Positions 1-64,000 of a stretch of 64,000 nt of DNA are shown here, one piece after another. Position numbers and translations under genes: made by a program. A model generated the notes under the pieces. That model did no database searches. It was not told the origin of the DNA and saw only the letters and a list, made by a program, of their open reading frames with translations. Every line of letters starts with the position of its first letter. Within the stretch, counting starts at the first letter, position 1. The stretch is from an uncultured bacterium (GTDB taxonomy: Bacteria; Verrucomicrobiota; Kiritimatiellia; RFP12; UBA1067): positions 9,853 to 73,852 of the forward strand of contig CADCOC010000002.1 of the NCBI GenBank assembly GCA_902802945.1, read 5' to 3'.

Positions 1-483
1 TGACAGTTCTTTGTAGTACGGGCAAATGTTGGCAAAGGAGCCGTCCCTCATGCGGAAGCCGTGCGGAATGGTACCGAGCTGTGTGAAGCCAAGGCGCTCG
101 TAGAGGTGCCGTGCATGGACGTTGCCTTCGACGACGGCGTTGAACTGGAGGACTCCGAACCCGTGTTCCTTCGCCTGTGCAAGGCAGTCGAGAACGAGTT
201 TCTCACCGATGTGCCGCCCACGGCATTTCGAGCTGACGGCATAGCTCGCGTTGCAGATGTGTCCGCAGCGTCCGACATTGTTCGGATGGAGGATGTAGAG
301 CCCCACGACCTTCCCGCCTTCGTCCACTGCGACGCCCGTGTAAGTCTGCGCCGCGAAGAATCCCTTGCCGGTGTCGTGCGTCAACGGTTCCTCCTGCGGG
401 AATGCGTCGCCCGCCTCCACGATCTCGTTCCAGACGGCAATCATGCCGTCGATGTCATCCTCTTCGTATTCTCGGATTGTCAT
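1..483 (-). CDS. GNAT family N-acetyltransferase. The 3' end runs off the window, with no stop before position 1.
   Basis: The reverse-strand ATG is at 481-483, which reads 'cat' on the + strand. Translation is MTIREYEEDDIDGMIAVWNEIVEAGDAFPQ...RHIGEKLVLDCLAQAKEHGFGVLQFNAVVEGNVHARHLYERLGF, a typical acetyl-CoA-binding GNAT fold. The ORF track omits it because it has no in-window stop. Confidence 0.7.
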   Translation of the reverse strand, partial: MTIREYEEDDIDGMIAVWNEIVEAGDAFPQEEPLTHDTGKGFFAAQTYTGVAVDEGGKVVGLYILHPNNVGRCGHICNASYAVSSKCRGRHIGEKLVLDCLAQAKEHGFGVLQFNAVVEGNVHARHLYERLGFTQLGTIPHGFRMRDGSFANICPYYKELS

Positions 484-504
484 AGATTCCTCCAAATCGC
501 TGTT

Positions 505-864
505 TCATTCTTCTTCGTCGCAGGGGATGGGCACGCCGAGCTGGGTGAAGAAATCGGCGCCCCACTTATCCATCGCGTGTACGATCGGGACGGTCGCCTT
601 GCCCATGTTGGTCAAGGCGTATTCGGTCTTGGGCGGAACGACGGGATAGACCTTGCGTGAGATGATACCGTCTGCCTCCATCTCGCGGAGCTGCTGGCTC
701 AGCATCTTGGCGGTCGCCTGCGGCACCCTGCGCTGGATCTCGCTGTAGCGCATCACGCCTTTCTCGTTCAGCCACCAGATGATGATGGCCTTGTACTTCC
801 CGCCGATGACGGCAATCGCCGCCTCCACCGTGCAGTGCAGCTTCTTCGCCTCGCTCTTCGTCAT
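505..864 (-). CDS. HxlR-family (MarR-like winged helix) transcriptional regulator
   Basis: MTKSEAKKLHCTVEAAIAVIGGKYKAIIIWWL...RYSEIQRRVPQATAKMLSQQLREMEADGIISRKVYPVVPPKTEYALT is the HxlR signature. The start is taken at the internal Met (864) of ORF 505..903. It is divergent from the NTF2-like gene. Confidence 0.8.
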   Translation of the reverse strand: MTKSEAKKLHCTVEAAIAVIGGKYKAIIIWWLNEKGVMRYSEIQRRVPQATAKMLSQQLREMEADGIISRKVYPVVPPKTEYALTNMGKATVPIVHAMDKWGADFFTQLGVPIPCDEEE

Positions 865-939
865 TTTGCCGACCTTGGTTTCCTTTTGGTTAGTATGATA
901 CAAAAAAGTACATTCTTGCGCTTGCGGCAGATAGTATAG

Positions 940-945
940 TATAAT
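940..945 (+). promoter_or_regulatory. TATAAT -10 element in the HxlR/NTF2-like divergent intergenic region
   Basis: 'atagtatagtataattcg' contains a perfect TATAAT hexamer at 940-945, followed by an inverted repeat (962-980), an RBS 'ggagaag' and the ATG at 1015. Confidence 0.4.
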
Positions 946-961
946 TCGCGCCGTTCCGCAA

Positions 962-980
962 GGACAGGATTGGCCTGTCC
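962..980. promoter_or_regulatory. Perfect 7-bp inverted repeat GGACAGG-attgg-CCTGTCC, a candidate HxlR operator
   Basis: Read directly: 962-968 GGACAGG and 974-980 CCTGTCC. It lies between the -10 and the RBS of the divergently transcribed target gene. Confidence 0.35.
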
Positions 981-1014
981 AAGCAAGGCAACAAACAAAG
1001 ATGGAGAAGATAAA

Positions 1015-1398
1015 ATGAGAGCGAATATCGCAGACTACAACGCGGTCGTCGAGGCCGCTTCAAAATTCACGCGCAGCGTCGCGGAGGGCAACAGCAAGTA
1101 CGCCAAGGAGCTGTTTACGGCAGACGCCTGTCTCTTCGGCTTCCTCAACGGGAAGTTCGAGCGCGGCAGCATCGAGCAGTTCTACCGCAACGTCGACACC
1201 GTCGGCGCGGGCGAGAACTTCAAGACGCGCATCGACGTTCTTGAGCTGGAGGAGACGCTGGCGGTCGTGCGCGTCCTCGAAGAGGGCTGGGGCGGCAAGA
1301 TCGACTTCACGGACGTCCTTCTGCTCCTGAAGATCGACGGCGAATGGAAGTGCGTCGCCAAGGCGTACAACCAGAACTCGAACACGATTGAGAAGTAA
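1015..1398 (+). CDS. NTF2-like / SnoaL-like (DUF4440-type) small protein
   Basis: ORF 970..1398, with the start chosen at ATG 1015 after RBS 'ggagaag'. MRANIADYNAVVEAASKFTRSVAEGNSKYAKELFTADACLFGF...WKCVAKAY matches the NTF2-fold pattern. Divergent pairing with HxlR regulators is common. Confidence 0.55.
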   Translation: MRANIADYNAVVEAASKFTRSVAEGNSKYAKELFTADACLFGFLNGKFERGSIEQFYRNVDTVGAGENFKTRIDVLELEETLAVVRVLEEGWGGKIDFTDVLLLLKIDGEWKCVAKAYNQNSNTIEK

Positions 1399-1407
1399 TC
1401 ACCACAA

Positions 1408-1441
1408 GCCCGCCACGTCGCACCGTGGCGGGCTTTTATTT
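1408..1441 (+). terminator. Rho-independent terminator
   Basis: GCCCGCCACG-tcgcac-CGTGGCGGGC stem-loop, followed by TTTTATTT. Confidence 0.75.
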
Positions 1442-1581
1442 CGTCAGGCATTCAAATAAGCGCAATCGCTCAAACAGTAAAATATAATTGCCGCCTACTA
1501 CTTCACCCTTACGCGCAGGAAGAATGTCTTTGGCGAACCCTTCTTCTTTTCATTTGCCAGTTTCACGATTTGAGATTGGTG

Positions 1582-2466
1582 TTAGAGCGCGGCGATTTCG
1601 TCGGCGGTGAGGCCGGTGAGTTCTGTAATGTCCGCTACGGCAAAGCCTTTGTCTTTCATCTTGCGGGCGGTCTGCCGCAGCTTTTCAACTGCCGCGTCTG
1701 CTTACGCAACTGCCTCATCGCGATTCTTCTTTTCCTCCGCAAGTTCCTCTCTCGCGTCATTGAGCTCGCCTATGATTGTTGCCTCGCGGCGCACCGCGTC
1801 CCAGTATCCTTCGTATGCCGCAATCTCCGCGTCGCTGTAAGCGGACTCCTCGACTATCTCCAGCGCCTTGGAAACTTCGGGATTGTCCAAAAGTTCCTGC
1901 GGGGCGGTGCGCGTCTTCTCGTCTATCTCGGTGAGAAACTTGAGCCACAATATCGCCATCTTCTTCTCTGCGAAGGACTGGGGCTTGAACTTGGGCAATT
2001 CCACGAACACCAGATGAAGGCCGTCAATCTTCTTCTTTGTGTCGAGATTATGAACCATCGAGTAGTGATGGTAGCAGTTGTCCGTGTCGGGCTCGAATAT
2101 CTTGTTGACGAGATTGAGCGAATAGACCGGTTGGAGAAGTTTGTATTTCTCGCTCCTGTCGATCTGCCGCACATACGCCTTTGCGGCATTGAAGAGGACG
2201 CGCTCCTTGAAGGCCGTAGTCCAATTTAATTGCATTTCCACAATGAACTTGCGCCCACCCGTCTCCTCGCAGCGCACGTCAACAATGCTGTTCTTCTTGT
2301 CGGGATTATCTGGCACCATCTCTGGCGGCAGATATTCTATCGACTCGACCTGCTTGCCAGGGTCAAGGGGCAATAAGGCATTAAGGAGGCTTATGACGAG
2401 ATTTTTATGCTCGCCAAAAACCTTCTTGAAGGTCACATCCGCCTTTGGATCAAGGTATTTTGCCAT
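1582..2466 (-). pseudogene. Rpn-family recombination-promoting nuclease / PD-(D/E)XK 'putative transposase' (TIGR01784-like). It is interrupted by an in-frame TAA at 1702-1704.
   Basis: N-terminal 254 aa (1705..2466): MAKYLDPKADVTFKKVFGEHKNLVISLLNALLP...NCYHHYSMVHNL. Directly after the TAA and in the same frame, the conserved family C-terminal tail continues to the stop at 1582-1584: ADAAVEKLRQTARKMKDKGFAVADITELTGLTADEIAAL. Total length is about 293 aa, the normal family size. Confidence 0.7.
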
Positions 2467-2599
2467 GTCTTTTGCCTCGCTTTCCGTTCAAGGGCACAAT
2501 ACCCCTAACGAAAAATAGGTTCCTTTTAGCAGAAATCGTGGCAAAAATCAATCTGGGCGCGGAAATTTTCGGAATTGAAAATTTTGAGTTCTGAAGTTT

Positions 2600-2629
2600 T
2601 GACGGTGAGGGGTAAATGTAGTATAATGC
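2600..2629 (+). promoter_or_regulatory. Sigma70-like promoter TTGACG-N18-TATAAT
   Basis: -35 TTGACG at 2600-2605 and -10 TATAAT at 2624-2629. A GTG lies at 2636, six nt downstream. Confidence 0.5.
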
Positions 2630-2668
2630 CCCTCCGTGAACCACAGGTGGGGCAGATTTAAGGACTGG

Positions 2669-3040
2669 ATGGCGCTGGTCGTCGCCGGTTGCATGGCGCT
2701 TGCGGCAGTTTGCTGCGGGCGAGTGATTTGTTTTTGTTCCGATGATCCTGATGGATGTGGCGAAGAGTGCCATGTGTGTGAGGAGAACCTGCCAGACGGC
2801 GTGTCCTCGTTCGATCCATGCGATCATCTGTCCTTTGGGTTCGTTGATTTCTGGGACGAAGACGGTGAGGTGACGGTTGACGGGAATGGTATCTTCCCCG
2901 TTGCCCCCGCGTGGGCGTCTGGCATCGCCCGAAACCAGATCCTTCTGCCGCGCCGCCCGCCGTCGCGCGCACATGCGCCGCCGGGCACATCTTCAGACTC
3001 CGTTCTTTTCCGAATGCGCAAGATTCTCCTTTTGTCGTGA
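2669..3040 (+). CDS. Hypothetical Cys-rich small protein (MALVVAGCMALAAVCC...CHVCEE...). It may instead start at GTG 2636.
   Basis: ORF 2636..3040. ATG 2669 is preceded by 'aagga'. The product is Cys-rich with a Pro/Arg-rich C-terminus and has no recognisable family. Confidence 0.3.
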   Translation: MALVVAGCMALAAVCCGRVICFCSDDPDGCGEECHVCEENLPDGVSSFDPCDHLSFGFVDFWDEDGEVTVDGNGIFPVAPAWASGIARNQILLPRRPPSRAHAPPGTSSDSVLFRMRKILLLS

Positions 3041-3102
3041 GGAATGCATCGCGTCCGCTCTGCTTTCAAGGAGCGGTTACGTTTCCATCTTCACCTCAAA
3101 CG

Positions 3103-3116
3103 GGACACGTGTCCCA
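3103..3116. promoter_or_regulatory. Perfect 14-bp palindrome GGGACACGTGTCCC immediately upstream of RBS 'aaggaga' and ATG 3130. It is a candidate operator of the former efflux operon.
   Basis: Read directly. It has a CACGTG core and sits 2 nt before the SD sequence. Confidence 0.45.
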
Positions 3117-3129
3117 AAGGAGAATCATC

Positions 3130-3213
3130 ATGTTTAGAATCTTTATTGCTTCATTACTCGTCGTTGGCCTCGTGACATCCGGATGCACAACCGGGGGGAG
3201 TGGGCGTCCGTGA
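3130..3213 (+). pseudogene. Orphan lipoprotein signal-peptide ORF (MFRIFIASLLVVGLVTSGCTTGGSGRP*). It is probably a remnant of the 5' end of an RND membrane-fusion-protein gene.
   Basis: It has a good RBS, a lipobox LVTSG|C and then a stop after 27 codons. It overlaps the start of the RND fragment in another frame. Confidence 0.5.
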
Positions 3214-4496
3214 CGCGCAAGACGGGGCGCGCAGAGCGCGACCAACATGCGGAGCCGGTTTCGGCGTCGGAGCTGATCGTGCGCGTGGACATGAAGCGAA
3301 ATCCGGACGAGCTGCGCGCGGCGATGAACGCCGTGATCAAGTCCGTGCCGGGCGCGTCGTGCATGATCGGCTATCCGATCGCACACCGCATCAGCGCGGT
3401 CCTCTCCGGCAGCGCGGCGGAACTTTCGCTCAACATTTTCGGCGACAAGCCGGAGGACATCCGCGCCGCCGCCGCGCGCGCGAAGGAGCTGCTCGCGACA
3501 ATGCCGGAGGTCGGCGACTTCCAGGCCAACCGCGAGATCCTCGTCGACACCGTGAAGATCGACTACGACCGCGAGCGCCTCGCGCACGAGGGGTTGACGC
3601 TCGCCGACGCGGGCGAGCAGGTCTCCGCCGCGTTCAACGGACGCGTCCTCGGCACGGTCGCGGAAGGGCAGAACCGCCGCGACGTGACGCTGCGCATGGA
3701 GGAGGGCGAGGCGGACGAAGAGGCCGTGAAGAAACTCCTCATCAAGACGCGGACGGGACGGTTCGTGCGGCTCGACGACATCGCGGACGTCCACCGCGAA
3801 GAGGCGTCCAACCTCGTCATCCACGAGAACGGGCGCCGGCAGGCGCTCATCACGCTCAATCCCGCGCCCGGCGTCTCGGTGGGCGAGCTCGTCAGCTCGC
3901 TGGCGCATCGGCTCGGACCGGAGCTTGCCGCGTTCGGCTGCACGGCGGAGTTCGGCGGCACCTACCAGGCGAACATCAGCGCGCGCCGCACGCTCGTGAC
4001 GTTCTCGGTGGTCCTGCTCTTCGTCGTCTTCTTCGTCCTCCTCGTGGCCACGAAGGCGCCGATGCGCGCGTTCACGGTGATGGCGACGCTGCCGCTCGCG
4101 CTCGTAGGGGCCGTCGGCGCGGTGGCGCTCACGGGGCGGATCGTGTCCATCGCCTCGGCCGTGGGACTCATCACCGTGGCCGGCTTTGTGATCCGGAACG
4201 GGCTGTTGCTCGAGAACCGCTATGTCGAGCTAGAACGTGAAGGGCACGGGCCAATCGAGGCGATCCGTTTCGGCAGCCGCGAGCGGATGGTGCCGATCCT
4301 GATGACCTCGCTCACGACCGTGCTCGGACTCGTTCCGATCGTGGTGGCGCTGGACGTCCCGGGCGGCGAGATCCTTGCGCCGCTCGCGGCGGTGCAGCTC
4401 GGCGGGCTGGTCATCGCGACCGTCGCCGCGCTCGTCGTGGTCCCCGCGCTCTCCGTCCTCATCGCCCCGAAAGCCATGGTACTGGTTCCAAAATGA
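3183..4496 (+). pseudogene. C-terminal ~435-aa fragment of a CzcA/CusA-like (heavy-metal efflux family) RND efflux permease. The N-terminal half is missing.
   Basis: IGYPIAHRISAVLSGSAAELSLNIFGDKPEDIR...VLLFVVFFVLLVATKAPMRAF...LMTSLTTVLGLVPIVVAL matches the second periplasmic and transmembrane repeat of CzcA-type pumps. A full pump is about 1030 aa. The ORF begins mid-domain. Confidence 0.7.
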
Positions 4497-4546
4497 GAAG
4501 ATATTCCTAAGTTTGGAACCCGATAGCTGTATTTCACGGCTATCCG

Positions 4547-4576
4547 TTGCCAAAGTCGGATATATTTGATATACTT
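4547..4576 (+). promoter_or_regulatory. Promoter TTGCCA-N18-(TGa)TATACT upstream of the AAA ATPase gene
   Basis: -35 at 4547-4552, extended -10 TGATATACT at 4568-4576, then RBS AAGGAGG at 4592-4598. Confidence 0.45.
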
Positions 4577-4603
4577 TGGCTCGTAACGACAAAGGAGGTA
4601 CAT

Positions 4604-6019
4604 GTGATTGGAAGGAGAGACGAGTCAAAGGCGTTGAGGACGGCTTACGAGTCGTCCTACTCGGAATTCGTGACGCTTTACGGCCGCCGCCGAATAGGCA
4701 AGACGTTTCTGGTCAACGAAACCTTTGGATACGAATTTGCGTTCCATTGTGCCGGTTTGAAAGGCGAGGGGATGGCGCGGCAGCTTGACAACTTTCGTTT
4801 TGCGCTCCGCCGGTACGGGCATGACAAATGCCCCCGGTTGAAGAGCTGGCTTGAGGCTTTCTATGAATTGGAGATGCTTCTTGAACGGCAGGGTGGTGGG
4901 CGTAAGGTCGTGTTCATCGACGAGATGCCGTGGATGGACACGCACAAGTCCGGTTTTCTTGCCGCGCTTGAGGGGTTTTGGAACGGCTGGGCCACTTCAC
5001 GCAAGGACATCCTGCTCATCGCCTGTGGGTCCGCGACCTCGTGGATCGTGAGAAAAATTAACCGCAACAGGGGTGGACTCCACAACCGCGTCGGGGTTCG
5101 CATCAAGCTGAGTCCCTTTACGCTTGCCGAATGCGAGGAGTATGCGAACGAAAGGCGGCTTGGTTACGACAGGCTAAACATTGCGGAATGTTACATGGCA
5201 CTTGGCGGCGTCGCCTACTACTGGAACCAACTGGAGAAAGGAAAGAGTCCGGAACAGAATTTCAACAGACTCTTCTTCGGCCCCGGCGACGGGCTGAGAC
5301 TTGAGTTTGATGAACTGTATTCTTCTCTCTTCAGAAATCCCGAACCGTACATGCGCATCATTACGGCTCTGGACAAGCGGCGCTCCGGGTTGACCCGCGA
5401 CGAGATCATTTCGGAAATCGGCGCAAGCTGTGGCGGCGGAAAACTGTCCGAGATGCTGGCTGACCTTGAGGAGTGCGGATTCGTGCGGCTGGCGCGTCCG
5501 ATCGGCGGAAAGAATGGCGGCGTGTACCAGCTGGTGGACGACTTCTCGTTGTTCTATCTCCAGTTCGTGAAGCGTTGTCAATCAAGGGATGGCGACTACT
5601 GGACGGACGCAGTCTCGTCTGAGACCAAGAACAACTGGCGAGGGCTGGCCTTCGAGCGCCTTTGTCTGGCGCATGTTCGGCAGATCAAGTTCGCGCTAGG
5701 AATATCCGGCGTCCACACGGACGTGTACTCGTGGCGGACCGAACCTACAGACGAATCGCGAGGTGCGCAGGTCGATCTTCTCATCGACAGGAAGGACGGA
5801 ATCGTCAATCTCTGCGAGATGAAGTACTCCCGGGAGAAATACGCCATCTCAAAGGACGAACATGACAGACTGCAGAACAGGGTTGCGGCGTTCGGCAGAA
5901 TCGCAGGGCGCGGCAAGTCGGTACACCTGACGATGGTGACCACATGCGGGCTTGTGCACAACAAGTACTGGAACGACGTCCAGTCCGAGGTTGTGCTGGA
6001 TGACTTGTTCCGCGCTTGA
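4604..6019 (+). CDS. AAA family ATPase (archaeal-type ATPase_2 + DUF234 architecture)
   Basis: GTG start 5 nt after AAGGAGG. VIGRRDESKALRTAYESSYSEFVTLYGRRRIGKTFLV contains a Walker A motif, and the C-terminal DUF234-like region follows. GC content is noticeably lower than in the neighbouring genes. Confidence 0.75.
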   Translation: MIGRRDESKALRTAYESSYSEFVTLYGRRRIGKTFLVNETFGYEFAFHCAGLKGEGMARQLDNFRFALRRYGHDKCPRLKSWLEAFYELEMLLERQGGGRKVVFIDEMPWMDTHKSGFLAALEGFWNGWATSRKDILLIACGSATSWIVRKINRNRGGLHNRVGVRIKLSPFTLAECEEYANERRLGYDRLNIAECYMALGGVAYYWNQLEKGKSPEQNFNRLFFGPGDGLRLEFDELYSSLFRNPEPYMRIITALDKRRSGLTRDEIISEIGASCGGGKLSEMLADLEECGFVRLARPIGGKNGGVYQLVDDFSLFYLQFVKRCQSRDGDYWTDAVSSETKNNWRGLAFERLCLAHVRQIKFALGISGVHTDVYSWRTEPTDESRGAQVDLLIDRKDGIVNLCEMKYSREKYAISKDEHDRLQNRVAAFGRIAGRGKSVHLTMVTTCGLVHNKYWNDVQSEVVLDDLFRA

Positions 6020-6116
6020 TGGCGTACGGTGGCGGTCTTTTAGTTTTTATTCATCCCGTCGCTCCGAGAGCCACTGCACTGCGCGCCCCTAGCCGATTTC
6101 CCGCCCCGCGTTTTTT

Positions 6117-6125
6117 TGGTATACT
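6117..6125 (+). promoter_or_regulatory. Extended -10 TGGTATACT with the ATG only 6 nt downstream, predicting a leaderless transcript
   Basis: 'tttttttggtatactgttgccATG'. There is no SD between the -10 and ATG 6132. Confidence 0.45.
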
Positions 6126-6131
6126 GTTGCC

Positions 6132-9100
6132 ATGTTCAGCCAGTTTTTCATCAACCGTCCGCGCTTCGCGTTCGTGCTCGCGATTGCGCTCTCGCTCTGC
6201 GGCGTGATCGCCCTCATGCAGCTCCCCGTCGAGGAGTATCCCGAAATCGCACCTGTTACTATCCGCGTAAGCGCCAGCTACCCCGGCGCGAGCGCGCAGG
6301 TGGTGGCGGACACGATCGCGCTCCCCGTGGAGGACCAGATCAACGGCGTGGAGAACGTCCTCTACTACTCCTCCACCTGCAACAACTCAGGTTCCTACTC
6401 CTGCTCCGTGACCTTTGCAAGCGGCGCGGACTCCGACATGGCGCTCGTCAACCTCCAGAACGCTGTCAAGCGCGCCGAGGCGAAACTGCCGTCCATCGTG
6501 AAGCAGCAGGGCATCTCCGTGCAGAAACGCAATTCGGACATGCTCGCGATGTACGCGTTCGCGACGGACGGGAGGAAGTACTCCCTCCAGCAGCTCGGCG
6601 ACTTCGTGGAGCAGAACGTGAAGGAGGCCGTGATGCGCCTCGAGGGCGTGTCCGTGGCGGAGGTGGCTGCCTCCCAGGCATACGCGATGCGCGTGTGGCT
6701 GAACCCCGTGCGCATGAGCGGACTCGGCATCTCGATCTCGGACATCTCGCGCGCCATCGAGGCGCAGAACGTGCAGGCGGCCGCCGGCACGGTCGGAAGC
6801 GAATATTCAAACCGCTACCTCTCCTACAAGCTCAACGTGGACGGTCGCCTGAAGACGGCGGAGGAGTTCGCCGCGATCGTGGTGCGCAACGACCCGGAAT
6901 CCGGCGGACAGGTCTTGCTCGGCGACGTGGCGCGCGTGGAGATCGGCTCGAAGAGCTACGCGGGACGGAGCGCGTTCAACGGACGCGAGTCGATCGGCCT
7001 TTCCGTGTACAAGACCCCCGAGGCGAACTCCCTGGAGGTGGTGGACCGCGTGAAGGCGACGCTCGACGACTGGATGAAGCGTCTCCCCGAGGGCGTGACG
7101 TGCGAGATCGCGAACGACGCGACGGCGTTCACGCGCGTGTTCATGCACGAGATCGTGGCCACGCTTTTCATGGCGCTCGGCCTCGTGGTGCTGATCACGT
7201 GGCTGTTCCTCCAGGACCTCCGCGCCACGCTCGTCCCCGCCGTCGCGATCCCGATCTCGCTCCTCGCGGCGTTCGTGTTCATCTGGGCATTCGGCTTCAC
7301 GATCAACATCCTCACGATGTTCGGCCTCATCCTCGTGATCGGGTCTCTCGTGGACGACGCGATCGTTGTGGTGGAGAACACGCAGACGCTGATGGCCACG
7401 GAAGGACTCTCCGCGAAAGAGGCGGCGTCGAAGTCGATGCGCCAGATCACCGGCGCCGTGATCGCGACGACGCTCGTGACGGTGGCCTGCTACATCCCGC
7501 TCGCGTTCTACGGCGGCATGGTGGGGAAGATGTACATCCAGTTCGCGTTCACGATGTGCGTGGCGCTCTGCCTCTCCACGTTCGTGGCGCTCACGCTCTC
7601 GCCAGTGCTCTGCTCGCTCCTGCTGCGTCCGCCAAAGGCTCGTCCGCCGCGTCTCTTCGCCCCCGTCAACTTCGTGATCGACGGCGCGCGGAAGGGGTAT
7701 CTCGCGGTGGTGCGACTTCTCGTGCGCCACGTGGTGATTTCGGCCCTCCTCTTCGCGGCGGCGGTGGGTGGCTGCTGGTTCCTCAAGGACTGCGTGAAGG
7801 AGACGCTTCTCCCCGACGAGGACAAGGGCATGATCATGATGGACGTGGAGCTGCCGCAGGGCGCCACGCTCGAGCGCACGAACCGCGTGCTGGACGACAT
7901 CCAGAAGCGCATCCAGGGCGTGCCGGGCGTGAAGGGCGTGATGCTGATCTCCGGCAACGGGTCGATGTCCGGCAGTGGTGAACACTGTGGCATGGGCGTA
8001 CTCCTGCTCGACCACTGGGACAAGCGCAAGACGCCCGAGACGCAGGTCGGTTCAATCATCGCAGAGATTCGCAAGCGCACGGCGGACGTCTACGCCGCAA
8101 AGGTGACATGCTTCACGACGCCCGCCATCAGCGGACTCGGACGCCTCGGCGGCGTGGGGTTCAACCTCTGCTCCGACGCCGGGTCGGACGCCACCGCGCT
8201 CGCCGCCGCCGCGCAGGCGTTCGTGCGCCGCATCCAGGAACTCCCCGAGGCCGGGCGCGTGACGTGCGGTTTCCGCGCGGACACGCCCCAGCTGCGTCTC
8301 ACGCTCGACCGACAGAAGGCCAAGTCGCTCGGCGTGGACCCGTCCACCGTGTTCTCGACTCTCCAGAACAAGCTTGCGAGCGTGTACGTGAACGACTTCA
8401 ACAAGGACGGCCGCGCCTACGAGGTGCTCGTACAGTCGCAGGCGGACTTCCGCGCGACGCCGGAGGACATCGCCGACCTCCACGTGCCGGGCGCGAACGG
8501 CGCGATGGTGCCGCTTTCGGCGATCGGCACGGTCGCCTACGAGATCGGTTCGCGCGAGGTCACGCGCTTCAACAAGATGCCGTCCGCGAGCATCAACGCG
8601 CAGGTCGCGCCTGGCGTCGCGCCGCTTGAGCTGATCTCCGCGATCGAGCGCGCGGGCGCGCCGGAGGGCTATCACGTCGAGTGGAGCGAGATGTCGCTCC
8701 AGGAGAAGGAGAACCAGGGACGTCTCGGACTCCTGATGGGACTCGCCGCGCTGTTCGCGTACCTCTTCCTCGTCGCGCAGTACGAGAGCTGGACGATCCC
8801 GCTGCCCGTGATGTGTAGCGTCGTCTTCGCGCTCGCCGGCGCGTATCTTGGGCTGTGGATCACCGGCACGCCGATGAGCATCTACGCGCAGCTTGGCCTC
8901 GTGATGCTGATCGGGCTTTCCGCGAAGAACGCGATCCTCATGGTGGAGTTCTCGAAGCAGCAGCGCGAGGAGGCGGGGTTGTCCGTCGCCGATGCGGCGC
9001 TGAAGGGGGCGGACCTCCGCTTCCGCGCCGTGCAGATGACGGCGTGGAGCTTCCTCTGCGGCGTGCTGCCGCTCGTGCTCGCGACGGGTGCGGGCGCGGG

Positions 9101-9233
9101 GTCGCAGAAGGCAATCGGCATCTCCACGTTCTCGGGAATGCTCGCCTCCACGTTCGTGGGCATCTTCTTCACGCCCGCGCTCTACGCCCTCTTCCAGCGC
9201 CTCCGCGAGTTCGTTCGTCCGTTGGCAAAGTAA
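6132..9233 (+). CDS. RND multidrug efflux permease, AcrB/HAE1 family, full length (1033 aa)
   Basis: MFSQFFINRPRFAFVLAIALSLCGVIALMQLPVEEYPEIAPVTI is a canonical AcrB N-terminus. It has 12 TM-type hydrophobic blocks and two large periplasmic loops. No membrane-fusion-protein gene precedes it. Confidence 0.9.
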   Translation: MFSQFFINRPRFAFVLAIALSLCGVIALMQLPVEEYPEIAPVTIRVSASYPGASAQVVADTIALPVEDQINGVENVLYYSSTCNNSGSYSCSVTFASGADSDMALVNLQNAVKRAEAKLPSIVKQQGISVQKRNSDMLAMYAFATDGRKYSLQQLGDFVEQNVKEAVMRLEGVSVAEVAASQAYAMRVWLNPVRMSGLGISISDISRAIEAQNVQAAAGTVGSEYSNRYLSYKLNVDGRLKTAEEFAAIVVRNDPESGGQVLLGDVARVEIGSKSYAGRSAFNGRESIGLSVYKTPEANSLEVVDRVKATLDDWMKRLPEGVTCEIANDATAFTRVFMHEIVATLFMALGLVVLITWLFLQDLRATLVPAVAIPISLLAAFVFIWAFGFTINILTMFGLILVIGSLVDDAIVVVENTQTLMATEGLSAKEAASKSMRQITGAVIATTLVTVACYIPLAFYGGMVGKMYIQFAFTMCVALCLSTFVALTLSPVLCSLLLRPPKARPPRLFAPVNFVIDGARKGYLAVVRLLVRHVVISALLFAAAVGGCWFLKDCVKETLLPDEDKGMIMMDVELPQGATLERTNRVLDDIQKRIQGVPGVKGVMLISGNGSMSGSGEHCGMGVLLLDHWDKRKTPETQVGSIIAEIRKRTADVYAAKVTCFTTPAISGLGRLGGVGFNLCSDAGSDATALAAAAQAFVRRIQELPEAGRVTCGFRADTPQLRLTLDRQKAKSLGVDPSTVFSTLQNKLASVYVNDFNKDGRAYEVLVQSQADFRATPEDIADLHVPGANGAMVPLSAIGTVAYEIGSREVTRFNKMPSASINAQVAPGVAPLELISAIERAGAPEGYHVEWSEMSLQEKENQGRLGLLMGLAALFAYLFLVAQYESWTIPLPVMCSVVFALAGAYLGLWITGTPMSIYAQLGLVMLIGLSAKNAILMVEFSKQQREEAGLSVADAALKGADLRFRAVQMTAWSFLCGVLPLVLATGAGAGSQKAIGISTFSGMLASTFVGIFFTPALYALFQRLREFVRPLAK

Positions 9234-9284
9234 CCCGCTCAAAAATCCCCTCGCCCTAGGGAGACAGCTTCTACCGCGTGGCTT

Positions 9285-9569
9285 TTACCCGAAGAGGTCG
9301 CTGTGGGTGCCAAGGCGGAAACAGATGAGTTGAAGCTGGCCTTCGACAATCCGGTAGATCAGCACAAGGTCGGATTCGACATGGCAGTCGCGGTATCCCG
9401 CATAGTCGCCAGAAAGCGCGTGGTCGTGGAGCGTTGGCGGAAGCGGCTCTTGGGCGCAGAGGAGGTCGATTACTTTCGTGATCTTTTCCAAGTCCTTGCC
9501 GCGTCGGACTGCCAGTTTGAGGTCTCGGGAGAATTGCCTTGTGAAGATGCGGTTGAGCATGGCAGTCAA
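9285..9569 (-). CDS. yafQ: Type II toxin YafQ/RelE-family mRNA interferase
   Basis: MTAMLNRIFTRQFSRDLKLAVRRGKDLEKITKVIDLLCAQEPLPPTLHDHALSGDYAGYRDCHVESDLVLIYR. It overlaps the antitoxin stop by 4 nt (ATGA). Confidence 0.8.
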   Translation of the reverse strand: MTAMLNRIFTRQFSRDLKLAVRRGKDLEKITKVIDLLCAQEPLPPTLHDHALSGDYAGYRDCHVESDLVLIYRIVEGQLQLICFRLGTHSDLFG

Positions 9570-9877
9570 TCCTCCATGTCCAATGCTGCTTTCAACATTT
9601 CCTCGGTGCTGTTGAAGGGGCCGTATGACGGTTCAAGTCCGGCCATGTCGCGATCAAGGACGGCGCGGGTCTCTGCATTGGGGTATTCGTTTGCCTCCTC
9701 CTCATCTGTGCGGGTTTTGCCCAGGGTGATGCCATGCGGGAAACCACGGTGCTCCAAAGTGTACATGAGAAGGATGTTCATGCCCGTCGACGTGGTCATC
9801 CCAAGGCGGGAGAAAAGAGCATCGGCCCGACGCTTGATTTCGGGTTTGACGCGGAAAGCGATTGTTGACGTAGCCAT
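9566..9877 (-). CDS. dinJ: Type II antitoxin DinJ/RelB family
   Basis: MATSTIAFRVKPEIKRRADALFSRLGMTTSTGMNILLMYTLEHRGFP. The start is at the internal Met of ORF 9566..9952. Confidence 0.8.
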   Translation of the reverse strand: MATSTIAFRVKPEIKRRADALFSRLGMTTSTGMNILLMYTLEHRGFPHGITLGKTRTDEEEANEYPNAETRAVLDRDMAGLEPSYGPFNSTEEMLKAALDMED

Positions 9878-10037
9878 TGCAAATGCTCCTATTTGTTTGA
9901 CGGACGTGGACAGTTTAGCACAATCGAATTGCAGATGCAACAGCCAAAACATGCGGACGGCGCGTTGTGCTACGCAGCCTAGTAGAACGGGCTGCCAGCC
10001 CGTTCAAACTTCACCTCAATCTGCAATTATAAATTTT

Positions 10038-10072
10038 CCCCCTTGCAACAGGCAAGGGGGATTTGGTAAACT
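10038..10072 (+). promoter_or_regulatory. Promoter of the giant gene, TTGCAA(10043-48)-N18-(TG)TAAACT(10067-72). It is overlapped by the hairpin CCCCCTTGC-aacag-GCAAGGGGG (10038-10060).
   Basis: Read directly. The same 'TGGTAAACT' extended -10 occurs before tRNA-Ser at 61750-61758. Confidence 0.4.
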
Positions 10073-10171
10073 TCACTTGACTTGGAGAAGGCATGGCCAG
10101 CGGCAGGGCGGCGAAATGGGAGTTTCGTCGGCAGGCAGGTGGCATGGATGATGATAAAAAGGAGCCCAAAC

Positions 10172-13100
10172 ATGAACACGATAATTCGTAAAATCGGCAT
10201 GGGAGGGGGTAAAACCCTAGTTTCCCTCTTTTCCGGAATCGCGAAGGCCGCAAGAGGCGCAGCGCTTCCGCTGTTGATCGCGGCGAGCGCAATCCTTTCG
10301 GCACGAGGGGACGGCCTCGCCATCACGCCCGCCACGCTGCCGGACGGAATGGAGGGCGTGCAATACGACCAGTGGTTCACCGCCACCGGCGGCGGCGACA
10401 GCCCGAGTTGGCAGTGGTACACCGTGCCCGCCAGTTACGCCACAGCTTCGAGCACCTATCAGGTTTCGGGAAACGAAACGCCGCTCTGGGAAGGTCAGAG
10501 CCAGCGGGGCAACGTGGAATACACCTTGCCGTTCGCGTTCCCGTTCGGGGGCCGCATGATCGACAAGGTCTATGTCAGCCCCGTAGGCGCAATCCTCTTC
10601 GAGGACGATTTCATCGACGACAACTACGTTAGAAACAGCTCGCTCTACTACCGCTATGGCATCGCGGTGTTCTGGTGCGAAACGTCGAAGGTGGAGGCCT
10701 ACGTCGATACGAACGTCGCAAACGAGGTGTCGTTCCGCTTCGAGTCGTTTTCGACCGGCACCGGCACGTGGGCTGCGCGCGCGACGCTCAAGAAAGACGG
10801 CACCATCCGCTGCTCCTACCGGCAGACGGGCAACACCTTCTCGGACACGACGCGCGTGATCGGCGTCGCCTTCAGTGGCAACTACCTGCCGGTTGGCGCG
10901 GAGTCGGACGGCATCCCGGCGACGGACATCGTCTTCACCACCTACGGTCTTCCCGCCGGCCTCCAGTTCAGCTCAGGCTCATGGGATCCCGACACCTCCC
11001 TCTATCGCCCCCGTCTCTACGGCAAGGTCGCCGAGGCGTGCGACGTGAAGTTTGCCGTGCGCGTTTACGACGACAACGACAGTTCGGTGGCCGCAACCAA
11101 CTTCTATGCCTTCTCCATCGTCCGCAACCCGAACCGTCCGCCCGTGATCGACGCCTTCGCGCCCGCCGACACGAACGAGGTGATCTTCATCAACCTCGGC
11201 GACACGGTCAACTTCAACGTGGCCGTCACGGACGAGGCGGGCGATCCCTTCGACGTGAAGTGGGAGTTCCTGTCCAGAGGCAACTCCTACTATTCGACGC
11301 CCGAGACCGTCGGCACGGAGACGAACCTCGTCTTCGAGGCGACGCAGGCGCTCTACGTGATGCAGGACTCGGACTACCAGCCTCTTCTCCGGTGTACCGT
11401 CTCGGACGAGTGCTGGACGAACATCGTCACGTGGAAGGTCAACATTCGCCGCGACTGGCATGTGGACGCCGCCGCCGATCCCGGCACCGCCGACGGCTCG
11501 GCGGATCATCCGTGGCCGAGCCCGCACATGGGCGGCCTGCAGCGGGGCGACACGGTCTTCGTCGCGCCCGGCACCTACGTCTGGGGTCCGTCCGACAGCA
11601 CGCAGATCGGCATCGCGGGCGGCGTGACGTTCCGCTCCACCGGCAGCGCCGCCGACACGAAGTTCGTCTTCCAGAAGAAGGGCTACATCCAGGCCCGCTA
11701 CTACAAGAACTCGACGTTCCAGGGCTTCTCCTTCGACGGCATCTGCTTCTACAACTGCGACCTCGTCGACTGCGAGATCCGGAACTACGACAGCGCCAAC
11801 AGCTACGACGGCGCCATCCGCGGCTGCTCGCTCCTGCGCTGCTACGTGACCGGCGGCACGGGCAAATTCCACTGCTACCAGACCGACATCGTCGATTCCA
11901 CCATCGCCGGCAACACGATCAACGTCCCCTCCACCGAGAGCGCGGAGTGCCGTGCCGTCGGCAAGGACTGCACGCTGGCGAACTCCATCGTCGTGAACAA
12001 CCTCGCGCTCGACGGCGTGGAGGCCAACGTCTACACCGACACCACCTATAGCCCGACCGCGGTAACGAACTCCTGCACGATCCCCGCGATGACGAAGCTC
12101 GGCCCCGGCAACTACGAGGCGCAGCCGACGTTCGTCTCGCTCGCGGGCGGCGACCTGCGCCTGCGCGTCGGCTCGGCGTGCATCGACGCGGGCGACCCCG
12201 CGAACAACACGGGCGCGTACAAGGGCCCCGGCGTCGAGGGCTTTGCCGTATACGCGTTCACCGATCCCGTGCGCGGCATCTTCTCGGACGGATCTGAACT
12301 GCAGGTTGTGGCGGCAGGCGCGACGGCCTACGTCATGGTCAAGCCGCTCGCCGACCGCGCGTTCCTCGGCTGGGTGACGAACGGTGTCGAAGTCGCGGGC
12401 GTGACAACTTCGGAACTCGCCATCGAGAACATCGACTGCGACTACGAGGTCGAGGCGCTTTTCGAATACAGGGAATTCTGGGTAAATCCGACCGAGGCGG
12501 ACGACTCCGGCGACGGCACCGCCGCCGCGCCGAAGAAGACCATCGCTGCCGCCGCCGCGCTCGCGATCGACGGCGAGACGATCCGCCTCGCGGAGGGCAC
12601 GTTCGAGCCGTTCGCCCTCCTGGAATCGCCCAAGGTCACGCTCCTCGGCGCGGGCCCGGACAAGACCTTCATCGACGGCGGCGGCACGAACTGGTGCGTC
12701 CGTCTCGGCTCCAACGCGACGCTCAAGAACGTCGCCGTGGTCAACGGCAAATACACGAGCTGGTCCAGCTACGCGGGCGGCGTCACCGGCGGCACGATCG
12801 AGAACTGCGTCGTCTCGAACTGCGTCTCCAGCCAGTCGGCCGGCGGCGTGTCCGGCGCGACGGTCGTGAGCTGCCTCGTCACGGGCAACACCACCGACCA
12901 GGAATATGGTGGCTTCGGAGGCGGCGCGTATCAATGCAAGGTCTACAACTCCACCATCGTCGGCAACGTCCATTCGTTCAACTGCGCCGGCGGTGCCAGT
13001 GTCTGCTACCTCTTCAACAACATCATCACCGGCAACAAGTCCAACGGCGGCAGCGACACGTATGACGTCTACGACCCCAAGGACGCGAATTTCAGTTCCA

Positions 13101-16100
13101 GCGTCAGCTCGAACGTCGCGTATTCCGCCAACCTCATCGGCTCCGATCCGTGGTTCGTCGACGCCGCGAACGGCGACTACCGCCTGATCGCGGGCTCGCC
13201 CGCAATCGACGCGGGCGGCGAGGCGCTCGGCTTCGACTTCGAGCACGCGACCGACCTCTCGGGCGGCCGTCGCATCAAGAACGGTATCGTCGACTACGGA
13301 TGCTACGAAGGCGGCGTCGTGACCGGCGCGCCCGCTGCGCCCGTCGCGACCGGCTCGAGCGCCAAGGCCGTGAAAGGCATTCCGTTCACGTGGGAGGCCG
13401 TGCCGAATGCGGCGGAGTACCGCATCTACCGCGGAACCGCCAACAATGTCGCCGCCGCGACGCTCCTCGGCTCCACGACCGCCACCTCCTACCTCGACCT
13501 CTCTACGACGGGTGGCACGGACTACTTCTACTGGGTCTCGTCCTACAACACCACCTACGGCGAAAGCGAGAAGTGCGGACCCATCGCCGTGACGTCCTAC
13601 GCAGACCTCAAGATCGAAACGGCGTCGCTTCCCGCCGCGACGGAGGCCGTCCCGTATTCGGTGCAGCTCGAATGCTCCGGCAACGTGGGCGAAGCGACGT
13701 GGAGCCTGCCGTATACGGTGGTCACACGTGGCGAGGGCAGCACCTTCAACGGCGACGTGGGTGTCGTGGTCGGCGACGACTGGCCGGAGAAGGACACATC
13801 CTACCAACACAACCCCATCGTTACTCTCCCGTTCTCGTTCACGTGGTTCGGCGAGCAATACGACAAGGTGCGTCTCTCGAAGTTTGGCGCGCTCTATTTC
13901 GGCGTTGGCACAGGAGTGTCCGTTTCGTGGTCTCCCTGGGCCATCGACGAAGAGCCGAAGATTGTCGTCAACGAAGGTCCTTACTCTTCCTACTATTATG
14001 TCGAGACTTCGGAATTTCGCGTCGACAGTCAGGCGGACCATGTGACGATCGTCTGGAAGGGCACGTGCCACGGGAAAACCGTCGAGTTCTCCGCGACGCT
14101 CAATTCCGACAACACCGTCCGTCTCGCCTACGGCTCCAACGAGGTAGGAGCGTATGTGGCCTACTCCAATGGGTCGGCGGACACCGTGAATACGCTCTAC
14201 AGGGCGGAAGGCGACTTCTCCAACGCGGACGACTATGTGATCACGTGCCTCCCGAACGAAAGCCACCTCGTGCTCTCGGAGGGCGGGCTTCTCTCCGGAA
14301 TCGAGGACGACGCGGGAGAGTATCTGGTCTCGGTGCTTGTGACGGACGACGCGAACGGCGACACCGCCTGGAAGACCTTTGCGCTCACCGTGAACGTGAA
14401 CGCGAACAAGCGTCCCGTCATCGACGCGGTCACGCCTGACGAAGACGAGGTGCTCGTCCTCGCGGGCGACAGCCAGGAGTTCACGGTTACGGCGCACGAC
14501 CCCGAAAGCGCGGCGCTCAGCTACAGCTGGTATCTCGACGACGCGCTCGTCTCGACCGCCGGGGCGAACTGGACCTACGCCCCGACCGACGCCGACCGCG
14601 GGAGACATTCGCTCGTCTGCGAAGTGGCCGACGCGCTCTGGACAAATGGACAGGTCTACGCCGAGTGGGAAGTCACCGTGGGCGCCAAGCTTTACGTCGA
14701 CGTCGTCAACGGCACGACGAACGGAACGGGAACGGCCGAGTCGCCGTTCAAGACCCTGCAGCAGGCGGAATCGTGGATCGGCGGAGGTGAAACTGTGTTC
14801 GTCGCGCCGGGCACCTACGCGCCGGTTCGCGTGTGGGGCGGCGGGATGCCCGACCCCGTGACGTTCCGCGCGACGGGAAGCGCGGCGGAGACGATCATCG
14901 ACGGCGGCAGCACCAACATCTGCGTGGACGACTACCACTGCTCGAAGAACTTCACCTTCGTCGGCTTCACCCTGCGCAACGGCGGGGACGAGGATTATGC
15001 CGGCACGGCGTCCTATGGCGTCAACCTGAAGGACTGCGTTGTCACGGGCTGCAAGAGCTGGCGCTGCACGATCTACGGCGCGAACGTCGAGAACTGCCAG
15101 ATCTACGGCAACACGGCGCTTCGCCACGGCGCGGCCGTCGGCTTCTGCAACGTCGTCAACAGTCTCATCTACGGCAACACGTCCGGCGAAACCGGCGTCG
15201 TATACCGCTCCACCCTCGACCGTTGCACCGTCTACGGCAATACCGCCCTGGTCGGCGGCGGTCTGGACGGCCTCTCGACGGCTGACCACTCGATCGTCTG
15301 GGGCAATACCGCGACTGCTGACGCTTCCACGGCCAACTACGAGCCGTCGACGAACGGCGTGCAGTTCACGTACTCCTGCACGACGCCGCTGCCGGAAGGG
15401 GAGGGCAACATCGCGTCCGATCCGCTCTTCGTGAACGCGGCGGGCGGCGACTTCCACCTCGCGGACAGCTCGCCGTGCCTTGCGGCCGGCATGGGCTGCT
15501 ACGCCGAGGGCGGCGGGGAACCGGTCGTGACGCAGTTCACCGTGACGTTCGACGCGAACGGCGGCACGTGCGCCGAGGCCTCGCGCCAGGTCGTGTCCGG
15601 CGCGGCGGTCGGCACTCTCCCGACCCCGACGCGCACGGGCTACACATTTGCCGGCTGGTACACCGCCAAGACGGGCGGGACGCAGGTTACGGCCGCGACG
15701 ACGGTGACGGCGGCCGTCACGTGGTACGCGCGTTGGACGGAACTTCCTCCGGCGTATACGTTGACGATTGAGGACGGCGTGCTGAAGGGCTACACGGGCG
15801 ACCTCCCGGCGACGCTCGCGATTCCGGCGACGGTGACGGCGTTCGGCGCAAACCTCTTCAAGGGCGCGACGGCGCTCACCGCCGTAACGGGCGGCGCGAA
15901 TGTGACGGCCTGCGGCGCGGGCGCGTTCCGCGACTCGGGCATCTGGAAGGCCGCGCCGAACGGACCGGTCGTGGTGTGCGGCGTGCTTGTGGGCTGGAAG
16001 GGGACGGTTCCCGCAACGGCGACCGTGCCATACGGCGTGAAGGTGATCGCGGATGGCGCGCTTGCGGGAGCCGCGAACCTCGCGACGCTCTATCTGCCCG

Positions 16101-19100
16101 ATTCGCTCGTCTCCATCGGCGCGGGCGCGTTCAAGGACTGCACGAAGCTCGACGACGTGTTCGGGCTTGAAGACGGCGTGACCGTTGCGGACAACGCCTT
16201 CGAAGGCACGCTCCGCAACACCTTCCGCTTTACGTGGTCTGGCCTGGTCGTGACCGGCTTCAAGGGTCCGCTCCCTGCCGCGCTCGTCATACCCGCCAAC
16301 GCCACCGGCATTGGCGTGAATGCGTTCAAGGGGCAGACGACGATTACCTCGCTGACAATCGAGGGCGAGAACGCCGTCAACGTCGGCGCAGGCGCGTTTG
16401 AGGGATGCACGGCGCTCGCGACGGCCACCATCGGCGGCGGCGCGACAATTGCCGCGACTTCGTTCAAGGGCTGCGCGGCGCTGACGAATCTCACCGTCGG
16501 CGGTTCGGCCACAATCGCCGCCGAATCGTTCAAGAATTTCGCGGCGCTGAAGACCGTTTCCATCGGTGGCGACGCAACAATCGGCGCGTCGGGGTTCGCG
16601 GGCTGCACGGCGCTTAATACTTTCACGGCCGGCGGTGGCGCAACGGTCGGCGCGTCCGCGTTTGAGGGCTGCACGACCCTTGAGACTTTCACGGCCGGCG
16701 ACACCGTTTCCATCGCCACGAATGCCTTCAAGGGTTGCGTCGCGCTTGCCACCGCAGACTTCGGGAAAGTTTCCGCACTTGGCGAGAGTGCGTTCGAGGG
16801 CTGCTCGTCGCTCGCATCGCTTGAGCTGGCGGAGGGCATCGAGGAGATCGGTGCGGCGTCGTTCAAGGGCTGCGCCTCGCTTAAGGCGATCGATCTCCCG
16901 GCGTCCGTCACGACGATCGGCGTGTCCGCCTTCGAGGGATGCTCGAAGCTGGCGACCGTCACGGGCGGCGAGAACGTGCGCGTTATCCGCACGGACGCCT
17001 TTGCCGGAACGGCGTGGTACGACGCGGCCCCTGCGGAGGGCTTCGAGGAAGTCTCGCTCGGCCACGTGCTCTTGCGCGTGAAGGGCGATGTCCCCGCCTC
17101 TTACGAGATCTCGTCGAACGTCTGGACGGTCGCGAACGGCGCGTTCGCTGGCGTCACCACGCTCACCGAACTCTATATCGGCACGGAGGTGGTCTCGCTC
17201 TGGGATCGCGCGTTTGCGGGTTGCACCTCGCTCGGCAGCGTGACCATTCCGAGCGGCTGCCGCGAGTTCGGCGACTACCTCTTCGACGGCTGCACGTCGC
17301 TCACCAACGTCTTCTTCCGCGGCCACGCACCGACGAACGACGTGCCGCACCTCTTCGCGGGCACGCCCGAGACGCTGAAGGTCCGCATCAAGGAAGGAAG
17401 CCGCGGATGGGTATATCCCGGCGCCGATTCCGACTACCGTCCCGCCCGCTGGCCATACCAGACGGCGGATGGTAGAAGGTGGCAGCGTGTCGCGGACGAC
17501 CTGAACCGCGCCGTTTACGAGCCGGACGACGAGCCCGGTGTCATTCGTAGTGTCATCGTCGACGGCATCATCACGAACGACACGATATGGGTCGGCGGCA
17601 GGGTGTACGAGATTCAGCGCAGTTGCTCTGTCAAAGGGAACGCGACGCTGACGGTCGAGGCCGGCGCAATCGTAAAGTTGCCGTTTGGGAGAGTTTACGC
17701 CTATGACCCAAGAGGGTTGAACGTCTATGATTCGGGCTCGCTTGTGGTCAACGGCACGCTCGCCAATCCCGTGGTGTTCACATCGATCCGCGACGACTCG
17801 TGGGGCGGCGACACGAACGGCGACGGCAACCGCTCCGAACCGTATCCCAGCGAATGCGGGGGCGTGTATGTTTATTCACGGGATGCAACTGTTCACGCGA
17901 CCTACGCGAAGTTCCTGTATGGGCAAGCCGTAAACACCTTTAGCGCTACAGCGTGTCTGATGAGCTATGGCCGGACCAACACCCTTTACGGTTGCGAGTT
18001 CAGCCATTCGGCGATGGACGGATATTTCGGCTGCGGACGGTTGGAGAATTGCGTCTTTACCGACTGCGACCGCGGACTTGTCTCTGTGGATAGGGGTGTT
18101 GTGGCCGTGAACTGCGTCGCATACGGCAACCGTATCGGTTTCTTCTCGCACACGTCGTACATGTACATAACGAACTGCATTTCCGCGTTCAACTCGGAAT
18201 ACGGCATCTCGGGCGACGGTAGCGCCGTCTTTTCCACGCGGAGCTGCCTCTGGACTCCCGGCGGCGAGAACACACGTTATAAGAATGGCGGGAAATCGTG
18301 GAACACCTACAACGTCGACAACATCGAGGCCGATCCGCTCTTCCTCGACGCGGAGAACGGGGACTTCCGGATTTCCGCGAGTTCGCCATGCGTGGACGCG
18401 GCCTGGGGCGACGTGGCGCCGGAGTATGACTACTACGAGCAGCCGCGCATGGATGTGAGGTTCGTCGAGAACACGGGCAAGCCGAACGCGGAGGGAATCT
18501 ATCCCGACATCGGCATCTACGAGGTGCCGGGCACGACGGAGCGTCCCGTGATGAATCTTGAGGTGGAGAGCGTGTCGTTCACGCCCGCGACGGTTGCGCC
18601 GGGCGAGACGCTGGCCGTCACCTACACGATGAAGAACGCGGGAGACGCGGCGGCGACGGGGTCGATCCGCGACGTGGTGCGCATCAAGTCCGCCGCGAAC
18701 GGCGGCACGATGGTGGCTGGCACGGTGACGCAGAACTACAGCCTTGAAACGAACGCCGTCGCCACGTTCACCGCGCGCGTAACGATGCCCGCCGCTCCGG
18801 CCGGCAACTGGTACGTGGGCATCGACGTGAACCCGAACCGCGACGTGTTCGAGCAGAACCTCCAGAGGAATTCGATGTGGACGGAAAATACGGTCGAGGT
18901 GACGCTGCCGGGTCTGACCACTTCGTCCTCGACAAGCGTGACCATCCCGGCCGGAACGACGAAGGGGTGGGCGTTGATCGATCTGCCGGCCGAGGGCGGC
19001 GTGGTGACGGTCACGGGCGCGAACGCGGCGGCGATCCGGGCGATGGTCGCGAACGGACACATGCCGACGGTGGTGATGAACGACGCGGCGTCCTTCGCGC

Positions 19101-22100
19101 AGGGCACGACAACGGCCGTGCTCGTGGTGCCGGCGCGCGCGGCGGGCGAGACGATGTACCTTGCCGTCGAGAACACGGGGATTTCGTCCGCGACGGTGAC
19201 GGTCAAGGTCGAGAAGCTGACGACGCAGCTGTGGTCGGTCTATCCCGAGATTGCGGCGAACGTGGGCGACATGGGCTTCACGTTCACGGGCGCGGGGCTG
19301 ACGGCGACGAGCGACATCCGTCTCGGCGGCATCAAGGCCAAGAGCGTGACGGTCGTAGACTCCGCGAACGTGTACGCTGTCTTCGACATCCACAACATCG
19401 CGGCAGACCGGTACTACGACGTGACGGCGGACGGCAAGACGCTCCGCGACGCGGTGTACATCAACAAGGTGGCGAAGGGGCCGATCCTCGAAGCGAAGCT
19501 GGAACTGCCGGAGCGCACGCGCGACAACCGCATCTATACGGGCTACGTGGTCTATGAGAACACGGGCGACACGCAGATGAACGTGCCGATGTTCATCGTG
19601 AAGCGCGGCAAGGGCGACACGACGACGATGCTGGGGGCGTACGACGCGGAGACGCTGACCTCCAACGCCGTCGTCGTGGCGGGCATCGGCTCGACGCATC
19701 CGGCGGGCATCCTGAAGCCGGGCGACACGGGCCGCCTGCCGTTCAAGTTCAAGCCGGTGGGCGACTACAATCTCTCGCTCAGGAAGTGGGTCAAGACGAA
19801 GGACGACGTGGCGGCGATGGCCACGCGCCTCAACCTCCGCGGCCGCACCGTCTGGAACGGTGACGACATCTACTACTCGGCGCTCAACGTGCGCAACGGC
19901 ACCCCCGTGGCGGGCGTCAGCGGATGGTGTCTCGACTCGCGCACCCGCGAGCCGCTGGAGGGAATCGCGCTCGTATTGGTGGCGACGAACACCGAGGCGT
20001 CGGCGGGAACCGCCAATAGGCGCGCATTCAGCACAACGACCGACGCAAACGGATACTTCCAGTTCGGTCTGCTGCCGGACGGACTCTACGGCTTCACGGC
20101 GTCCGGCAGGGCGCGGGTGGTTTCCACGGCGACCGTCGAGGTCTCTGGCCAGAAGGATGTCAACGGCGTCGAAGTCCTGGCGTTGCCGCCGACGAGGATA
20201 CACGGCTACGTCGTCGGCTCCGACGGCACCCCGGTGCAGTACGGGCATGTCGTGCTGCGCGAAGGGGACATGATGATAGGCGAGACGACCGAGACGGACG
20301 GCTTCGGCGCGTATTCGTTCGAGGGCATCGGCGACGGCACATACGACGTCCTGGCCGAGGCGATCGGCGTGTACGGTGCGGCGATAAAGACGAACGTCGC
20401 GGTGAACGTGACGAACGTCGACGTCAGAGTCGACCTCGAAATGCCGGCGCTCGCGAGCATTGCGGGCACGGTGACGCCCGGCGGCGCTCCCGTGGACGGC
20501 GGTATCGTGTCGGTGCTGTCGCTGGCGGACGGTGAGACGACGACCGTCGGGGTCGACACGAACGGCACGTATTCCGCAGACGGCGTCACGCCGGGCGAAT
20601 GCGAAGTGAAATACTCCGGTGGCGGAAAGTTCTCGCGCATCGCGCTGACGGTCGCGGCCGGCGAGAACAAGCTCGACATCGCCGCGCAGGCCGCGCCGAT
20701 CTTCGGGGCGACGTCCGCCAGGGCGTTCGTGGAGGCGGGCGCGTCCTTCGAGGCGACGTTCTGCGTCCGCGAGCCGTCGACGAACGACGTGTCCTACGCC
20801 TGGGACTTCGGCGACGGAAGCGCAACCGTCGTCACCGCCGCCCCTGTCGTGTCGCATGAATTCACCAGGACGGCGGATGAGAACCGGTTCACGGTCAAGC
20901 TGACCGTCACGAGGGCCGACGGGACGAGCGAGATATGCGTGGTGCGCGAGGCGTTCAGCCTGCTGGCGCCGATCGAGACGGAATACCAGGACAACGCGAT
21001 CATCCTCTCGGTGGCGAACCGCCACAACGCGGGGACGCTGGAGTTCGTGGACTTCGACCCGAACGGCGCGGCCGAGGGCACTGTCATGCGGCTCAAGGGC
21101 GAGGCGGCGATTCCGCTCGACGGAGCTGTCGTGATGGTCGGCTACATAGACGAGAAGACCGGCGACGTCACGAGCGGCATCCGCAGGATCGTCTCGCACA
21201 CGACCGGTACCGACGGGGTGGTCACGTGCACGACGGAGGGCGAAGGGCTCAGTGCCGTGTTCAAGCAGATCGGAGTCAGCACGTCCGACGCCTTGGAGGT
21301 GACGCCGGAGGAGGAACAGGAGTCCGTGGCGTTCAAGGTCAAGTACGCGAATAAATTTAAAGGCGCCATCAGCGACGCCGCGGCGGCGGCGGTAAGCGGA
21401 CTGGGCGAGCTCGCGAAGAAGACCGCTTCGCATCTCAACAAGGGCGGAAAGCTGATCGGTGATGTCAACCTGTCGCTCGGGTGCAAGGTCGGAGAAGACT
21501 GCCTTGCGGGGCGTTTCTCGACGGAAACCGCGAAGATCGAGCGCGAAATCACAGTCCCGACATACGACGAGCCGGACAGCTTCTACAATATGTACAGCGG
21601 CAACGAGTGGGTGCCCTACCGCACGAAGATATACACCAACAACGTGTGGCGCTTCACGTACACGATGCATGTGGACGTCACGCCGTATCTCCAGGCCAAC
21701 GGATCGTTTGGGGTGGGTCTCGAGAAGAGGACGGACAAGTGCGAACTGGACCTTTCCAAGTACCTGAAGAAGAAAAAGGATAAGAATAAGAAGGAAGAAG
21801 TCCAAGAGGTCGACGCCGGACCGGAGGTGCCGATAGTGATCGCGGGGGTCCCCATCGCGAAGTTACGCCCGGTGCTGCAGTTCCGTCCGTATCTCTTCGG
21901 CGGCGTCAACGGTGCGGCGCGGATGAACCTGAGGTTCCACGGCGACCTCGCGTTCACCATTTCGGTCGAGAACGACATAAGGATGCCGACGGCCTCCTGC
22001 GCGGCGCCTGGATTCAAGATCGACAAGTGGATCGAGAACGTCTCGGACGAGTTCTCCGGGTCGTTCGAGGGCGGCGTTGGGGTCGTGCTGGCGTTGAAGT

Positions 22101-24685
22101 TCACGATGGCGCAGTTCGTGGACGTCCTGACCGGCCTCGAGGCTGCCGCACAGTTCAAGGTCGAGAAGAAGTCGAAGGAGCCGCTTATGTTCGAGATGGG
22201 CGCTTCGCTGAACTACATCCTCGAGGCGACGCTCCTCGACCACGAGTTCTTCAAGAAGTTCCTGTCGAGGATCACGATCACGAAATTCTCCGGAACGATC
22301 TACAACATTTTCCGCTACAGGTGGTACGCGCCGAGGCCTGGATTCCTGTGGGAGCAGGAGACCGGCAACGAGAACGACGGCTACGTCGTCCGGTTCGAGG
22401 ACTGGACCGAGCCCGCATACTCCGCCTGGCTCGACAGCGGCTGGAGCGACGGGCTGGCGAAGACGATAAACAAGGTGACGTCGTTCGTAGGCATGTCCAA
22501 GCGTGTCTCGCGCGAAAGGTGGTCAGTCAAGGAATACCCGTTCAAGGAGCTGAAGTGGATGTACGGCGACGAGAAGTCGCTGTTCTCGCGCTGGACGCCC
22601 CGCTACGATCCCGGCGGCCAGCACTGGCACAACTATCCCAAGGCCGGTAAGTACACGGTGCAGCTCGCGCCGTATTCCGACTTCGGCACGTGGCTCCTGA
22701 CCAGCTCCTGCGAAGAGACGATCACGCTCAAGGAGATGGAGGAAGAAGAAGAAAAGGAAGAAGAGAAGGAAGGGGAAAGGAAGTCCGAGGTGGTGGACGA
22801 GAAGGGTGACAGAACCCAGAAATCGGTTGACCCGAACGAGGTGGTCGGACCCGAGGGCGAGGGTGCGAACCGCAGCGTGAAGCCGGGCGACTGGATGAAC
22901 TACACCGTATACTTCGAGAACAAGGCGGATGCGGACGCCGCCGCGCAGGAGGTGTTCGTGGACAGCCAGCTCAGCCAATACCTCGACTGGAGCACGTTCG
23001 AGATGGGCACGGTCTCCATCGCCGGGCAGATCGACAACGGACTCGACGGCCTGAACGCCTACGACCTGATCGCGTTGGGGTCTGCCTCGAGCGAGATGGA
23101 GCAGACGAACGGCCTGTACAGGGTGCGCACTGAAGTCCAGTTCGACGCCGCGACCGGCGCCGCAACCTGGTACATGCGCATAGTCGATCCGTCCAAGACC
23201 GACGGAGAGCAGTGGCCGGACGATCCTGACGCGGGCATCCTCAGTCCGAACGTGACGGTGCCGGAAGGCGAGGGCTACATCACCTACCGCGTGCGGGTGC
23301 GCGAGGACGCACCGGGGAACGTGAGGATCGACAACTCCGCGAACATCGTGTTCGACTACAACGCCCCGATCGTCACGGACCCGGCGTGGTGGAACACGGT
23401 GTTCGAGATGGCGACGGTGCCCATGACGTCGGACGGCGTGACTACGAATCTCCGGTTCGTGGTCGGCGAGCCCTACGGCGAATTGCCGACGCCCGCGCCG
23501 CGCGACGGCTGGACGTTCGAGGGGTGGTTCACGGGGCCGAACGGCACGGGACGCCGCGTGACGGCCGAGACCATCGTCCAATCCGGCGACCATCTCTATG
23601 CATACTGGAAGGCGGTCTGTCGCCTCTACGGCGAGTTGACGGGGGCGGCGCCGACGACAGCGGCAAGCGAGTACTACGGCTACGTCGTGAACACGAACGG
23701 AAACGTGATCATGGGCACGATCCAGGTGAAGGTGGGCAAGCCCAACAAGAAGACCGGTCTCGCCGCCGTGAAGGCGACGCTGATCGGGACGGACGGCAAG
23801 AAGAAGACCCTCAAGGCGGCCGAGAAGGGCAAGGCCAAGATCGAGGGCGACGGCCCGACCACGATCCCGCTCGCAGGCGGAGACGCCTGCGAAGTGATCC
23901 TCGGCGCGAAGGGCATGGGCGGCACGTATGGCGCGTATGTCATCTACGGCGCGCGGAACGTGTTCGCGTCGAAGGACGCGGCGGACAAGTCCGTGGCGGC
24001 GGCGGCACTCGCCAAGTGGAAGGGACCGGTGAACTTGGCGTGGCGGCCGGACGCGACGGAGCGCGTCCCTCCCTATCATACGCTGTCGGTGACCATCGCC
24101 GCGAAGGGCAAGGCGAAGGTGGCCGGGACGCTTGCGGACGGCACGAAGGTGAGCGCGAAGGGGCAGCTGATCGTGGGAGAGGAATGGGGCTGCGTGCCGG
24201 TGGTGGTCTCGAAGAAGGCAAAGCTTGCGTTCAACGTGTGGCTGCCGGTGGCCGCGACAAGCGCGGCCCTCCCGGTAGTGGTTGGGCTTGGCGAGGACGT
24301 GAGGGTCGGGAAGCCGGGGACGTTGAAGGCGGAGGCGACGTTCAAGCTGGGTGGCGAGATGGGCGACGCCAAGTACGGGGCCTACTTGCCGGATGGCGTG
24401 CCGGTGACGGGCGGCGCGAAGTGGAAGCTGCCGAAGGCGGGCAAGGTGCAGCTCGCCAAGGACGGCACCGTGGACGCGGCGAAGGCGGGCGAGAATCCGT
24501 CCGCGCTGAAGCTCACGTACAAGGCGAAGGACGGTTCGTTCAAGGGCTCGTTCAAGGCGTACGCGGATGTGGGCGGCAAGCCGAAGGGCACGACCGTGAA
24601 AGTGACGGGCGTGCTGGTCAACGGTGTCGGCTACGGCGCGGCCACGGTCAAGAAGTCCGGCGGAGTGGCGGTGATGGTGGAGTAG
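10172..24685 (+). CDS. Giant (4838 aa) modular cell-surface protein / adhesin. It has a signal peptide and an N-terminal Ig-like region.
   Basis: ATG 10172 follows 'aaaaaggag'. Modules: 3x DUF1565/pectate-lyase-like right-handed beta-helix; Listeria-Bacteroides (Flg_new) repeats (GYTFAGWYT...WYARW); BspA-type LRR repeats at 15.8-17.3 kb; CarbopepD_reg-like domains; PKD (WDFGDGS); an acidic EEEEKEEEKE linker; DUF11 (VDPNEVVGPEGEG...PGDWMNYTVYFEN); a Lys-rich C-terminal region. Confidence 0.85.
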   Translation: MNTIIRKIGMGGGKTLVSLFSGIAKAARGAALPLLIAASAILSARGDGLAITPATLPDGMEGVQYDQWFTATGGGDSPSWQWYTVPASYATASSTYQVSGNETPLWEGQSQRGNVEYTLPFAFPFGGRMIDKVYVSPVGAILFEDDFIDDNYVRNSSLYYRYGIAVFWCETSKVEAYVDTNVANEVSFRFESFSTGTGTWAARATLKKDGTIRCSYRQTGNTFSDTTRVIGVAFSGNYLPVGAESDGIPATDIVFTTYGLPAGLQFSSGSWDPDTSLYRPRLYGKVAEACDVKFAVRVYDDNDSSVAATNFYAFSIVRNPNRPPVIDAFAPADTNEVIFINLGDTVNFNVAVTDEAGDPFDVKWEFLSRGNSYYSTPETVGTETNLVFEATQALYVMQDSDYQPLLRCTVSDECWTNIVTWKVNIRRDWHVDAAADPGTADGSADHPWPSPHMGGLQRGDTVFVAPGTYVWGPSDSTQIGIAGGVTFRSTGSAADTKFVFQKKGYIQARYYKNSTFQGFSFDGICFYNCDLVDCEIRNYDSANSYDGAIRGCSLLRCYVTGGTGKFHCYQTDIVDSTIAGNTINVPSTESAECRAVGKDCTLANSIVVNNLALDGVEANVYTDTTYSPTAVTNSCTIPAMTKLGPGNYEAQPTFVSLAGGDLRLRVGSACIDAGDPANNTGAYKGPGVEGFAVYAFTDPVRGIFSDGSELQVVAAGATAYVMVKPLADRAFLGWVTNGVEVAGVTTSELAIENIDCDYEVEALFEYREFWVNPTEADDSGDGTAAAPKKTIAAAAALAIDGETIRLAEGTFEPFALLESPKVTLLGAGPDKTFIDGGGTNWCVRLGSNATLKNVAVVNGKYTSWSSYAGGVTGGTIENCVVSNCVSSQSAGGVSGATVVSCLVTGNTTDQEYGGFGGGAYQCKVYNSTIVGNVHSFNCAGGASVCYLFNNIITGNKSNGGSDTYDVYDPKDANFSSSVSSNVAYSANLIGSDPWFVDAANGDYRLIAGSPAIDAGGEALGFDFEHATDLSGGRRIKNGIVDYGCYEGGVVTGAPAAPVATGSSAKAVKGIPFTWEAVPNAAEYRIYRGTANNVAAATLLGSTTATSYLDLSTTGGTDYFYWVSSYNTTYGESEKCGPIAVTSYADLKIETASLPAATEAVPYSVQLECSGNVGEATWSLPYTVVTRGEGSTFNGDVGVVVGDDWPEKDTSYQHNPIVTLPFSFTWFGEQYDKVRLSKFGALYFGVGTGVSVSWSPWAIDEEPKIVVNEGPYSSYYYVETSEFRVDSQADHVTIVWKGTCHGKTVEFSATLNSDNTVRLAYGSNEVGAYVAYSNGSADTVNTLYRAEGDFSNADDYVITCLPNESHLVLSEGGLLSGIEDDAGEYLVSVLVTDDANGDTAWKTFALTVNVNANKRPVIDAVTPDEDEVLVLAGDSQEFTVTAHDPESAALSYSWYLDDALVSTAGANWTYAPTDADRGRHSLVCEVADALWTNGQVYAEWEVTVGAKLYVDVVNGTTNGTGTAESPFKTLQQAESWIGGGETVFVAPGTYAPVRVWGGGMPDPVTFRATGSAAETIIDGGSTNICVDDYHCSKNFTFVGFTLRNGGDEDYAGTASYGVNLKDCVVTGCKSWRCTIYGANVENCQIYGNTALRHGAAVGFCNVVNSLIYGNTSGETGVVYRSTLDRCTVYGNTALVGGGLDGLSTADHSIVWGNTATADASTANYEPSTNGVQFTYSCTTPLPEGEGNIASDPLFVNAAGGDFHLADSSPCLAAGMGCYAEGGGEPVVTQFTVTFDANGGTCAEASRQVVSGAAVGTLPTPTRTGYTFAGWYTAKTGGTQVTAATTVTAAVTWYARWTELPPAYTLTIEDGVLKGYTGDLPATLAIPATVTAFGANLFKGATALTAVTGGANVTACGAGAFRDSGIWKAAPNGPVVVCGVLVGWKGTVPATATVPYGVKVIADGALAGAANLATLYLPDSLVSIGAGAFKDCTKLDDVFGLEDGVTVADNAFEGTLRNTFRFTWSGLVVTGFKGPLPAALVIPANATGIGVNAFKGQTTITSLTIEGENAVNVGAGAFEGCTALATATIGGGATIAATSFKGCAALTNLTVGGSATIAAESFKNFAALKTVSIGGDATIGASGFAGCTALNTFTAGGGATVGASAFEGCTTLETFTAGDTVSIATNAFKGCVALATADFGKVSALGESAFEGCSSLASLELAEGIEEIGAASFKGCASLKAIDLPASVTTIGVSAFEGCSKLATVTGGENVRVIRTDAFAGTAWYDAAPAEGFEEVSLGHVLLRVKGDVPASYEISSNVWTVANGAFAGVTTLTELYIGTEVVSLWDRAFAGCTSLGSVTIPSGCREFGDYLFDGCTSLTNVFFRGHAPTNDVPHLFAGTPETLKVRIKEGSRGWVYPGADSDYRPARWPYQTADGRRWQRVADDLNRAVYEPDDEPGVIRSVIVDGIITNDTIWVGGRVYEIQRSCSVKGNATLTVEAGAIVKLPFGRVYAYDPRGLNVYDSGSLVVNGTLANPVVFTSIRDDSWGGDTNGDGNRSEPYPSECGGVYVYSRDATVHATYAKFLYGQAVNTFSATACLMSYGRTNTLYGCEFSHSAMDGYFGCGRLENCVFTDCDRGLVSVDRGVVAVNCVAYGNRIGFFSHTSYMYITNCISAFNSEYGISGDGSAVFSTRSCLWTPGGENTRYKNGGKSWNTYNVDNIEADPLFLDAENGDFRISASSPCVDAAWGDVAPEYDYYEQPRMDVRFVENTGKPNAEGIYPDIGIYEVPGTTERPVMNLEVESVSFTPATVAPGETLAVTYTMKNAGDAAATGSIRDVVRIKSAANGGTMVAGTVTQNYSLETNAVATFTARVTMPAAPAGNWYVGIDVNPNRDVFEQNLQRNSMWTENTVEVTLPGLTTSSSTSVTIPAGTTKGWALIDLPAEGGVVTVTGANAAAIRAMVANGHMPTVVMNDAASFAQGTTTAVLVVPARAAGETMYLAVENTGISSATVTVKVEKLTTQLWSVYPEIAANVGDMGFTFTGAGLTATSDIRLGGIKAKSVTVVDSANVYAVFDIHNIAADRYYDVTADGKTLRDAVYINKVAKGPILEAKLELPERTRDNRIYTGYVVYENTGDTQMNVPMFIVKRGKGDTTTMLGAYDAETLTSNAVVVAGIGSTHPAGILKPGDTGRLPFKFKPVGDYNLSLRKWVKTKDDVAAMATRLNLRGRTVWNGDDIYYSALNVRNGTPVAGVSGWCLDSRTREPLEGIALVLVATNTEASAGTANRRAFSTTTDANGYFQFGLLPDGLYGFTASGRARVVSTATVEVSGQKDVNGVEVLALPPTRIHGYVVGSDGTPVQYGHVVLREGDMMIGETTETDGFGAYSFEGIGDGTYDVLAEAIGVYGAAIKTNVAVNVTNVDVRVDLEMPALASIAGTVTPGGAPVDGGIVSVLSLADGETTTVGVDTNGTYSADGVTPGECEVKYSGGGKFSRIALTVAAGENKLDIAAQAAPIFGATSARAFVEAGASFEATFCVREPSTNDVSYAWDFGDGSATVVTAAPVVSHEFTRTADENRFTVKLTVTRADGTSEICVVREAFSLLAPIETEYQDNAIILSVANRHNAGTLEFVDFDPNGAAEGTVMRLKGEAAIPLDGAVVMVGYIDEKTGDVTSGIRRIVSHTTGTDGVVTCTTEGEGLSAVFKQIGVSTSDALEVTPEEEQESVAFKVKYANKFKGAISDAAAAAVSGLGELAKKTASHLNKGGKLIGDVNLSLGCKVGEDCLAGRFSTETAKIEREITVPTYDEPDSFYNMYSGNEWVPYRTKIYTNNVWRFTYTMHVDVTPYLQANGSFGVGLEKRTDKCELDLSKYLKKKKDKNKKEEVQEVDAGPEVPIVIAGVPIAKLRPVLQFRPYLFGGVNGAARMNLRFHGDLAFTISVENDIRMPTASCAAPGFKIDKWIENVSDEFSGSFEGGVGVVLALKFTMAQFVDVLTGLEAAAQFKVEKKSKEPLMFEMGASLNYILEATLLDHEFFKKFLSRITITKFSGTIYNIFRYRWYAPRPGFLWEQETGNENDGYVVRFEDWTEPAYSAWLDSGWSDGLAKTINKVTSFVGMSKRVSRERWSVKEYPFKELKWMYGDEKSLFSRWTPRYDPGGQHWHNYPKAGKYTVQLAPYSDFGTWLLTSSCEETITLKEMEEEEEKEEEKEGERKSEVVDEKGDRTQKSVDPNEVVGPEGEGANRSVKPGDWMNYTVYFENKADADAAAQEVFVDSQLSQYLDWSTFEMGTVSIAGQIDNGLDGLNAYDLIALGSASSEMEQTNGLYRVRTEVQFDAATGAATWYMRIVDPSKTDGEQWPDDPDAGILSPNVTVPEGEGYITYRVRVREDAPGNVRIDNSANIVFDYNAPIVTDPAWWNTVFEMATVPMTSDGVTTNLRFVVGEPYGELPTPAPRDGWTFEGWFTGPNGTGRRVTAETIVQSGDHLYAYWKAVCRLYGELTGAAPTTAASEYYGYVVNTNGNVIMGTIQVKVGKPNKKTGLAAVKATLIGTDGKKKTLKAAEKGKAKIEGDGPTTIPLAGGDACEVILGAKGMGGTYGAYVIYGARNVFASKDAADKSVAAAALAKWKGPVNLAWRPDATERVPPYHTLSVTIAAKGKAKVAGTLADGTKVSAKGQLIVGEEWGCVPVVVSKKAKLAFNVWLPVAATSAALPVVVGLGEDVRVGKPGTLKAEATFKLGGEMGDAKYGAYLPDGVPVTGGAKWKLPKAGKVQLAKDGTVDAAKAGENPSALKLTYKAKDGSFKGSFKAYADVGGKPKGTTVKVTGVLVNGVGYGAATVKKSGGVAVMVE
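24248..24275 (+). repeat. In-frame palindromic mini-repeat R4 (GGTGGCCGCGACAAGCGCGGCCCTCCCG), copy 1. It lies inside the giant gene and encodes ...VAATSAALP...
   Basis: The 28-nt string is identical at 29413-29440. The core palindrome GGCCGCG-acaag-CGCGGCC also occurs at 62650-62668. Confidence 0.8.
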
Positions 24686-24737
24686 GTTGCGCGCTAATGT
24701 TTCCACGCGAGTGGCGCATTGCCAGAGGGGGCGGGAT

Positions 24738-24747
24738 ATGGTAGAAT
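24738..24747 (+). promoter_or_regulatory. Extended -10 TGGTAGAAT, with an in-frame GTG 7 nt downstream. This is a candidate leaderless recJ transcript.
   Basis: 'gatatggtagaatatgggacGTGaat'. GTG 24755 is in frame with ORF 24719..26401. Confidence 0.4.
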
Positions 24748-24754
24748 ATGGGAC

Positions 24755-26401
24755 GTGAATTTGCATCCCATAGTTGAGCGCCTGCTTGAGAAGCGGGGAA
24801 TATGCGCGGAAGAGCGAGAGGAGTTCCTCGATCCGTCTCTTGCGCGTCTGGTGCGCGTGGACGCGCTGCCGGGCGTGCGGGAGGCTGCGGAGGTCATTCT
24901 GCCGTTCGTGCGCGACGGACGCAAGATCGTGGTGTACGGCGACTACGACTGCGACGGCGTGTGCGCGAGCGCGATCCTCGTCTCGGCCCTGCGTCGCCTC
25001 GGCGCAGTGGCGGAAGCATTCGTCCCCGACCGTTTCAAAGAGGGCTACGGCCTCACCGCCGCGGCGATCGGACGCCTTTTCTCCGAACACCCCGACGTGG
25101 GGCTTGTGGTGACGGTGGACAACGGAATTTCCTCCGTGCGCGAGATTGCCGACATCAAGGCGCGCGGCGTGTCGGTGGTCGTGACCGACCACCACCTGCC
25201 TGGTCCTGACCTACCCGCCGCCGACGCGCTCGTAAATCCCCGCGTGGCCGCCGCGCCGGGCTGTGCGGACCTCTGCGGCGCCGGCGTGGCGTTCTTCCTC
25301 GCCGGAGCGCTTGTGCAGGCCGCCCAGGCGGCAGGCCTTTATAGCGGCGGAAAGTTCGCCGCGCCGCTGCTCGTCCTGGCGGGACTTGCCACGGTGGCGG
25401 ACATCATGCCGCTCCGGGGACAGAACCGCATCCTCGTGGCGCAGTCGCTCGCGAACTTTTGGCGGTGCGCCCCACTCGGATTGAAGGAGCTCATGCGCTC
25501 CGCGTCCCGCGTGGCCTCATCGACGCCCAACGCCCGCGACTACGGGTTCCTCCTCTCGCCGCGCATCAACGCGACGGGGCGTCTGGAGAGCGCCGCGCTC
25601 GCCTACAACCTCCTCATGGAGCAGGATCGCGAGGTAGCGCGGAACCTCGCCGTGCGCGTGAACGGCATAAATGGACGCCGTCAGACGGAGGAGCGAGAGC
25701 TCGCGTTTGCGTTGCAGAACCAGATCGCATCCGGTCGCCCTGCCTGCGTGGCGCGCCTTGAGACGGGCAACACGGGCGTCGTCGGCATAGTCGCGGCGCG
25801 CCTGATGGAGCGGCTAGGCGTGCCGGTGGCCGTGGCGGTGGGCGATACGGGCAGCGTGCGCGCCCCCGACGGGTACAACGTGCGCGACGCGCTCGCGGCG
25901 GCGACCGACGCGCTGGACCGGTTCGGCGGCCATGCGGCGGCCGGCGGGTTCACGGTGAAGGAAGGCCGTTTCGAGGATTTCCGCCGACTCTTCACCGAGG
26001 CGTGCGCCGCGCAGTATGCGGAGTCACGCGAGACCATAGAACGCGCCAAGGCAGTGGAGCCAGACCTCTGGCTGGAGCCGGGCGACATCACGATGGAGCT
26101 TCTCGACGCGTTGAACGTGCTTGAGCCGTTCGGCGAGGGCAACCCGGAGCCAGTGTTCGGGCTGCAAGGCGTGCGATTCTCGGACGCAAGGCCGATAGGC
26201 GCGGAGGGACAGCATGCCACCTTCGCGTTCGTAAACAAGGCGATTCCGCGAGCCGTCTGGTGGAACCACGGGATTGACGTGGAGGCAATCCGCGCGCACG
26301 ACGTTCCGCGCGACGTGCTGTTCACGCTGATGGAGTCCGATTTCGGCGGCGATTCACATCTGGAGCTGAAATTGCTTGCTGTGCGCGTCCACGGGCAATG
26401 A
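24755..26401 (+). CDS. recJ: Single-stranded-DNA-specific exonuclease RecJ (DHH + DHHA1). The alternative upstream TTG start is at 24719.
   Basis: ...VVYGDYDCDGVCASAILVSALRRLG...VVTVDNGISS...VVVTDHHLPG... contains the DHH motifs. The C-terminal DHHA1 region follows. Confidence 0.85.
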   Translation: MNLHPIVERLLEKRGICAEEREEFLDPSLARLVRVDALPGVREAAEVILPFVRDGRKIVVYGDYDCDGVCASAILVSALRRLGAVAEAFVPDRFKEGYGLTAAAIGRLFSEHPDVGLVVTVDNGISSVREIADIKARGVSVVVTDHHLPGPDLPAADALVNPRVAAAPGCADLCGAGVAFFLAGALVQAAQAAGLYSGGKFAAPLLVLAGLATVADIMPLRGQNRILVAQSLANFWRCAPLGLKELMRSASRVASSTPNARDYGFLLSPRINATGRLESAALAYNLLMEQDREVARNLAVRVNGINGRRQTEERELAFALQNQIASGRPACVARLETGNTGVVGIVAARLMERLGVPVAVAVGDTGSVRAPDGYNVRDALAAATDALDRFGGHAAAGGFTVKEGRFEDFRRLFTEACAAQYAESRETIERAKAVEPDLWLEPGDITMELLDALNVLEPFGEGNPEPVFGLQGVRFSDARPIGAEGQHATFAFVNKAIPRAVWWNHGIDVEAIRAHDVPRDVLFTLMESDFGGDSHLELKLLAVRVHGQ

Positions 26402-26433
26402 TTTTACAAAATCAGAACAGAAGGGCATGGGAA

Positions 26434-28626
26434 ATGAGAACGAAATTCGTAAGACCGGAAATCGGCTCCGGCGGGGACGGGCACACGTTCCCGGGCGCGG
26501 CATATCCGTTCGGGCTTGTGCAGCCGTCTCCCGACACCGGACGCGAGGGATACCGCTACTGCGCCGGATACCGCTACGAGGACGACCGCATCCTCGGTTT
26601 CTCGCAGACGCATCTGAGCGGCACGGGATGCGGCGACCTCGGCGACGTGCGGATCATGCCGTTCGCGGGCGAGCCGTCGCCAGGAGTTTCATCCGCGTTC
26701 CGCAAGGAGACGCAGACCTGCGCTCCCGGCTACTACGCTGTCACTCTTGACGACTGCGACGTGCGCGTGGAGGCGACTGCCGCCGCGCACACTGCGGTCT
26801 ACCGTTTCACGGGTGCGGGGTCGAAGGCGATGCGGCTTCTCCTCGACTGCCAGTGGGGCATCGGCGGGAAGGTGCTCGCGAAGACGATTCTTTCAAGCGA
26901 CGTGCGTGCGCAGGGAAGGCGGATCGTATCCGGCACCAACGTGCGCAAGCATTGGGTAGAGAGACGCTATTCGTTCGTCATCGAGTGTAACCGCGATTTC
27001 GAAGAACCCATAACGCTAGAACCGCTCTCGCCTGATGAGAAGGCACCGCGAATGGTGCTTCAGTTTGTCGCTGGCGACGAGCCTCTGGTCATCAAGATTG
27101 GGTATTCGCTGGTGGATGAGGATGGTGCGCGACGCAACATGGACGCGGAGTGTCCGGGATTCGACTTCGATGCGGTGCGCGCGGCGGCGGATGTCGAATG
27201 GGAGCGACAGCTCGCGCGCATGGATGCCGAGGGAACGGACGACGAGAAGACGAACTTCTACTCCGCGCTCTACCGTCTGCTCATCCAGCCTGCCAACATA
27301 GCGGACGTGGACGGACGCTATCGCGGCGCGGACGGCGAGGTACATGTCGCGCCGGGCGGGCGCTATTATTCGACGCTTTCGCTCTGGGACACGTTCCGCG
27401 CGGCACATCCGCTCCACACGCTGATCTCCTCCGAGATGGGGGATGATTTCGTCGAGACGATGCTCGAGCACCAGAAAGCGGCCGGTTTTCTCCCGATATG
27501 GACGCTCATGGGGCGTGACAACCAGTGCATGATCGGTACGCATTCGGTGCCGGTCATTGTCGACTGGTTCCTGAAGACAGAGGCGATCTCGCGTCCCACC
27601 GCACCCGGCGGGGCGGACGCCGCGTCGCGTCATGCGCGCGACCGCGCGTTCTGGGAGGCGGCGTTCGCGGCGATAAAGGACTCGCTCACCAACCTTCACA
27701 AGGGACGCATCCTCGAGGACTGGCCAGCCCTCGACAAGTACGGGTACTACCCGAACGACATTGTGACGAGCGAATCCGTCTCGCGTCTCCTCGAGTGCTG
27801 CTACGACGACTGGTGCGCGGCGCGGATGGCGGAGCGTCTCGGTTTCGCGGACGACGCGGCTTTCTTCCTGAAGCGTTCGCGCAACTGGCGGAACGTGGTT
27901 GATCCCGAGACGCATTTCGTGCGCGGACGCGACACCAAGGGAAACTGGACTACGCCGTTCAACCCGCTTGCGCTCGGACGCAACGCCGGGACGGGAAGCG
28001 ATTTCACGGAGGGGAATGCCTGGCAGTGGACGTGGCATGTCCTGCACGAGCCCGAGGCGCTCATTGAGGCTGTCGGAGGTAAGGACGTCGCCGGCGAACG
28101 GCTTTGCCGCCTCTTCACGCTTGAGGCCGACGAGTCCGAGACCGGCACGTGCGACGACGTGACGGGGCTCATGGGACAGTACTGCCACGGCAACGAGCCG
28201 AGCCACCACGTCATCTATCTTCTGCGGTATGCCGACCGCACGGCGCGTCAGGCGGAACTCGTGAGGGATGTCTTTGAGAAGTTCTACGTCAACAGACCCG
28301 ACGGGCTCTGCGGCAACGACGACTGCGGACAGATGAGCGCCTGGTATCTCTTCTCCGCGATGGGTTTCTATCCGATGAACCCCGCGAGCGGCGAGTACGT
28401 GCTTGGCGCGCCGCAGCTGCCGAAGGTGGTGATGCGGGTGACGAGAGACGAGGGACGCGAGACGAGCTGTGGCGTGAAGACCTTCACAGTCATTGCAAAG
28501 AACCTTTCGGCAGAAAACAAATACGTCAAGTCGGTCACGCTCAACGGTGTGCCGCTGGAAGGATTCACCATCCGCCACGAGGATATCCTGAATGGCGGCG
28601 AGCTGGTGTTCGAGATGAAAAGCTAG
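26434..28626 (+). CDS. Glycoside hydrolase family 92 (alpha-1,2-mannosidase-like). No signal peptide is evident.
   Basis: MRTKFVRPEIGSGGDGHTFPGAAYPFGLVQPSPDT...GFSQTHLSGTGCGDLGDV is the GH92 N-terminal signature. Confidence 0.8.
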   Translation: MRTKFVRPEIGSGGDGHTFPGAAYPFGLVQPSPDTGREGYRYCAGYRYEDDRILGFSQTHLSGTGCGDLGDVRIMPFAGEPSPGVSSAFRKETQTCAPGYYAVTLDDCDVRVEATAAAHTAVYRFTGAGSKAMRLLLDCQWGIGGKVLAKTILSSDVRAQGRRIVSGTNVRKHWVERRYSFVIECNRDFEEPITLEPLSPDEKAPRMVLQFVAGDEPLVIKIGYSLVDEDGARRNMDAECPGFDFDAVRAAADVEWERQLARMDAEGTDDEKTNFYSALYRLLIQPANIADVDGRYRGADGEVHVAPGGRYYSTLSLWDTFRAAHPLHTLISSEMGDDFVETMLEHQKAAGFLPIWTLMGRDNQCMIGTHSVPVIVDWFLKTEAISRPTAPGGADAASRHARDRAFWEAAFAAIKDSLTNLHKGRILEDWPALDKYGYYPNDIVTSESVSRLLECCYDDWCAARMAERLGFADDAAFFLKRSRNWRNVVDPETHFVRGRDTKGNWTTPFNPLALGRNAGTGSDFTEGNAWQWTWHVLHEPEALIEAVGGKDVAGERLCRLFTLEADESETGTCDDVTGLMGQYCHGNEPSHHVIYLLRYADRTARQAELVRDVFEKFYVNRPDGLCGNDDCGQMSAWYLFSAMGFYPMNPASGEYVLGAPQLPKVVMRVTRDEGRETSCGVKTFTVIAKNLSAENKYVKSVTLNGVPLEGFTIRHEDILNGGELVFEMKS

Positions 28627-28691
28627 TTCCCCGCATGGCGAACGAAGGCATGGATTTGCAACCCGTTTGAGAAAAGTAGGACATGCTGCTC

Positions 28692-28721
28692 TTGACTTTG
28701 AAACGGAGGGTATTGTAGAAT
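28692..28721 (+). promoter_or_regulatory. Sigma70 promoter TTGACT-N18-(TG)TAGAAT
   Basis: -35 at 28692-28697 and -10 at 28716-28721. Gene start ATG 28804 follows RBS 'aaagga'. Confidence 0.5.
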
Positions 28722-28803
28722 ATTCGGCGCAGGGGCGAGTGGTGCCCGTGCGCGGAAGAACTGTGAAATTATGGTTAAAGGACAATCGAAAAGGACATAC
28801 AAA

Positions 28804-31800
28804 ATGAACAAAACGATTCTGTCGCTCGCGGTAGTTCTTACATCGGCGTGCTCGGGGTTTGCGGCGTTTCGTCCGCCCGCCGTGCCGCTCGTATCATGCG
28901 ACCCGTTCTTCAGCGTGTGGAGCGCGGCGGATACGCTCACGGAGAAGGAGACGACCCACTGGGCCGGCGCGAAACAGCCGATCTCCATCACCCTCACTGC
29001 CGATGGCAAGACGTGGCGTCTCTGCGGCCTCGAGCCGCAATCTATTCCAGCGTTGCCACAGACGGGCGTGAAAGTGATGCCGCTCCAAACCCGCTATGCC
29101 TTCGCTGGCAACGGCCTAAGAGTTTCGCTAGTATTCTCGACGGCGAAATTGACCGATGACTTGGATGTATTTTCGCGCCCGGTCACCTACGTGACCGCCT
29201 ACGTGGAGGGCGCGAAGGAGTGGAAGCTCAGCGCCACGATTTCGCCCGCGCTCGCGACGAACAACGACAAGGCGCAGATGGTCACCAACCGTTGCACAGT
29301 GGCGGGGCTGCCTGCAATCTCGATCGGACGGAAGGAGCAGCGTCCGCTTGCCTACAGCGGTGACCGCGTGCGCTGCGACTGGGGTTATGCGTGGCTCGTG
29401 GGCCCGAGCAAGGTGGCCGCGACAAGCGCGGCCCTCCCGCAGAGTGGCGGGGATGGCGTGGTTGAGGAATCGCATTTCCTCCTCGCCTACGACGACGTGA
29501 AGGCGATCCAGTTCTTTGGCGACGATCTCCCCGCGTGGTGGCGTCGCGACGGACTTTCCTTCACGGCTATGCTGGAGAAAGCCGAGGCGGAACGCGCCGC
29601 GCTCCTGAAGAAAATGGATGCGTTCGATGCAGAACTTTACGCCGATCTCGTAAAGGTCGGCGGCGAGAAGTACGCGGCGCTCGCGAGCCTCGCCTACCGC
29701 CAGACGTTCGCCGCGTGCAAGCTCGCGGCGGACCGCAACAACCAGCCGCTCTACTTCTCGAAGGAACAGGACTCCAACGGCTGCATCGGGACGGTGGATA
29801 TCCTCTATCCGCAGTCGCCGCAGATGCTGTTTGTCAGTCCTACGCTCATGCGTGCCATGCTCGCGCCTGTGCTCGTCTACGCCTCCCATTCGCGCTGGCC
29901 GTGGCCGTTTGCGCCGCATGACCTCGGGCAGTACCCCCTCGCCAACCAACAGCGCTACGGTGGCGGCGAGAAGGGGAAGAGGGAATCGCTGCTGATGCCC
30001 GTGGAGGAGAGCGGTAACATGATCATCTGCCTCGCGGCACTCGCGCAGATCGAAGGCACGGCCGAGTTCGCGTCGTACTGGTGGCCCACCGTCACGAAGT
30101 GGGCGGAGTACCTCGCGAAGTTCGGCTTCGATCCCGGCAACCAGCTCTGCACGGACGACTTTGCGGGACACCTCGCACACAACGCGAACCTCGCCGCGAA
30201 GTCCATCGTGGCCCTCGCCTGCTACGCCCGCCTCGCGGAGGCGCTCGGCTACTTCGACGTCGCCGCGAAGTACGCCAAGATGGCGAAGGACATGGTGCCG
30301 AAGTGGATGGAGGCCGCAAAGGGCGGCGCGGAGGGCGCGTACCGTCTCGCCTACGACCGTCCCGGCACATGGTCGATGAAGTACAACCTCGTGTGGGACC
30401 GCGTGCTCGGCCTCGGGCTCTTCCCGCAGTCCGTGTTCGACGCGGAGGCCAACGCCTACTGCCGTCTCGCACGCCCCTTCGGTCTGCCGCTCGACAACCG
30501 CAAGCTCTGGACGAAAACCGACTGGGAGCTCTGGTGCGCCGCGTTCACCGACCGCCGCGAGTGTTTCGACGCCATCGTCGACCGCGTCTATCGCTTCGCC
30601 AACGAGACGCCGAGCCGCGTGGCGTTCTCCGACTGGTACTGGACCCACAACTCGAAGTACGTCCACTTCATCGGGCGCAGCGTGATCGGCGGCGTGTTCA
30701 TGCCGATGCTTCGCAGCGGGGCGATGTGGAAGAAGTACGCCTCGCGCGACAAGGCAAAGACAGGTGTCTATGCCCCGCTCAAGGAGCGGGCAAGGTGCAA
30801 GATCATCGCCCCGGAAGGGCGTATGTCGGCGGACATCAAATGGAAGTACACCTTCACGAAGCCGCCGGCGGGATGGGAGCAGCCGGGATTCGACGATTCC
30901 GGGTGGCAGACCGGCGCGGGCGGATTCGGATTGGCCGGCACGCCGGGCGCAAGCGTCCGCACGAAGTGGGACACGAAGAACATCTGGTTGCGCCGCCATG
31001 TGTCGCTTGACGCCGTGCCTGCCGAGCCGTTCCTTTCAATCCACCACGACGACGACACGAAGGTGTGGTTCAACGGCGTGCTGGCCGGAGACTTCCATTG
31101 CTACTCGTGCGACTACGAGCCGCAGAATGTGTCCGCTGCCGCCGTAAAGGTGCTCAAGCCCGGCGACAACGTGATCGCCTCGACCACGTACCAGGACTAC
31201 GGCGGACAGTACATCGACTACGGTCTTGCGGCGTCCAACGACGAAGAGGACGCCTTCAACCTCGCGTCGTTCAACATCCGCTGTCCGAGTCCGTCGGATA
31301 CGGAAAACAATTTCTGGTCCAACCGCTTCCCGTACGTCGTCCAGGTGATCAACAACCGTCGTTTCGACATCGTGGGCATGCAGGAGCTCGCGCCCAAGCA
31401 GAGGAAATACCTCGACGAGGCGTTGGGCGATGGCTGGGGACGTATTGGCATCGGGCGTCTGCCGGATGACAAGGGCGAGTCGATGACCATCTACTATCGC
31501 AAGGACCGGTTCGAGTGCCTGGACACAGACACCTTCTGGCTCTCCGAGACGCCGCGCGAGCCTGGGTCGGAGTCGTGGAACACGGCCTGCCCGCGCATCT
31601 GCACGTGGGGCCTTTTCCGCGACAAGCGCACGGGCCGGAAGTTCCGCTACTACAACACGCACCTCGACCACATCAGTAACGAGGCGCGCGTGAAGGGCAT
31701 GAGAATTATCCTATCGGAAATGCGCCGCCTCTCGCAGGGCGAGACCGTCTTCCTCACCGGCGACATGAACGCGCACTACAAGCACGTCCCGGCGGAAGAC

Positions 31801-32094
31801 CGTGCACGTCTCGAGGCGGGCGGCGGACCCGTCATCGACGATCCCGAGACGATTGGTGGCCCGATTGCCGCCGCGCTGCACACGCTCTACGACACGCGCC
31901 TCATGAGCGAGACGCCGCACGAAGGACCGCTCTTCACGTTCAGCGGGTACAGGCCGCGCAACGTCTGCCTCATCGACTTCATCTTCGCGACGGGCAACGT
32001 GCGCGTGCTGCGCCACGTCACGTGCAACGAGCGTCCAGACGGCATCCACCCGAGCGACCACGACGCCGTGATGGCGCGGATGGTGATCAAATGA
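28804..32094 (+). CDS. Secreted fusion protein: glutaminase-A-like (DUF5127/DUF4965/DUF1793) catalytic region + jelly-roll domain + C-terminal endonuclease/exonuclease/phosphatase (EEP) domain
   Basis: Signal peptide MNKTILSLAVVLTSACSG. FRPPAVPLVSCDPFFSVWSAADTLTE is the glutaminase-A-family N-terminus. The C-terminal FNIRCPSPSD...DIVGMQEL...YNTHLDH...SDHDAVMARMVI carries the EEP motifs. The gene contains an R4 repeat copy at 29413-29440. Confidence 0.7.
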   Translation: MNKTILSLAVVLTSACSGFAAFRPPAVPLVSCDPFFSVWSAADTLTEKETTHWAGAKQPISITLTADGKTWRLCGLEPQSIPALPQTGVKVMPLQTRYAFAGNGLRVSLVFSTAKLTDDLDVFSRPVTYVTAYVEGAKEWKLSATISPALATNNDKAQMVTNRCTVAGLPAISIGRKEQRPLAYSGDRVRCDWGYAWLVGPSKVAATSAALPQSGGDGVVEESHFLLAYDDVKAIQFFGDDLPAWWRRDGLSFTAMLEKAEAERAALLKKMDAFDAELYADLVKVGGEKYAALASLAYRQTFAACKLAADRNNQPLYFSKEQDSNGCIGTVDILYPQSPQMLFVSPTLMRAMLAPVLVYASHSRWPWPFAPHDLGQYPLANQQRYGGGEKGKRESLLMPVEESGNMIICLAALAQIEGTAEFASYWWPTVTKWAEYLAKFGFDPGNQLCTDDFAGHLAHNANLAAKSIVALACYARLAEALGYFDVAAKYAKMAKDMVPKWMEAAKGGAEGAYRLAYDRPGTWSMKYNLVWDRVLGLGLFPQSVFDAEANAYCRLARPFGLPLDNRKLWTKTDWELWCAAFTDRRECFDAIVDRVYRFANETPSRVAFSDWYWTHNSKYVHFIGRSVIGGVFMPMLRSGAMWKKYASRDKAKTGVYAPLKERARCKIIAPEGRMSADIKWKYTFTKPPAGWEQPGFDDSGWQTGAGGFGLAGTPGASVRTKWDTKNIWLRRHVSLDAVPAEPFLSIHHDDDTKVWFNGVLAGDFHCYSCDYEPQNVSAAAVKVLKPGDNVIASTTYQDYGGQYIDYGLAASNDEEDAFNLASFNIRCPSPSDTENNFWSNRFPYVVQVINNRRFDIVGMQELAPKQRKYLDEALGDGWGRIGIGRLPDDKGESMTIYYRKDRFECLDTDTFWLSETPREPGSESWNTACPRICTWGLFRDKRTGRKFRYYNTHLDHISNEARVKGMRIILSEMRRLSQGETVFLTGDMNAHYKHVPAEDRARLEAGGGPVIDDPETIGGPIAAALHTLYDTRLMSETPHEGPLFTFSGYRPRNVCLIDFIFATGNVRVLRHVTCNERPDGIHPSDHDAVMARMVIK
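29413..29440 (+). repeat. R4 in-frame palindromic mini-repeat, copy 2 (identical 28-mer), encoding KVAATSAALPQS
   Basis: Identical to 24248-24275. Confidence 0.8.
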
Positions 32095-32113
32095 GTTTGA
32101 AAAGGAGAAACAA

Positions 32114-33331
32114 ATGAAGAATGCAGTTCTAGCATTGACGGCGGCTGTTTCCACATTGTGCGCCACGGCAACGGAGTATGACGTGACTCGCTACGGCGCG
32201 AAGCCGGACGGCGCGACGGACAACACCGCCGCCATCCAGAAGGCGATCGACGACTGCGCCGCGAAGGGCGGCGGACGCGTCCTCGTGCCCGGCGGCGGCA
32301 AGTACGTGACCTACACCCTCAACCTCAAGAACAACGTGGAGCTGCACGTCGACCGCGGCGCGACGCTCCTCGGCGGCGAGGATCCGTTCAAGTACCCCGT
32401 GTTCGAGACAAACGCCGTGTGGAACGCCGAGCGTTCCCCGCGCTTCAACCGCCGCGCGATGTTCTACACAGTCGGGCAGACGAACGTGGCCATCACCGGT
32501 TCGGGCACGATCGACGGCAACGCGGAGAAGTTCCATCACGAGGAGAAGCATAACAACTGGACCGGCTACCGCTGGTTCCGCAACAGCCACACGAACATCA
32601 CGGGACGCTGCGTGTTCTTCGTGGGCTGCCGCGACGTGCGCCTCGACGACGTGCTGATCCTGCATCCCGCCGGGTGGAGCACGTGGTTCCTCGACTGCGA
32701 CCGCGTGGGCGTGCGCGGCGTGCGCATCGAGGCGGACAGGCGCTTCCCCAACGGTGACGGACTCCACTTCGGCGGCTGTCGTGACGTGGTCGTCTCGGAC
32801 TGCATCGTCCATTCCCAGGACGACGCGCTCATCCTGCGCACGCACCAGGAGCAGATGAAGAAGCCGCGTCCCTGCGAGCGCGTGGTCGTGAACAACTGCA
32901 TCCTCAACTCCTACGGCGCGTATGCGATCCGCATCGGCTGGACGGGAGACGGCCCCGTGCGCGACATCACGGTGAACAACATCGTGAGTACGATTTCCCG
33001 GGCCGGCGTCGGCTTCACGCTGCCGCCCGAGCCGCCCGCGCCGAAGGAGTACATGGACCCGCCGCGCGGACGCGGACTCGTCCCGCCCCCGCTTTCGGAG
33101 CGGCTGCCGTTCTACGCCGAGAACATCCACTTCTCGAACATGACGATATACGGCTCCCGCGCCCCGCTCGACATCTCCATCGGCGACAACCAGCGCGTGG
33201 ACTACATCAAGAACATCTCCTTCTCGCACTGCCGCTTCAAGTCGCCGAACCTGCCGCGCACCAGGTTCCACGAGCGGAACAACGTCCGCGACTGGTGCTT
33301 CAGCGACGTCGTCTTCGAGATCGGCGAGTGA
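32114..33331 (+). CDS. Glycoside hydrolase family 28 / pectate-lyase-fold (polygalacturonase-like) secreted enzyme
   Basis: Signal peptide. YDVTRYGAKPDGATDNTAAIQKAIDDCAAKGGGRVLVPGG is the GH28 N-terminal signature. Beta-helix repeats follow. RBS 'aaaaggagaaac'. Confidence 0.75.
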   Translation: MKNAVLALTAAVSTLCATATEYDVTRYGAKPDGATDNTAAIQKAIDDCAAKGGGRVLVPGGGKYVTYTLNLKNNVELHVDRGATLLGGEDPFKYPVFETNAVWNAERSPRFNRRAMFYTVGQTNVAITGSGTIDGNAEKFHHEEKHNNWTGYRWFRNSHTNITGRCVFFVGCRDVRLDDVLILHPAGWSTWFLDCDRVGVRGVRIEADRRFPNGDGLHFGGCRDVVVSDCIVHSQDDALILRTHQEQMKKPRPCERVVVNNCILNSYGAYAIRIGWTGDGPVRDITVNNIVSTISRAGVGFTLPPEPPAPKEYMDPPRGRGLVPPPLSERLPFYAENIHFSNMTIYGSRAPLDISIGDNQRVDYIKNISFSHCRFKSPNLPRTRFHERNNVRDWCFSDVVFEIGE

Positions 33332-33397
33332 CCGCAGCACGACGCGGGGATATTGTGATACGGCATGTCCAAATCTAAAACGGAGACCTGTTGAAAG

Positions 33398-34042
33398 ATG
33401 CGGCTTTACCATGGATCTAAATCTGGCTTGACGGGGACGATCGCCCCCGTTAGCCGTGATGTCTGCGACTTCGGACGTGGCTTCTACATGGGCACGGAGA
33501 AGACGCAGCCGCTTACGCTCATCTGCCATGGCGAGTCGCCTAAGTTCTACGAGATCGACTATGATCTTGACGGGTTGCGTGTATATCGTTTTGAGGCAAA
33601 CTTGGACTGGGCCATGTTCGTGGTGTGGAACAGACGGGCGATTCCTGAACGGCTCAAGCCGTATTACGACGAAAAGTTCCTGCCAATAGTGCAATCGAAC
33701 GACGTGATTGTCGGCAAGATCGCCAATGACCGCATGGTTGTGGTGTTGGACTGGTTCTTTCAGGGATTCATTTCCGACATCGGACTTCTGGAGTCGCTTC
33801 AGGCGCTTAACCTCGGCGACCAGTACTGCGCAAAGACGGCGGAGGCTTGTACGCGCGTCAGAATCGTGAACGAAAAGTCGCTTTCGCCCAACGAATGCGA
33901 AATGTTGCGCGTCAAATCAGAGAATCAGCGCAAACTCGCCGTAAGGATGGTGGATCGCATCAGGCTCCTCCATCGCCGCGATGGAATGATCTTTCAGGAA
34001 ATCATCGAGCGAGACACGGGGAGGAAATGGGATGAACCTTGA
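33398..34042 (+). CDS. DUF3990 domain protein
   Basis: MRLYHGSKSGLTGTIAPVSRDVCDFGRGFYMGTEKTQPLT matches the DUF3990 N-terminal signature (LYHGS...DFG.GFY). This is the first gene of the low-GC island. Confidence 0.7.
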   Translation: MRLYHGSKSGLTGTIAPVSRDVCDFGRGFYMGTEKTQPLTLICHGESPKFYEIDYDLDGLRVYRFEANLDWAMFVVWNRRAIPERLKPYYDEKFLPIVQSNDVIVGKIANDRMVVVLDWFFQGFISDIGLLESLQALNLGDQYCAKTAEACTRVRIVNEKSLSPNECEMLRVKSENQRKLAVRMVDRIRLLHRRDGMIFQEIIERDTGRKWDEP

Positions 34043-34466
34043 CGTGTTCCAGATGCAGCAATGCGAGAACCAGGGACGGCTCTTCGAGAGCCTTGACCGG
34101 CGTCCCGTCGACGCGAAGGCGTTTATCAAGGCGTTCATGAACTCGCGTGCGGCGGCGGGGCTGGACTCGACCTTCGATCATTTCCAGTGGGCTGGCATCG
34201 AATACATCTACGAGGATGTCGTGGAGGAGTTCAACCTCCAGCCAGATCCGAACCCGCCGCGCTACAACACCGAGGCGCTTTGGTACGGCGGCTATATCAC
34301 GCGCTACTGGCACTATCTCACGGGCGAGACGATGAAGGAAATCTACTCCCAGTGCGATGAGAATCTTCTGCTTCAGTGCTACGGTTTCCATTCCGAAGCC
34401 AACGAATTGGCCATCGAGGACATCAAGGCGATAGCACAAAACAGGATCGGGGATAATATGGTATAA
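34032..34466 (+). CDS. Hypothetical protein with a DUF3791-like C-terminal region. It is a partner of DUF3990 and overlaps it by 11 nt.
   Basis: The C-terminal ...MKEIYSQCDENLLLQCYGFHSEANELAIEDIKAI resembles the DUF3791 pattern seen in the 36681 and 37381 proteins. Confidence 0.45.
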   Translation: MNLDVFQMQQCENQGRLFESLDRRPVDAKAFIKAFMNSRAAAGLDSTFDHFQWAGIEYIYEDVVEEFNLQPDPNPPRYNTEALWYGGYITRYWHYLTGETMKEIYSQCDENLLLQCYGFHSEANELAIEDIKAIAQNRIGDNMV

Positions 34467-34467
34467 T
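34459..34467 (+). promoter_or_regulatory. Extended -10 TGGTATAAT, overlapping the stop of the upstream gene and ahead of the ATPase gene
   Basis: 'ataatatggtataatact', then 'gaaagga' and ATG 34498. Confidence 0.35.
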
Positions 34468-34497
34468 ACTTCCCGGTTTAGAAAGGAATTCTTGCCA

Positions 34498-35802
34498 ATG
34501 GCATGTACAACTCTTACATTGAAATTAGAGAACTACAAGGCGATAAGGGATGCCACCATCGCACTTGATGACATCACTGTACTTTCGGGAGTCAATGCAT
34601 CTGGGAAGAGTACCATTGCTCATGTATTCCACGGTATCATAAACCTCAGCGCAACTTATAATGAATGGGCGATCAGGTCTGCATGGTCAATGCTCGCGCC
34701 GCTCGTATGGGAGATAGCAAGTTTGGTTGGAAGGTTGTCCAATGGGAATGGTTATGAAGGAGGTGCGCTGAACAATGCCATCGTTGATGATTTTGATCGC
34801 AATCTGCTCGTGCGTCCGTATTCCGATACGATCAAGGCCGTGAGTGATGTTTTGTCCAATATCGGAGACCAGATCGTCGCTCGTAAGGAAGATGAAAGTG
34901 CAATAAGGGCTTTTGACGTTTTCCTTAGAAACATCTCTAAGCACAATGAGATATCGGCCGAAAACTATGCCGCACGAGTCAGAAACCTGTTGGGCGAGTC
35001 GCAGGCGAAATACGAGGAATTGATTCGCCAACGTGTTTATACGGCATACAATGTTGCTGCTCCTAAGATGCGCGATTGGCTGATGTTTCCCGGGACAATT
35101 CGTTTTTCAGAGGGCGATACGGTCGTATATCATACGAAGAAGACCCAAACGAGCAATGCCCAGCCGATGTCGGACTTGAAAGAAATCTACGGCGTAAAGA
35201 GGGCAATCTACATTGAGTCGCCGTGGACAAGCATTCCGACACTACAGAAAGACGGGCGGCTTGATATGCACGACGGGTATGTTTATCCTGTCGGGAAATT
35301 GAGTAATCAACCGAAAGCTGGATTGTTTGAAGTCTTAGGCGGTAGCTTGAAAAACGAAGATGGACATTGGCAGTATTTGCGTAAAGATGGCTTGCCGCCT
35401 ATCGACCTTTCAATATGTGCGACCGGCATGAAGGCGCTGTCCATCCTCGAGATTTTGCATGATGGCGGGTATTTGGACGACGACACGCTCTTGATCGTTG
35501 ACGAGCCAGAAGCCCACTTGCACCCGCAATGGGTATTTGAGTATGCCAAGATTCTCGTGGCTTTGAACCGCAAGTACCAAGTGCGCCTGCTCATTACCAG
35601 TCACAATCCCGACATGGTCAACGCCATCAGGACAATAGCAGATGAAGAAGGAGTGGAGGGTTTGCGCTTTTATGTGTCGGAACCCGTCAACGACAGTCCA
35701 TACGATTTCACCTATCGAGACCTTGGGCGCGATATCGAACCGATCTTCGCGACTTTCAACAAGGCGCTTGATAGCATAGAGTCTTACCGGGGGCGCGCTT
35801 GA
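34498..35802 (+). CDS. ABC/AAA_21-type (SMC/RecF-like) ATPase. It is a component of a candidate two-gene defence or abortive-infection-like module.
   Basis: Walker A LSGVNASGKSTI, a signature-like CATGMKALSILEIL, Walker B LLIVDEPEAHLHPQ and an H-loop ITSHNPD. The architecture is typical of defence-island ATPases. Confidence 0.65.
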   Translation: MACTTLTLKLENYKAIRDATIALDDITVLSGVNASGKSTIAHVFHGIINLSATYNEWAIRSAWSMLAPLVWEIASLVGRLSNGNGYEGGALNNAIVDDFDRNLLVRPYSDTIKAVSDVLSNIGDQIVARKEDESAIRAFDVFLRNISKHNEISAENYAARVRNLLGESQAKYEELIRQRVYTAYNVAAPKMRDWLMFPGTIRFSEGDTVVYHTKKTQTSNAQPMSDLKEIYGVKRAIYIESPWTSIPTLQKDGRLDMHDGYVYPVGKLSNQPKAGLFEVLGGSLKNEDGHWQYLRKDGLPPIDLSICATGMKALSILEILHDGGYLDDDTLLIVDEPEAHLHPQWVFEYAKILVALNRKYQVRLLITSHNPDMVNAIRTIADEEGVEGLRFYVSEPVNDSPYDFTYRDLGRDIEPIFATFNKALDSIESYRGRA

Positions 35803-36425
35803 TGCGTATTTTATCGGGACAGGGCGGCAGGATTTTCCTCACGGATGCGATTCACCCAGTATCCAATGAGTGCATTGGGTTGAGGGATGGAATGCAGAAG
35901 ATGTTTGACGAAGGCATTTCCGCGCTTGACACCAATGAAGACCTCGACGAGACCGTGCGTGCTGTCGCACGGAATGACCTTGAACAGGAACGACCCGCCT
36001 GCAATGAAATCGCGGATTCGCTTTATGTGGTCAATGGCGACGCATGGTCGAACCGCATTGACGCCGAGGCCGGCCAGCCCTTTGCCAAATCTGTCGATTT
36101 GCTCGTGCCAGTTGAGGAGGACGGCTCTTCGTCTATCCTGTTTGTCGAGGGCAAGTTGGGGCTTGCACCTCGCGAACGGCGAAGCCGGCTGCGAAATCCG
36201 CGCTATGCCGATGTGGTAGAGAAATACTGCGCGACAAAATCAAAGGTCTGTCGAGAACATCCCGTCATGCTCTGTCGGACAATGAATCTGATCGTGCCAG
36301 CAGCCGTGCGTGAAGTGGCGCGGAACACATTCTCCCGTCGAAACATGACGAATCAAGTTTGCAGCATCATGCCAATTGACGCACGTGGATTCCTTTTCGG
36401 AATTGGAGTGCCAACCGTCAACTAA
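35802..36425 (+). CDS. Hypothetical 207-aa protein translationally coupled to the ATPase (1-nt TGATG overlap). It is the candidate effector subunit.
   Basis: No confident family. It contains an acidic 'SSILFVEGKLG' motif reminiscent of TOPRIM/DUF4276 (ilvEG) motifs, and a C/H-rich CATKSKVCREHPVMLC stretch. Confidence 0.4.
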   Translation: MRILSGQGGRIFLTDAIHPVSNECIGLRDGMQKMFDEGISALDTNEDLDETVRAVARNDLEQERPACNEIADSLYVVNGDAWSNRIDAEAGQPFAKSVDLLVPVEEDGSSSILFVEGKLGLAPRERRSRLRNPRYADVVEKYCATKSKVCREHPVMLCRTMNLIVPAAVREVARNTFSRRNMTNQVCSIMPIDARGFLFGIGVPTVN

Positions 36426-36497
36426 AGAAAGAGGGAAAATTGAAATGAACGGGCGTGCGCGCATCATTCTTCATACTTGTGCTACATGGGTCGAAAA

Positions 36498-36506
36498 TGG
36501 TATAAT
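36498..36506 (+). promoter_or_regulatory. Extended -10 TGGTATAAT upstream of the DUF3791/DUF3990/LRR operon
   Basis: 'aaaatggtataattaaa', then 'gagggaag' and ATG 36533. Confidence 0.4.
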
Positions 36507-36532
36507 TAAAGCCGTCTGAGGGAAGTGACTGA

Positions 36533-36706
36533 ATGAGCGAAGAGGAAAAGAACAATCTATTCTACGTCTGCTCCCTGATCGAGTATGTGGGGCGCAGGAC
36601 CGCAGGACGAAGAACCGTCGCGGCGACGTGGTCGCCGCGATGGACGACGCTTGCCTCAAAAACAAGTCGGAGGTGCTGCCGTGAGCACAACTTCCATAAC
36701 GAATAA
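36533..36706 (+). CDS. Small ORF (57 aa) with a DUF3791-like N-terminus (NLFYVCSLIEYVG). It is possibly a decayed DUF3791 paralog.
   Basis: Good RBS. The C-terminal half is Arg-rich and low-complexity, and it overlaps the next gene. Confidence 0.3.
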   Translation: MSEEEKNNLFYVCSLIEYVGRRTAGRRTVAATWSPRWTTLASKTSRRCCREHNFHNE

Positions 36707-36917
36707 GCGCGAATTGGAATTCGCCGTGTTCTGCATTGAAAACGTCGCTGCAGCTTGTGGAAAGTCGTCAGGCGATGTCTATCGGGCGTTGTCCGGTGAG
36801 GACGGCATCCTTCATCAATACATCGTGCCGAGTTATGATGTTCTTCACACGCAAGGGAAGGACTACATCGTCAACGACATCCGCGAGGTCATGGCGGAGA
36901 GAGGTGTCGTCGTATGA
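36681..36917 (+). CDS. DUF3791 domain protein
   Basis: GTG start after 'ggaggtg'. LEFAVFCIENVAAACGKSSGDVYRALSGEDGILHQYIVPSYDVLHTQGKDYIVNDIREVM is a canonical DUF3791. Confidence 0.7.
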   Translation: MSTTSITNKRELEFAVFCIENVAAACGKSSGDVYRALSGEDGILHQYIVPSYDVLHTQGKDYIVNDIREVMAERGVVV

Positions 36918-37384
36918 TTCTCTACCATGGCGGAGCCGTTGCGATTGCAGCGCCAGATCTCCTACACTCTCGTAGGGCTGTTGACTTTGGCCCTGGATTC
37001 TACGTGACGCCCATATATGATCAAGCGAGAAGGTGGAGCGAAAAACGGAAAAGGCGCTTGGGCGCTGCCGTCGTATCGAAGTATGAGTTTGATGAAGACG
37101 CTGCCGCAAACCTTAAGATTTTGCGGTTCGATTCATATTCCGAGGCATGGCTTGATTTCATCGTAAAATGCCGCGCGATTGAAGATGATTCTGATTGGGA
37201 TGTCGTATCCGGAGGCGTTGCCAATGACAAGGTGTTTGACACGCTTGAAGCATTCTTTGATGGCTTCGCAACGAAAGCTCAGACCATTGACAGGTTGCGG
37301 ATGGAATCGCCAAACATGCAGTATTGCTTTCGAACTCAGGCTGCTTTGGGCATGCTGCATTTCACGGGGAGCGAGCAGATATGA
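36914..37384 (+). CDS. DUF3990 domain protein (second copy)
   Basis: MILYHGGAVAIAAPDLLHSRRAVDFGPGFYVTPIYDQARRWSEKR. It overlaps the upstream gene by 4 nt. Confidence 0.7.
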   Translation: MILYHGGAVAIAAPDLLHSRRAVDFGPGFYVTPIYDQARRWSEKRKRRLGAAVVSKYEFDEDAAANLKILRFDSYSEAWLDFIVKCRAIEDDSDWDVVSGGVANDKVFDTLEAFFDGFATKAQTIDRLRMESPNMQYCFRTQAALGMLHFTGSEQI

Positions 37385-37602
37385 CGGCGAACAAGAACCT
37401 GCTTCGGATGAAATTCGCCCGTGTGATCGAGGCGTATGCCGCCCGCACTGGCTGTTCGCTTGACGAGGCGCTGGATTGCTTCTATCGCTCGCAGACCTAC
37501 GAGTTGATGCGTGATGGCATATCAGACATGCATTGCATGAGCGACGAGTATCTCGTAGATGAATTGATTGATGAAAAAAACTTGAAAGGAACGGGAAAAT
37601 GA
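37381..37602 (+). CDS. DUF3791-like small protein
   Basis: ATGA overlap with the upstream gene. LRMKFARVIEAYAARTGCSLDEALDCFYRSQTYELMRDGISDMHCMSDEYLVDELI follows the DUF3791 pattern. Confidence 0.55.
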   Translation: MTANKNLLRMKFARVIEAYAARTGCSLDEALDCFYRSQTYELMRDGISDMHCMSDEYLVDELIDEKNLKGTGK

Positions 37603-39383
37603 AAAAGGCAATTTTGTTTTTTGCCGCGATGGCGGCAACAATGGCGGCACTCACCGCGCACGCCGATAACTGGACCGATCCCTCAACGGGCATCACGTGG
37701 ACGTACACGGTCAGCAGTGGCAATGCGTCGTTGGGACGTGGGTGGGATTCTCCCGCCGTACCAACCACAACAACTGGCGCATTGACCATCCCATCCACAA
37801 TCAACGGCCATTCCGTGACTAGCATAGGGGAACGTGCGTTCTCTAGTTGCAGTGGGCTTACGAGCGTGATGATACCCGACAGCGTGACGAGCATCGGGCC
37901 TTCTGCGTTCCGCAATTGCAGCGGTCTTACGAACATGACGATACCTGACTCGGTGACGAGCATCGGGGATGGGGCGTTCGATTGTAGTGGATTGACGAAT
38001 GTTACGATACCTGACGGCGTGACGAGCATTGGTAATGAAGCGTTCTTCTATTGCAGCGGTCTTACAAGCGTGACGATACCGGACAGCGTGACGAGCATCG
38101 GGTATCGGGCATTTTCCTACTGTAGCGGGCTTCTGTCTTTTACTGTCGGCGATGGCAATGTAAACTACAAGTCGGTAAACGGCTTGTTGTTGTCTAAGGA
38201 TGACAAGACGCTTATTGCAGGCGTAAATGGCGACGTGATGATACCGGATGGCGTGACGAGTATAGATGATGCGGCGTTTAGCGATCGTAGCGGGCTTACG
38301 AGCGTGACGATACCGAACAGTGTGACAAACATCGGGTATTCTGCGTTCTCCAGCTGCAGCGGTCTTACGAGCGTGACGATACCTGACTGCGTGACGAACA
38401 TCGGTAATGAAGCGTTCAGGGGTTGCAGTGGGCTTAAGAGTGTGAAGATCGGCAACGGCGTTATGAGCATCGGGATTAATGCGTTCTACAATTGCAGCGG
38501 ACTTACGAGCGTGACATTCCTTGGACATCCTCCGCAGGGAGTATCAGATTCCTGCCTGGGTACTTATGCCTGTAGTTTCAAGTGTCCGAGACAATTAGGC
38601 TCTGAATATATCAGTTTATTAGGCAGGTCAAAGTTTTCGGGATTTGTTGAGGACCTGCCATTGACGGTTGTGCAGATTATATCTTCTGGCATTCGCGAAA
38701 ACGATCCGACGGTGATGGATGTGGTATATAAGGTTACGAGCGCAAAACCGACGGTCAAAGTGCGGGCGTTGGCGTTTGAGGATGGCGAGCGGAGTTTTGC
38801 CAAGGTAGTACGTCCGGAAGCATTCGTGAACGACTCCGATGGTAATTCTACGGCGCAGAACATCGGTGATGCGGTTGTGGCCAATGTGCCGCATAAACTT
38901 TCATGGAAAGTGTCGAGCGAATGGGCTACGAGACTTGCAAAGGTGAAGTTCGAGGTGCTGGCGTGTGAGGGCGAACCATTGCGTTTGGAGTTGCGCACGA
39001 TTCCCGCATCAGACCAATACGGCAAGATGAAGATTTCTTGGAATGTTATTTCAGACGCCCAATTTTTGGATGCAATGTTTTGGCTGTATGCTGATAAGGA
39101 TAGTGGATTTAAAGTGGAGAATGGAATCATAAAGCGTACATCGGATAATTTCTTGATGTCCTATGATGGGTGCGCTATCTCGACATTTTCTCGTAATTCT
39201 AGGCAGTATGTCAATGGCGTGCGGAATTACTATGATTTTGCATCCGTTCCAGAGTATGTTTTTGCGAAGATGGGGTATTCTTTGCTTTCGGGCGATACGC
39301 TGACCTACGCCAATCAGGAGACCCGCCTTGGCTTGTCGCCGAGTGGCGCACGCCAATATGCCTACAAGATCGTGGAGGAGTAA
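37599..39383 (+). CDS. Secreted BspA-type leucine-rich-repeat (LRR_5) cell-surface protein with a C-terminal domain of unknown function
   Basis: Signal peptide MKKAILFFAAMAATMAALTAHA. There are more than 10 repeats of IPDSVTSIG..AF..CSGLTSV. The start overlaps the stop of the upstream DUF3791 gene (ATGA). GC is low. Confidence 0.8.
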   Translation: MKKAILFFAAMAATMAALTAHADNWTDPSTGITWTYTVSSGNASLGRGWDSPAVPTTTTGALTIPSTINGHSVTSIGERAFSSCSGLTSVMIPDSVTSIGPSAFRNCSGLTNMTIPDSVTSIGDGAFDCSGLTNVTIPDGVTSIGNEAFFYCSGLTSVTIPDSVTSIGYRAFSYCSGLLSFTVGDGNVNYKSVNGLLLSKDDKTLIAGVNGDVMIPDGVTSIDDAAFSDRSGLTSVTIPNSVTNIGYSAFSSCSGLTSVTIPDCVTNIGNEAFRGCSGLKSVKIGNGVMSIGINAFYNCSGLTSVTFLGHPPQGVSDSCLGTYACSFKCPRQLGSEYISLLGRSKFSGFVEDLPLTVVQIISSGIRENDPTVMDVVYKVTSAKPTVKVRALAFEDGERSFAKVVRPEAFVNDSDGNSTAQNIGDAVVANVPHKLSWKVSSEWATRLAKVKFEVLACEGEPLRLELRTIPASDQYGKMKISWNVISDAQFLDAMFWLYADKDSGFKVENGIIKRTSDNFLMSYDGCAISTFSRNSRQYVNGVRNYYDFASVPEYVFAKMGYSLLSGDTLTYANQETRLGLSPSGARQYAYKIVEE

Positions 39384-39386
39384 GGG

Positions 39387-39480
39387 GCCAAAGAGACAAA
39401 AGGGAGGAACGTGACAAAAGAGACGATAGTGATTGGAGGAGCTGAGGCCAAAGAGGCTTGCAGTCGCTTTTGTCTCTTGG
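39387..39480. repeat. Intergenic cluster of 'CAAAGAGAC' 9-mer repeats forming an inverted repeat (CCAAAGAGACAAAAG ... CTTTTGTCTCTTGG)
   Basis: Read directly at 39389-39403 and 39467-39480. Related 9-mers (GAAGCGACT/AAAGGGACT and their reverse complements) recur at 40201-40304, 41661-41745 and 58364-58391. Confidence 0.6.
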
Positions 39481-39492
39481 AGGGTAATGCCC

Positions 39493-40182
39493 ATGGCTGA
39501 GATACCGAAAATCGTGCTGCCTCATGGCGGCTACCGCAATCTCGTGGCCTACAAAAAGAGCGAAATCGTGTATCAGGGCACGGCGCTCTTCTGTCGCCGC
39601 TTTCTGCCGCCGAATGGCGACCGCACCGTTGACCAGATGCCCCAGGCCGCCCGCAGCTGCAAGCAGAACATCGCCGAAGGCTCGGCCGCAAGCGGTACGT
39701 CGAAGGAAACCGAGCTTAAGCTTACCAACGTCGCGCGGGCAACGCTTGACGAACTGCTGGAAGATTACCTTGATTGGCTCAAGTCACACGGCGAAAGCGA
39801 ATGGACCGCTCGCGACGAGCGCAAGATCAAGGCCCGCGACCTCGGCAAGGAGCACGACGACTGGGAGTTCTGGCAGCCGCTCCTTGAATCGCGTCCGGCG
39901 GAGGTTGTCGCCAACCTGATGATCGTGATCATCTACCAGACGCGCTACCTCCTTGATCGCATGATCGCCTTTCAGGAAGCGGATTTCACGAAACACGGCG
40001 GTGTGCGCGAGCGGATGCACGCCGCCCGCACGGTAGCTCGCGGCGATGAATGGGATAAGGCGATCTACTCGCGGCTCGACGGCGCCGCGAACGCCGCAGA
40101 ACTCGCCGAAAGACTGGCCGAGATCAAACGCCAGGCCGAAAAGGCCGCCTGGGGCATTAGGAAGCGGAGGGGTTGGCAATGA
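39493..40182 (+). CDS. Four-helix-bundle protein (TIGR02436, the '23S rRNA intervening sequence protein' / bAvd-like family) with a C-terminal extension
   Basis: PHGGYRNLVAYKKSEIVYQGTALFCRRFLP...DQMPQAARSCKQNIAEGSA is the family signature. RBS 'ggaggg'. Confidence 0.65.
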   Translation: MAEIPKIVLPHGGYRNLVAYKKSEIVYQGTALFCRRFLPPNGDRTVDQMPQAARSCKQNIAEGSAASGTSKETELKLTNVARATLDELLEDYLDWLKSHGESEWTARDERKIKARDLGKEHDDWEFWQPLLESRPAEVVANLMIVIIYQTRYLLDRMIAFQEADFTKHGGVRERMHAARTVARGDEWDKAIYSRLDGAANAAELAERLAEIKRQAEKAAWGIRKRRGWQ

Positions 40183-42914
40183 GAATTAGAAGGGCGGAAG
40201 AAGCGACGGAAGCGACTAAAGGGACTAAAGCGACGGAAGCGACCAAAGCGACTGCTAGGGGCTTTCGCAGGAGTCGCTTGGGTCTCTTGAGTCTCTTTGG
40301 TCTCTTGATTCCCATGGGGCTTTTTGCCGATATCGTGCATGTTTACGAGCGGTCGCTGGCTGGCGGCGTAGCCAGCCAGATGAGCGACCGTACGCTCGAC
40401 ACCGGCAATACCTACTCAACCCAAAGCGCCCCCGCGAAGAGCGGCTACATCTTCACCCACTGGTCGATTTCGGTTGCGCAGCCAATCGATAACCGCGACC
40501 GTTTGGGTCGGGCGAAAGAAGTTACATCATTCACGCTCTACGAGGAAACCACGCTCACGGCCAACTATCTGGCTGAAGGTGAGGATTCCGACAACGACGG
40601 CATCGCCGACGGCTGGGAAATCTATTGGTATGGCGACCTTTCAAAGAATGCTTCGAGCGATACCGACAACGACGGCTTCACCTTCGCTGAGGAACTCGCG
40701 GCGGGTACCGACCCGCTTATGCCCGACGAATCGCTTCCCGGAGGCATCGTTTGGCAGGATGGCGCGCTTGTGCAGTACAATCCCGACAACCTTCAGCCCT
40801 ATACGATTCGCAGCGAGCCGGAAGGCGCGCTCTTCGCGACGGTAAGAGACTATCTGAAGCCGGGGCAGGTGATACCTATACCATATTCAGGGACACAAGG
40901 AACGCAAGGGACAGGTTTTGCATACTGGACGATCGACGGCGTGCGTCAGGCCGATAGGCACGGAAGGGCGCTTGACACGCTTTCGGTGACGATGCCGAAC
41001 ACTGCAATCGAGATTGTTGCCGTCTCCGAGAGCGACGAGGCGAAGCGCAATTCGCTCTACTGGTACGGCACCGCTTCCGTTGCGCAGAACAGCGACACCG
41101 ACAACGACGGCTTCACCTTTGCCGAGGAACTGGCGGCGGGCACCGATCCGCTAATGCCCGACGAATCGCTTCCCGGAGGCATCGTCTGGCAGGATGGCGC
41201 GCTTTTGGAAATGAACCTCCAGCCCTACGAGCAGGTGCTAGGCGCAGTCGTTGGCGGGGCGTATTCGCAGGTGTTTACTTCGCCAGTCGCTGGCAACGCC
41301 GCCACGAGCGCGACCTTCGGCAACGGCGGCGCCGTGTGGCCGGTGGTGGCCGATGTGAATGGCGATGGGCTGTGGGATTTGGTGGTGTGTTGGGAAGGTG
41401 AAGGGGAAGAGACGCAAGGGACTGCACCGCTTACACAATCGCTGACCATTTTCATCAATGTGGGCACCAAGGGCAACCCCGAGTTTGAGGTTGATGTGAG
41501 CGGCGCGCTCGGCGAGCGCGCCCTACCGTGGCTGGCGATGAACTCGCCCGAGAAGCTTGCCGGGCTTTCGCTCGACGTGCCTGCGCCGGGTGATGCGCTT
41601 TCGGCCACCACCAACGGCACCGCGCTTCTGGTGAGCGATAGCGAGGGCCGAATCTGGTATTATAAAGGGACGCAAGCGACAGAAGCGACTGAAGGGACTT
41701 CACCAACATCCCAGTCGCTTGAGTCTCTTGAGTCTCTTTCGTCGCTTTCCTTCACCCTCCAGCACAAGGTGTGGGGGGGCTCACACGCCGGCTTTGCGCA
41801 GGGGCTACGGCTCGCGGCGGTTGACTGGGATGATGATGGCGATCTCGACTGCCTTGCGGGTACCGCCGACGGCAAGCTGATGCTGTTGCGCGATCCGAAG
41901 GTGGGGCGGCCCACGAACCTGAAGGCGCTCGCTGGCGTGGATAACGTGCTGCTCACGTGGGATCCGAACGCGCAGAGCCGCATCAGGGGGTATAGGGTTT
42001 ATCGTGCGGAGGGGGAAGGAACAGCAAGCGTACAACAACAAGGTGGGGAGTCGACTTCGGGGACTGAGGGCTTTACGCGGATTGCGCAGCCGCAGCTGCC
42101 GACTTACCGCGATTTCCCGAACGGCGGTCACGGGGTGACCGCCCTACCGGAATACGCCTACAAGGTATCATCGGTGAGCCGGTTCTACACCGCCGGCAAC
42201 TCGACGCCCACGGAAACGGAATCGCCCGCGACCGAGGCGGTGACGGCGCGGCTGGGCAGCGTGCGCTTCTTCTGGAACGACGCGGCTACGAAGGTGGGCG
42301 AGCAGTTCGAGGTGATGCTTTCAATAGAAAACTCGATGAACTACTCCGTGACTGGCCAGACTGAGGTGGTTGCCTACGATCCAGAGTATTTGACGCCCGT
42401 GAAGGTGGTGAAAACGGGGCTCACGGAGGAGTGTGTGATTGAAGAGACTCACGGGACGAAAGAGACGCAAGGGACAGGGACGGAAGTGACCGGCGAGTGG
42501 CGGATCACGGTGAGTGGCGCGAGCGGGACAGCAAGCGTACAACAGCAAGGTGGGGCGGTCATTTTGCCGGCTGGCGGCGGGAAGTTCCTTTCGCTCGTTT
42601 TTGAAGCGAAGAAGGAGGGCGTGACGACGGTCGGCGGTCGCGGGGCGACCGCCCTGCCGGCGAGCGATGGGGCGTATGCCACGGTGAGCATTGCGGCGCG
42701 CTCGGTGATCGCGCCCTACCAGCTCGGCGACGTGGATGGCGACGGCGATGTGGATGAGGCCGATTTGCGGCTTCTGGCGAAGCTGTATAGTTCGCAGGGG
42801 GGCGCATCTATCGATGACAATCAGCGCAAGGCAGGCGATTTCAACGGAAACGGTAAGCTCGACAATGCTGATTACCAGGCGTTGAGGGCGTTGTTGAAAG
42901 AAAGGGGACTTTGA
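40179..42914 (+). CDS. Large secreted protein with TSP3-like (DTDNDG) repeats, FG-GAP/VCBS repeats, an Fn3 domain, a cohesin-like domain and a C-terminal type-I dockerin
   Basis: Dockerin DVDGDGDVDEADLRLLAKLY...DFNGNGKLDNADYQALRALL. FG-GAP ADVNGDGLWDLVV and VDWDDDGDLDCLAG. Cohesin-like YDPEYLTPVKVVKTGL. The N-terminal signal anchor is encoded through 9-mer tandem repeats. The gene contains R1, R2 and R3 mini-repeats. Confidence 0.7.
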   Translation: MRIRRAEEATEATKGTKATEATKATARGFRRSRLGLLSLFGLLIPMGLFADIVHVYERSLAGGVASQMSDRTLDTGNTYSTQSAPAKSGYIFTHWSISVAQPIDNRDRLGRAKEVTSFTLYEETTLTANYLAEGEDSDNDGIADGWEIYWYGDLSKNASSDTDNDGFTFAEELAAGTDPLMPDESLPGGIVWQDGALVQYNPDNLQPYTIRSEPEGALFATVRDYLKPGQVIPIPYSGTQGTQGTGFAYWTIDGVRQADRHGRALDTLSVTMPNTAIEIVAVSESDEAKRNSLYWYGTASVAQNSDTDNDGFTFAEELAAGTDPLMPDESLPGGIVWQDGALLEMNLQPYEQVLGAVVGGAYSQVFTSPVAGNAATSATFGNGGAVWPVVADVNGDGLWDLVVCWEGEGEETQGTAPLTQSLTIFINVGTKGNPEFEVDVSGALGERALPWLAMNSPEKLAGLSLDVPAPGDALSATTNGTALLVSDSEGRIWYYKGTQATEATEGTSPTSQSLESLESLSSLSFTLQHKVWGGSHAGFAQGLRLAAVDWDDDGDLDCLAGTADGKLMLLRDPKVGRPTNLKALAGVDNVLLTWDPNAQSRIRGYRVYRAEGEGTASVQQQGGESTSGTEGFTRIAQPQLPTYRDFPNGGHGVTALPEYAYKVSSVSRFYTAGNSTPTETESPATEAVTARLGSVRFFWNDAATKVGEQFEVMLSIENSMNYSVTGQTEVVAYDPEYLTPVKVVKTGLTEECVIEETHGTKETQGTGTEVTGEWRITVSGASGTASVQQQGGAVILPAGGGKFLSLVFEAKKEGVTTVGGRGATALPASDGAYATVSIAARSVIAPYQLGDVDGDGDVDEADLRLLAKLYSSQGGASIDDNQRKAGDFNGNGKLDNADYQALRALLKERGL
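42126..42150 (+). repeat. R1 in-frame palindromic mini-repeat (GGTCACGGGGTGACCGCCCTACCGG), encoding GHGVTALP
   Basis: Family consensus is GGYC(R)(S)rGGGc(K)GRCC-GCCCTRCCG. Other copies are at 42636-42660, 42973-42996, 47245-47317 (an inverted pair) and 48799-48823. Confidence 0.75.
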
Positions 42915-42915
42915 T

Positions 42916-44307
42916 ATGGTGAGAGAGATAGAGATGCGGAATACAACAAGCGTACAACAGCAAGTTGGCGGCGGTCGCGGGGCGACCGCCCTACCGTGGT
43001 GGCGTGTTGCGGCGCGCTCGGGGATCGCGCCCTACCGGTGGTGGGTGGCACTTCTGGCGATGGTTGTTGCGCCGGTGGCGTTGGCCTATCAGGTTTCAGT
43101 GGGCACGTATGTGGCGAATGCGGGGCGGCAAATCACCGTGCCGGTTGCGCTGGATTCGGCGGCGGGGCTTTCCTACGCGAGCGCCACGATTACCTACGAT
43201 CCGCAGGTGCTAGTGGTCACGAAGGCCGAGGCGGGGTCGCTCAAGTCGCTGATGGCGGAGGATTTCGTGGCGGTTGATACGAACGGCATGCTGACGGTCT
43301 CGATCTTCGGTTCGACGGACGCGAACGTTGCAAGCGGCTCCGGCTCGATTGCCAACGTCACGTTCGCGGTGCGCGAAGGGACGGCGGGGCTCTACTCCGA
43401 CTTGGCCGTGAGCAGCGTCGAACTCGGCGAGAAGTCGGGTGTGAAGGATGTCACGGCGGGGAATCCGGTTCAGACAGTGAGCGGAATGGTGCGCGTGATG
43501 GGCGAGACCGCCGAGGTGACGCGTCTGGAGAACGCCGAAATCGTCGTTGCCGATACCGCTTTGGGTGCGCTGTCGCTCAGCGCGGGCGATGCGATTCAGG
43601 CGAGCGATGCGCAAACGGCGATTCGGGTGTCCGGCGCGGTGTCGGCATCGGGCGCAATCGCCGTCAAGGCACCGGCGAACGGATGGGCAAGCGGAACCTA
43701 CGCGCTTCTCTCCACGACCACGGCGGGGTTGGCGTTCAGCCTGGAAGGGGTGGACGGCGCGACGTTCTCCACCGAGACGGCGAATGGCGTGACGACGTAC
43801 TACGCGGCGGTTTCCGTTGCTGGCGAGATTCCCGTGACCTGTGCGGCGGAGGTATTGTCCGCCGGGGCGAAGAACCAGATTCGGTCGCTTCTTGCCGGTC
43901 AGTTGTCCGGCGTGACGGAGATTGTCGTGTCGGGTCCGCAGGGGAATGTGGGCTTGATTGCGGACATGGGCATCGCGCCGTCCTGCACGCGCGACGGAAC
44001 GCGTCTGCTGGCAAACTATACGATGCCGGAACTGCGCATCACGCAGTTCGATCCCAAGACGGGGGCGGTGCGCTTCAAGGTGACGCCCGGCGCTGGCAAT
44101 CAGATCGTTTCTGAAATCGCAACGGGGTACATCCACATGTACGGCACGAACAGCCTGAGCGAGAAGATGAAGTACATCTCGCAGGTCGGATTCGACCTCA
44201 CGCCGTATCTCAAGGCCGAAACCAAGGGCGAGGGTACGCTCTACGTTACCCTCGGCACGCATACTTTCCTGAAAGTCAAGATTGAAGCAGAAGTAAAGGA
44301 AGACTGA
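42916..44307 (+). CDS. Cohesin-domain surface protein (N-terminal signal/TM, then a cohesin module)
   Basis: YQVSVGTYVANAGRQITVPVALDSAAGLSYASATITYDPQVLVV...VTFAVREGTAG is cohesin-like. Its first ~40 codons are built from the R3+R1+R2 repeat units. Confidence 0.6.
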   Translation: MVREIEMRNTTSVQQQVGGGRGATALPWWRVAARSGIAPYRWWVALLAMVVAPVALAYQVSVGTYVANAGRQITVPVALDSAAGLSYASATITYDPQVLVVTKAEAGSLKSLMAEDFVAVDTNGMLTVSIFGSTDANVASGSGSIANVTFAVREGTAGLYSDLAVSSVELGEKSGVKDVTAGNPVQTVSGMVRVMGETAEVTRLENAEIVVADTALGALSLSAGDAIQASDAQTAIRVSGAVSASGAIAVKAPANGWASGTYALLSTTTAGLAFSLEGVDGATFSTETANGVTTYYAAVSVAGEIPVTCAAEVLSAGAKNQIRSLLAGQLSGVTEIVVSGPQGNVGLIADMGIAPSCTRDGTRLLANYTMPELRITQFDPKTGAVRFKVTPGAGNQIVSEIATGYIHMYGTNSLSEKMKYISQVGFDLTPYLKAETKGEGTLYVTLGTHTFLKVKIEAEVKED

Positions 44308-44309
44308 CC

Positions 44310-46460
44310 ATGCATAAGAAAGCAATAACGTTTGCAGCCGGGATTCTCTCGGCGGCCGCCCTTGCCGTGACGGCAAGGCCGACGGCGCAGGAGGTGTTCA
44401 AGGGCATCAAGAACGTGGAGTTCGACAATGTGAAGATTGTCTATGCTCCGGAAAAGGTGTTCTGGAACATGGAGGTCGAGGTCGATGGCGAGAAGGCGCC
44501 GCTTGTGGTGGAGAGCATCGCGCAGGAGTGCCGCAGGGAAGGCGGCAAGCTCATGTATGGCCCGCTCACGTGCGGCGACAAGACGTTCGACATGAAGGTG
44601 GTCGTGAACGTGCGCGACACGCCGTCCGGCAAGGCCTATTCAGGCATCGTGGAGAACAACGACAAGCGCGTGCGCGTGACGATGTTCAACGGGCCGAAGC
44701 TCGACGCGGTCGCCCTCGACCCCGCCAAGGCGCACATCTACATCCCCGCCGGGTTCGGACGCCGCCTCAACTACTTCCCGACCGACCAGAAGAAGCTCGA
44801 ACCGTGGGAGAAGAAGTCCAACGAGATCATGTACCTCGAGACAAGCCCCTATCCCTCGCGTCACCTCTCGATGCCGTGGATCGCGATCGACACGGGAAAA
44901 GGCACATGGTACGCGGCCGTGCATGACGCCCAGGAGCGCTTCAAGCGCATCGGTGTCAGGTGGTATAACCGCGCGAAGAAAACCGACGTGCGCTTCCGCC
45001 ATCCGGTGTCCATCCGCGCGGGCGACAAGTGGGAGCTCCCCGAGACGGTGTTCGAGAAGGTCGACGGCGACTGGCACGCCGCGGCGAAGCGCTACCGCGC
45101 CTGGTTCGACTCCGCGCATAAGGCGGTGAGGTCCGCCGCGCCGGACTGGACGCGCGACCTCACGGGTTGGCTGCTCGTGATCATGAAGCAGCAGAACGAG
45201 GAGCTGATGTGGCCCTATGCCGATATTCCGAAGCTCTGCGACGTCGCCGAGCGCAACGGACTCAACTCCATCGGGCTCTTCGGCTGGACGGTGGGCGGGC
45301 ACGACCACCTCTATCCCGACTACGACGCCGACCCGAAGATGGGCGGCGCGGAGGCGCTCAAGGCCGGCATCGCCGAGGCGCACCGGCGCGGCATCCGCGT
45401 GTGCATCTACGCGAACGGACAGCTCCAGCAGATCGGCGCGACGAAGTTCTGGGGTGAACACGGCGAGAAGATCGCCATTCGCAAGCGCGACGGTTCGCCG
45501 TACATCCAGACGTACCACAAGTACAGGAACATCCCCGTTTACAGGTTCGCCCTTGGCTGCCTGCACGCCGAGCCGTGGCACGACCGGATGCTCGCGCTCG
45601 CCAGACAGGCGCGGGGCTTCGGCGCGGATGCGATCCTCTACGACCAGCTGGGCGTGACGACGCCGTTCGAGTGCTGGGGCAAGGGGCACGGACATCCCGT
45701 CCCGTGGCACAGCCACTGCGAGGAGCGTCCCGGATTCGTCCGGCGCATCGCGGACGAAATGCACGCGACCGACAAGGACTTCGCCGTCTTCACCGAAGGG
45801 CTCCACGACGGGCTTCTCGACACCATCGGCATGTTCCACGCGTGCCAGCCCAGCTCGTTCATGTGGGACGTCAACGCGCTGAAGGCGAGCCGCGCCACGT
45901 CGCGCGCGAATGCCGAGCCGTTCCCCGAACTCTTCCGCTACACGTTCCCGGAACTCGTCACCACCACGCGCAACCCCACGCCGATGACGCTCCGCTCCTT
46001 CGTGAACTACGCCGCCGTGTTCGGTCTCCGGCACGAGATCGAAATCCGCTACATGCCCGACCGCACGTACGCGCTCGACGGCAAGGTGCCGACGAAGAAG
46101 GACTACGGCGAGGTGAAGAACCTGCCGTCGCTCGCGGCGATGCACGCCGAACCGCCCACCGTCGCGAGTGCCTACATGAAGGCCGTGGCCGACTTCCAGC
46201 GTACGCACGCGAAGTACCTCCTGCGCGGCAAATTCGTCGATGACGAAGGGATCACATGTCGGAGCAGGGTCGTCGCCAAGCGCTTCATCGCCGATGACGG
46301 CACGAGCGCCGTGTGCGTGTGGAACATCACGAACAAGCCTGCCGATGTCATGATCAACGGATTAGGCAAGCCGACAGGCGTATTTGCTCCCGGAAGTGAA
46401 TCCACGAACGGACAGATTCGCCCAGATTCGCTGAGACTGTACGTCTATGGCGTGAAGTAA
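44310..46460 (+). CDS. Secreted hypothetical protein, possibly a TIM-barrel glycoside-hydrolase-like enzyme
   Basis: Signal peptide MHKKAITFAAGILSAAALA. GWTVGGHDHLYPDYD...RVCIYANGQL is suggestive of a GH-like barrel. There is no confident family. Confidence 0.4.
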   Translation: MHKKAITFAAGILSAAALAVTARPTAQEVFKGIKNVEFDNVKIVYAPEKVFWNMEVEVDGEKAPLVVESIAQECRREGGKLMYGPLTCGDKTFDMKVVVNVRDTPSGKAYSGIVENNDKRVRVTMFNGPKLDAVALDPAKAHIYIPAGFGRRLNYFPTDQKKLEPWEKKSNEIMYLETSPYPSRHLSMPWIAIDTGKGTWYAAVHDAQERFKRIGVRWYNRAKKTDVRFRHPVSIRAGDKWELPETVFEKVDGDWHAAAKRYRAWFDSAHKAVRSAAPDWTRDLTGWLLVIMKQQNEELMWPYADIPKLCDVAERNGLNSIGLFGWTVGGHDHLYPDYDADPKMGGAEALKAGIAEAHRRGIRVCIYANGQLQQIGATKFWGEHGEKIAIRKRDGSPYIQTYHKYRNIPVYRFALGCLHAEPWHDRMLALARQARGFGADAILYDQLGVTTPFECWGKGHGHPVPWHSHCEERPGFVRRIADEMHATDKDFAVFTEGLHDGLLDTIGMFHACQPSSFMWDVNALKASRATSRANAEPFPELFRYTFPELVTTTRNPTPMTLRSFVNYAAVFGLRHEIEIRYMPDRTYALDGKVPTKKDYGEVKNLPSLAAMHAEPPTVASAYMKAVADFQRTHAKYLLRGKFVDDEGITCRSRVVAKRFIADDGTSAVCVWNITNKPADVMINGLGKPTGVFAPGSESTNGQIRPDSLRLYVYGVK

Positions 46461-46482
46461 AAAACTGATTGAGGAATATGCA

Positions 46483-49428
46483 ATGACAACAGAAAATACA
46501 ATCACGAAAAACAAGTGTGTGAGAAGTGCTCACGGCAGAGCAGCCATCCTGGCATTAGCCTTAGGGGTTGCGTCATGCGTGTTGGCATACGCCCCTGCGC
46601 CGGTCGTGTTCGATACGCCGGCCAAAGACGAGAAAGGCATCATGGTGCTCGGCAACGGCGAGGTGGGCGCGACCGCGTGGCTGGACGCCGCCGGCACGTT
46701 GCACACCGTGCTGCAGAACTCCGATTCGTGGAACGAGGGCGGACGCCATGTGAAGACCGGCGCGATCGACTACGAGACGAAGTCGCCTGTCGACGCGGGC
46801 ACGTACCGTCAGGAGCTTTCGATGGAACGTGGCGAGTTCGAGGCCACGTGGAAGAGCGGCGGAAGGGCGGTGTCGCTGCGGTACCGCATCCAGCAGGGGA
46901 CGGACTCGATCGCCGTGTGCGACGTGAAGGGCGCGCCGGACGTCGAGGCGAAGGTGATCAACTGGCGTCTCTATCCCGGCGGGTCGAAGGAGTTCGGTGT
47001 CGGCGAGTACGAGCTCGGCAACAGGTTCTGCGAGGGCGGTCCTTTTGGGAAGGTGCTGAGCAAGAAGAAGTTCACCATCAGCGCCGACCGTCTTGTGCCG
47101 GGCGGCTGGTGCCACGTGAACCGCAACGAGACGGTTGCCGACCTGATGAAGGTGTATGACTTCTACCAGGCGACGGGCGATCTCGGCAAGCCGGATTTGC
47201 TTTCGGACCGCGCGTTCGGTGGCGTGACGCGAAAGTATTGCGGCGGTCAGAGGGCTGACCGCCCTACCTCTGGTAACATCGGTTCGGTAGGGCGGTCGCC
47301 CCGCGACCGCCGTACCCTCTTCCTTACCGCGATCACGTGCTATCATCCGTGCAAGGACGCGGACGAATGGCTGCGCCGCACGAACGAGATGCTCGACCGC
47401 GACGGCTGGAACATCGACGGCGAGGAGGCGAAGCGCGCGGCGCACATCGCCTGGTGGCGCACGTTCTGGAACCGCAGCCACATCGCGGTCACGCCGTCCG
47501 AAACGGCGAAGAACGCGCCGCCCAAGCCCTACGACTTTCCCACCAACAGCAAGCTGCCGCTCAGCTTCGGCGTGGATTCCAGGGGCGGCAACAAGTTCCT
47601 CGGAACGTTCGCGTCCGCCGAAGTGTCGTTCGACGGGAAGGTTGTGTATTCGGGCGTCCCGAAGGTGGGAGAGGTTATTGCAACGGGCAAGATGCCCGTT
47701 GTCCCAGTTGCGGGCGAGACGCCCGCCACCCCAGCAACGGGCAAGATGCCCGTTGTCCCAGGTTTTCACTTCAGGTGCAAATTCACGACGGATCATCTTG
47801 AGAAGCCGCAGCGGCTTCTCGACAACATGACGCCCGGCGGAAGCGACGGTTTCATCGTCGACGTCTATCTCGGGCGCCCGCGCGCGATTTTCGGTCCGGT
47901 GCAGATGCACCACTCCTCGAAGATCGCGGCAGGACGCGAGACGACACTCGAGGTGAGCGTGTCGAAGTACGGTACGGCGGAGATCGTCGTGAACGGCAAA
48001 AGTGAGAAGAAGGAGCTGGGGCGTCCCGTCATCCCGCTTGCCGACGAGTGCGCGGCGATCACCACGGCCTACGCCGCGCAGCGCTACCTCACCGCGTGCG
48101 CGTCGCGCGGACGCCTCCCGATCCGCTTCAACGGCACGCTCTTCACGATCTCCCACAGGGGCGATCCCGACTACCGCCGCTGGGGCAACGGCTACTGGTG
48201 GCAGAACACGCGCCTGCCGTACTACCCGATGTTCGCCGCCGGCGACATTGACGGCACCGACGCGCTCTTCGACATGTACTTCGGGAAGCTGGAGTTCTTC
48301 AAGAAGCGCACGAAGAAGTATTTCGGACACGACGGCGCGTACTTCCCCGAGTGCATGCAGCCGTGGGGCGACCACTTCATGGGCTGTTACGGTCCGGAAT
48401 GCGAGTGGAAGTACCGCAAGGACAAGCACCAGTACCATCACTGCCACAAGTACGCATGGGTGGGCCAACTGGAACTCTCGCTCATGGCCATCATGCGCTG
48501 GCAGCACACGCGCGACGATGGATGGTTCAAGAAAAATGCGCTGCCGTCCATCCGCGAGTACGTGCGCTACTTCGACGGACACTTCAAGCTGGACGCGAAG
48601 GGCCGCTATCACATGTACCCCGCGCAGGCGATCGAGACGTGGCAGGACTGCACGAACCCGATGACCGAAGTGGCCGGCCTCACCCGCGTCACGGACCTCC
48701 TCCTCGCGATGCCCGACAACGTGGTCTCGGCGGACGACCACGCGTTCTTCGCGAAGATCCGCGCGCGCCTGCCGGAGCTGCCTACGCGCACGCTCGGCGG
48801 CCAGAGGGCTGGCCGCCCTACCGAGTCGGCGATCGTGTTCGCGCCGGCGGAGATATTCAAGCGCCACGGCAACGTCGAGACGCCGGAGCTCTACTGCGTG
48901 TTCCCGTTCCGTCTCAGCTCGTTCGAGAAGCCGAATGCGGAGATCGGCCGACGCACGTACACCGATGGGCGTTTTCATAAGCTCTACTTCGGCTGGGCGC
49001 AGGACGAGTTGAACGCGGCGTACCTCGGCATGGCGGAGGAGGCGCGCGAGCACATCGTCGACCGCGTGTTCAAGAACACGCCCACGCTTGGCCGGACGAT
49101 CGCCTGCAACGAGGAGAACATCGCCGAGCGCGCGTACAGGCCCTCCGAATATCGCTGGCCGGCGTACTGGGGCCCGAACTACAACTGGCGTCCCGACCAG
49201 GACGAGGGCGGCGTGTTCCAGAACACGATCCAGTCGATGCTCCTGCAGTACGAGGGCGACAAAATCTTCCTCCTGCCTGCGTGGCCGAAGGAGTGGAACT
49301 GCGACTTCAAGCTCAACGCCCCCGGTAACACCACCGTCGAGGGCCGCGTGGAGAACGGCGAGCTGAAGGATCTTGTCGTGACGCCCGCCTTCCGCCGCGC
49401 CGACGTGGTCAACGCCGCAGTGCGATAG
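46483..49428 (+). CDS. GH95-like (DUF5703 / alpha-L-fucosidase-family six-hairpin) glycoside hydrolase
   Basis: The N-terminal MVLGNGEVGATAWLDAAGTLHTVLQNSDSWNEGG parallels the GH95 LGNGrlGa...LNedtlW motif. The gene contains R1 copies and an R6 duplicated 27-mer at 47680-47761. Confidence 0.5.
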   Translation: MTTENTITKNKCVRSAHGRAAILALALGVASCVLAYAPAPVVFDTPAKDEKGIMVLGNGEVGATAWLDAAGTLHTVLQNSDSWNEGGRHVKTGAIDYETKSPVDAGTYRQELSMERGEFEATWKSGGRAVSLRYRIQQGTDSIAVCDVKGAPDVEAKVINWRLYPGGSKEFGVGEYELGNRFCEGGPFGKVLSKKKFTISADRLVPGGWCHVNRNETVADLMKVYDFYQATGDLGKPDLLSDRAFGGVTRKYCGGQRADRPTSGNIGSVGRSPRDRRTLFLTAITCYHPCKDADEWLRRTNEMLDRDGWNIDGEEAKRAAHIAWWRTFWNRSHIAVTPSETAKNAPPKPYDFPTNSKLPLSFGVDSRGGNKFLGTFASAEVSFDGKVVYSGVPKVGEVIATGKMPVVPVAGETPATPATGKMPVVPGFHFRCKFTTDHLEKPQRLLDNMTPGGSDGFIVDVYLGRPRAIFGPVQMHHSSKIAAGRETTLEVSVSKYGTAEIVVNGKSEKKELGRPVIPLADECAAITTAYAAQRYLTACASRGRLPIRFNGTLFTISHRGDPDYRRWGNGYWWQNTRLPYYPMFAAGDIDGTDALFDMYFGKLEFFKKRTKKYFGHDGAYFPECMQPWGDHFMGCYGPECEWKYRKDKHQYHHCHKYAWVGQLELSLMAIMRWQHTRDDGWFKKNALPSIREYVRYFDGHFKLDAKGRYHMYPAQAIETWQDCTNPMTEVAGLTRVTDLLLAMPDNVVSADDHAFFAKIRARLPELPTRTLGGQRAGRPTESAIVFAPAEIFKRHGNVETPELYCVFPFRLSSFEKPNAEIGRRTYTDGRFHKLYFGWAQDELNAAYLGMAEEAREHIVDRVFKNTPTLGRTIACNEENIAERAYRPSEYRWPAYWGPNYNWRPDQDEGGVFQNTIQSMLLQYEGDKIFLLPAWPKEWNCDFKLNAPGNTTVEGRVENGELKDLVVTPAFRRADVVNAAVR
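47245..47317 (+). repeat. Composite R1 element: two R1 units in inverted orientation (GGTCAGAGGGCTGACCGCCCTACC ...17 nt... GGTAGGGCGGTCGCCCCGCGACC), in-frame inside the GH95-like gene
   Basis: Read directly. The second half is the exact reverse complement of the 42973-type unit. It encodes GGQRADRPTSGNIGSVGRSPRDRR. Confidence 0.75.
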
Positions 49429-49470
49429 ACGCACTTTTCTCGCCGGTGCAGTTGCGGGCGGGGGAGTATA

Positions 49471-49479
49471 TGGTATAAT
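49471..49479 (+). promoter_or_regulatory. Extended -10 TGGTATAAT
   Basis: 'agtatatggtataataacc', 29 nt before ATG 49508 with an A-rich RBS region. Confidence 0.4.
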
Positions 49480-49507
49480 AACCTCAATCCCAAAAAAGGA
49501 AAAAAGA

Positions 49508-50644
49508 ATGAAAGCAATGCTTGGAAAGTGCGCCCTGTGCGCTGTAACGGCCGCCATTGTGGCGGGAGACCTCTTCGCGAAGACGGAGACCTGGGGTGAC
49601 GAGCAGTATCGTCCTAAGCTCTTCAAGCGCTTCGGCGACATCGTGAACGTCCCCGACGGACTCACCAAGGACCCGCAGGGCAACATCTACCACTCTGCGC
49701 CGAACCTCGTGAAACCCGAATACCCCGGCGTCATCGTGAAGCGCGACTTCAAGAACGGACGCTGGAACGTCCTGTGCGCCGGACTACGTTCGCCCAAGAC
49801 CGGTTTCGGGCGTCCCATGGGGCTCGAGTTCTGTGAGGAGGACGGCAACCTCTACTACTGCGACAACCAGTACTTCGACTCCAAGGACTACGCGAGCCGC
49901 GTGATGCGCGTGGTCCTCGACAAGAAGGGCGAGGTCCTGCGCATCGAGACGGCGGTGGACAACGTGAAGCTCGCGAACGCGATCCGCTTCTACAAGGGCG
50001 ACATGTTCATCACCGACACCTACTTCGACCTCGGCCGCAAGGACGGCATCGGCGTGGGCGGCGTCTACCGCATTCCGCTCGCGGCGTGCAAGACGAAGAC
50101 GGTTTCGCTCCTTCCCAAGAAAGATTACATGAAGGACCCCTACTTCCTTTGCGCCACCGAGACGAAGCCTCTTGAGCGCAAGGACAACTCCGGCGCGGAC
50201 GGGCTCGCAATCACGAAGGAAGGCCATCTCTACTTCGGCACGTTCGGCTCCGGCCGCTTCTACACGGCAAAGCGCAAGGCCGACGGTTCCTACGAGCCCG
50301 CGAAGCTCATCTTCGAGGATCCGAAGCGCTTCCCGTGCTGCGACGGCATCTGCTACGACGAGGTTGCCAACCGCATCATCATGAGCGACAGCTGTCTCAA
50401 CGCGCTCCACACCTGGGACATCGCGAAGGAGCAGAAGGGCGAGTGCGGGTTCGGCGAGCTCTGGCGTAATGGTGACGACTCCGGTGCGCACGGTCTCCTC
50501 GACCAGCCCTGCGAGCCGATGATCTGGAAGGACAAGAAGGGCAACCGCAAGCTCATCATTGCTAACTTCGACATGACCTTCCCTGGCCTCACGAACCGGA
50601 AGAACGACAAGTTCCACACGCTCTCGGTCATCAACCTTGACTGA
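49508..50644 (+). CDS. SMP-30/gluconolactonase/LRE-like beta-propeller protein, secreted
   Basis: The signal peptide and the NIYHSAPN...GLEFCEEDGNLYYCDNQYF...AITKEGHLYFGTFG pattern indicate six-bladed propeller repeats. Confidence 0.55.
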   Translation: MKAMLGKCALCAVTAAIVAGDLFAKTETWGDEQYRPKLFKRFGDIVNVPDGLTKDPQGNIYHSAPNLVKPEYPGVIVKRDFKNGRWNVLCAGLRSPKTGFGRPMGLEFCEEDGNLYYCDNQYFDSKDYASRVMRVVLDKKGEVLRIETAVDNVKLANAIRFYKGDMFITDTYFDLGRKDGIGVGGVYRIPLAACKTKTVSLLPKKDYMKDPYFLCATETKPLERKDNSGADGLAITKEGHLYFGTFGSGRFYTAKRKADGSYEPAKLIFEDPKRFPCCDGICYDEVANRIIMSDSCLNALHTWDIAKEQKGECGFGELWRNGDDSGAHGLLDQPCEPMIWKDKKGNRKLIIANFDMTFPGLTNRKNDKFHTLSVINLD

Positions 50645-50670
50645 CAGAGCCGCCATTGTGCGGGCCATCC

Positions 50671-50699
50671 TTGCGCCGTCTGGGACGATTTGGTAGAAT
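50671..50699 (+). promoter_or_regulatory. Promoter TTGCGC-N17-(TG)TAGAAT
   Basis: 'ttgcgccgtctgggacgatttggtagaatag'. RBS 'caggaga' before ATG 50751. Confidence 0.4.
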
Positions 50700-50750
50700 A
50701 GTGAACGGAAAGCGACAGGTGCATGAAGATGACCAAACAGGAGAAATGAG

Positions 50751-52181
50751 ATGCAGATCACAAAGCGCGAGTTTTTGAAGCGGCTGGGACTTGGTGGCGC
50801 GGCCCTGGCGGGCGGCGCCGTACTGGGCGACCAGGCCGTCAAGACGAAGAGCGCCTTGCCGGCTGGAAGCTGCGGCGACCCGGACAACGTGGCGTTCGGT
50901 AAGAACATCTTCCCGATCGAACACACGATGACGGACGGCCCGAGCTGCGTGTTGAAGGACGGCAAGATCCTCCAGCCCGCGCGTGAGATTCCGATCTTCC
51001 ACACGACGGACGTCGTGGTCGTGGGTGGAGGTTCTGCGGGCTTTGCCGCTGCTGTCGCCGCCGCGCGCACGGGCGCGAAGGTGGCCCTCGTCGAGCGCTA
51101 CGGGTCGCTGGGAGGTCTCTTCACAAACGGCATGGTACTCATCATGCTCTGCACGAGCGCGCGCGAGGGCAAGAATTTCCGCCTCGTGACGAAGGGCATC
51201 GTCGAGGAATTCGCCAAGCGCGCCCGCGCGCTCGGCGACTGGGTGTGTACCGGACCCGTGCCGCCGAACCGCCACTGGCAGCCAACGGTCGATCCCGAGG
51301 GCGCGAAGTACCTCATGGACAAGATGGTCGCCGAGGAGAAGATCGACATGTTCTTCCACTGCTGGGGCGTCGACACGATCCAGGACGGCGACAAGGTGCT
51401 GGGCATCGTGTTCGAGTCGAAGCAGGGCCGCCAGGCGATTCTCGCGAAGCAGGTGGTGGACTGCACGGGCGACGCGGACGTGCTCTTTCAGGCCGGCGGC
51501 GACTACAAGCAGATCACCCACGGCATCGGACACGTCGTGCGCCTCGCGAACATGGACCGCATCACGGCGAAGAAGCCACCGAGGGGGCCGGACGGCAAGG
51601 TGAAGGGCAAGCTCGGCAGGTGGCCTCTGCGCTCGAACGAGGCGAACCCCTCGACGTGGTGGGGCAACTTCGGGACGGGCCCGAAGGGCAACGGACTCGA
51701 CGTGCGCGACCTCACGGCGGCGGAGATCGACTTCCGCAAGCGCTGGTGGGAGCATGTGGCGGAGATGCGCCAGGAGCCGGGCTGGGAGGAGGTGTTCATC
51801 GCGAACACGTGCTCGCAGATCGGTCCGCGCGCCTCGCGTCTCGTGGACGCGGAGCTCGTGGTGAGCCGCGCGACGCTGCGCGGCGCGTTCAAGCCGGACG
51901 ACGTGGTCGGCTGGTTCGGCCAGGACGGCCGCCACGCGGCCTTCCCCGTGCCGTACCGCCAGCTCGTGCCGAAGAAGGTGGAGAACCTCCTCTGCGCGGG
52001 ACGCTGCCTCGGGACGGGCGACACGATCGACACGTTCCGGCTCATTTGTCCGTGCTTCGTGACCGGCCAGGCCGCGGGAACGGCGGCCGCGCTCGCCGCG
52101 CAGGCGGGCGTCACGCCGCGCGCGCTGCCTTATTCAACTCTGCGCCAAGCCCTCGAGAAGGGCGGCGTGTATCTCGGCTAA
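50751..52181 (+). CDS. FAD-dependent oxidoreductase (FAD_oxidored family) with an N-terminal TAT-like signal (KR variant)
   Basis: TKREFLKRLGLGGAALAGGA is the signal. VVVVGGGSAGFAAAVAAARTGAKVALVE is a Rossmann FAD-binding GxGxxG motif. Confidence 0.7.
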   Translation: MQITKREFLKRLGLGGAALAGGAVLGDQAVKTKSALPAGSCGDPDNVAFGKNIFPIEHTMTDGPSCVLKDGKILQPAREIPIFHTTDVVVVGGGSAGFAAAVAAARTGAKVALVERYGSLGGLFTNGMVLIMLCTSAREGKNFRLVTKGIVEEFAKRARALGDWVCTGPVPPNRHWQPTVDPEGAKYLMDKMVAEEKIDMFFHCWGVDTIQDGDKVLGIVFESKQGRQAILAKQVVDCTGDADVLFQAGGDYKQITHGIGHVVRLANMDRITAKKPPRGPDGKVKGKLGRWPLRSNEANPSTWWGNFGTGPKGNGLDVRDLTAAEIDFRKRWWEHVAEMRQEPGWEEVFIANTCSQIGPRASRLVDAELVVSRATLRGAFKPDDVVGWFGQDGRHAAFPVPYRQLVPKKVENLLCAGRCLGTGDTIDTFRLICPCFVTGQAAGTAAALAAQAGVTPRALPYSTLRQALEKGGVYLG

Positions 52182-52193
52182 AGGAGAACGACG

Positions 52194-52391
52194 ATGAAAG
52201 TGACGCTCAATCCAGACGCGGAGGTCGTGAAGACCGTCCAGGAAGGCCTCAAGCGCACGGGCGGGTATTGTCCGTGCCGCCTCCAGCGCACGCCCGAGAC
52301 GAAATGCATGTGCCAGGAGTTCCGCGACCAGATCAAGGATCCGAAATTCGAGGGCTTCTGCCATTGCCTCCTCTACTACAAAAGCCTCTAA
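52194..52391 (+). CDS. Ferredoxin-thioredoxin reductase catalytic-subunit-like (FeThRed_B) small Cys-rich protein
   Basis: The CPC-x10-CMC-x15-CHC spacing (CPCRLQRTPETKCMCQEFRDQIKDPKFEGFCHCLLY) matches the FTR catalytic chain 4Fe-4S/disulfide motif. RBS 'aaaggaga'. Confidence 0.6.
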   Translation: MKVTLNPDAEVVKTVQEGLKRTGGYCPCRLQRTPETKCMCQEFRDQIKDPKFEGFCHCLLYYKSL

Positions 52392-52406
52392 GGAAAGAAC
52401 AAAGAA

Positions 52407-52718
52407 ATGGAAATCGAACTGACGAACGAAAACTTCGCCGCCGAGGTGCTCCAGTCGGAGCTGCCCGTGCTGGTTGACTTCTGGGCCACGTGGTGCGGGC
52501 CGTGCAAGATGCTCGCGCCGACCGTTGCGGAGATCGCGGAGGAGTACGCGGGCCGCGTGAAGGTGGGCAAGGTGAACGTGGACAACGCGCCGGAGATCGC
52601 CGCGAGCTACGGCATCACGAGCATTCCTGCGCTGCTCCTCTTCCGCAAGGGCGAGGTGGCGAAGACGTCTGTGGGCTTCGTGCCGAAGGCGGACGTTGTG
52701 GCTATGCTCGGTCTCTAG
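52407..52718 (+). CDS. trxA: Thioredoxin
   Basis: WCGPC active site. The 103-aa length and fold pattern are typical. Confidence 0.9.
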   Translation: MEIELTNENFAAEVLQSELPVLVDFWATWCGPCKMLAPTVAEIAEEYAGRVKVGKVNVDNAPEIAASYGITSIPALLLFRKGEVAKTSVGFVPKADVVAMLGL

Positions 52719-52735
52719 GCAAACGGAACCATCAC

Positions 52736-53902
52736 ATGTTTACCTTGCCCTTTACGAAAGCCGCGCGCGAGAAGAAACAGCAGAAGGTAGTCCTCAAGGC
52801 CGCGCGTGAATTCATCTACGCCCACGAGGACCTTCCGGCGTTCGATGCGTCGAACGAGCAGATGGCCGAACTGCGCTTGGCCCTTGCCGCAGGCAACGGG
52901 GAAAAGTGCGCGGAGCTCCTCGGCGTACTCGACCCGCCGAAGAGCTTCCAGGGATGCCGCGAGTGGCTGGACATCCTCGTCGTCTCCATTTCCGTGGCGA
53001 TGGCGTTCCGCGCGTACTTCTACGAGCCTTTCAACATCCCCACGGGGTCGATGCAGCCCACGCTTTACGGCAACCACTCCGAAACTATCGCGCCCGAACA
53101 GGTGAGCGCGTGGGACACTACGCCGCTCAAGTGGGGCAAGTGGCTCATGACGGGCAAGATGTACGAATGCTTCAAGGCGCCGTTTTCGGGCATCCTCGCG
53201 TTTCAGCCCACGAACACAGGACACTACGACATGCGCGTGGTGGACGCGATGGGCAAGCCGAGCGACTCGATGCTCGTGCCAACGGACGTGCTCCATCCTT
53301 TCGAGACGGGCGACGGGCCGTACCGCCGGCAGGGGTACGCGCTGCCGAACGGGCTGCGTCCGGGCGACCGCGTGGAGGCGGGCCAGCTGCTGTGGAGCGG
53401 ACTCGTCGTGACGGGCGACTTCCTTTTCGTGAACCGGTGGCTGTGGAACTTCCGCCATCCGCGCCGCGGCGACGTGATGATATTCTCCACTACGGGCATC
53501 GAGGGCCTCCAACAGGGCACGCACTACATCAAGCGCATGACCGGCACGCCCGGCGAGACGCTGACGATCAAGGACGGACATTTGCTTGTGGACGGCAAGC
53601 AGCCCATGGAGCCGCTTCGCATCCGCCAGATACAGAACCACGAGAAGTGGCACGAGAAGGCATATCCTTTTGCGGGATACCGTCCTAACGGCGACGCGCG
53701 GTACAACGTGCCGGGGCGTACGATCTTTGCCGAAGGCGACGAAGTGAAGCTGGGGCCGGACGAATACTATGCCTGCGGCGACAACTCGCCGTCAAGTTAC
53801 GACAGCCGCTACTGGGGGCCTGTCCCCGCGCGCAACCTCTGCGGCATTGCGGGCGGCGTGTTCTGGCCCTTCTTCAGCCATCGCTGGGGGCCGATCAAGT
53901 AA
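52736..53902 (+). CDS. lepB: Signal peptidase I (S26)
   Basis: IPTGSMQPTL is the catalytic Ser box, and GDNSPSSYDSRYWGPVP is box E. The internal ATG 52736 is chosen. The upstream part of ORF 52490 is the alternative frame over trxA. Confidence 0.85.
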   Translation: MFTLPFTKAAREKKQQKVVLKAAREFIYAHEDLPAFDASNEQMAELRLALAAGNGEKCAELLGVLDPPKSFQGCREWLDILVVSISVAMAFRAYFYEPFNIPTGSMQPTLYGNHSETIAPEQVSAWDTTPLKWGKWLMTGKMYECFKAPFSGILAFQPTNTGHYDMRVVDAMGKPSDSMLVPTDVLHPFETGDGPYRRQGYALPNGLRPGDRVEAGQLLWSGLVVTGDFLFVNRWLWNFRHPRRGDVMIFSTTGIEGLQQGTHYIKRMTGTPGETLTIKDGHLLVDGKQPMEPLRIRQIQNHEKWHEKAYPFAGYRPNGDARYNVPGRTIFAEGDEVKLGPDEYYACGDNSPSSYDSRYWGPVPARNLCGIAGGVFWPFFSHRWGPIK

Positions 53903-54568
53903 TCACCGGCCGCCACGGAAGAATATCGCCTCGGCGACAGGCCCGAAGCTCTGTCGGTGCTCTGGACACGGGCCGAGGCGGTTGAGCGCCTCGAAGTGTG
54001 CCGCCGTGGGATAGCCCTTGTGGACGGCGAAGCCGTAGCCGGGGTATTTCGCTTCCATTTCGACGCAGTAGGCGTCGCGGGAGGTTTTGGCGAGAATCGA
54101 GGCCGCTGCGATGAAGAGGGACTTCGCATCGCCTTTCACCACGTTCTGCGAGGGAAAGGGCAGCGTTGGGACGGCCAGACCATCTACGAGGATGGCGAAG
54201 GAATGCGGTGGATCAGAGGAAATTTTTTCCGCAAGGGCTAGGGCGGCTCGGCGCATGGCGAGATGGGTGGCGCGGAGGATGTTCAGCTGGTCGATCTCGA
54301 GGGCCGAGGCGGAGGCGACGGCCCATGTGCATAAAGGCGTGGACTTGATGATTTGCGCGAGCGCGTCGCGTTTTTTCTCCGAGAGTTTCTTCGAGTCGTT
54401 GATGGCCGCCCACGGTCCGGCCAGCAAGGCGTCCGCCGCTTCGAGCGGCACGGATACGGCAGCTGCGAACACTGGACCCGCAAGGGGTCCGCGTCCTGCC
54501 TCGTCAATCCCCATTACCGTGGTGCCGGGCTGGTGGGCGTGTTCTAGGTCGAGGGAGACGGTGTTCAT
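53903..54568 (-). CDS. rnhB: Ribonuclease HII
   Basis: MGIDEAGRGPLAGPVFAAAV is the RNase HII active-site motif. The start is at the internal Met. Confidence 0.85.
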   Translation of the reverse strand: MNTVSLDLEHAHQPGTTVMGIDEAGRGPLAGPVFAAAVSVPLEAADALLAGPWAAINDSKKLSEKKRDALAQIIKSTPLCTWAVASASALEIDQLNILRATHLAMRRAALALAEKISSDPPHSFAILVDGLAVPTLPFPSQNVVKGDAKSLFIAAASILAKTSRDAYCVEMEAKYPGYGFAVHKGYPTAAHFEALNRLGPCPEHRQSFGPVAEAIFFRGGR

Positions 54569-56547
54569 TTTTTCTGGGGGGAGATGATTTTCGCCGGTAG
54601 GGAGATGATGTCCTTCGATCGGGAAATTATCTCGTCGGAGCTGGGGATGATGTTCTGCTCGTAGGACCATGAGGGGTCGTCGATCTTCCCTTTTATGCGG
54701 AAGCCGAATATCTTGCCGCCGGTCCAGCGGATTGGAGAAGTGGCAAGCTGCATGAGGAAGTTTTTGTTGTCCTTCAGCGTGATGTTGCCGGTGAGCGCAA
54801 GGTCGTCCTTGGGAATGTCGTATGTTCCGGTTGCGGCTATGGTCAGCACATCGCTTGACACAACGGCGTTGGTGGCGTAGAGAGTGCCGTTTGTGATCGT
54901 GAAGCCGAGGGAGGCATCTGAGAGGTTGACGAGCGACTTGACGCCGGGGACGTGCTTTGCGAAGAATTCGGTGGCGCCGTAGAAGAAGGGCATCTGCTCA
55001 AGGCGCTCGTCCGTGCAGGAGACAAGTCCGTTGCCGTTGAGCTGGCTGGTGAGGTTGGTCGAGAGGGGGCCGGAGAGGCTGACGTTTCCTTTCAACATCC
55101 CGTGCTTGTCGTCGCGCTTGAGCTTGAAGATGTCCGCCAAATTGGCGCGGGCGATGTCCTTGCCCGACACCTCCACGCGGAAAGACGCTTTCTCCTGCTG
55201 GAAATCGGGGATGGAAATCGTGGCGTTTCCGGCAATGTCGCCGCCTAGCTCTGCCGTTGCGCGCGCATCCGAGAATGAAACGTCTGTTCCGCGCATGGAG
55301 AAGTGGGCGGAGGCGTCGCGGATCGGCACGGTGAAGATGGAACCGCGGGCGAATCCGATGTCTCCGGAAAGGCTGTTCGCGTCGGCGTGCGCGGGATCGA
55401 CGGCGAGTCGGCCATGGAGCCGTATGGATGGGGGCGTGGCGGGAACGAGACAGTCGAGCGTGCCGTCGTTCATCACGTCGGCGACGGCGAGCGCGTTTGA
55501 GAGCGAAGTGTTGGACCTGATGTCGAGAAAATCCACATAGCCGACGTCGTTGGTGTTCTCGTAGATGATGGTCCCGGACATGCGGCTGCCGTCCGCAAGG
55601 TTGGCGACGAGGGGTCCGACGGTGATTCGGGCGTTCTGGTAAGTGTCGCGCACGAACACGCGGATGTCCACGGGACCGCGGGCGTTCTCAAGGGGGACGC
55701 GGTTGTAGAATCCTCCCTCCGGCGCGAGGTCGAGGTGGATGTGGAGGTCGTTGTTGCGAAGGTTCACGTCAAACGCGCACGAGGCGTCCACGGGCTTCTC
55801 CACGCGCGTGAAGCTGTCGATGAAAGCGTAGGAGTTGGTGATGTCGAGCGCCACGAGCATCGGGCGGATGTGGTGCTGGCGGGCGAGTCCGTGGACTTCA
55901 CCCTCTGCGCGCTGCGTCTCGAGGTTGAGCTCGAATACTCCGTCCAGCGACATCTGCGCGTCGGCGTCCGGCCAGTCAAGACGGATGCCGTCCACGCGGA
56001 TGCCTTCCGGCGAGACGGATACGGACGCCGCGGCGACCTTCCTGGGCGTCACGCCCAAGACTTCGGGGCGGACAAGCGTAAGCTTGAAGGGCTGGAGGGT
56101 GGGCAGGTCGAGTTCCAGCGGTTCGTTCTGCTCCTGGAAATCCGGGCGGCCTGGGAATTCAACGGAATCAGGGATGTAGTAGCTGTCTGGGAGGCGCGGA
56201 TACCTGAGGTCGGTGACGGTGACAGACCTGACCAGCGTGCTTTTCGACCACGGAATGCGGCGCAAGTTGAGCGCGATGTCCACGCATGACGCCGAGATGA
56301 CTGGATGCGATGCGGGCTTCCTGCGGTCGAGGACGCGGAGGTTGTTGATCTTCAGGCCACGCGAGAAACGGAAGGAGGCGGAGTTTGCCCGCACGAGGTA
56401 GTCGGCGTTCGAGAGGGACTGGGTGATCTGGCGCAGCAGGGAATCGGGAACAGGCTGTTCAAAAATGAGAAGGGCGGCGATGGCGAGGATTAGAAGGCCG
56501 AGGAGACAGAAAAGCGTGTATTTTATGATCTTACCGAAAGTCCGCAT
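54565..56547 (-). CDS. AsmA-like / DUF748-like membrane-anchored protein
   Basis: N-terminal TM LFCLLGLLILAIAALLIF. The long beta-rich body is typical of AsmA/TamB-like proteins. The assignment is tentative. Confidence 0.45.
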   Translation of the reverse strand: MRTFGKIIKYTLFCLLGLLILAIAALLIFEQPVPDSLLRQITQSLSNADYLVRANSASFRFSRGLKINNLRVLDRRKPASHPVISASCVDIALNLRRIPWSKSTLVRSVTVTDLRYPRLPDSYYIPDSVEFPGRPDFQEQNEPLELDLPTLQPFKLTLVRPEVLGVTPRKVAAASVSVSPEGIRVDGIRLDWPDADAQMSLDGVFELNLETQRAEGEVHGLARQHHIRPMLVALDITNSYAFIDSFTRVEKPVDASCAFDVNLRNNDLHIHLDLAPEGGFYNRVPLENARGPVDIRVFVRDTYQNARITVGPLVANLADGSRMSGTIIYENTNDVGYVDFLDIRSNTSLSNALAVADVMNDGTLDCLVPATPPSIRLHGRLAVDPAHADANSLSGDIGFARGSIFTVPIRDASAHFSMRGTDVSFSDARATAELGGDIAGNATISIPDFQQEKASFRVEVSGKDIARANLADIFKLKRDDKHGMLKGNVSLSGPLSTNLTSQLNGNGLVSCTDERLEQMPFFYGATEFFAKHVPGVKSLVNLSDASLGFTITNGTLYATNAVVSSDVLTIAATGTYDIPKDDLALTGNITLKDNKNFLMQLATSPIRWTGGKIFGFRIKGKIDDPSWSYEQNIIPSSDEIISRSKDIISLPAKIISPQKK

Positions 56548-56568
56548 GTTGATTCAATCCTCTTGGAT

Positions 56569-56643
56569 TGGCAGCCCCTAGGAGAGTCGAACTCCTCTTC
56601 TCAGGATGAGAACCTGATGTCCTAGCCGATAGACGAAGGGGCC
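56569..56643 (-). tRNA. tRNA-Glu (anticodon CTC)
   Basis: GGCCCCTTCGTCTATCGGCTAGGACATCAGGTTCTCATCCTGAGAAGAGGAGTTCGACTCTCCTAGGGGCTGCCA is a cloverleaf with anticodon loop TTCTCAT and an encoded CCA. It closely resembles E. coli tRNA-Glu. There is a G1-U72 wobble. Confidence 0.85.
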
Positions 56644-56647
56644 AGCC

Positions 56648-56732
56648 TGGTGCACCCGGTGGGATTTGAACCCACACACCTTGCGGCACTAGAACCTGAA
56701 TCTAGCGTGTATGCCAATTTCACCACGGGTGC
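56648..56732 (-). tRNA. tRNA-Leu (anticodon CAG)
   Basis: GCACCCGTGGTGAAATTGGCATACACGCTAGATTCAGGTTCTAG...GGGTTCAAATCCCACCGGGTGCACCA has a long variable arm and an encoded CCA. Confidence 0.85.
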
Positions 56733-56744
56733 GTGACGGGGGTA

Positions 56745-56753
56745 TAGTATGCC
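56745..56753 (-). promoter_or_regulatory. Extended -10 (TGGCATACT on the minus strand) about 12 nt upstream of tRNA-Leu(CAG)
   Basis: The reverse complement of 'agtatgcca'. Confidence 0.35.
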
Positions 56754-57028
56754 AAAATCCTTCGCGCCCGTCAAGGGGGCAAATTTGAAAATCGTAATCG
56801 CGCCGAAACTTGCCGAAACTGGCTGAAACCGGTGCGTTCAGTTCCCGGCGTCTATGGGATATTGGGTACAGACCTTCGGCGGCGGCCCGAATGATACCCG
56901 CCACCCCGAATGCGTGTGAGTCCAAACGCGAAGTAGGTTAGCGGACTTTTTGGGTCTTGGCGGGAGGGCTTGGTTTTGGTATCATAAACAGCACCCAATA
57001 CAAGGTAATTTTGAACAGAAAGGATAAT

Positions 57029-58318
57029 ATGAAGATTTCCAGAAGGGCGTTTCTTGGCGGGGCGGGTGGTGCGATTGCGCTGCCGTGGCTCGTGCCCGCG
57101 TCGGCGCTCGGGCGCGATGGCGCTGTTGCGCCGTCCAACCGCATCACCGTGGCAGGCATCGGCCTGGGCGGACGCGGACAGTCCGTCCTGCGCAGCTGGG
57201 TGTTGCCGGGAAAAGACGTGCAGTTCATCGCCATCTGCGACGTGTGGAAGCCGCGCCGCGAAGCCGTGAAGAATATCGTCGATACGTATTACGGCAACCA
57301 CGACTGCAAAACTTACATTGACATGCGCGAGCTGCTGGCGCGTCCCGATATCGATGTGATCCACACCGCGACAGGCGACCGCTGGCACGCGGGCGTTTCC
57401 ATCGCCGCGATGAAGGCGGGCAAGGACGTCTACACCGAGAAGCCCGCTTCCATGACCATCCGCGAAGGGCAGGCCGTGGTGGCGACCGCCGCCAAGTACG
57501 GCCGTGTCTACCAGGCCGGAATGCAGCGCCTGAGCGAACCTAACTTCGTCGTGTGCAACGAGCTCATGCGTCTCGGACGCCTCGGCAAGGTGCATACCGT
57601 GTACGCCCATCTGGCGCCATGGTCAGGCGCTCTCCACCGCGACTGGCTGCCGGCCGAGCCGCTGCCGCCGCGCGACGTCATCGACTGGGATGCGTGGCTC
57701 GGACCGTGTCCGTGGCGCCCCTACAACCACAAGTACCTGCCGAGCGGCTGGCATCGCGACCACGACCTCTACACCGGTCGGATCGGCGAATGGGGTTCGC
57801 ACACCTTCGCGCAGTGCCATGACGCCGTCGGCGCGGAATCGACGTCGCCGGTTTACTATCAGTACGTGAACGGACCCGTGCCGGACGGGCAGCGGATGCG
57901 CTTCGCGAACGGCATCGAGATGGTGTCGGTGCGCAAGGGTTGGCACGGGTCGTGCGGCGTGAGGTACGTGGGCACGGAGGGATGGGTGTCGTGCGCGGAC
58001 GGCTATTCGCGTCCGGAGGCGTCGCGTCCGTCGCTCCTCGCCGACTACGACAAGATCCTCGCCGACTACTGCGTGCGCACGGGCTACACCGGACAGAACC
58101 ACATGCGCCAGTTCTTCAATTCAGTGAGGTCACGCACGAAGACCGTTGCCAATCCCGTGATGATGCACCGCTCCATGACGACGGTCCACTGCGCCAACAT
58201 CGCGCAGTGGCTCGGCCGCGACATGAAGTGGGATCCCGTGAAGGAGCGCTTCATCGGCGACGACGAGGCGAATCGCATGCTCTCCCGCACCCAGCGCGCG
58301 GGTTGGGAGATCGTTTAG
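57029..58318 (+). CDS. Gfo/Idh/MocA-family oxidoreductase with a TAT signal
   Basis: MKISRRAFLGGAGGAIALPWLVPASA is a twin-arginine signal. A Rossmann region ITVAGIGLGGRG follows. Confidence 0.8.
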   Translation: MKISRRAFLGGAGGAIALPWLVPASALGRDGAVAPSNRITVAGIGLGGRGQSVLRSWVLPGKDVQFIAICDVWKPRREAVKNIVDTYYGNHDCKTYIDMRELLARPDIDVIHTATGDRWHAGVSIAAMKAGKDVYTEKPASMTIREGQAVVATAAKYGRVYQAGMQRLSEPNFVVCNELMRLGRLGKVHTVYAHLAPWSGALHRDWLPAEPLPPRDVIDWDAWLGPCPWRPYNHKYLPSGWHRDHDLYTGRIGEWGSHTFAQCHDAVGAESTSPVYYQYVNGPVPDGQRMRFANGIEMVSVRKGWHGSCGVRYVGTEGWVSCADGYSRPEASRPSLLADYDKILADYCVRTGYTGQNHMRQFFNSVRSRTKTVANPVMMHRSMTTVHCANIAQWLGRDMKWDPVKERFIGDDEANRMLSRTQRAGWEIV

Positions 58319-58411
58319 TGATTTGTGGCTAGTGGTTAGTGGTTCGAGATTAAAAAGATCCTTTGTCTTTTGTCTTCTGTCCTCTGTCCTCCAAAAATAA
58401 AAAGGTTAAAA

Positions 58412-58522
58412 ATGAAGAAAGCTTTTTTGATAAGTCTTTGTGTCGCTCTTGTCCTGGTCGCGTCGGCGGCGGAGTTGAAGGAGCCTGTGTTCCGTATGAC
58501 CGAGCCGGAGGAAGAAAACTAA
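58412..58522 (+). pseudogene. 36-codon ORF duplicating the 5' end of the downstream gene: an alternative signal peptide plus the shared mature N-terminus SAAELKEPVFRMTEPE, then a stop
   Basis: MKKAFLISLCVALVLVASAAELKEPVFRMTEPEEEN*. The 49-nt segment 58462-58510 repeats at 58647-58695 with 2 mismatches. Confidence 0.5.
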
Positions 58523-58596
58523 CGAAGCGTACTTGATTCTTTGCGATCTTTGCGTTCTTTGCGGCAAAAAGTTAAACGACAAGAGAGTAGGTAAAA

Positions 58597-60426
58597 ATGA
58601 AAGTAGTAATTCTTACAATGGCTTGTGGAATGTTCATGTTAATGACGTCGGCGGCGGAGCTGAAGGAGCCTGTGTTCCGCATGACCGAGCCGGAGCTGCT
58701 GGCCGTGCTGAAGGAAAACGGCCTCAACGACAAGGTGACGGCCTGTCAGGAACTCAGCCATGTCGGCTCGTCCGCCGCCGTGCCTGCGCTCGCGGCGTTT
58801 CTGACGGATGCCACCGAACCGGCCCTGTTCCTCGCCGCCCGCTATGCGCTTGAGAACATCCCCGGCGTCGAGGCCGAAACTGCGTTGAAGCGTGCGCGTG
58901 CCGTCGTCACGGACGCCAAACGCCGCGGCGGGATTGAAAAGTCGCTTCGCGCGCGCACCAACCCAATCCCGGACGGCTACGCCGGCGCGAGCGAGAAGTT
59001 GACCGCGTTTCCGCCGAAGAACGCCGTCCAGAAGGGCGACCTCGCCGCCGTGCCGGCGCTCGTGGAGACGGCGCTCGGTACGGGTCCCGCGGCCACGCTC
59101 GCACGCCGCCATCTGGTCGGCTTCCCGAACGACGGTATTGTGGACGTGCTGCTGGGTTTGTTGGAAGGCGCAGATGTGAAGAAGGCCCGGCTCGCGCTGG
59201 ACGTCCTGGGTACCCGCCGCGTGCGCGTGGAGATGTCAAGGTTGTTTGCGTTCGCGCGCACGACGAAACAAGAGGGACTTCGCATGGAGGCGTTCAAGGC
59301 ATTTGCCACGCTGTGCGATCCGGAAGACCTGCCGCAGCTGCTGGCCCTGCTGAAGGAGTTCCCGAAGGCGGACCGTCTGTCTGGAAGCATCATCCGCGTC
59401 GTCGCGCGCGCGTTTGAGATGGACACGACGCCGATAACGGTCATTAAGGCCGAATACGGATTCTTCGGGACTCCGCGTCAGGTTGCAGACATCATTGGGG
59501 GGGTACGTGCGCTTGTCGGGGGTGGCTCGCGTACCATCATGGCGAGCAACCATCTGGCGGGACAAGGCGGTTTCCCGTTCGATCCCGCGCCGGGCAAGCA
59601 CAAGGAGCTCCATCTCACATACCGTCTCGGCGACGGACCTGAACTCTCGGCCATCGTGCAGGAGTGCGGCCAAATCAAGTTTACGGACTGCCGTCTTCCC
59701 GAATCGCTGGCGAAGCAGCTCGTCTCAGCCGCACAAGCGGCGACGGGCGACGAGCGGGCCGCGCTCGTGAACATCCTCGACACGCTCGACCGGCGCGGCA
59801 TCGTGCCCGGGGCGGACACGGTGCTGTTCCGTCCGATCTTCAACGGCAAGGACCTCACGGGCTGGAGCCAGCAGGACGGCTATTTCTCCGTCAAGGACGG
59901 CGTGATCACCGGCGAATCCACGCCAGATCACCTGTGCAAGCCCAACCACCACCTCGTCTATACCGCCGAAGAGCTGACCGACTTCGAGCTCCGCGCGGAG
60001 TTCCGTCTTTCAAAGGGCGCCAACAGCGGCATCCAGCTGCGCTGCAAGCCGCAGTTCATCGGCGACAACTGCTACCAGGCGGACATGAACGGCGGCGGCA
60101 ACTTCGTGGGGTTCCTCTACCATCCCAAGCAGCACCTCATTGGCGCGCGCGGGTCGGACGTGGTGATCGACGCGGCGGGCAAGAAGACCGTCACGCGCTT
60201 CGCAGACGGCAAGGCGCTCCAGGACCTCTACCGCGTGGAGCAGTGGAACGACATGCGCGTGAAGGTGGAAGGGCGTGCGATTACGGTGTGGGTCAACGGC
60301 GTGCGCATGACCTCGGTGGAGGATCAGCGTGAGGCGTTCTTCCCGGCGAAGGGACACATCGCGCTCCAGCTCCACCAAGGTCCGCCGATGAAAGTAGAGT
60401 TCCGCAATATCCGCCTTCGACGCTAG
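58597..60426 (+). CDS. Secreted HEAT-repeat + DUF1080 (3-keto-disaccharide hydrolase / LamG-like jelly-roll) protein
   Basis: Signal MKVVILTMACGMFMLMTSAA. The C-terminal FNGKDLTGWSQ...WNDMRVKVEGRAITVWVNGV...GHIALQLHQGPPMKVEFRNIRL is DUF1080. It typically partners Gfo/Idh/MocA genes. Confidence 0.7.
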   Translation: MKVVILTMACGMFMLMTSAAELKEPVFRMTEPELLAVLKENGLNDKVTACQELSHVGSSAAVPALAAFLTDATEPALFLAARYALENIPGVEAETALKRARAVVTDAKRRGGIEKSLRARTNPIPDGYAGASEKLTAFPPKNAVQKGDLAAVPALVETALGTGPAATLARRHLVGFPNDGIVDVLLGLLEGADVKKARLALDVLGTRRVRVEMSRLFAFARTTKQEGLRMEAFKAFATLCDPEDLPQLLALLKEFPKADRLSGSIIRVVARAFEMDTTPITVIKAEYGFFGTPRQVADIIGGVRALVGGGSRTIMASNHLAGQGGFPFDPAPGKHKELHLTYRLGDGPELSAIVQECGQIKFTDCRLPESLAKQLVSAAQAATGDERAALVNILDTLDRRGIVPGADTVLFRPIFNGKDLTGWSQQDGYFSVKDGVITGESTPDHLCKPNHHLVYTAEELTDFELRAEFRLSKGANSGIQLRCKPQFIGDNCYQADMNGGGNFVGFLYHPKQHLIGARGSDVVIDAAGKKTVTRFADGKALQDLYRVEQWNDMRVKVEGRAITVWVNGVRMTSVEDQREAFFPAKGHIALQLHQGPPMKVEFRNIRLRR

Positions 60427-60442
60427 GCGTATGAGGTAAAAA

Positions 60443-61141
60443 ATGAAACTAGAGCGTATTACAAAATGGCTTGACGATGTCTTGGACGTGAAATCGTTCT
60501 CGGACGTCTCCAACAATGGCGTGCAGATCGCGCGCACGGGGGACGACGTAAAGAAGGTCGCTTTCGGCGTCGATGCGTCCGTCGCCTTCATAGAGGCGGC
60601 GGCCGAGGCGGGCGCGCAGCTCGCCGTGGTACACCACGGCATCTCGTGGGGCGGCGGCATCGCGCGGATCGTTGACGGCGTGTACAACGTGGTCGCGGCG
60701 GCCATGCGGCACAATGTGGCGCTCTACGGCGTACACCTGCCGCTTGATGCGAGCCACGCCTACGGCAACAACTACGAGCTTGCGCGCTATCTGGGACTCA
60801 AGAACATCAAACCTGCCTTCGTGTACCATGGCGAGACTATAGGCTGCACGGGTACGTTGCCGAGCGGGAAGAAGGTCGGTGTCTGCTCCGGCGGCGCGGG
60901 CGAGTTCGCCACGGACGCGAAGAACCTCGGCTGCGACCTCTACATCACGGGCGAGGCGTCGTGGGGCGAGGTTATCATGGCGGAGAACGCGGGCATGCAG
61001 ATGATATGCGCCGGACACTACGCCACGGAGACTTTCGGCGTGAAGGCTCTCGCGAAGGCGATGAAAAAGTCTCTCCGAGTTGATACTGTGTTCATTCCAC
61101 GTCCAGACATCCCCAACCTGCAACCTCCGAGGCTCCCATGA
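60443..61141 (+). CDS. Nif3-like dinuclear metal centre protein (YqfO/YbgI family)
   Basis: The N-terminal ...FSDVSNNGVQIA... and C-terminal ...DLYITGEASWGEV...ICAGHYATE motifs are present. Confidence 0.75.
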   Translation: MKLERITKWLDDVLDVKSFSDVSNNGVQIARTGDDVKKVAFGVDASVAFIEAAAEAGAQLAVVHHGISWGGGIARIVDGVYNVVAAAMRHNVALYGVHLPLDASHAYGNNYELARYLGLKNIKPAFVYHGETIGCTGTLPSGKKVGVCSGGAGEFATDAKNLGCDLYITGEASWGEVIMAENAGMQMICAGHYATETFGVKALAKAMKKSLRVDTVFIPRPDIPNLQPPRLP

Positions 61142-61605
61142 AAATCTCTCTCAACAAAGAATACGCCATCCGTCATCTTGGTGTGGCAGCACTCTTTTTC
61201 GGCCTGTCGCTCTACTTCCTGTATGACGCGATCTTCGTATATCCGTACCTGCCTGCGGACGGAGCGCACCACACGACGGTGGAGTTCCAGTACTCGTCGG
61301 CTGCACTGCTGGCGTTGATGTCGTTCGTGGTCGCATTCCGTGTGTTCCTTAACTGGCGTGCGACGCTTTCGTGGGACGAAGAGCAGATGACGGGCACGCT
61401 CACATGTGGCGTGCCGCTCAAGTTTGACGCCATAGACCACTTGGACGTAGGAAAATGGGAACCGAAGCAGATTCTCGTCGTGTGCGCGAAGGACGGCCGT
61501 CGCGTGACACTGGACGCCTGGCATCACGCAGGTGCGCGCGAACTGGCGGAGCGGCTTCTTTCCCATGAACCGCCGTATGCGGTTACACCCGACGGAAAAA
61601 TGTGA
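61138..61605 (+). CDS. Hypothetical small membrane protein
   Basis: ATGA overlap with the Nif3 gene. Two hydrophobic helices (VAALFFGLSLYFLY and LLALMSFVVAFRVFL). Confidence 0.4.
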   Translation: MKISLNKEYAIRHLGVAALFFGLSLYFLYDAIFVYPYLPADGAHHTTVEFQYSSAALLALMSFVVAFRVFLNWRATLSWDEEQMTGTLTCGVPLKFDAIDHLDVGKWEPKQILVVCAKDGRRVTLDAWHHAGARELAERLLSHEPPYAVTPDGKM

Positions 61606-61611
61606 TATACT
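61603..61611 (+). promoter_or_regulatory. Extended -10 TGATATACT about 12 nt upstream of tRNA-Leu(TAG)
   Basis: Read directly. Confidence 0.35.
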
Positions 61612-61623
61612 ATATTCCTCTCC

Positions 61624-61707
61624 GGGCGCGTGGTGAAATGGCAGACACGCTGGATTTAGGTTCCAGTTCCGCAAGGAGTGGGGGTTCAAGTCCCCCCGCG
61701 CCCACCA
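61624..61707 (+). tRNA. tRNA-Leu (anticodon TAG)
   Basis: GGGCGCGTGGTGAAATGGCAGACACGCTGGATTTAGGTTCCAG...GGGGGTTCAAGTCCCCCCGCGCCCACCA has a long variable arm. Confidence 0.85.
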
Positions 61708-61729
61708 TCAAATTTCAATCGCCAGGTGC

Positions 61730-61758
61730 TTGACGGCGGGGCGGGGACTTGGTAAACT
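61730..61758 (+). promoter_or_regulatory. Sigma70 promoter TTGACG-N17-(TG)TAAACT upstream of tRNA-Ser
   Basis: Read directly. The extended -10 TGGTAAACT is identical to the one before the giant gene. Confidence 0.5.
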
Positions 61759-61774
61759 ATTCCCCGCTTTCCAC

Positions 61775-61864
61775 GGAGAGGTGGCAGAGCCTGGTTGAAT
61801 GCACATGACTCGAAATCATGCATACCGCAAGGTATCGGGGGTTCGAATCCCTCCCTCTCCGCCA
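61775..61864 (+). tRNA. tRNA-Ser (anticodon CGA)
   Basis: GGAGAGGTGGCAGAGCCTGGTTGAATGCACATGACTCGAAATCATG...GGGGGTTCGAATCCCTCCCTCTCCGCCA has a long variable arm. Confidence 0.8.
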
Positions 61865-61866
61865 AG

Positions 61867-61940
61867 GCGGGCGTAATTCAATGGCAGAATAGGAGCTTCC
61901 CAAGCTTCTTACGTGGGTTCGATTCCCATCGCCCGCTCCA
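61867..61940 (+). tRNA. tRNA-Gly (anticodon CCC), followed by a T7 run
   Basis: GCGGGCGTAATTCAATGGCAGAATAGGAGCTTCCCAAGCTTCTTACGTGGGTTCGATTCCCATCGCCCGCTCCA. Confidence 0.85.
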
Positions 61941-61961
61941 TTTTTTTGTCTGGAGAGAGTC

Positions 61962-62621
61962 ATGGCCGTTCAGATTCTTCCATCACTGCTCGCCGCCGAC
62001 TACGGCGCGCTGGCCGCAGATATCACGCGCGCCTTCCGTTCGGGCGCGGATGCGCTCCACCTTGACATCATGGACGCGCACTTCGTACCCAACCTCTCGT
62101 TCGGTCCGGACATCGTGAAACTCTGTCGCCGCGTTGAGCCTGAGTTCTACCGCCACGTACACCTGATGATGACACGTCCCGACCTCTACCTCGAGGTCTT
62201 CGCCAATGCCGGCGCGCAGACGATTCAGATCCACGTGGAGGCGGACTGCGACCTCCACGCCGAACTCCCGCGCATTCGCGCGCTCGGCGTGCGTCCGGCC
62301 ATCGTGCTCAATCCCGAGACGCCCGTGGAGGCCGTCTACCCCTATCTCGCCCTCTGCGACGAGGTGCTCGTGATGACCGTCCATCCCGGCTACGGCGGAC
62401 AGTCCTTCATCGCGGACTGTCTTCCGAAGGTCGCCGCGCTTCGCGCGCGCGCACCGCACCTCGACATCATGGTGGATGGCGGCGTGAACGCCCAGACGGC
62501 CCTCGATGCGGTGCGCACCGGTGCAAACCAGCTGGTGGCCGGAAGCTTTCTCTTCAAGCAGGCGGACATGGCGTCCGCCGTTTCCGCCCTCCGCGCCGCC
62601 TGTGACGCCGCCGCATGCTGA
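61962..62621 (+). CDS. rpe: Ribulose-phosphate 3-epimerase
   Basis: ILPSLLAADYGALAADI...HLDIMDAHFVPNLSFG...MTVHPGYGGQSF...DGGVN are the RPE signature blocks. Confidence 0.9.
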   Translation: MAVQILPSLLAADYGALAADITRAFRSGADALHLDIMDAHFVPNLSFGPDIVKLCRRVEPEFYRHVHLMMTRPDLYLEVFANAGAQTIQIHVEADCDLHAELPRIRALGVRPAIVLNPETPVEAVYPYLALCDEVLVMTVHPGYGGQSFIADCLPKVAALRARAPHLDIMVDGGVNAQTALDAVRTGANQLVAGSFLFKQADMASAVSALRAACDAAAC

Positions 62622-64000
62622 CCCTGCACCTGGACATTCTCGAAGGGCAGGCCGCGACAAGCGCGGCCCTCACGCGTGAAGCGGCAAGAGTGCCGCTTCC
62701 CCGAACGGCGGCTGCGTTTCGCGGGGAGCGGTCCGTGGGGGTGGATGGCAATCTCGTGCCGCTTGTCGGGGATGAGTTGCTGGAGGCGGTGTGCGAGGTG
62801 GTCTGGTTCAAGGATGAGGTCCGGTTGGAAGGGGAGTGCGTCATCCCCTCCATGCGCAATCTCCTGATGTTCCTTTCCGACGTGCGGACGCGCCGTTTCA
62901 AGGCGGGCGTGTTCCTTGGGGACGACGTGCTGACGGCGGCGGAGACGTTCCGCGCCGCCGCACGCACTGTCGCTGACGGCGCCTACCTGCCGCATCTCGT
63001 GGAGGAGGCGGGCGGATTCGCCGCGCGGTGGTTGCCGCTCGATACGTCGCGCGGCGCGTTCTTCGCGTGGCTTGTGGACGGCCTTGCGCGCTTCGGCGGA
63101 CGCACCCCGCTTGAAACGGGAGCGGCGCGTCCGGATACCGTCCATGATGCCTGGCTCTTCGCGCTACGAAGCGACGACGGGCGCATCGCGTGGACGGACG
63201 AAGACGACATCCGTGCGCTCATGCACGACCTCGCCGTGTGGCGCGCGCCACTGCGCGTCTCCGCCGCCGACCGCGCCGCGCTACGCTTCTCCCTTGAACC
63301 GCCAGCCGAAGAGGACGGCATCTGGCGGCTTCGCCTCGCATCCGTACCCCGCACGCGCGCTGGACTCGTCTCGCTCGGACAGGCCGTCTCCCTCTTTCCT
63401 CCGCTTGCCGCGCTCCGCGGAACAGAGGCCGAACTCGACCGTGCGGCGGCGGAGTCGTTCCTCCGCACGGGCGCGCAGGCGCTCGTCGGTGCCGGCTACG
63501 CGGTGGAACCACCGCCCGGACTGCTCGGCGAACATGTGGACGCCGAGGCCGACCTCGCGCCCGTCTCCGACGAGCCGTCCGCGCCCGTCACGACGAAACT
63601 CACGATTCGTGTGGACGGAGAGGTCGTCACCGAACAGGAAATCCAGTTCCTCCTCGACCAGAACTCGCCGTTCGTGTTTTTCCGCGACCGCTGGATCGAG
63701 GTCGACCGCGCCGTGTTGCGTGAGGCCCTGCGCGCGCTGCGCGACGTGAAGGGGAAGAAGGTGTCCGTCCACGACGCCATCGCGCTCGCCTTCGGACTCC
63801 GCCGAGCCGGGGGACTCCGCGTGGACCGCGTGCGCGCGCACGGCTGGCTGCGTGGCCTTATCAACGAACTGCGCGGTGAGCAGCGTTTCCGCGTGCTGGA
63901 TGCCCCCGTCGGTTTCAACGGCACACTACGCGACTACCAGCTCCGCGGCGCGAGCTGGCTTGCCTTCCTCGCGAAGTGGGGATTCGGGGCGTGTCTTGCG
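62615..64000 (+). CDS. SNF2-family helicase (N-terminal helicase-associated region up to the start of the SNF2_N domain). The 3' end runs off the window.
   Basis: The ATG overlaps the rpe stop (ATGCTGA). The window ends in ...LRDYQLRGASWLAFLAKWGFGACLA, the SNF2 DEXH-box entry motif. It contains an R4 core repeat at 62650-62668 (encoding AATSAAL). It is absent from the ORF track because there is no in-window stop. Confidence 0.7.
   Translation, partial: MLTLHLDILEGQAATSAALTREAARVPLPRTAAAFRGERSVGVDGNLVPLVGDELLEAVCEVVWFKDEVRLEGECVIPSMRNLLMFLSDVRTRRFKAGVFLGDDVLTAAETFRAAARTVADGAYLPHLVEEAGGFAARWLPLDTSRGAFFAWLVDGLARFGGRTPLETGAARPDTVHDAWLFALRSDDGRIAWTDEDDIRALMHDLAVWRAPLRVSAADRAALRFSLEPPAEEDGIWRLRLASVPRTRAGLVSLGQAVSLFPPLAALRGTEAELDRAAAESFLRTGAQALVGAGYAVEPPPGLLGEHVDAEADLAPVSDEPSAPVTTKLTIRVDGEVVTEQEIQFLLDQNSPFVFFRDRWIEVDRAVLREALRALRDVKGKKVSVHDAIALAFGLRRAGGLRVDRVRAHGWLRGLINELRGEQRFRVLDAPVGFNGTLRDYQLRGASWLAFLAKWGFGACLA

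Follow-up and report, generated by a model that had tools for sequence, protein, structure and literature searches.

A conserved gene pair encoding dockerin- and cohesin-bearing proteins in rumen and gut Kiritimatiellae: a candidate two-protein surface complex

The closest described relatives of the gene pair analysed here are the type I cohesin-dockerin pairs of cellulosomes, among them cohesin 1 (Coh1) of C. cellulolyticum CipC (1g1k, 2vn5), the ScaB Coh6-DocCel5 pair of A. cellulolyticus (5nrk), and the C. thermocellum structures 1ohz and 2ccl. Two kinds of scaffoldin also bear comparison: anchoring scaffoldins such as SdbA, OlpA/OlpC and ScaE, in which a cohesin is joined to an SLH module or a sortase signal, and adaptor scaffoldins, such as A. 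cellulolyticus ScaA/ScaB and those of a rumen metagenome (PMC6487960), in which a single polypeptide carries a cohesin and, after it, a dockerin. Same-contig cohesin-dockerin pairs from diverse, little-studied rumen taxa bound one another in ELISA and native PAGE, and the binding-positive contigs 3 and 4 have a GC content of 57-58% (PMC6487960). Non-cellulosomal systems, which have only a few modules in each genome and no connection with cellulose breakdown, include those of ANME archaea (PMC9012536), of Archaeoglobus fulgidus, whose pair has been used for display (PMC9705933), and of the glycosidase complexes of C. perfringens (2jh2, 2ozn). Because such non-cellulosomal pairs are already known, the locus described below would be a further instance of an established assembly principle and not a new principle.

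Two adjacent genes on the forward strand of the window (the whole stretch of DNA that was analysed, 64 kb) are at issue, and the open reading frames given for both in the first-pass annotation were confirmed by ORF calls. Gene A (40179..42914, +; ORF, Pfam and model) encodes a predicted secreted, adhesin-like multidomain protein with a C-terminal cohesin-dockerin dyad; it is 911 aa long from the ATG at 40179 or 913 aa from a TTG at 40173, and the 911-aa protein P0122, which is 100% identical to it, starts at the ATG. Gene B (42916..44307, +; ORF and alignment), whose start codon lies 1 nt after the stop codon of gene A, encodes a predicted secreted single-cohesin protein of 463 aa. Gene A is the sole dockerin carrier of the window, and A and B are its sole cohesin carriers. 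More than 250 homologues of gene A were found in Kiritimatiellae MAGs, and in all 17 independent A-B pairs that were recovered with enough flanking sequence from rumen and gut Kiritimatiellae contigs the cohesin gene directly follows the dockerin gene. The two frames abut or overlap in other loci too, and the genes further downstream vary from locus to locus. The A-B genes are a dedicated, strictly conserved pair, and the cassette is probably translationally coupled; a promoter and terminator scan of 37-47 kb returned no more sites than shuffled sequence, and an Rfam search found tRNAs only. The side-by-side arrangement had been taken as a sign of a dedicated pair outside the cellulolytic clostridia, and the dedicated unit stands, but a cohesin-dockerin pair is not unusual in itself outside that group; in A. 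fulgidus, a protein with both a cohesin and a dockerin is encoded beside a cohesin protein.

We favour, with confidence only slightly better than even, the reading that A and B are a two-gene cassette of rumen and gut Kiritimatiellae which builds a non-covalent two-protein complex, in which B would be retained at the envelope by way of a C-terminal domain (CTD). Both proteins would be exported by Sec signal peptides, after which the C-terminal dockerin of A would fold around two Ca2+ ions and plug into CohB, the cohesin with which mature B begins. Tested as a cellulosome, the locus did not qualify; unlike cellulosomes, it has no multi-cohesin scaffoldin, CBM or dockerin-bearing enzyme and only one cohesin per protein, and the glycosidase-like genes next to it have no dockerin. 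Its cargo, also unlike that of type I cellulosome pairs, is an integrin-like, non-catalytic protein, and its host is a diderm PVC bacterium.

From its N-terminus, the protein encoded by gene A runs from a signal peptide through two InlB-B-repeat/TSP3 units to an FG-GAP region, followed by an Fn3-like domain, then a divergent cohesin and lastly a type I dockerin. All of the modules named in the first-pass annotation are supported, TSP3 and the dockerin over the curated Pfam cut-offs, and FG-GAP, Fn3 and the cohesin by way of orthologues, Foldseek and profiles. TSP3_bac scores 49.6 bits over three stretches, and in the window copy Cohesin (17.0 bits, cut-off 24.1), FG-GAP_3 (16.3, cut-off 26.9), Flg_new_2 (20.4, cut-off 23.6) and fn3 (18.3, cut-off 25) fall short, whereas in the insert-free orthologue P0147 Cohesin (28.6) and Flg_new_2 (40.2) are over the cut-off. 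The N-terminal extension and putative signal-peptide h-region (40179..40328, +; ..RRSRLGLLSLFGLLIPMGLFA/DIV), delimited by alignment, hairpin and model, is encoded by a long hairpin of 9-nt tandem units (40200-40310, -55 kcal/mol, z -3.7), and homologues without the 9-nt repeat align ordinary signal peptides at its position; amino acids 1-51 have a pLDDT below 50 in the AlphaFold model. There follow a first InlB-B-repeat-like beta domain (40332..40577, +), resembling Flg_new_2 and modelled as all-beta with a pLDDT of about 90, a first TSP3 calcium-binding linker (40578..40772, +; TSP3_bac), a second beta domain (40788..41030, +), drawn from homologue alignment and from model strands at aa 208-285, and a second linker (41070..41207, +; Pfam TSP3_bac, repeat search and alignment). 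Each linker holds one copy of an internal direct repeat, first described as 112 nt and found here to span 117 nt at 92% identity (40656-40772 versus 41091-41207). This repeat is simply module duplication: the B-repeat/TSP3 unit is repeated, and its TSP3 linker with it; most homologues have three such units, and the window copy is one 137-aa unit short relative to P0121.

The FG-GAP or integrin-alpha-like region (41220..41906, +) is assigned from FG-GAP_3, Foldseek and conserved columns, and PF13517 (FG-GAP/VCBS) is recorded for many of the homologues. Its C-terminal part contains the best-conserved stretch of the whole protein (LQHKVWGGS..DWDDDGDLDC..LLRDPKVG, about aa 529-578), which reaches into the beginning of the Fn3-like domain. 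The FG-GAP region also contains in-frame repeat inserts, placed in loops. The Fn3-like beta sandwich (41907..42230, +; strands at aa 581-683) matches fn3 (PF00041, E 0.003) in its first half only, the domain being broken by an insert, and its AlphaFold model resembles the FnIII pair 6tpv (Foldseek E 2e-5). The succession of FG-GAP and Ig/Fn3-like domains with Ca2+-binding TSP3 repeats recalls bacterial FG-GAP/VCBS-TSP3 adhesins and integrin alpha, to whose ectodomains the region matches at a Foldseek E of 1e-7, with a low TM and with the propeller region at low model confidence (pLDDT about 50). Membership of the Amuc_1099 pilus-like family was considered and rejected, since the match reaches 27.7 bits where 50 are required and covers a TSP3 motif only. 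Taken together as a variable functional head, the B-repeats, TSP3 Ca2+ linkers, integrin-like FG-GAP region and Fn3 domain would most likely make A an adhesin whose ligand belongs to a host, a plant or a microbe.

The head is joined through the divergent cohesin to a type I dockerin (42720..42911, +) of three helices and two intact Ca2+ loops, recognised by Dockerin_1, by PDB dockerins, by the model and by conservation. It scores 28.8 bits against Dockerin_1 (PF00404, curated cut-off 22.9) over aa 851-906, matches the solved dockerins 2ccl_B, 1ohz_B, 5nrk_B and 8x39, and, like cellulosomal type I dockerins, has a helix after each Ca2+ loop (helices 862-873, 882-888 and 898-910, pLDDT 76-88). 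The first loop reads D853-V-D-G-D-G-D-V-D-E-A-D864, with ligands D853, D855, D857, D861 and D864, and the second D889-F-N-G-N-G-K-L-D-N-A-D900, with ligands D889, N891, N893, D897 and D900. Two DxDGDGxxDxxD segments had been reported; the assignment to type I and the integrity of both loops hold, but the second loop is of the form DxNGNG. The expected Ca2+-binding residues are nonetheless present in both, with D or N at positions 1, 3, 5, 9 and 12, invariant or nearly so across 33 homologues. Positions 10-11 of the first segment vary (DE, DK, TK or TR), whereas those of the second are near-invariant (NA), so that the internal two-fold symmetry of recognition residues on which a dual binding mode depends was not found; a dockerin can belong to the family without it. 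This asymmetry, a departure from cellulosomal type I pairs, makes a dual binding mode unlikely and suggests a single one; contact with CohB would probably take a single orientation, dominated by the near-invariant second segment (AGDFNGNGKLDNADYQALR). A search with the dockerin alone returned nothing beyond short pieces from the C-termini of A-type proteins.

Gene B begins with a predicted Sec-type signal peptide (42916..43086, +; homologue alignment, repeats and model) with the h-region VALLAMVVAPVALA and a conserved A/YQ, its homologues aligning with an MK.. start, a 12-14-residue h-region and the same A/YQ. The first-pass annotation had described a TM-anchored cohesin, of which the cohesin stands, whereas the anchor is not evident: the h-region is only about 14 residues long, the A/YQ site is conserved, and a TM anchor was rejected in favour of the signal peptide. 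REP-like hairpin repeats occur in-frame in both gene A and gene B, and in gene B two REP-like hairpin elements, together with a 26-nt repeat, stretch the n-region of the signal peptide to about 40 aa; in the model, aa 1-37 have a pLDDT below 50 and a helix spans aa 40-55. CohB (43087..43503, +; Pfam, profile and Foldseek) is a type-I-like cohesin, scoring 47.1 bits against Pfam Cohesin (PF00963, cut-off 24.1) over aa 59-167 and matching the type I cohesins 1g1k, 2vn5 and 5nrk by profile at E about 1e-8. The model (pLDDT 83.8 overall, 85-93 in the cohesin domain) has the nine-stranded jelly-roll cohesin fold, with 1g1k matched by Foldseek at E 7e-11, TM 0.80 and rmsd 2.7 Å. Like the dockerin of A, CohB thus resembles type I cellulosome modules by HMM, profile and predicted fold, and its best fold matches also include the cohesins of OlpA and OlpC (3ul4, 4dh2) and of Archaeoglobus fulgidus (2xdh, Foldseek E 3.5e-10).

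Beyond CohB lie a middle beta-rich region (43504..43920, +; pLDDT 86-96) and a CTD of about 125 aa (43921..44289, +; cluster search and alignment), a candidate sorting or anchoring domain; aa 196-463 match nothing in Pfam or NCBIfam, and the CTD on its own has no match in Pfam at E up to 10 or in NCBIfam at E up to 1. A search of 1.84 billion representatives returned 113 clusters with the CTD, always at the C-terminal end of the carrier, among them the extreme C-termini of many BspA-LRR proteins and of an S8 protease; the BspA-LRR protein upstream in the window was searched for the CTD and has no match. In the S8 protease (2,228 aa; P0241, locus L012), cohesin and CTD are fused together to the C-terminus. 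Both the protease and the BspA-LRR carriers fit an attachment module, and B, a small protein in which a single cohesin precedes a module that other surface proteins also have at their C-terminus, resembles the anchoring scaffoldins, from which it differs in that its CTD matches no SLH or LPXTG model, nor those of the T9SS CTD or PEP-CTERM. An outer-membrane beta-barrel was rejected, the strands being 3-8 residues long and a terminal aromatic residue being absent, and the sole PDB match of the CTD profile, a designed protein, was dismissed as spurious, leaving no solved relative. The CTD is the only candidate anchor of B, and its C-terminal position suggests that B would keep the complex at the cell envelope, as a terminal domain shared with other surface-type proteins of these bacteria. 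Kiritimatiellae possess an outer membrane, across which A and B would need a route, and this, like the lack of a known family or solved fold for the CTD, counts against the favoured reading.

A complication stems from the second cohesin of the cassette, CohA (42240..42710, +), which adjoins the dockerin in gene A, so that the dockerin might instead engage CohA, whether in cis or in trans. CohA is traced by Pfam (PF00963, short of the cut-off in the window copy and over it in P0147), profile, hhalign and Foldseek; three in-frame repeat inserts break the module in the window copy. Its profile matches the type II cohesin dyad 3l8q (E 5e-4), the best sequence match, named "scaffoldin adaptor protein B" by its depositors, and the CohB profile (hhalign 82%, E 1e-5). 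The fold is that of a cohesin, with more than 30 solved cohesins matched by Foldseek at probability 1.00 (E 5e-6, TM 0.60-0.67) and a pLDDT of 75-88 outside the inserts. In its cohesin-then-dockerin order A is like adaptor scaffoldins, and it is unlike them in having a single, divergent cohesin and mostly adhesin-type domains. The dockerin of one A protein may then bind CohA of another, giving dimers or daisy-chain fibres that CohB caps or anchors, a head-to-tail arrangement compatible with docking of A onto B. Its attraction is that a cohesin directly upstream of the dockerin is kept in every A-type protein and is related to CohB; moreover, a single Archaeoglobus fulgidus dockerin reportedly bound both cohesins of the same genome. 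However, at a mean pairwise identity of 54% CohA is far less conserved than CohB, for which the figure is 73%, or than the near-invariant second dockerin segment, and it tolerates the three insertions, and we regard such self-assembly as improbable.

That same tolerance is what might be expected were the modules structural leftovers, the dockerin serving as a terminal domain stabilised by Ca2+ and the cohesins as plain beta-sandwich spacers, with no interaction between them, and many non-cellulosomal dockerin-like and cohesin-like modules are said to have no demonstrated partner. With all Ca2+ ligands intact, the second dockerin segment and CohB strongly conserved and the A-B pairing strict, we hold this to be very improbable.

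Patterns of divergence bear on which cohesin the dockerin would engage. Dockerin divergence follows that of CohB (r 0.77; partial r 0.74 given the C-terminal region of gene B; permutation p 6e-4) and, as self-assembly would also have it, that of CohA (r 0.71; partial r 0.67 given the same region; p 4e-4), compared with an r of 0.34 for the gene B C-terminal region itself. When each cohesin is controlled for the other, the partial correlation is 0.51 for CohB given CohA and 0.32 for CohA given CohB, which tells against CohA as the partner. At locus L003, identity to the window copy is 43% for the dockerin and 51% for CohB, and 78% for the gene B C-terminal region. CohA, dockerin and CohB lie side by side on the DNA, so their joint divergence could reflect recombination blocks rather than co-adaptation.

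It is also conceivable that A and B are co-expressed and do not bind each other, their dockerin and cohesins using partners encoded elsewhere, such as the S8 protease cohesin, with B a general socket for several ligands. A second cohesin-CTD carrier does exist in that protease, and at locus L005 one dockerin gene is followed not by B but by a gene with an FGE-sulfatase domain and a further FG-GAP-cohesin-dockerin gene. On one contig, two cassettes share a CohA-Doc-B tail of 2.05 kb at 97-99.7% nucleotide identity behind unrelated heads; this block is all they have in common, and their dockerins are identical, as are their cohesins, so that paralogous cassettes of one genome offer no pair-specific discrimination. 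Against partners elsewhere stand the strict adjacency and abutting frames of the 17 loci, the joint replacement of the CohA-Doc-CohB block in L003, and the lack of any dockerin other than those of A-type proteins in the related loci, which together cover about 350 kb. We therefore think partners elsewhere unlikely, and return to the docking of A onto B, in which the CohA-Doc-B tail would serve as a constant attachment module.

Like the non-cellulosomal systems, then, the cassette combines few modules with no link to cellulose degradation, and it is set apart from them by phylum, by cargo, by its multiple copies, by a constant tail with variable heads, and by a lineage-specific CTD. A more far-reaching proposal, which we put forward tentatively and consider doubtful as a whole, is that the CohA-Doc-B tail is a lineage-specific modular surface-display system of gut Kiritimatiellae with the CTD as a new sorting or anchoring signal, common to B, BspA-LRR adhesins and an S8 protease, in which interchangeable adhesin heads would be plugged on the tail or chained head to tail through CohA by cohesin-dockerin contacts, and in which in-frame REP-like insertions and the gain and loss of repeat units would rapidly diversify exposed loops.

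Kiritimatiellae are abundant, mostly uncultured polysaccharide degraders of the rumen and hindgut, and the A-B cassette provides a concrete model of how these bacteria may organise their surface and adhere to particles, to mucus or to other cells. As an orthogonal cohesin-dockerin tool the pair might find a use of its own, with the divergent L003 allele as a natural specificity control, and the CTD of gene B is a candidate new sorting or anchoring signal. If the favoured reading is true, the cohesin-dockerin principle would also hold in a bacterium that possesses an outer membrane.

Two ORFs on one strand occupy 40179-44307: gene A, from 40173 (TTG) or 40179 (ATG) to 42914 (+; 913 or 911 aa), and gene B, from 42916 to 44307 (+; 463 aa). 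The TGA stop of A is followed by a single base and then the ATG of B, just 5' of which is a purine-rich stretch, and a public protein with 100% identity to A (P0122) begins at the 40179 ATG. Named homologues of both genes come from Kiritimatiellae MAGs, and the recovered genome loci are bins from cattle rumen, sheep rectum, and water-buffalo caecum. Loci were gathered by exact-protein look-ups and by scanning collections of genomes and metagenomes for patterns, and were scored with family-specific HMMs. Every independent, free-standing B gene with an upstream flank of at least 1 kb (17/17) starts where an A-type gene with a terminal dockerin ends, bearing out the side-by-side cohesin-dockerin pair proposed in the first-pass annotation and showing that the pairing is meaningful. 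Genes downstream vary (DUF6259 and GH95-like in the window, HZS_alpha/GH28 or PIN/MazE elsewhere), and a BspA-type LRR gene lies upstream of A in many loci, not all.

A Pfam scan, suggested as a check on that annotation, found Dockerin_1 in A (aa 851-906, 28.8 bits, cut-off 22.9) and Cohesin in B (47.1 bits). The C-terminal dockerin of A is thus upheld. Its two Ca2+ loops are intact (D853-x-D-x-D-x-x-x-D-x-x-D864 and D889-x-N-x-N-x-x-x-D-x-x-D900), their positions vary little or not at all among 33 homologues, and it has matches among solved dockerins (2ccl_B and 5nrk_B, for example). The annotated TSP3-like repeats score above the Pfam threshold (TSP3_bac, 49.6 bits, three stretches). The cohesin-like module also stands, and the FG-GAP and Fn3 modules probably do, despite sub-threshold scores in A itself (Cohesin 17.0, FG-GAP_3 16.3, Flg_new_2 20.4, fn3 18.3); they are supported by P0147, an orthologue lacking the inserts, which exceeds the cut-off for Cohesin (28.6) and Flg_new_2 (40.2), and by profiles and models. 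A profile of CohA, the divergent cohesin of A, hits 3l8q, a solved dyad of type II cohesins (E 5e-4), and aligns with the profile of the B cohesin (hhalign 82%, E 1e-5). Structural comparison of an AlphaFold model of A, with a mean pLDDT of 67 overall and 75-93 within domains, gives matches to integrin alpha ectodomains (E 1e-7) and more than 30 solved cohesins (TM 0.60-0.67), as well as FnIII pairs.

The cohesin of B, CohB, is also confirmed: its family profile finds type I cohesins 1g1k, 2vn5, and 5nrk (E about 1e-8), and the model (pLDDT 83.8, pTM 0.74) superposes on 1g1k (TM 0.80, E 7e-11), with the Archaeoglobus fulgidus cohesin 2xdh among the best fold matches. The first-pass annotation was right about this cohesin but not about a TM anchor, since homologues begin MK.., with a hydrophobic core of 12-14 residues and a conserved A|YQ, features that identify a Sec signal peptide; the window copy carries about 40 extra n-region residues made of repeat elements. 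Residues 197-463 have no family match in Pfam, NCBIfam, or PDB, and when they were searched with full HMMER against 1.84 billion protein representatives, only 113 clusters were returned. In matched proteins that exceed B in length, the final ~125 residues of B, the C-terminal domain (CTD), always align at the extreme C-terminus (6008-6158 of 6161 aa, 1583-1712 of 1720, and 656-797 of 798, for example). The carriers form two groups: BspA-type LRR proteins (P0298, P0320, P0337, P0344, P0353, and P0331) and an S8 subtilase, P0241 (2,228 aa), which bears the whole cohesin and CTD module. Because it always ends diverse large secreted proteins, the CTD behaves, from position alone, like a candidate sorting or anchoring domain, and B thereby resembles an anchoring scaffoldin. 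The locus of the subtilase (L012/L026, 454-5388; ~2,230 aa, with PPC and Listeria-Bacteroides repeats; the L012 ORF shares a cluster with P0241) encodes at its C-terminus the same cohesin, middle region, and CTD as B, making P0241 a second possible socket for the dockerin.

Our model, favored with modest confidence, is that A and B would be co-translated and exported, that the dockerin would bind CohB in a Ca2+-dependent manner, that the CTD would retain the complex at the envelope, and that the variable head of A would act as an adhesin. Contact is probably in one orientation, as near-invariance is confined to the second dockerin segment. Over 17 pairs, dockerin divergence tracks that of CohB (r 0.77) and CohA (r 0.71) and only weakly that of the B C-terminal region (r 0.34); given this region, the partial correlation with CohB is 0.74 (permutation p 6e-4). 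Furthermore, one locus (L003) differs from the window jointly in dockerin (43% identity) and CohB (51%), with 78% identity in the B C-terminal region, as would fit matched partners. Alternatively, joint divergence could stem from a recombination block, because CohA, dockerin, and CohB are contiguous on the DNA. The dockerin could also pair with CohA to form head-to-tail chains, which is compatible with binding to CohB; as further rivals, the modules could bind partners encoded elsewhere or be purely structural.

On one contig (L006), two cassettes are 97-99.7% identical in nucleotide sequence over a 2.05-kb block that spans the CohA start through B, and the 5' parts of their A genes are unrelated, one having a LamG domain. 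Taken with the 17/17 pairing, this shows that the unit is a constant CohA-dockerin-B tail behind a variable head. The order varies at L005 (1-7031), where an A-type dockerin gene, a 731-aa FGE-sulfatase-domain gene, and a 755-aa FG-GAP-cohesin-dockerin gene precede the usual LRR, A, and B genes. At L014 (1281-1719), on a contig binned as Barnesiella intestinihominis (a Bacteroidota MAG), short fragments match the CohA module end and the final 35 residues of B (83% identity); they could be a misbinning or a transferred remnant.

Within A, the internal repeat was correctly noticed, though it is 117 nt at 92% identity (40656-40772 and 41091-41207) rather than 112 nt and near-identical. It encodes a TSP3 linker (SDTDNDGFTFAEELAAGTDPLMPDESLPGGIVWQDGAL) placed after each B-repeat domain. 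Most homologues have three B-repeat/TSP3 units and the window copy two, exactly one 137-aa unit being missing relative to the 91%-identical P0121; the repeat therefore reflects module duplication with copy number changed by recombination.

Short hairpin repeats also lie in-frame within A, B, and the downstream GH95-like gene. With at most 1 mismatch allowed, the window has 8 matches to GGCG-N13-CGCCCTACC, where 0.25 are expected, and all of them fall within ORFs. The REP-like elements (26-27 nt; 41502-41527, 42123-42148, 42633-42658, 42695-42720, 42970-42995, 43011-43036, 47242-47268, 47286-47311 (-), and 48796-48822), in-frame in three protein-coding genes, consist of a 9-bp GC-rich stem, a 3-4-nt loop, and CCCTACC, with compensatory changes separating the stems; they resemble REP elements in that the opposite strand reads GGTAG and then a hairpin. 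Some homologues have their peptides (GRGATALP, HGVTALP, ARSVIAPY) and others lack them at the same alignment columns, as insertion polymorphisms, and the peptides fall in loops (model pLDDT <50). The closest known analogues are the in-frame Rickettsia palindromic elements (PMC10969869); we found no report of such elements for Kiritimatiellae. Long hairpins of 9-nt tandem units (40200-40310, 41664-41748, and also 42440-42478; AAGCGACNG xN, then inverted AGTCNCTTG xN; z about -3.7) give TEATKGTKATEAT...SLESLESL on in-frame translation; the one at 40200-40310 encodes the n-region of the A signal peptide and some of its h-region. Inside the GH95-like gene (46483..49428), three copies of a 27-nt hairpin unit (GCAACGGGCAAGATGCCCGTTGTCCCA; 47680-47761), translated as GKMPVVP repeats, fold very stably (-51.8 kcal/mol, z -7.4).

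A low-GC island just 5' of A (34000-40000; 51-53% against about 63%) has the look of a variable or defence-type insertion. Its genes are an AAA_15/ABC-type ATPase gene (34492..35802) similar to those for the defence ATPases AriA, NsnB, and Old, overlapped by a 208-aa partner ORF with no family match, a DUF3990 gene (a second lies just upstream, 33398..34042), and a BspA-LRR gene (37599..39383) with small unannotated ORFs. A 249-aa gene (39433-40182), with weak similarity (21.9 bits, below cut-off) to PF05635, the family of 23S rRNA intervening-sequence proteins, overlaps the A start codon (ATGA) and is not present in the orthologous loci examined. Another very large surface-type protein is encoded by a giant ORF (10082-24685; 4,867 aa) with BspA LRR, Listeria-Bacteroides repeat, PKD, CarboxypepD_reg, CARDB, and DUF7619 domains and without dockerin, cohesin, or CTD. 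Two tRNAs cluster at 56572-56732 (-) and three at 61624-61937 (+).

The modules are a cohesin and a type I dockerin by family membership, and the A-B system lacks the multi-cohesin scaffoldin, the CBM, and the dockerin-bearing enzymes of a cellulosome. Non-cellulosomal cohesin-dockerin pairs are already established: in vitro binding is known for same-contig rumen pairs from poorly studied taxa (PMC6487960), and archaeal pairs are functional (PMC9705933, PMC9012536). A camel-rumen MAG study detected cohesins in Firmicutes only (PMC9177762), and we found no paper connecting Kiritimatiellae with cohesins. The interest of the present pair lies in its strict gene pairing, its constant-tail/variable-head cassette, its lineage-specific CTD, and its diderm host.

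Follow-up and report, generated by a model that had tools for sequence, protein, structure and literature searches.

GTAG-tagged palindromic repeats lie in frame within protein-coding genes of an uncultured Kiritimatiellae bacterium

Short palindromic units occur within three protein-coding genes of the window (the whole 64-kb stretch of DNA analysed here). These units are very probably GTAG-tagged REP elements; two of them form an inverted REPIN-like dimer and the others are singlets. Their family is found widely in PVC bacteria (the Planctomycetes-Verrucomicrobia-Chlamydiae superphylum and relatives). In related genomes, the same loops of the encoded proteins are empty or hold other hairpin elements.

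Results

Anatomy and significance of the repeat unit

The palindromes described in the first-pass annotation are real and lie where it placed them, to within about 3 nt, but its total of eight copies overlooked c4 (Table 1), and the recount gives nine. All nine are intragenic and are confined to 7.3 kb of the window (41.5-48.8 kb). Each unit consists of a 9-bp GC-rich stem, a loop of 3-4 nt, and a CTACC tail, and can be written as GGCG-N5 / 3-4 nt loop / N5-CGCC + CTACC, with a total length of 26-27 nt. On the complementary strand, this reads GGTAG, a G, and the palindrome of the 9-bp stem. The CTACC tail (GGTAG on the opposite strand) is found in eight of the nine units and CTGCC in the remaining one, whereas the stems are perfect in seven units and carry a single mismatch in two. 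Of the 81 stem cells, 79 are paired, and both partners have changed in a compensatory manner at positions 5, 6, 8, and 9 of the stem; these pairs were counted directly in the nine copies, because the MAFFT alignment misplaces the gap in the two units with 4-nt loops. The string GCCCTACC occurs nine times in the window, compared with an expectation of 0.92, and none of 100 shuffles reached nine. Eight of these matches are unit tails and the ninth, at 21613, has no hairpin, while the unit at 42633 falls outside the matches since its tail reads CTGCC. Units c4 and c6, which carry the stem mismatch, fold no better than shuffled sequence. An Rfam scan of 39.5-49.6 kb (E up to 1) returned only a spurious miRNA match (22 bits versus a threshold of 90 bits), and no known RNA family is involved in the hairpins. 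Hairpins that do not belong to this family (hereafter family A) also lie in frame in the window, at 24250, at 29415, and as the second-family triple in Table 1.

Table 1. Host genes and hairpin elements in the window
Feature	Position (strand)	Structure or product	Encoded peptide	Host gene	Remarks
Host gene 1	40173..42914 (+)	913 aa, TSP3-repeat / cohesin-like / dockerin			Pfam matches, orthologue alignment
c1, REP unit	41502..41527 (+)	GGCGCGCTC-GGC-GAGCGCGCC+CTACC	GALGERALP	1	Perfect 9-bp hairpin
c2, REP unit	42123..42148 (+)	GGCGGTCAC-GGG-GTGACCGCC+CTACC	GGHGVTALP	1	
c3, REP unit	42633..42658 (+)	GGCGGTCGC-GGG-GCGACCGCC+CTGCC	GGRGATALP	1	
c4, REP-like unit	42695..42720 (+)	GGCGCGCTC-GGT-GATCGCGCC+CTACC	AARSVIAPY	1	One stem mismatch
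Host gene 2	42916..44307 (+)	463 aa, cohesin-domain protein			Pfam Cohesin E 3.6e-12, codon alignment
c5, REP unit	42970..42995 (+)	As c3 but with CTACC tail	GGRGATALP	2	N-terminal region
c6, REP-like unit	43011..43036 (+)	Near-identical to c4	AARSGIAPY	2	Shortly before (upstream of) the hydrophobic signal-peptide core
Host gene 3	46483..49428 (+)	981 aa, DUF5703_N / GH95-like			Pfam, alignments, structure model
c7/c8, REP dimer	47242..47311	c7 (+, 47242-47268, 4-nt loop), 17-nt spacer, c8 (-, 47286-47311)	GGQRADRPTSGNIGSVGRSPRDRR	3	Predicted coil, residues 256-273
Second-family hairpin triple	47681..47761 (+)	CAACGGGCA-AGA-TGCCCGTTG+TCCCAG twice, with GCGGGCG-AGA-CGCCCGC+CACCCCAG between	TGKMPVVPVAGETPATPATGKMPVVP	3	Predicted coil, residues 402-424
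c9, REP unit	48796..48822 (+)	GGCGGCCAG-AGGG-CTGGCCGCC+CTACC	GGQRAGRPT	3	Predicted coil, residues 773-779

Host genes and reading frames

Three genes carry all the copies, as had been stated, but they are not all adjacent, since a DUF6259 gene without any copy (44310-46460) intervenes. Besides c1-c4, host gene 1 carries other short repeat families; c5 and c6 fall within the first 41 codons of host gene 2; and 105 homologues were found for host gene 3. The units are read in three forward frames and one reverse frame, rather than in the two frames noted initially. The forward frames yield GG(R/H)G(A/V)TALP and GALGERALP, AARS(V/G)IAPY, and GGQRA(D/G)RPT, respectively, and the reverse frame yields VGRSPRDRR. 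As the unit is read in these four frames, conservation is at the DNA rather than the protein level, and what is repeated is DNA and not a protein motif. Five of the six frames of the unit are open, with a TAG stop in one reverse frame. Among 30 intragenic copies, 20 are read in the Gly-Gly phase (GGC GGN; P ~4e-8 on the assumption that the five open frames are used equally) and 27 are oriented like the gene (P ~3e-4).

Variation among orthologues

Comparison of orthologues revealed, at a few predicted surface loops, lineage-specific insertions in several frames and in both orientations, all of which keep the reading frame, in line with the initial observation. Clean indels of 24 or 72 nt, which the first-pass annotation had envisaged, were not seen; net changes at five sites ranged from 15 to 48 nt (approximately +15, +18, +24 to +27, +39, +42, and +48 nt), with fuzzy boundaries and often altered flanking codons. 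Orthologues did not encode the same peptide segments in divergent DNA, but lacked the segments or carried other elements there. When filled and empty sites were compared, neither target duplication nor terminal inverted repeats beyond the hairpin were found.

In host gene 1, c1 is kept in close orthologues, while distant orthologues have other sequence of similar length in the same loop. Unit c2 is missing in orthologues L122 and L123, corresponding to a net +18 nt relative to the empty site aac GGC GGC gat. Unit c3 is part of 39 nt that L123 lacks at gtc GGC GGC^gcg, and one orthologue has a TASVQQQGG unit at this site instead. The c4 linker aligns without gaps with distant homologues, and c4 is therefore perhaps no insertion at all. 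In host gene 2, c5 is inside a 42-nt segment missing from L123, and c6 is present in both L122 and L123.

Across seven orthologues of the DUF5703 gene (host gene 3), all internal indels of at least 3 aa fall at three sites, each involving hairpin elements, and empty sites are seen; the dockerin and cohesin genes follow the same pattern. In the structure model, the three sites are predicted coils (pLDDT <50) between beta strands. At the first site, the c7/c8 dimer has a REPIN-like architecture with the GTAG tags facing each other, and is predicted to fold as single-stranded DNA into one long hairpin (-30.2 kcal/mol, z -6.2). At this site, L120 and L003 have no insert, L119 has a monomer, and L002 and L121 have other families. 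The second site contains the second-family triple (RNA fold -51.8 kcal/mol, z -7.2) and, in orthologues, a reversed family-A unit or nothing. At the third site, c9 is missing in five of six orthologues, with a different 54-nt hairpin dimer at the identical point in L002. Orthologous loops hold different hairpin families in different relatives, and a single beta-hairpin loop has at least six different insert types across orthologues. Among closely related gut Kiritimatiellae, indel variation in the host genes appears to stem mainly from REP hairpins.

Distribution in other genomes

Further copies were found in other PVC genomes. The search pattern GGCGGTC-N7-8-GACCGCCCTACC matched at least 114 stretches in species-representative genomes, and among the matches listed, nearly all belong to Kiritimatiellae, Lentisphaerae, Verrucomicrobiota, and Planctomycetota. 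Related genomes contain multiple loci each (e.g., 12 loci of MAG RGIG2765), and many inverted pairs of the unit occur in other genomes. Of 150 copies from other genomes, 125 have complementary bases at the two inner stem pairs that the pattern leaves unspecified; the GTAG tag is present in all 150, although it belonged to the search pattern. Approximately 80% of the classifiable sampled copies (96 of 122) are not within a long open frame, and 21 lie deep in coding-like frames, with intragenic shares of 7/30 in Kiritimatiellae, 7/19 in Lentisphaerae, and 3/38 in Verrucomicrobiota. An apparent intergenic gap in L003 also holds a copy. Insertion is not restricted to genes for secreted proteins, as had been suggested, since copies in other PVC genomes lie in genes for Tex, CarA, Nuo51-like, and aconitase-family proteins.

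Association with RAYT genes

Contig L026 encodes a REP-associated tyrosine transposase (RAYT) at 1178-1900(-), identified by NCBIfam NF047646 (81.2 bits versus a cut-off of 80, E 6e-23). On both flanks, this gene has GGCGGTCTCGGCGAGACCGCC-CTACC and a GGTAG-hairpin separated by 22 nt, the same architecture as the c7/c8 dimer of the window. Its homologues in L125 and L124 are also flanked by hairpin+CTACC units, those of L125 being GGCGGTTTCGGAGAAACCGCC+CTACC, twice upstream and four times downstream, and RAYT genes with such units on both sides are present on three unrelated contigs. Probing of 117 loci with an E. coli RayT sequence and 67 PVC RAYT homologues gave a real match in L026 only. Neither the window nor the loci examined from related Kiritimatiellae contained a RAYT gene, and the protein search for RAYT homologues returned none with a Kiritimatiellae label.

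Discussion

Assignment and proposed mechanism

The assignment to the GTAG-type REP/REPIN class is based on the size of 26-27 nt, the GTAG beside a short palindrome, the RAYT genes flanked by such units, and the lack of terminal inverted repeats and target duplications. As REP elements, the units would be non-autonomous. If E. coli TnpA-REP and the IS200/IS605 transposases are taken as models, a single-copy HUH tyrosine transposase (RAYT) would recognise the hairpin and GTAG tag on single-stranded DNA, and then cut and rejoin the unit. Binding of the single-stranded hairpin and cleavage at GTAG are known for E. coli TnpA-REP (PMC3733652), and the analogy suggests that RAYT may likewise have mobilised the units in the source organism. 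Intragenic copies would survive only if the net length change is a multiple of three, the frame is stop-free, and the protein tolerates 5-25 added residues at the position concerned; in the window, such positions are beta-hairpin loops, inter-domain linkers, and the stretch upstream of the hydrophobic core of the signal peptide. The inserted peptides are presumably translated. A loop that holds a hairpin appears to attract or exchange further hairpins, which may be how different REP families came to occupy orthologous loops in different lineages. Several observations count against this account: no RAYT gene was found in the window or in the related loci examined; REPs usually lie between genes, but in the window all nine are intragenic; the variable, unclean indels are unlike simple cut-and-paste of a fixed unit; c4 may not be an insertion; c4 and c6 have a stem mismatch and fold no better than shuffled sequence; and the unit is near-identical across several phyla, whereas REP families are often species-specific.

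Alternative explanations

The units might instead have spread mainly via recombination, gene conversion, or template switching between hairpins and GGCGGC targets, with the RAYT link being historical. This is unlikely, although several features would fit it: empty sites often hold GGC GGC, the sequence with which the unit begins at its 5' end; indels differ in net size and come with changed flanking codons; families swap at an identical codon position; the Gly-Gly phase predominates; and the tail of the L119 monomer reads GTACC, as would result if the dimer underwent a deletion between its two direct repeats, GACCGCC. The phase bias, however, is equally explicable by selection for a flexible Gly-rich peptide, and RAYT genes with flanking units exist. 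Identical units also occur at hundreds of unrelated loci in several phyla without common flanks, and a dispersal mechanism is therefore needed.

It is improbable that the hairpins are selected for a host function in DNA or RNA, such as stabilising the mRNA, making ribosomes or polymerase pause where domains meet, or controlling supercoiling. Roles of REPs in mRNA stability and termination have been discussed (PMC3733652), compensatory changes maintain the stems, and the reversed unit at the second site remains a perfect hairpin down to ~78-82% protein identity, with the GTAG tag mutated in two orthologues. The predominance of the gene-sense orientation would also suit such a function, but is explicable by strand-specific transposition of single-stranded DNA together with the TAG stop in a reverse frame. 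Presence and absence, however, differ among close relatives at every site, and families substitute for one another while many orthologues have no element, which disfavours a required function at these sites. Moreover, no Rfam family was matched.

It is highly improbable that the units belong to the Rickettsia RPE family or are Correia-like MITEs colonising coding sequence, as the first-pass annotation proposed. RPE-1 is roughly 100-150 bp long, and MITEs duplicate their target. The proposal holds for the behaviour of the units, which, like RPEs (Ogata et al. 2000, 2002), are in-frame palindromes in functional genes that add short, surface-exposed peptide segments, and RPEs have themselves been called REP-like (PMC3733652). 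It does not hold for the family: the window units are single hairpins of 26-27 nt, tagged with GTAG, and found in an unrelated phylum, whereas RPE-1 is described as a "longer palindromic insertion" and the short RPE-4 and RPE-6 belong to a CGTC-tagged superfamily (PMC3733652). RAYT genes are flanked by units of the present kind, and a link to transposases has been reported for GTAG but not for CGTC REPs (Table 1 of PMC3733652). Correia/NEMIS and other MITEs are likewise small non-autonomous repeats that may lie within transcripts, but MITEs are 70-300 bp long with terminal inverted repeats of 15-30 bp (PMC3733652), and the window units have neither this length nor terminal inverted repeats or target duplications.

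A protein-level motif (a selected linker peptide or low-complexity segment) or chance GC-rich palindromes can be dismissed on the frame and orientation data: although the units lie in loops and linkers, and extracellular proteins commonly have short Gly/Pro/Ala-rich segments there, one DNA sequence encodes unrelated peptides in four frames, copies elsewhere lie outside long open frames (including the L003 gap), and counts are far above the shuffled expectation.

Relation to known REP systems

GTAG REPs have been reported in PVC bacteria, with intragenic copies most numerous in Opitutus terrae, where singles encode 7-8 aa and dimers ~15-30 aa (Di Nocera, De Gregorio & Rocco 2013, BMC Genomics 14:522, PMC3733652); that study counts intragenic units as members of the class. 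The window units resemble O. terrae GTAG-17 to -20, and GTAG families of other bacteria, in their GC-rich stem-loop (6-9 bp in that study) with a terminal GTAG, their occurrence as singlets and inverted dimers, the coexistence of several families, the RAYT association (seen for such units on other contigs), and the PVC host; many of the O. terrae elements likewise lie wholly inside ORFs, including those of glycoside hydrolases and housekeeping genes. The second-family peptide TGKMPVVP (GTTGVSPV and GQDARSP in orthologues) resembles GTGVPPV, TGGTPVP, and HGRDARAT of O. terrae GTAG-19. Unlike in O. terrae, all nine window copies are intragenic, and the host belongs to a Kiritimatiellae lineage outside that survey. 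The family-A peptides GGRGATALP, AVAGRPPY, and VGRSPRDR are missing from the published O. terrae list, and neither the family-A sequence nor its peptides occur in the supplementary files of PMC3733652. Family A seems distinct from the published O. terrae families, being set apart by its peptides rather than by published consensus sequences. As in REPIN-RAYT systems (Bertels & Rainey 2011, PMC3116915; Nunvar et al. 2010; Ton-Hoang et al. 2012), inverted REPs form longer hairpins, here in the window dimer and in the RAYT-flanking units of L026 and L125, and the RAYT gene is flanked by its own REPs, here on contigs of other genomes. REPINs, however, have been described as extragenic and largely lineage-specific, whereas the window dimer is inside an enzyme gene and the unit is near-identical across phyla.

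A literature search on Kiritimatiellae palindromes found nothing relevant. In-ORF GTAG REPs of a PVC bacterium were published in 2013, and the present results therefore add to a phenomenon that was already known. Only the repeated use of the same loop and the strong Gly-Gly frame bias are mildly new; reuse of the same loop by different families across orthologues was described in PMC3733652 for Xanthomonas recB genes only.

Biological implications

The REP-RAYT partnership reaches well beyond Proteobacteria, the group in which it has mainly been studied. Peptides derived from such units, for example GGRGATALP, VGRSPRDRR, and TGKMPVVP, recur in thousands of PVC proteins and are a potential source of error in homology searches, in the choice of start codons, and in the prediction of signal peptides. 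It is also possible, though rather unlikely, that REP hairpins in Kiritimatiellae and Lentisphaerae are directed to Gly-Gly (GGCGGC) sites or to loops that hold a hairpin, such that successive families insert, swap, and are deleted there. The six or more insert types of one beta-hairpin loop, the predominance of the Gly-Gly phase, and intragenic shares that are higher in these two groups than in Verrucomicrobiota would be compatible with this. If so, hairpin targeting would be a built-in generator of variation in loop length and sequence, acting on the surface loops of extracellular enzymes and scaffold proteins.

Structure and distribution of the repeat unit

The region 41300-49100 was read and searched for the tail motif and perfect hairpins, giving nine copies of one unit (family A, c1-c9); the first-pass annotation had counted eight, overlooking c4. 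The unit is a hairpin of 21-22 nt with a 5-nt tail, on the plan GGCG-N5, a loop of 3-4 nt, N5-CGCC and CTACC. Across the nine copies, pairing holds in 79 of the 81 stem cells, with compensatory double changes between copies at stem positions 5, 6, 8 and 9. The motif GCCCTACC occurs nine times in the window against 0.92 expected, a count reached in 0/100 shuffles; eight of these matches are unit tails, and the remaining one, at 21613, lacks a hairpin. Perfect hairpins, taken as those with a stem of at least 7 and a loop of 3-5, number 53 in the window compared with 19.7 +/- 4.9 in first-order Markov simulations. On the complementary strand, every unit reads GGTAG, G and then the palindrome. In the c7-c8 dimer, the GTAG tags face one another across a 17-nt spacer, and the single-stranded DNA is predicted to fold as a single long hairpin (-30.2 kcal/mol, z -6.2, equalled by 0/200 shuffles). 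This architecture is that of a REPIN, an inverted pair of repetitive extragenic palindromes (REPs). No Rfam match was found in the repeat-bearing region.

Coordinates of host genes, repeat elements and insertion loops (nucleotides of the window; residues for the coils)
Feature	Position	Strand	Remark
TSP3/cohesin-like/dockerin protein	40173-42914		host gene
Cohesin protein	42916-44307		host gene
DUF5703_N/GH95-like protein	46483-49428		host gene
c1	41502-41527	+	
c2	42123-42148	+	
c3	42633-42658	+	tail CTGCC
c4	42695-42720	+	
c5	42970-42995	+	
c6	43011-43036	+	
c7	47242-47268	+	dimer c7-c8, 47242-47311
c8	47286-47311	-	dimer c7-c8
c9	48796-48822	+	
Site 1 coil (model)	256-273		between E243-254 and E277-287
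Site 2 coil (model)	402-424		between E386-391 and E428-436
Site 3 coil (model)	773-779		between E768-771 and E783-786
22-nt repeat ACAGCAAGCGTACAACARCAAG	42021-42042, 42528-42549, 42943-42964	+	encodes TASVQQQ
GGCCGCG-ACAAG-CGCGGCC+CTCCC	24250-24273, 29415-29438, 62650-62673		hairpin family
GTAG+GAACGGGCT-GCC-AGCCCGTTC	9982-10005		hairpin, apparently intergenic
TCCCCCTTGC-aacag-GCAAGGGGGA + T-run	10037-10061		terminator-like hairpin
(AAGCGACNG)n, then inverse (AGTCKCTTG)n	40201-40324, 41665-41756, 42451-42476		9-nt periodic repeat
66-69 nt repeats	37814-38555, 16114-17231		long, in-gene, tandem and dispersed

Other repeats are present in the window. The GGCCGCG-ACAAG-CGCGGCC hairpin has three copies against zero expected; two lie deep in long + strand ORFs, one of them open for >4,800 codons, and encode VAATSAALP, and the third is near an ORF 5' end, so in-frame hairpins extend beyond the 41-49 kb cluster. 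The GTAG-tagged hairpin preceding the terminator-like hairpin is also contained in the DUF5703 orthologue of L002 (L-numbers denote loci from other genomes), where a gene with a CRISPR-associated Cas_NE0113 (PF09623) domain lies ~8 kb downstream of that orthologue (21388-22584). Together with its inverse, the 9-nt periodic repeat makes long, imperfectly paired hairpins whose arms measure 28-43 nt (predicted translation KATEATKGT... and ...SRLGLLSLFGLL). In gene 40173 the second arm at the 5' end encodes a Leu-rich stretch resembling a signal-peptide hydrophobic core, a position at which certain orthologues carry an ordinary signal peptide. The 66-69 nt repeats were rejected as mobile hairpins, being BspA-type leucine-rich repeats (LRR_5; ORF 37599-39383).

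Reading frames and orientation

The three host genes had been described as adjacent, but a copy-free DUF6259 gene separates the cohesin and DUF5703_N/GH95-like genes. Read forward, the units encode GG(R/H)G(A/V)TALP and GALGERALP in one frame and AARS(V/G)IAPY or GGQRA(D/G)RPT in the other two, and the reverse frame gives VGRSPRDRR; a predicted insert peptide in the DUF5703/GH95-like gene is GGQRADRPTSGNIGSVGRSPRDRR. The use of four frames, three of them forward and one reverse, rather than the two recognized earlier, indicates conservation at the DNA level and not of the peptide. Five of the six frames of the unit are stop-free. When the window copies were pooled with 21 intragenic copies elsewhere among the matches listed (n=30), 20 were in the Gly-Gly phase (GGC GGN; P ~4e-8 versus equal use of five open frames) and 27 were co-oriented with the gene (P ~3e-4 versus a 3:2 expectation). 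In orthologue comparison, GGCGGC is often already present in empty target sites. This may stem from a preference for such targets, from microhomology or from selection favouring a flexible peptide.

Lineage-specific in-frame insertions

Comparison with orthologues of the dockerin and cohesin genes revealed c2 as a net gain of 18 nt at aac GGC GGC gat, c3 as part of a clean 39-nt insertion (gtc GGC GGC^gcg) and c5 inside a 42-nt insertion, while c1, c4 and c6 are common to both close orthologues compared at the DNA level. The c4 linker aligns gap-free with distant homologues, and an insertion origin is therefore not established for this copy. Hairpin indels are in frame, often with changed flanking codons, and their net lengths vary across the orthologue alignments instead of forming the clean 24- or 72-nt steps predicted from the sequence.

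The DUF5703 gene has 105 homologues, from Kiritimatiellae wherever named. When seven orthologues (80-93% protein identity) were aligned by codon, all internal indels of 3 aa or more fall at three sites and involve hairpin elements. Site 1, which holds the c7-c8 dimer in the window, has no element in L120 and L003 (tgc gga gcc ggt gtt ctc). L002 has a different unit there, L121 an inverted pair from a second hairpin family (family B), and L119 a monomer whose tail is GTACC. Deletion between the dimer's two GACCGCC direct repeats would give such a monomer. Among 37 orthologues, site 1 also contains TASVQQQGG units (1-3 copies) or RLGEAALP-type units. Site 2 harbors three family-B hairpins in the window (47681-47761) and a reversed family-A unit in three orthologues (GGTAGGGCGGTCGCCCCGCGACCGCC in L118; in L002 and L003 its tag has mutated). 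At site 3, occupied by c9 in the window, five orthologues are empty and L002 carries a different, 54-nt hairpin dimer at the c9 insertion point. The 22-nt TASVQQQ repeat, without a hairpin of its own, has three copies in the window against zero expected; in orthologues it forms tandem 42-nt units followed by the reverse complement (..TASVQQQGGD LAVVRLLSS), which would form a ~23 bp stem at the REP-dimer loop of site 1.

In an AlphaFold2 model of the DUF5703 protein from the orthologue alignment, of moderate quality (mean pLDDT 68, pTM 0.70), the three sites are predicted coils with pLDDT below 50 between beta strands. The remaining low-confidence segments are without an element, and repeated use of these three loops may thus reflect more than tolerance alone.

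Copies in other genomes and association with RAYT genes

A single scan of species-representative genomes with the pattern GGCGGTC-N7-8-GACCGCCCTACC matched at least 114 stretches. Nearly all of the matches listed belong to Kiritimatiellae, Lentisphaerae, Opitutales, other Verrucomicrobiota, Thermoguttaceae and one Hydrogenedentota MAG, and include the cultured Verrucomicrobiota Pelagicoccus mobilis and Roseibacillus ishigakijimensis; both pattern-free stem pairs are complementary in 125/150 of the listed copies. Among the matches listed, 122 copies lay far enough from locus ends for an open-frame and codon-position-GC test: 96 lacked any frame that stays open for 80 codons in both directions, 21 were deep within a coding-like frame and 5 were ambiguous. 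The intragenic share among these matches was 7/30 in Kiritimatiellae, 7/19 in Lentisphaerae, 3/38 in Verrucomicrobiota and 0/8 in Planctomycetota. Their hosts include Tex, the CarA glutamine amidotransferase domain, Nuo51-like, aconitase-family, rhamnosidase and phosphodiesterase/LamG proteins; the units show no particular link to secreted proteins.

The CarA genes of L048 (782-807; Verrucomicrobia UBA3624) and L056 (Kiritimatiellae RGIG2765), whose genomes are labelled as two different phyla, carry an identical family-A unit, placed identically within the glutamine amidotransferase domain (..EITSQNHNFAVV-GDGGRGATALPDC-LEVTHVNLNDGT..). Either the insertion is old and shared, or it arose in parallel at one site, or the taxonomic labels of the MAGs are inconsistent. 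Lone family-A matches among those listed in the genome-contig scan (L010, L021, L045, L054, L069, L111) come from MAGs labelled Paenibacillus, Polynucleobacter, Acidimicrobiales, Bacteroidales, Sphingobium and Saccharofermentans; mis-binning of PVC contigs or chance is the probable explanation. L021 has the ATGGCAAT loop variant and flanks common to Opitutales loci.

A probe search found no REP-associated tyrosine transposase (RAYT) gene within the 64-kb window and one RAYT-like gene across all fetched loci, L026 1178-1900(-), which scores 81.2 bits against NCBIfam NF047646 'REP-associated tyrosine transposase' (curated cut-off 80, E 6e-23). Both of its flanks carry GGCGGTCTCGGCGAGACCGCC-CTACC, 22 nt and then GGTAG-GGACGGCTCGCCGAGCCGTCC, the arrangement of the c7-c8 dimer. 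Its homologues, from Luteolibacter, Opitutales and Verrucomicrobia, are annotated at source as RayT or transposase. The homologue in L125 is preceded by two and followed by four copies of GGCGGTTTCGGAGAAACCGCC+CTACC, and GGTAG-hairpins lie on either side of it; that in L124 (Opitutales) has one GTAG-hairpin and one hairpin+CTACC on each side. This identifies such units as the REPs belonging to a RAYT clade of PVC bacteria.

Discussion

The GTAG superfamily of REPs, a GTAG tetranucleotide adjoining a short GC-rich stem-loop, is present in the PVC superphylum, and 24 GTAG and 4 CGTC families were defined in 2013; intragenic GTAG REPs were most numerous in Opitutus terrae, where their hosts include glycoside hydrolases, UvrA, DNA ligase and translation factors, with inserts of 7-8 residues for single REPs and ~15-30 for dimers (PMC3733652). 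The first-pass annotation was correct that the repeats are real and right in spirit in its interpretation, although its assignment to Rickettsia palindromic elements (RPEs) or Correia-like elements is rejected, along with several details: the units have a GTAG tag and short stem-loop, whereas the short RPE-4 and RPE-6 belong to the CGTC superfamily (PMC3733652). At the peptide level, O. terrae GTAG-19 insertions resemble family B, whereas family A peptides are missing from the O. terrae insertion list (PMC3733652). Compared with this published peptide list, family A points to a sequence family that is probably new; the host class is new, and the kind of element is already known. Anatomy, dispersal, RAYT association in other genomes, lineage-specific in-frame indels and loop location are established.

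RAYT would mobilise the units via single-stranded DNA intermediates, and selection would keep only stop-free, multiple-of-three inserts at tolerant positions. Hairpins already in place would draw in or swap with further hairpins, and deletions would arise between the short direct repeats created by palindromic units. A contribution of recombination or template switching to unit spread is a live alternative. What remains of interest is that different families reuse the same loops, that frame use is biased towards the Gly-Gly phase, and that one REP sequence is nearly identical in several PVC phyla.
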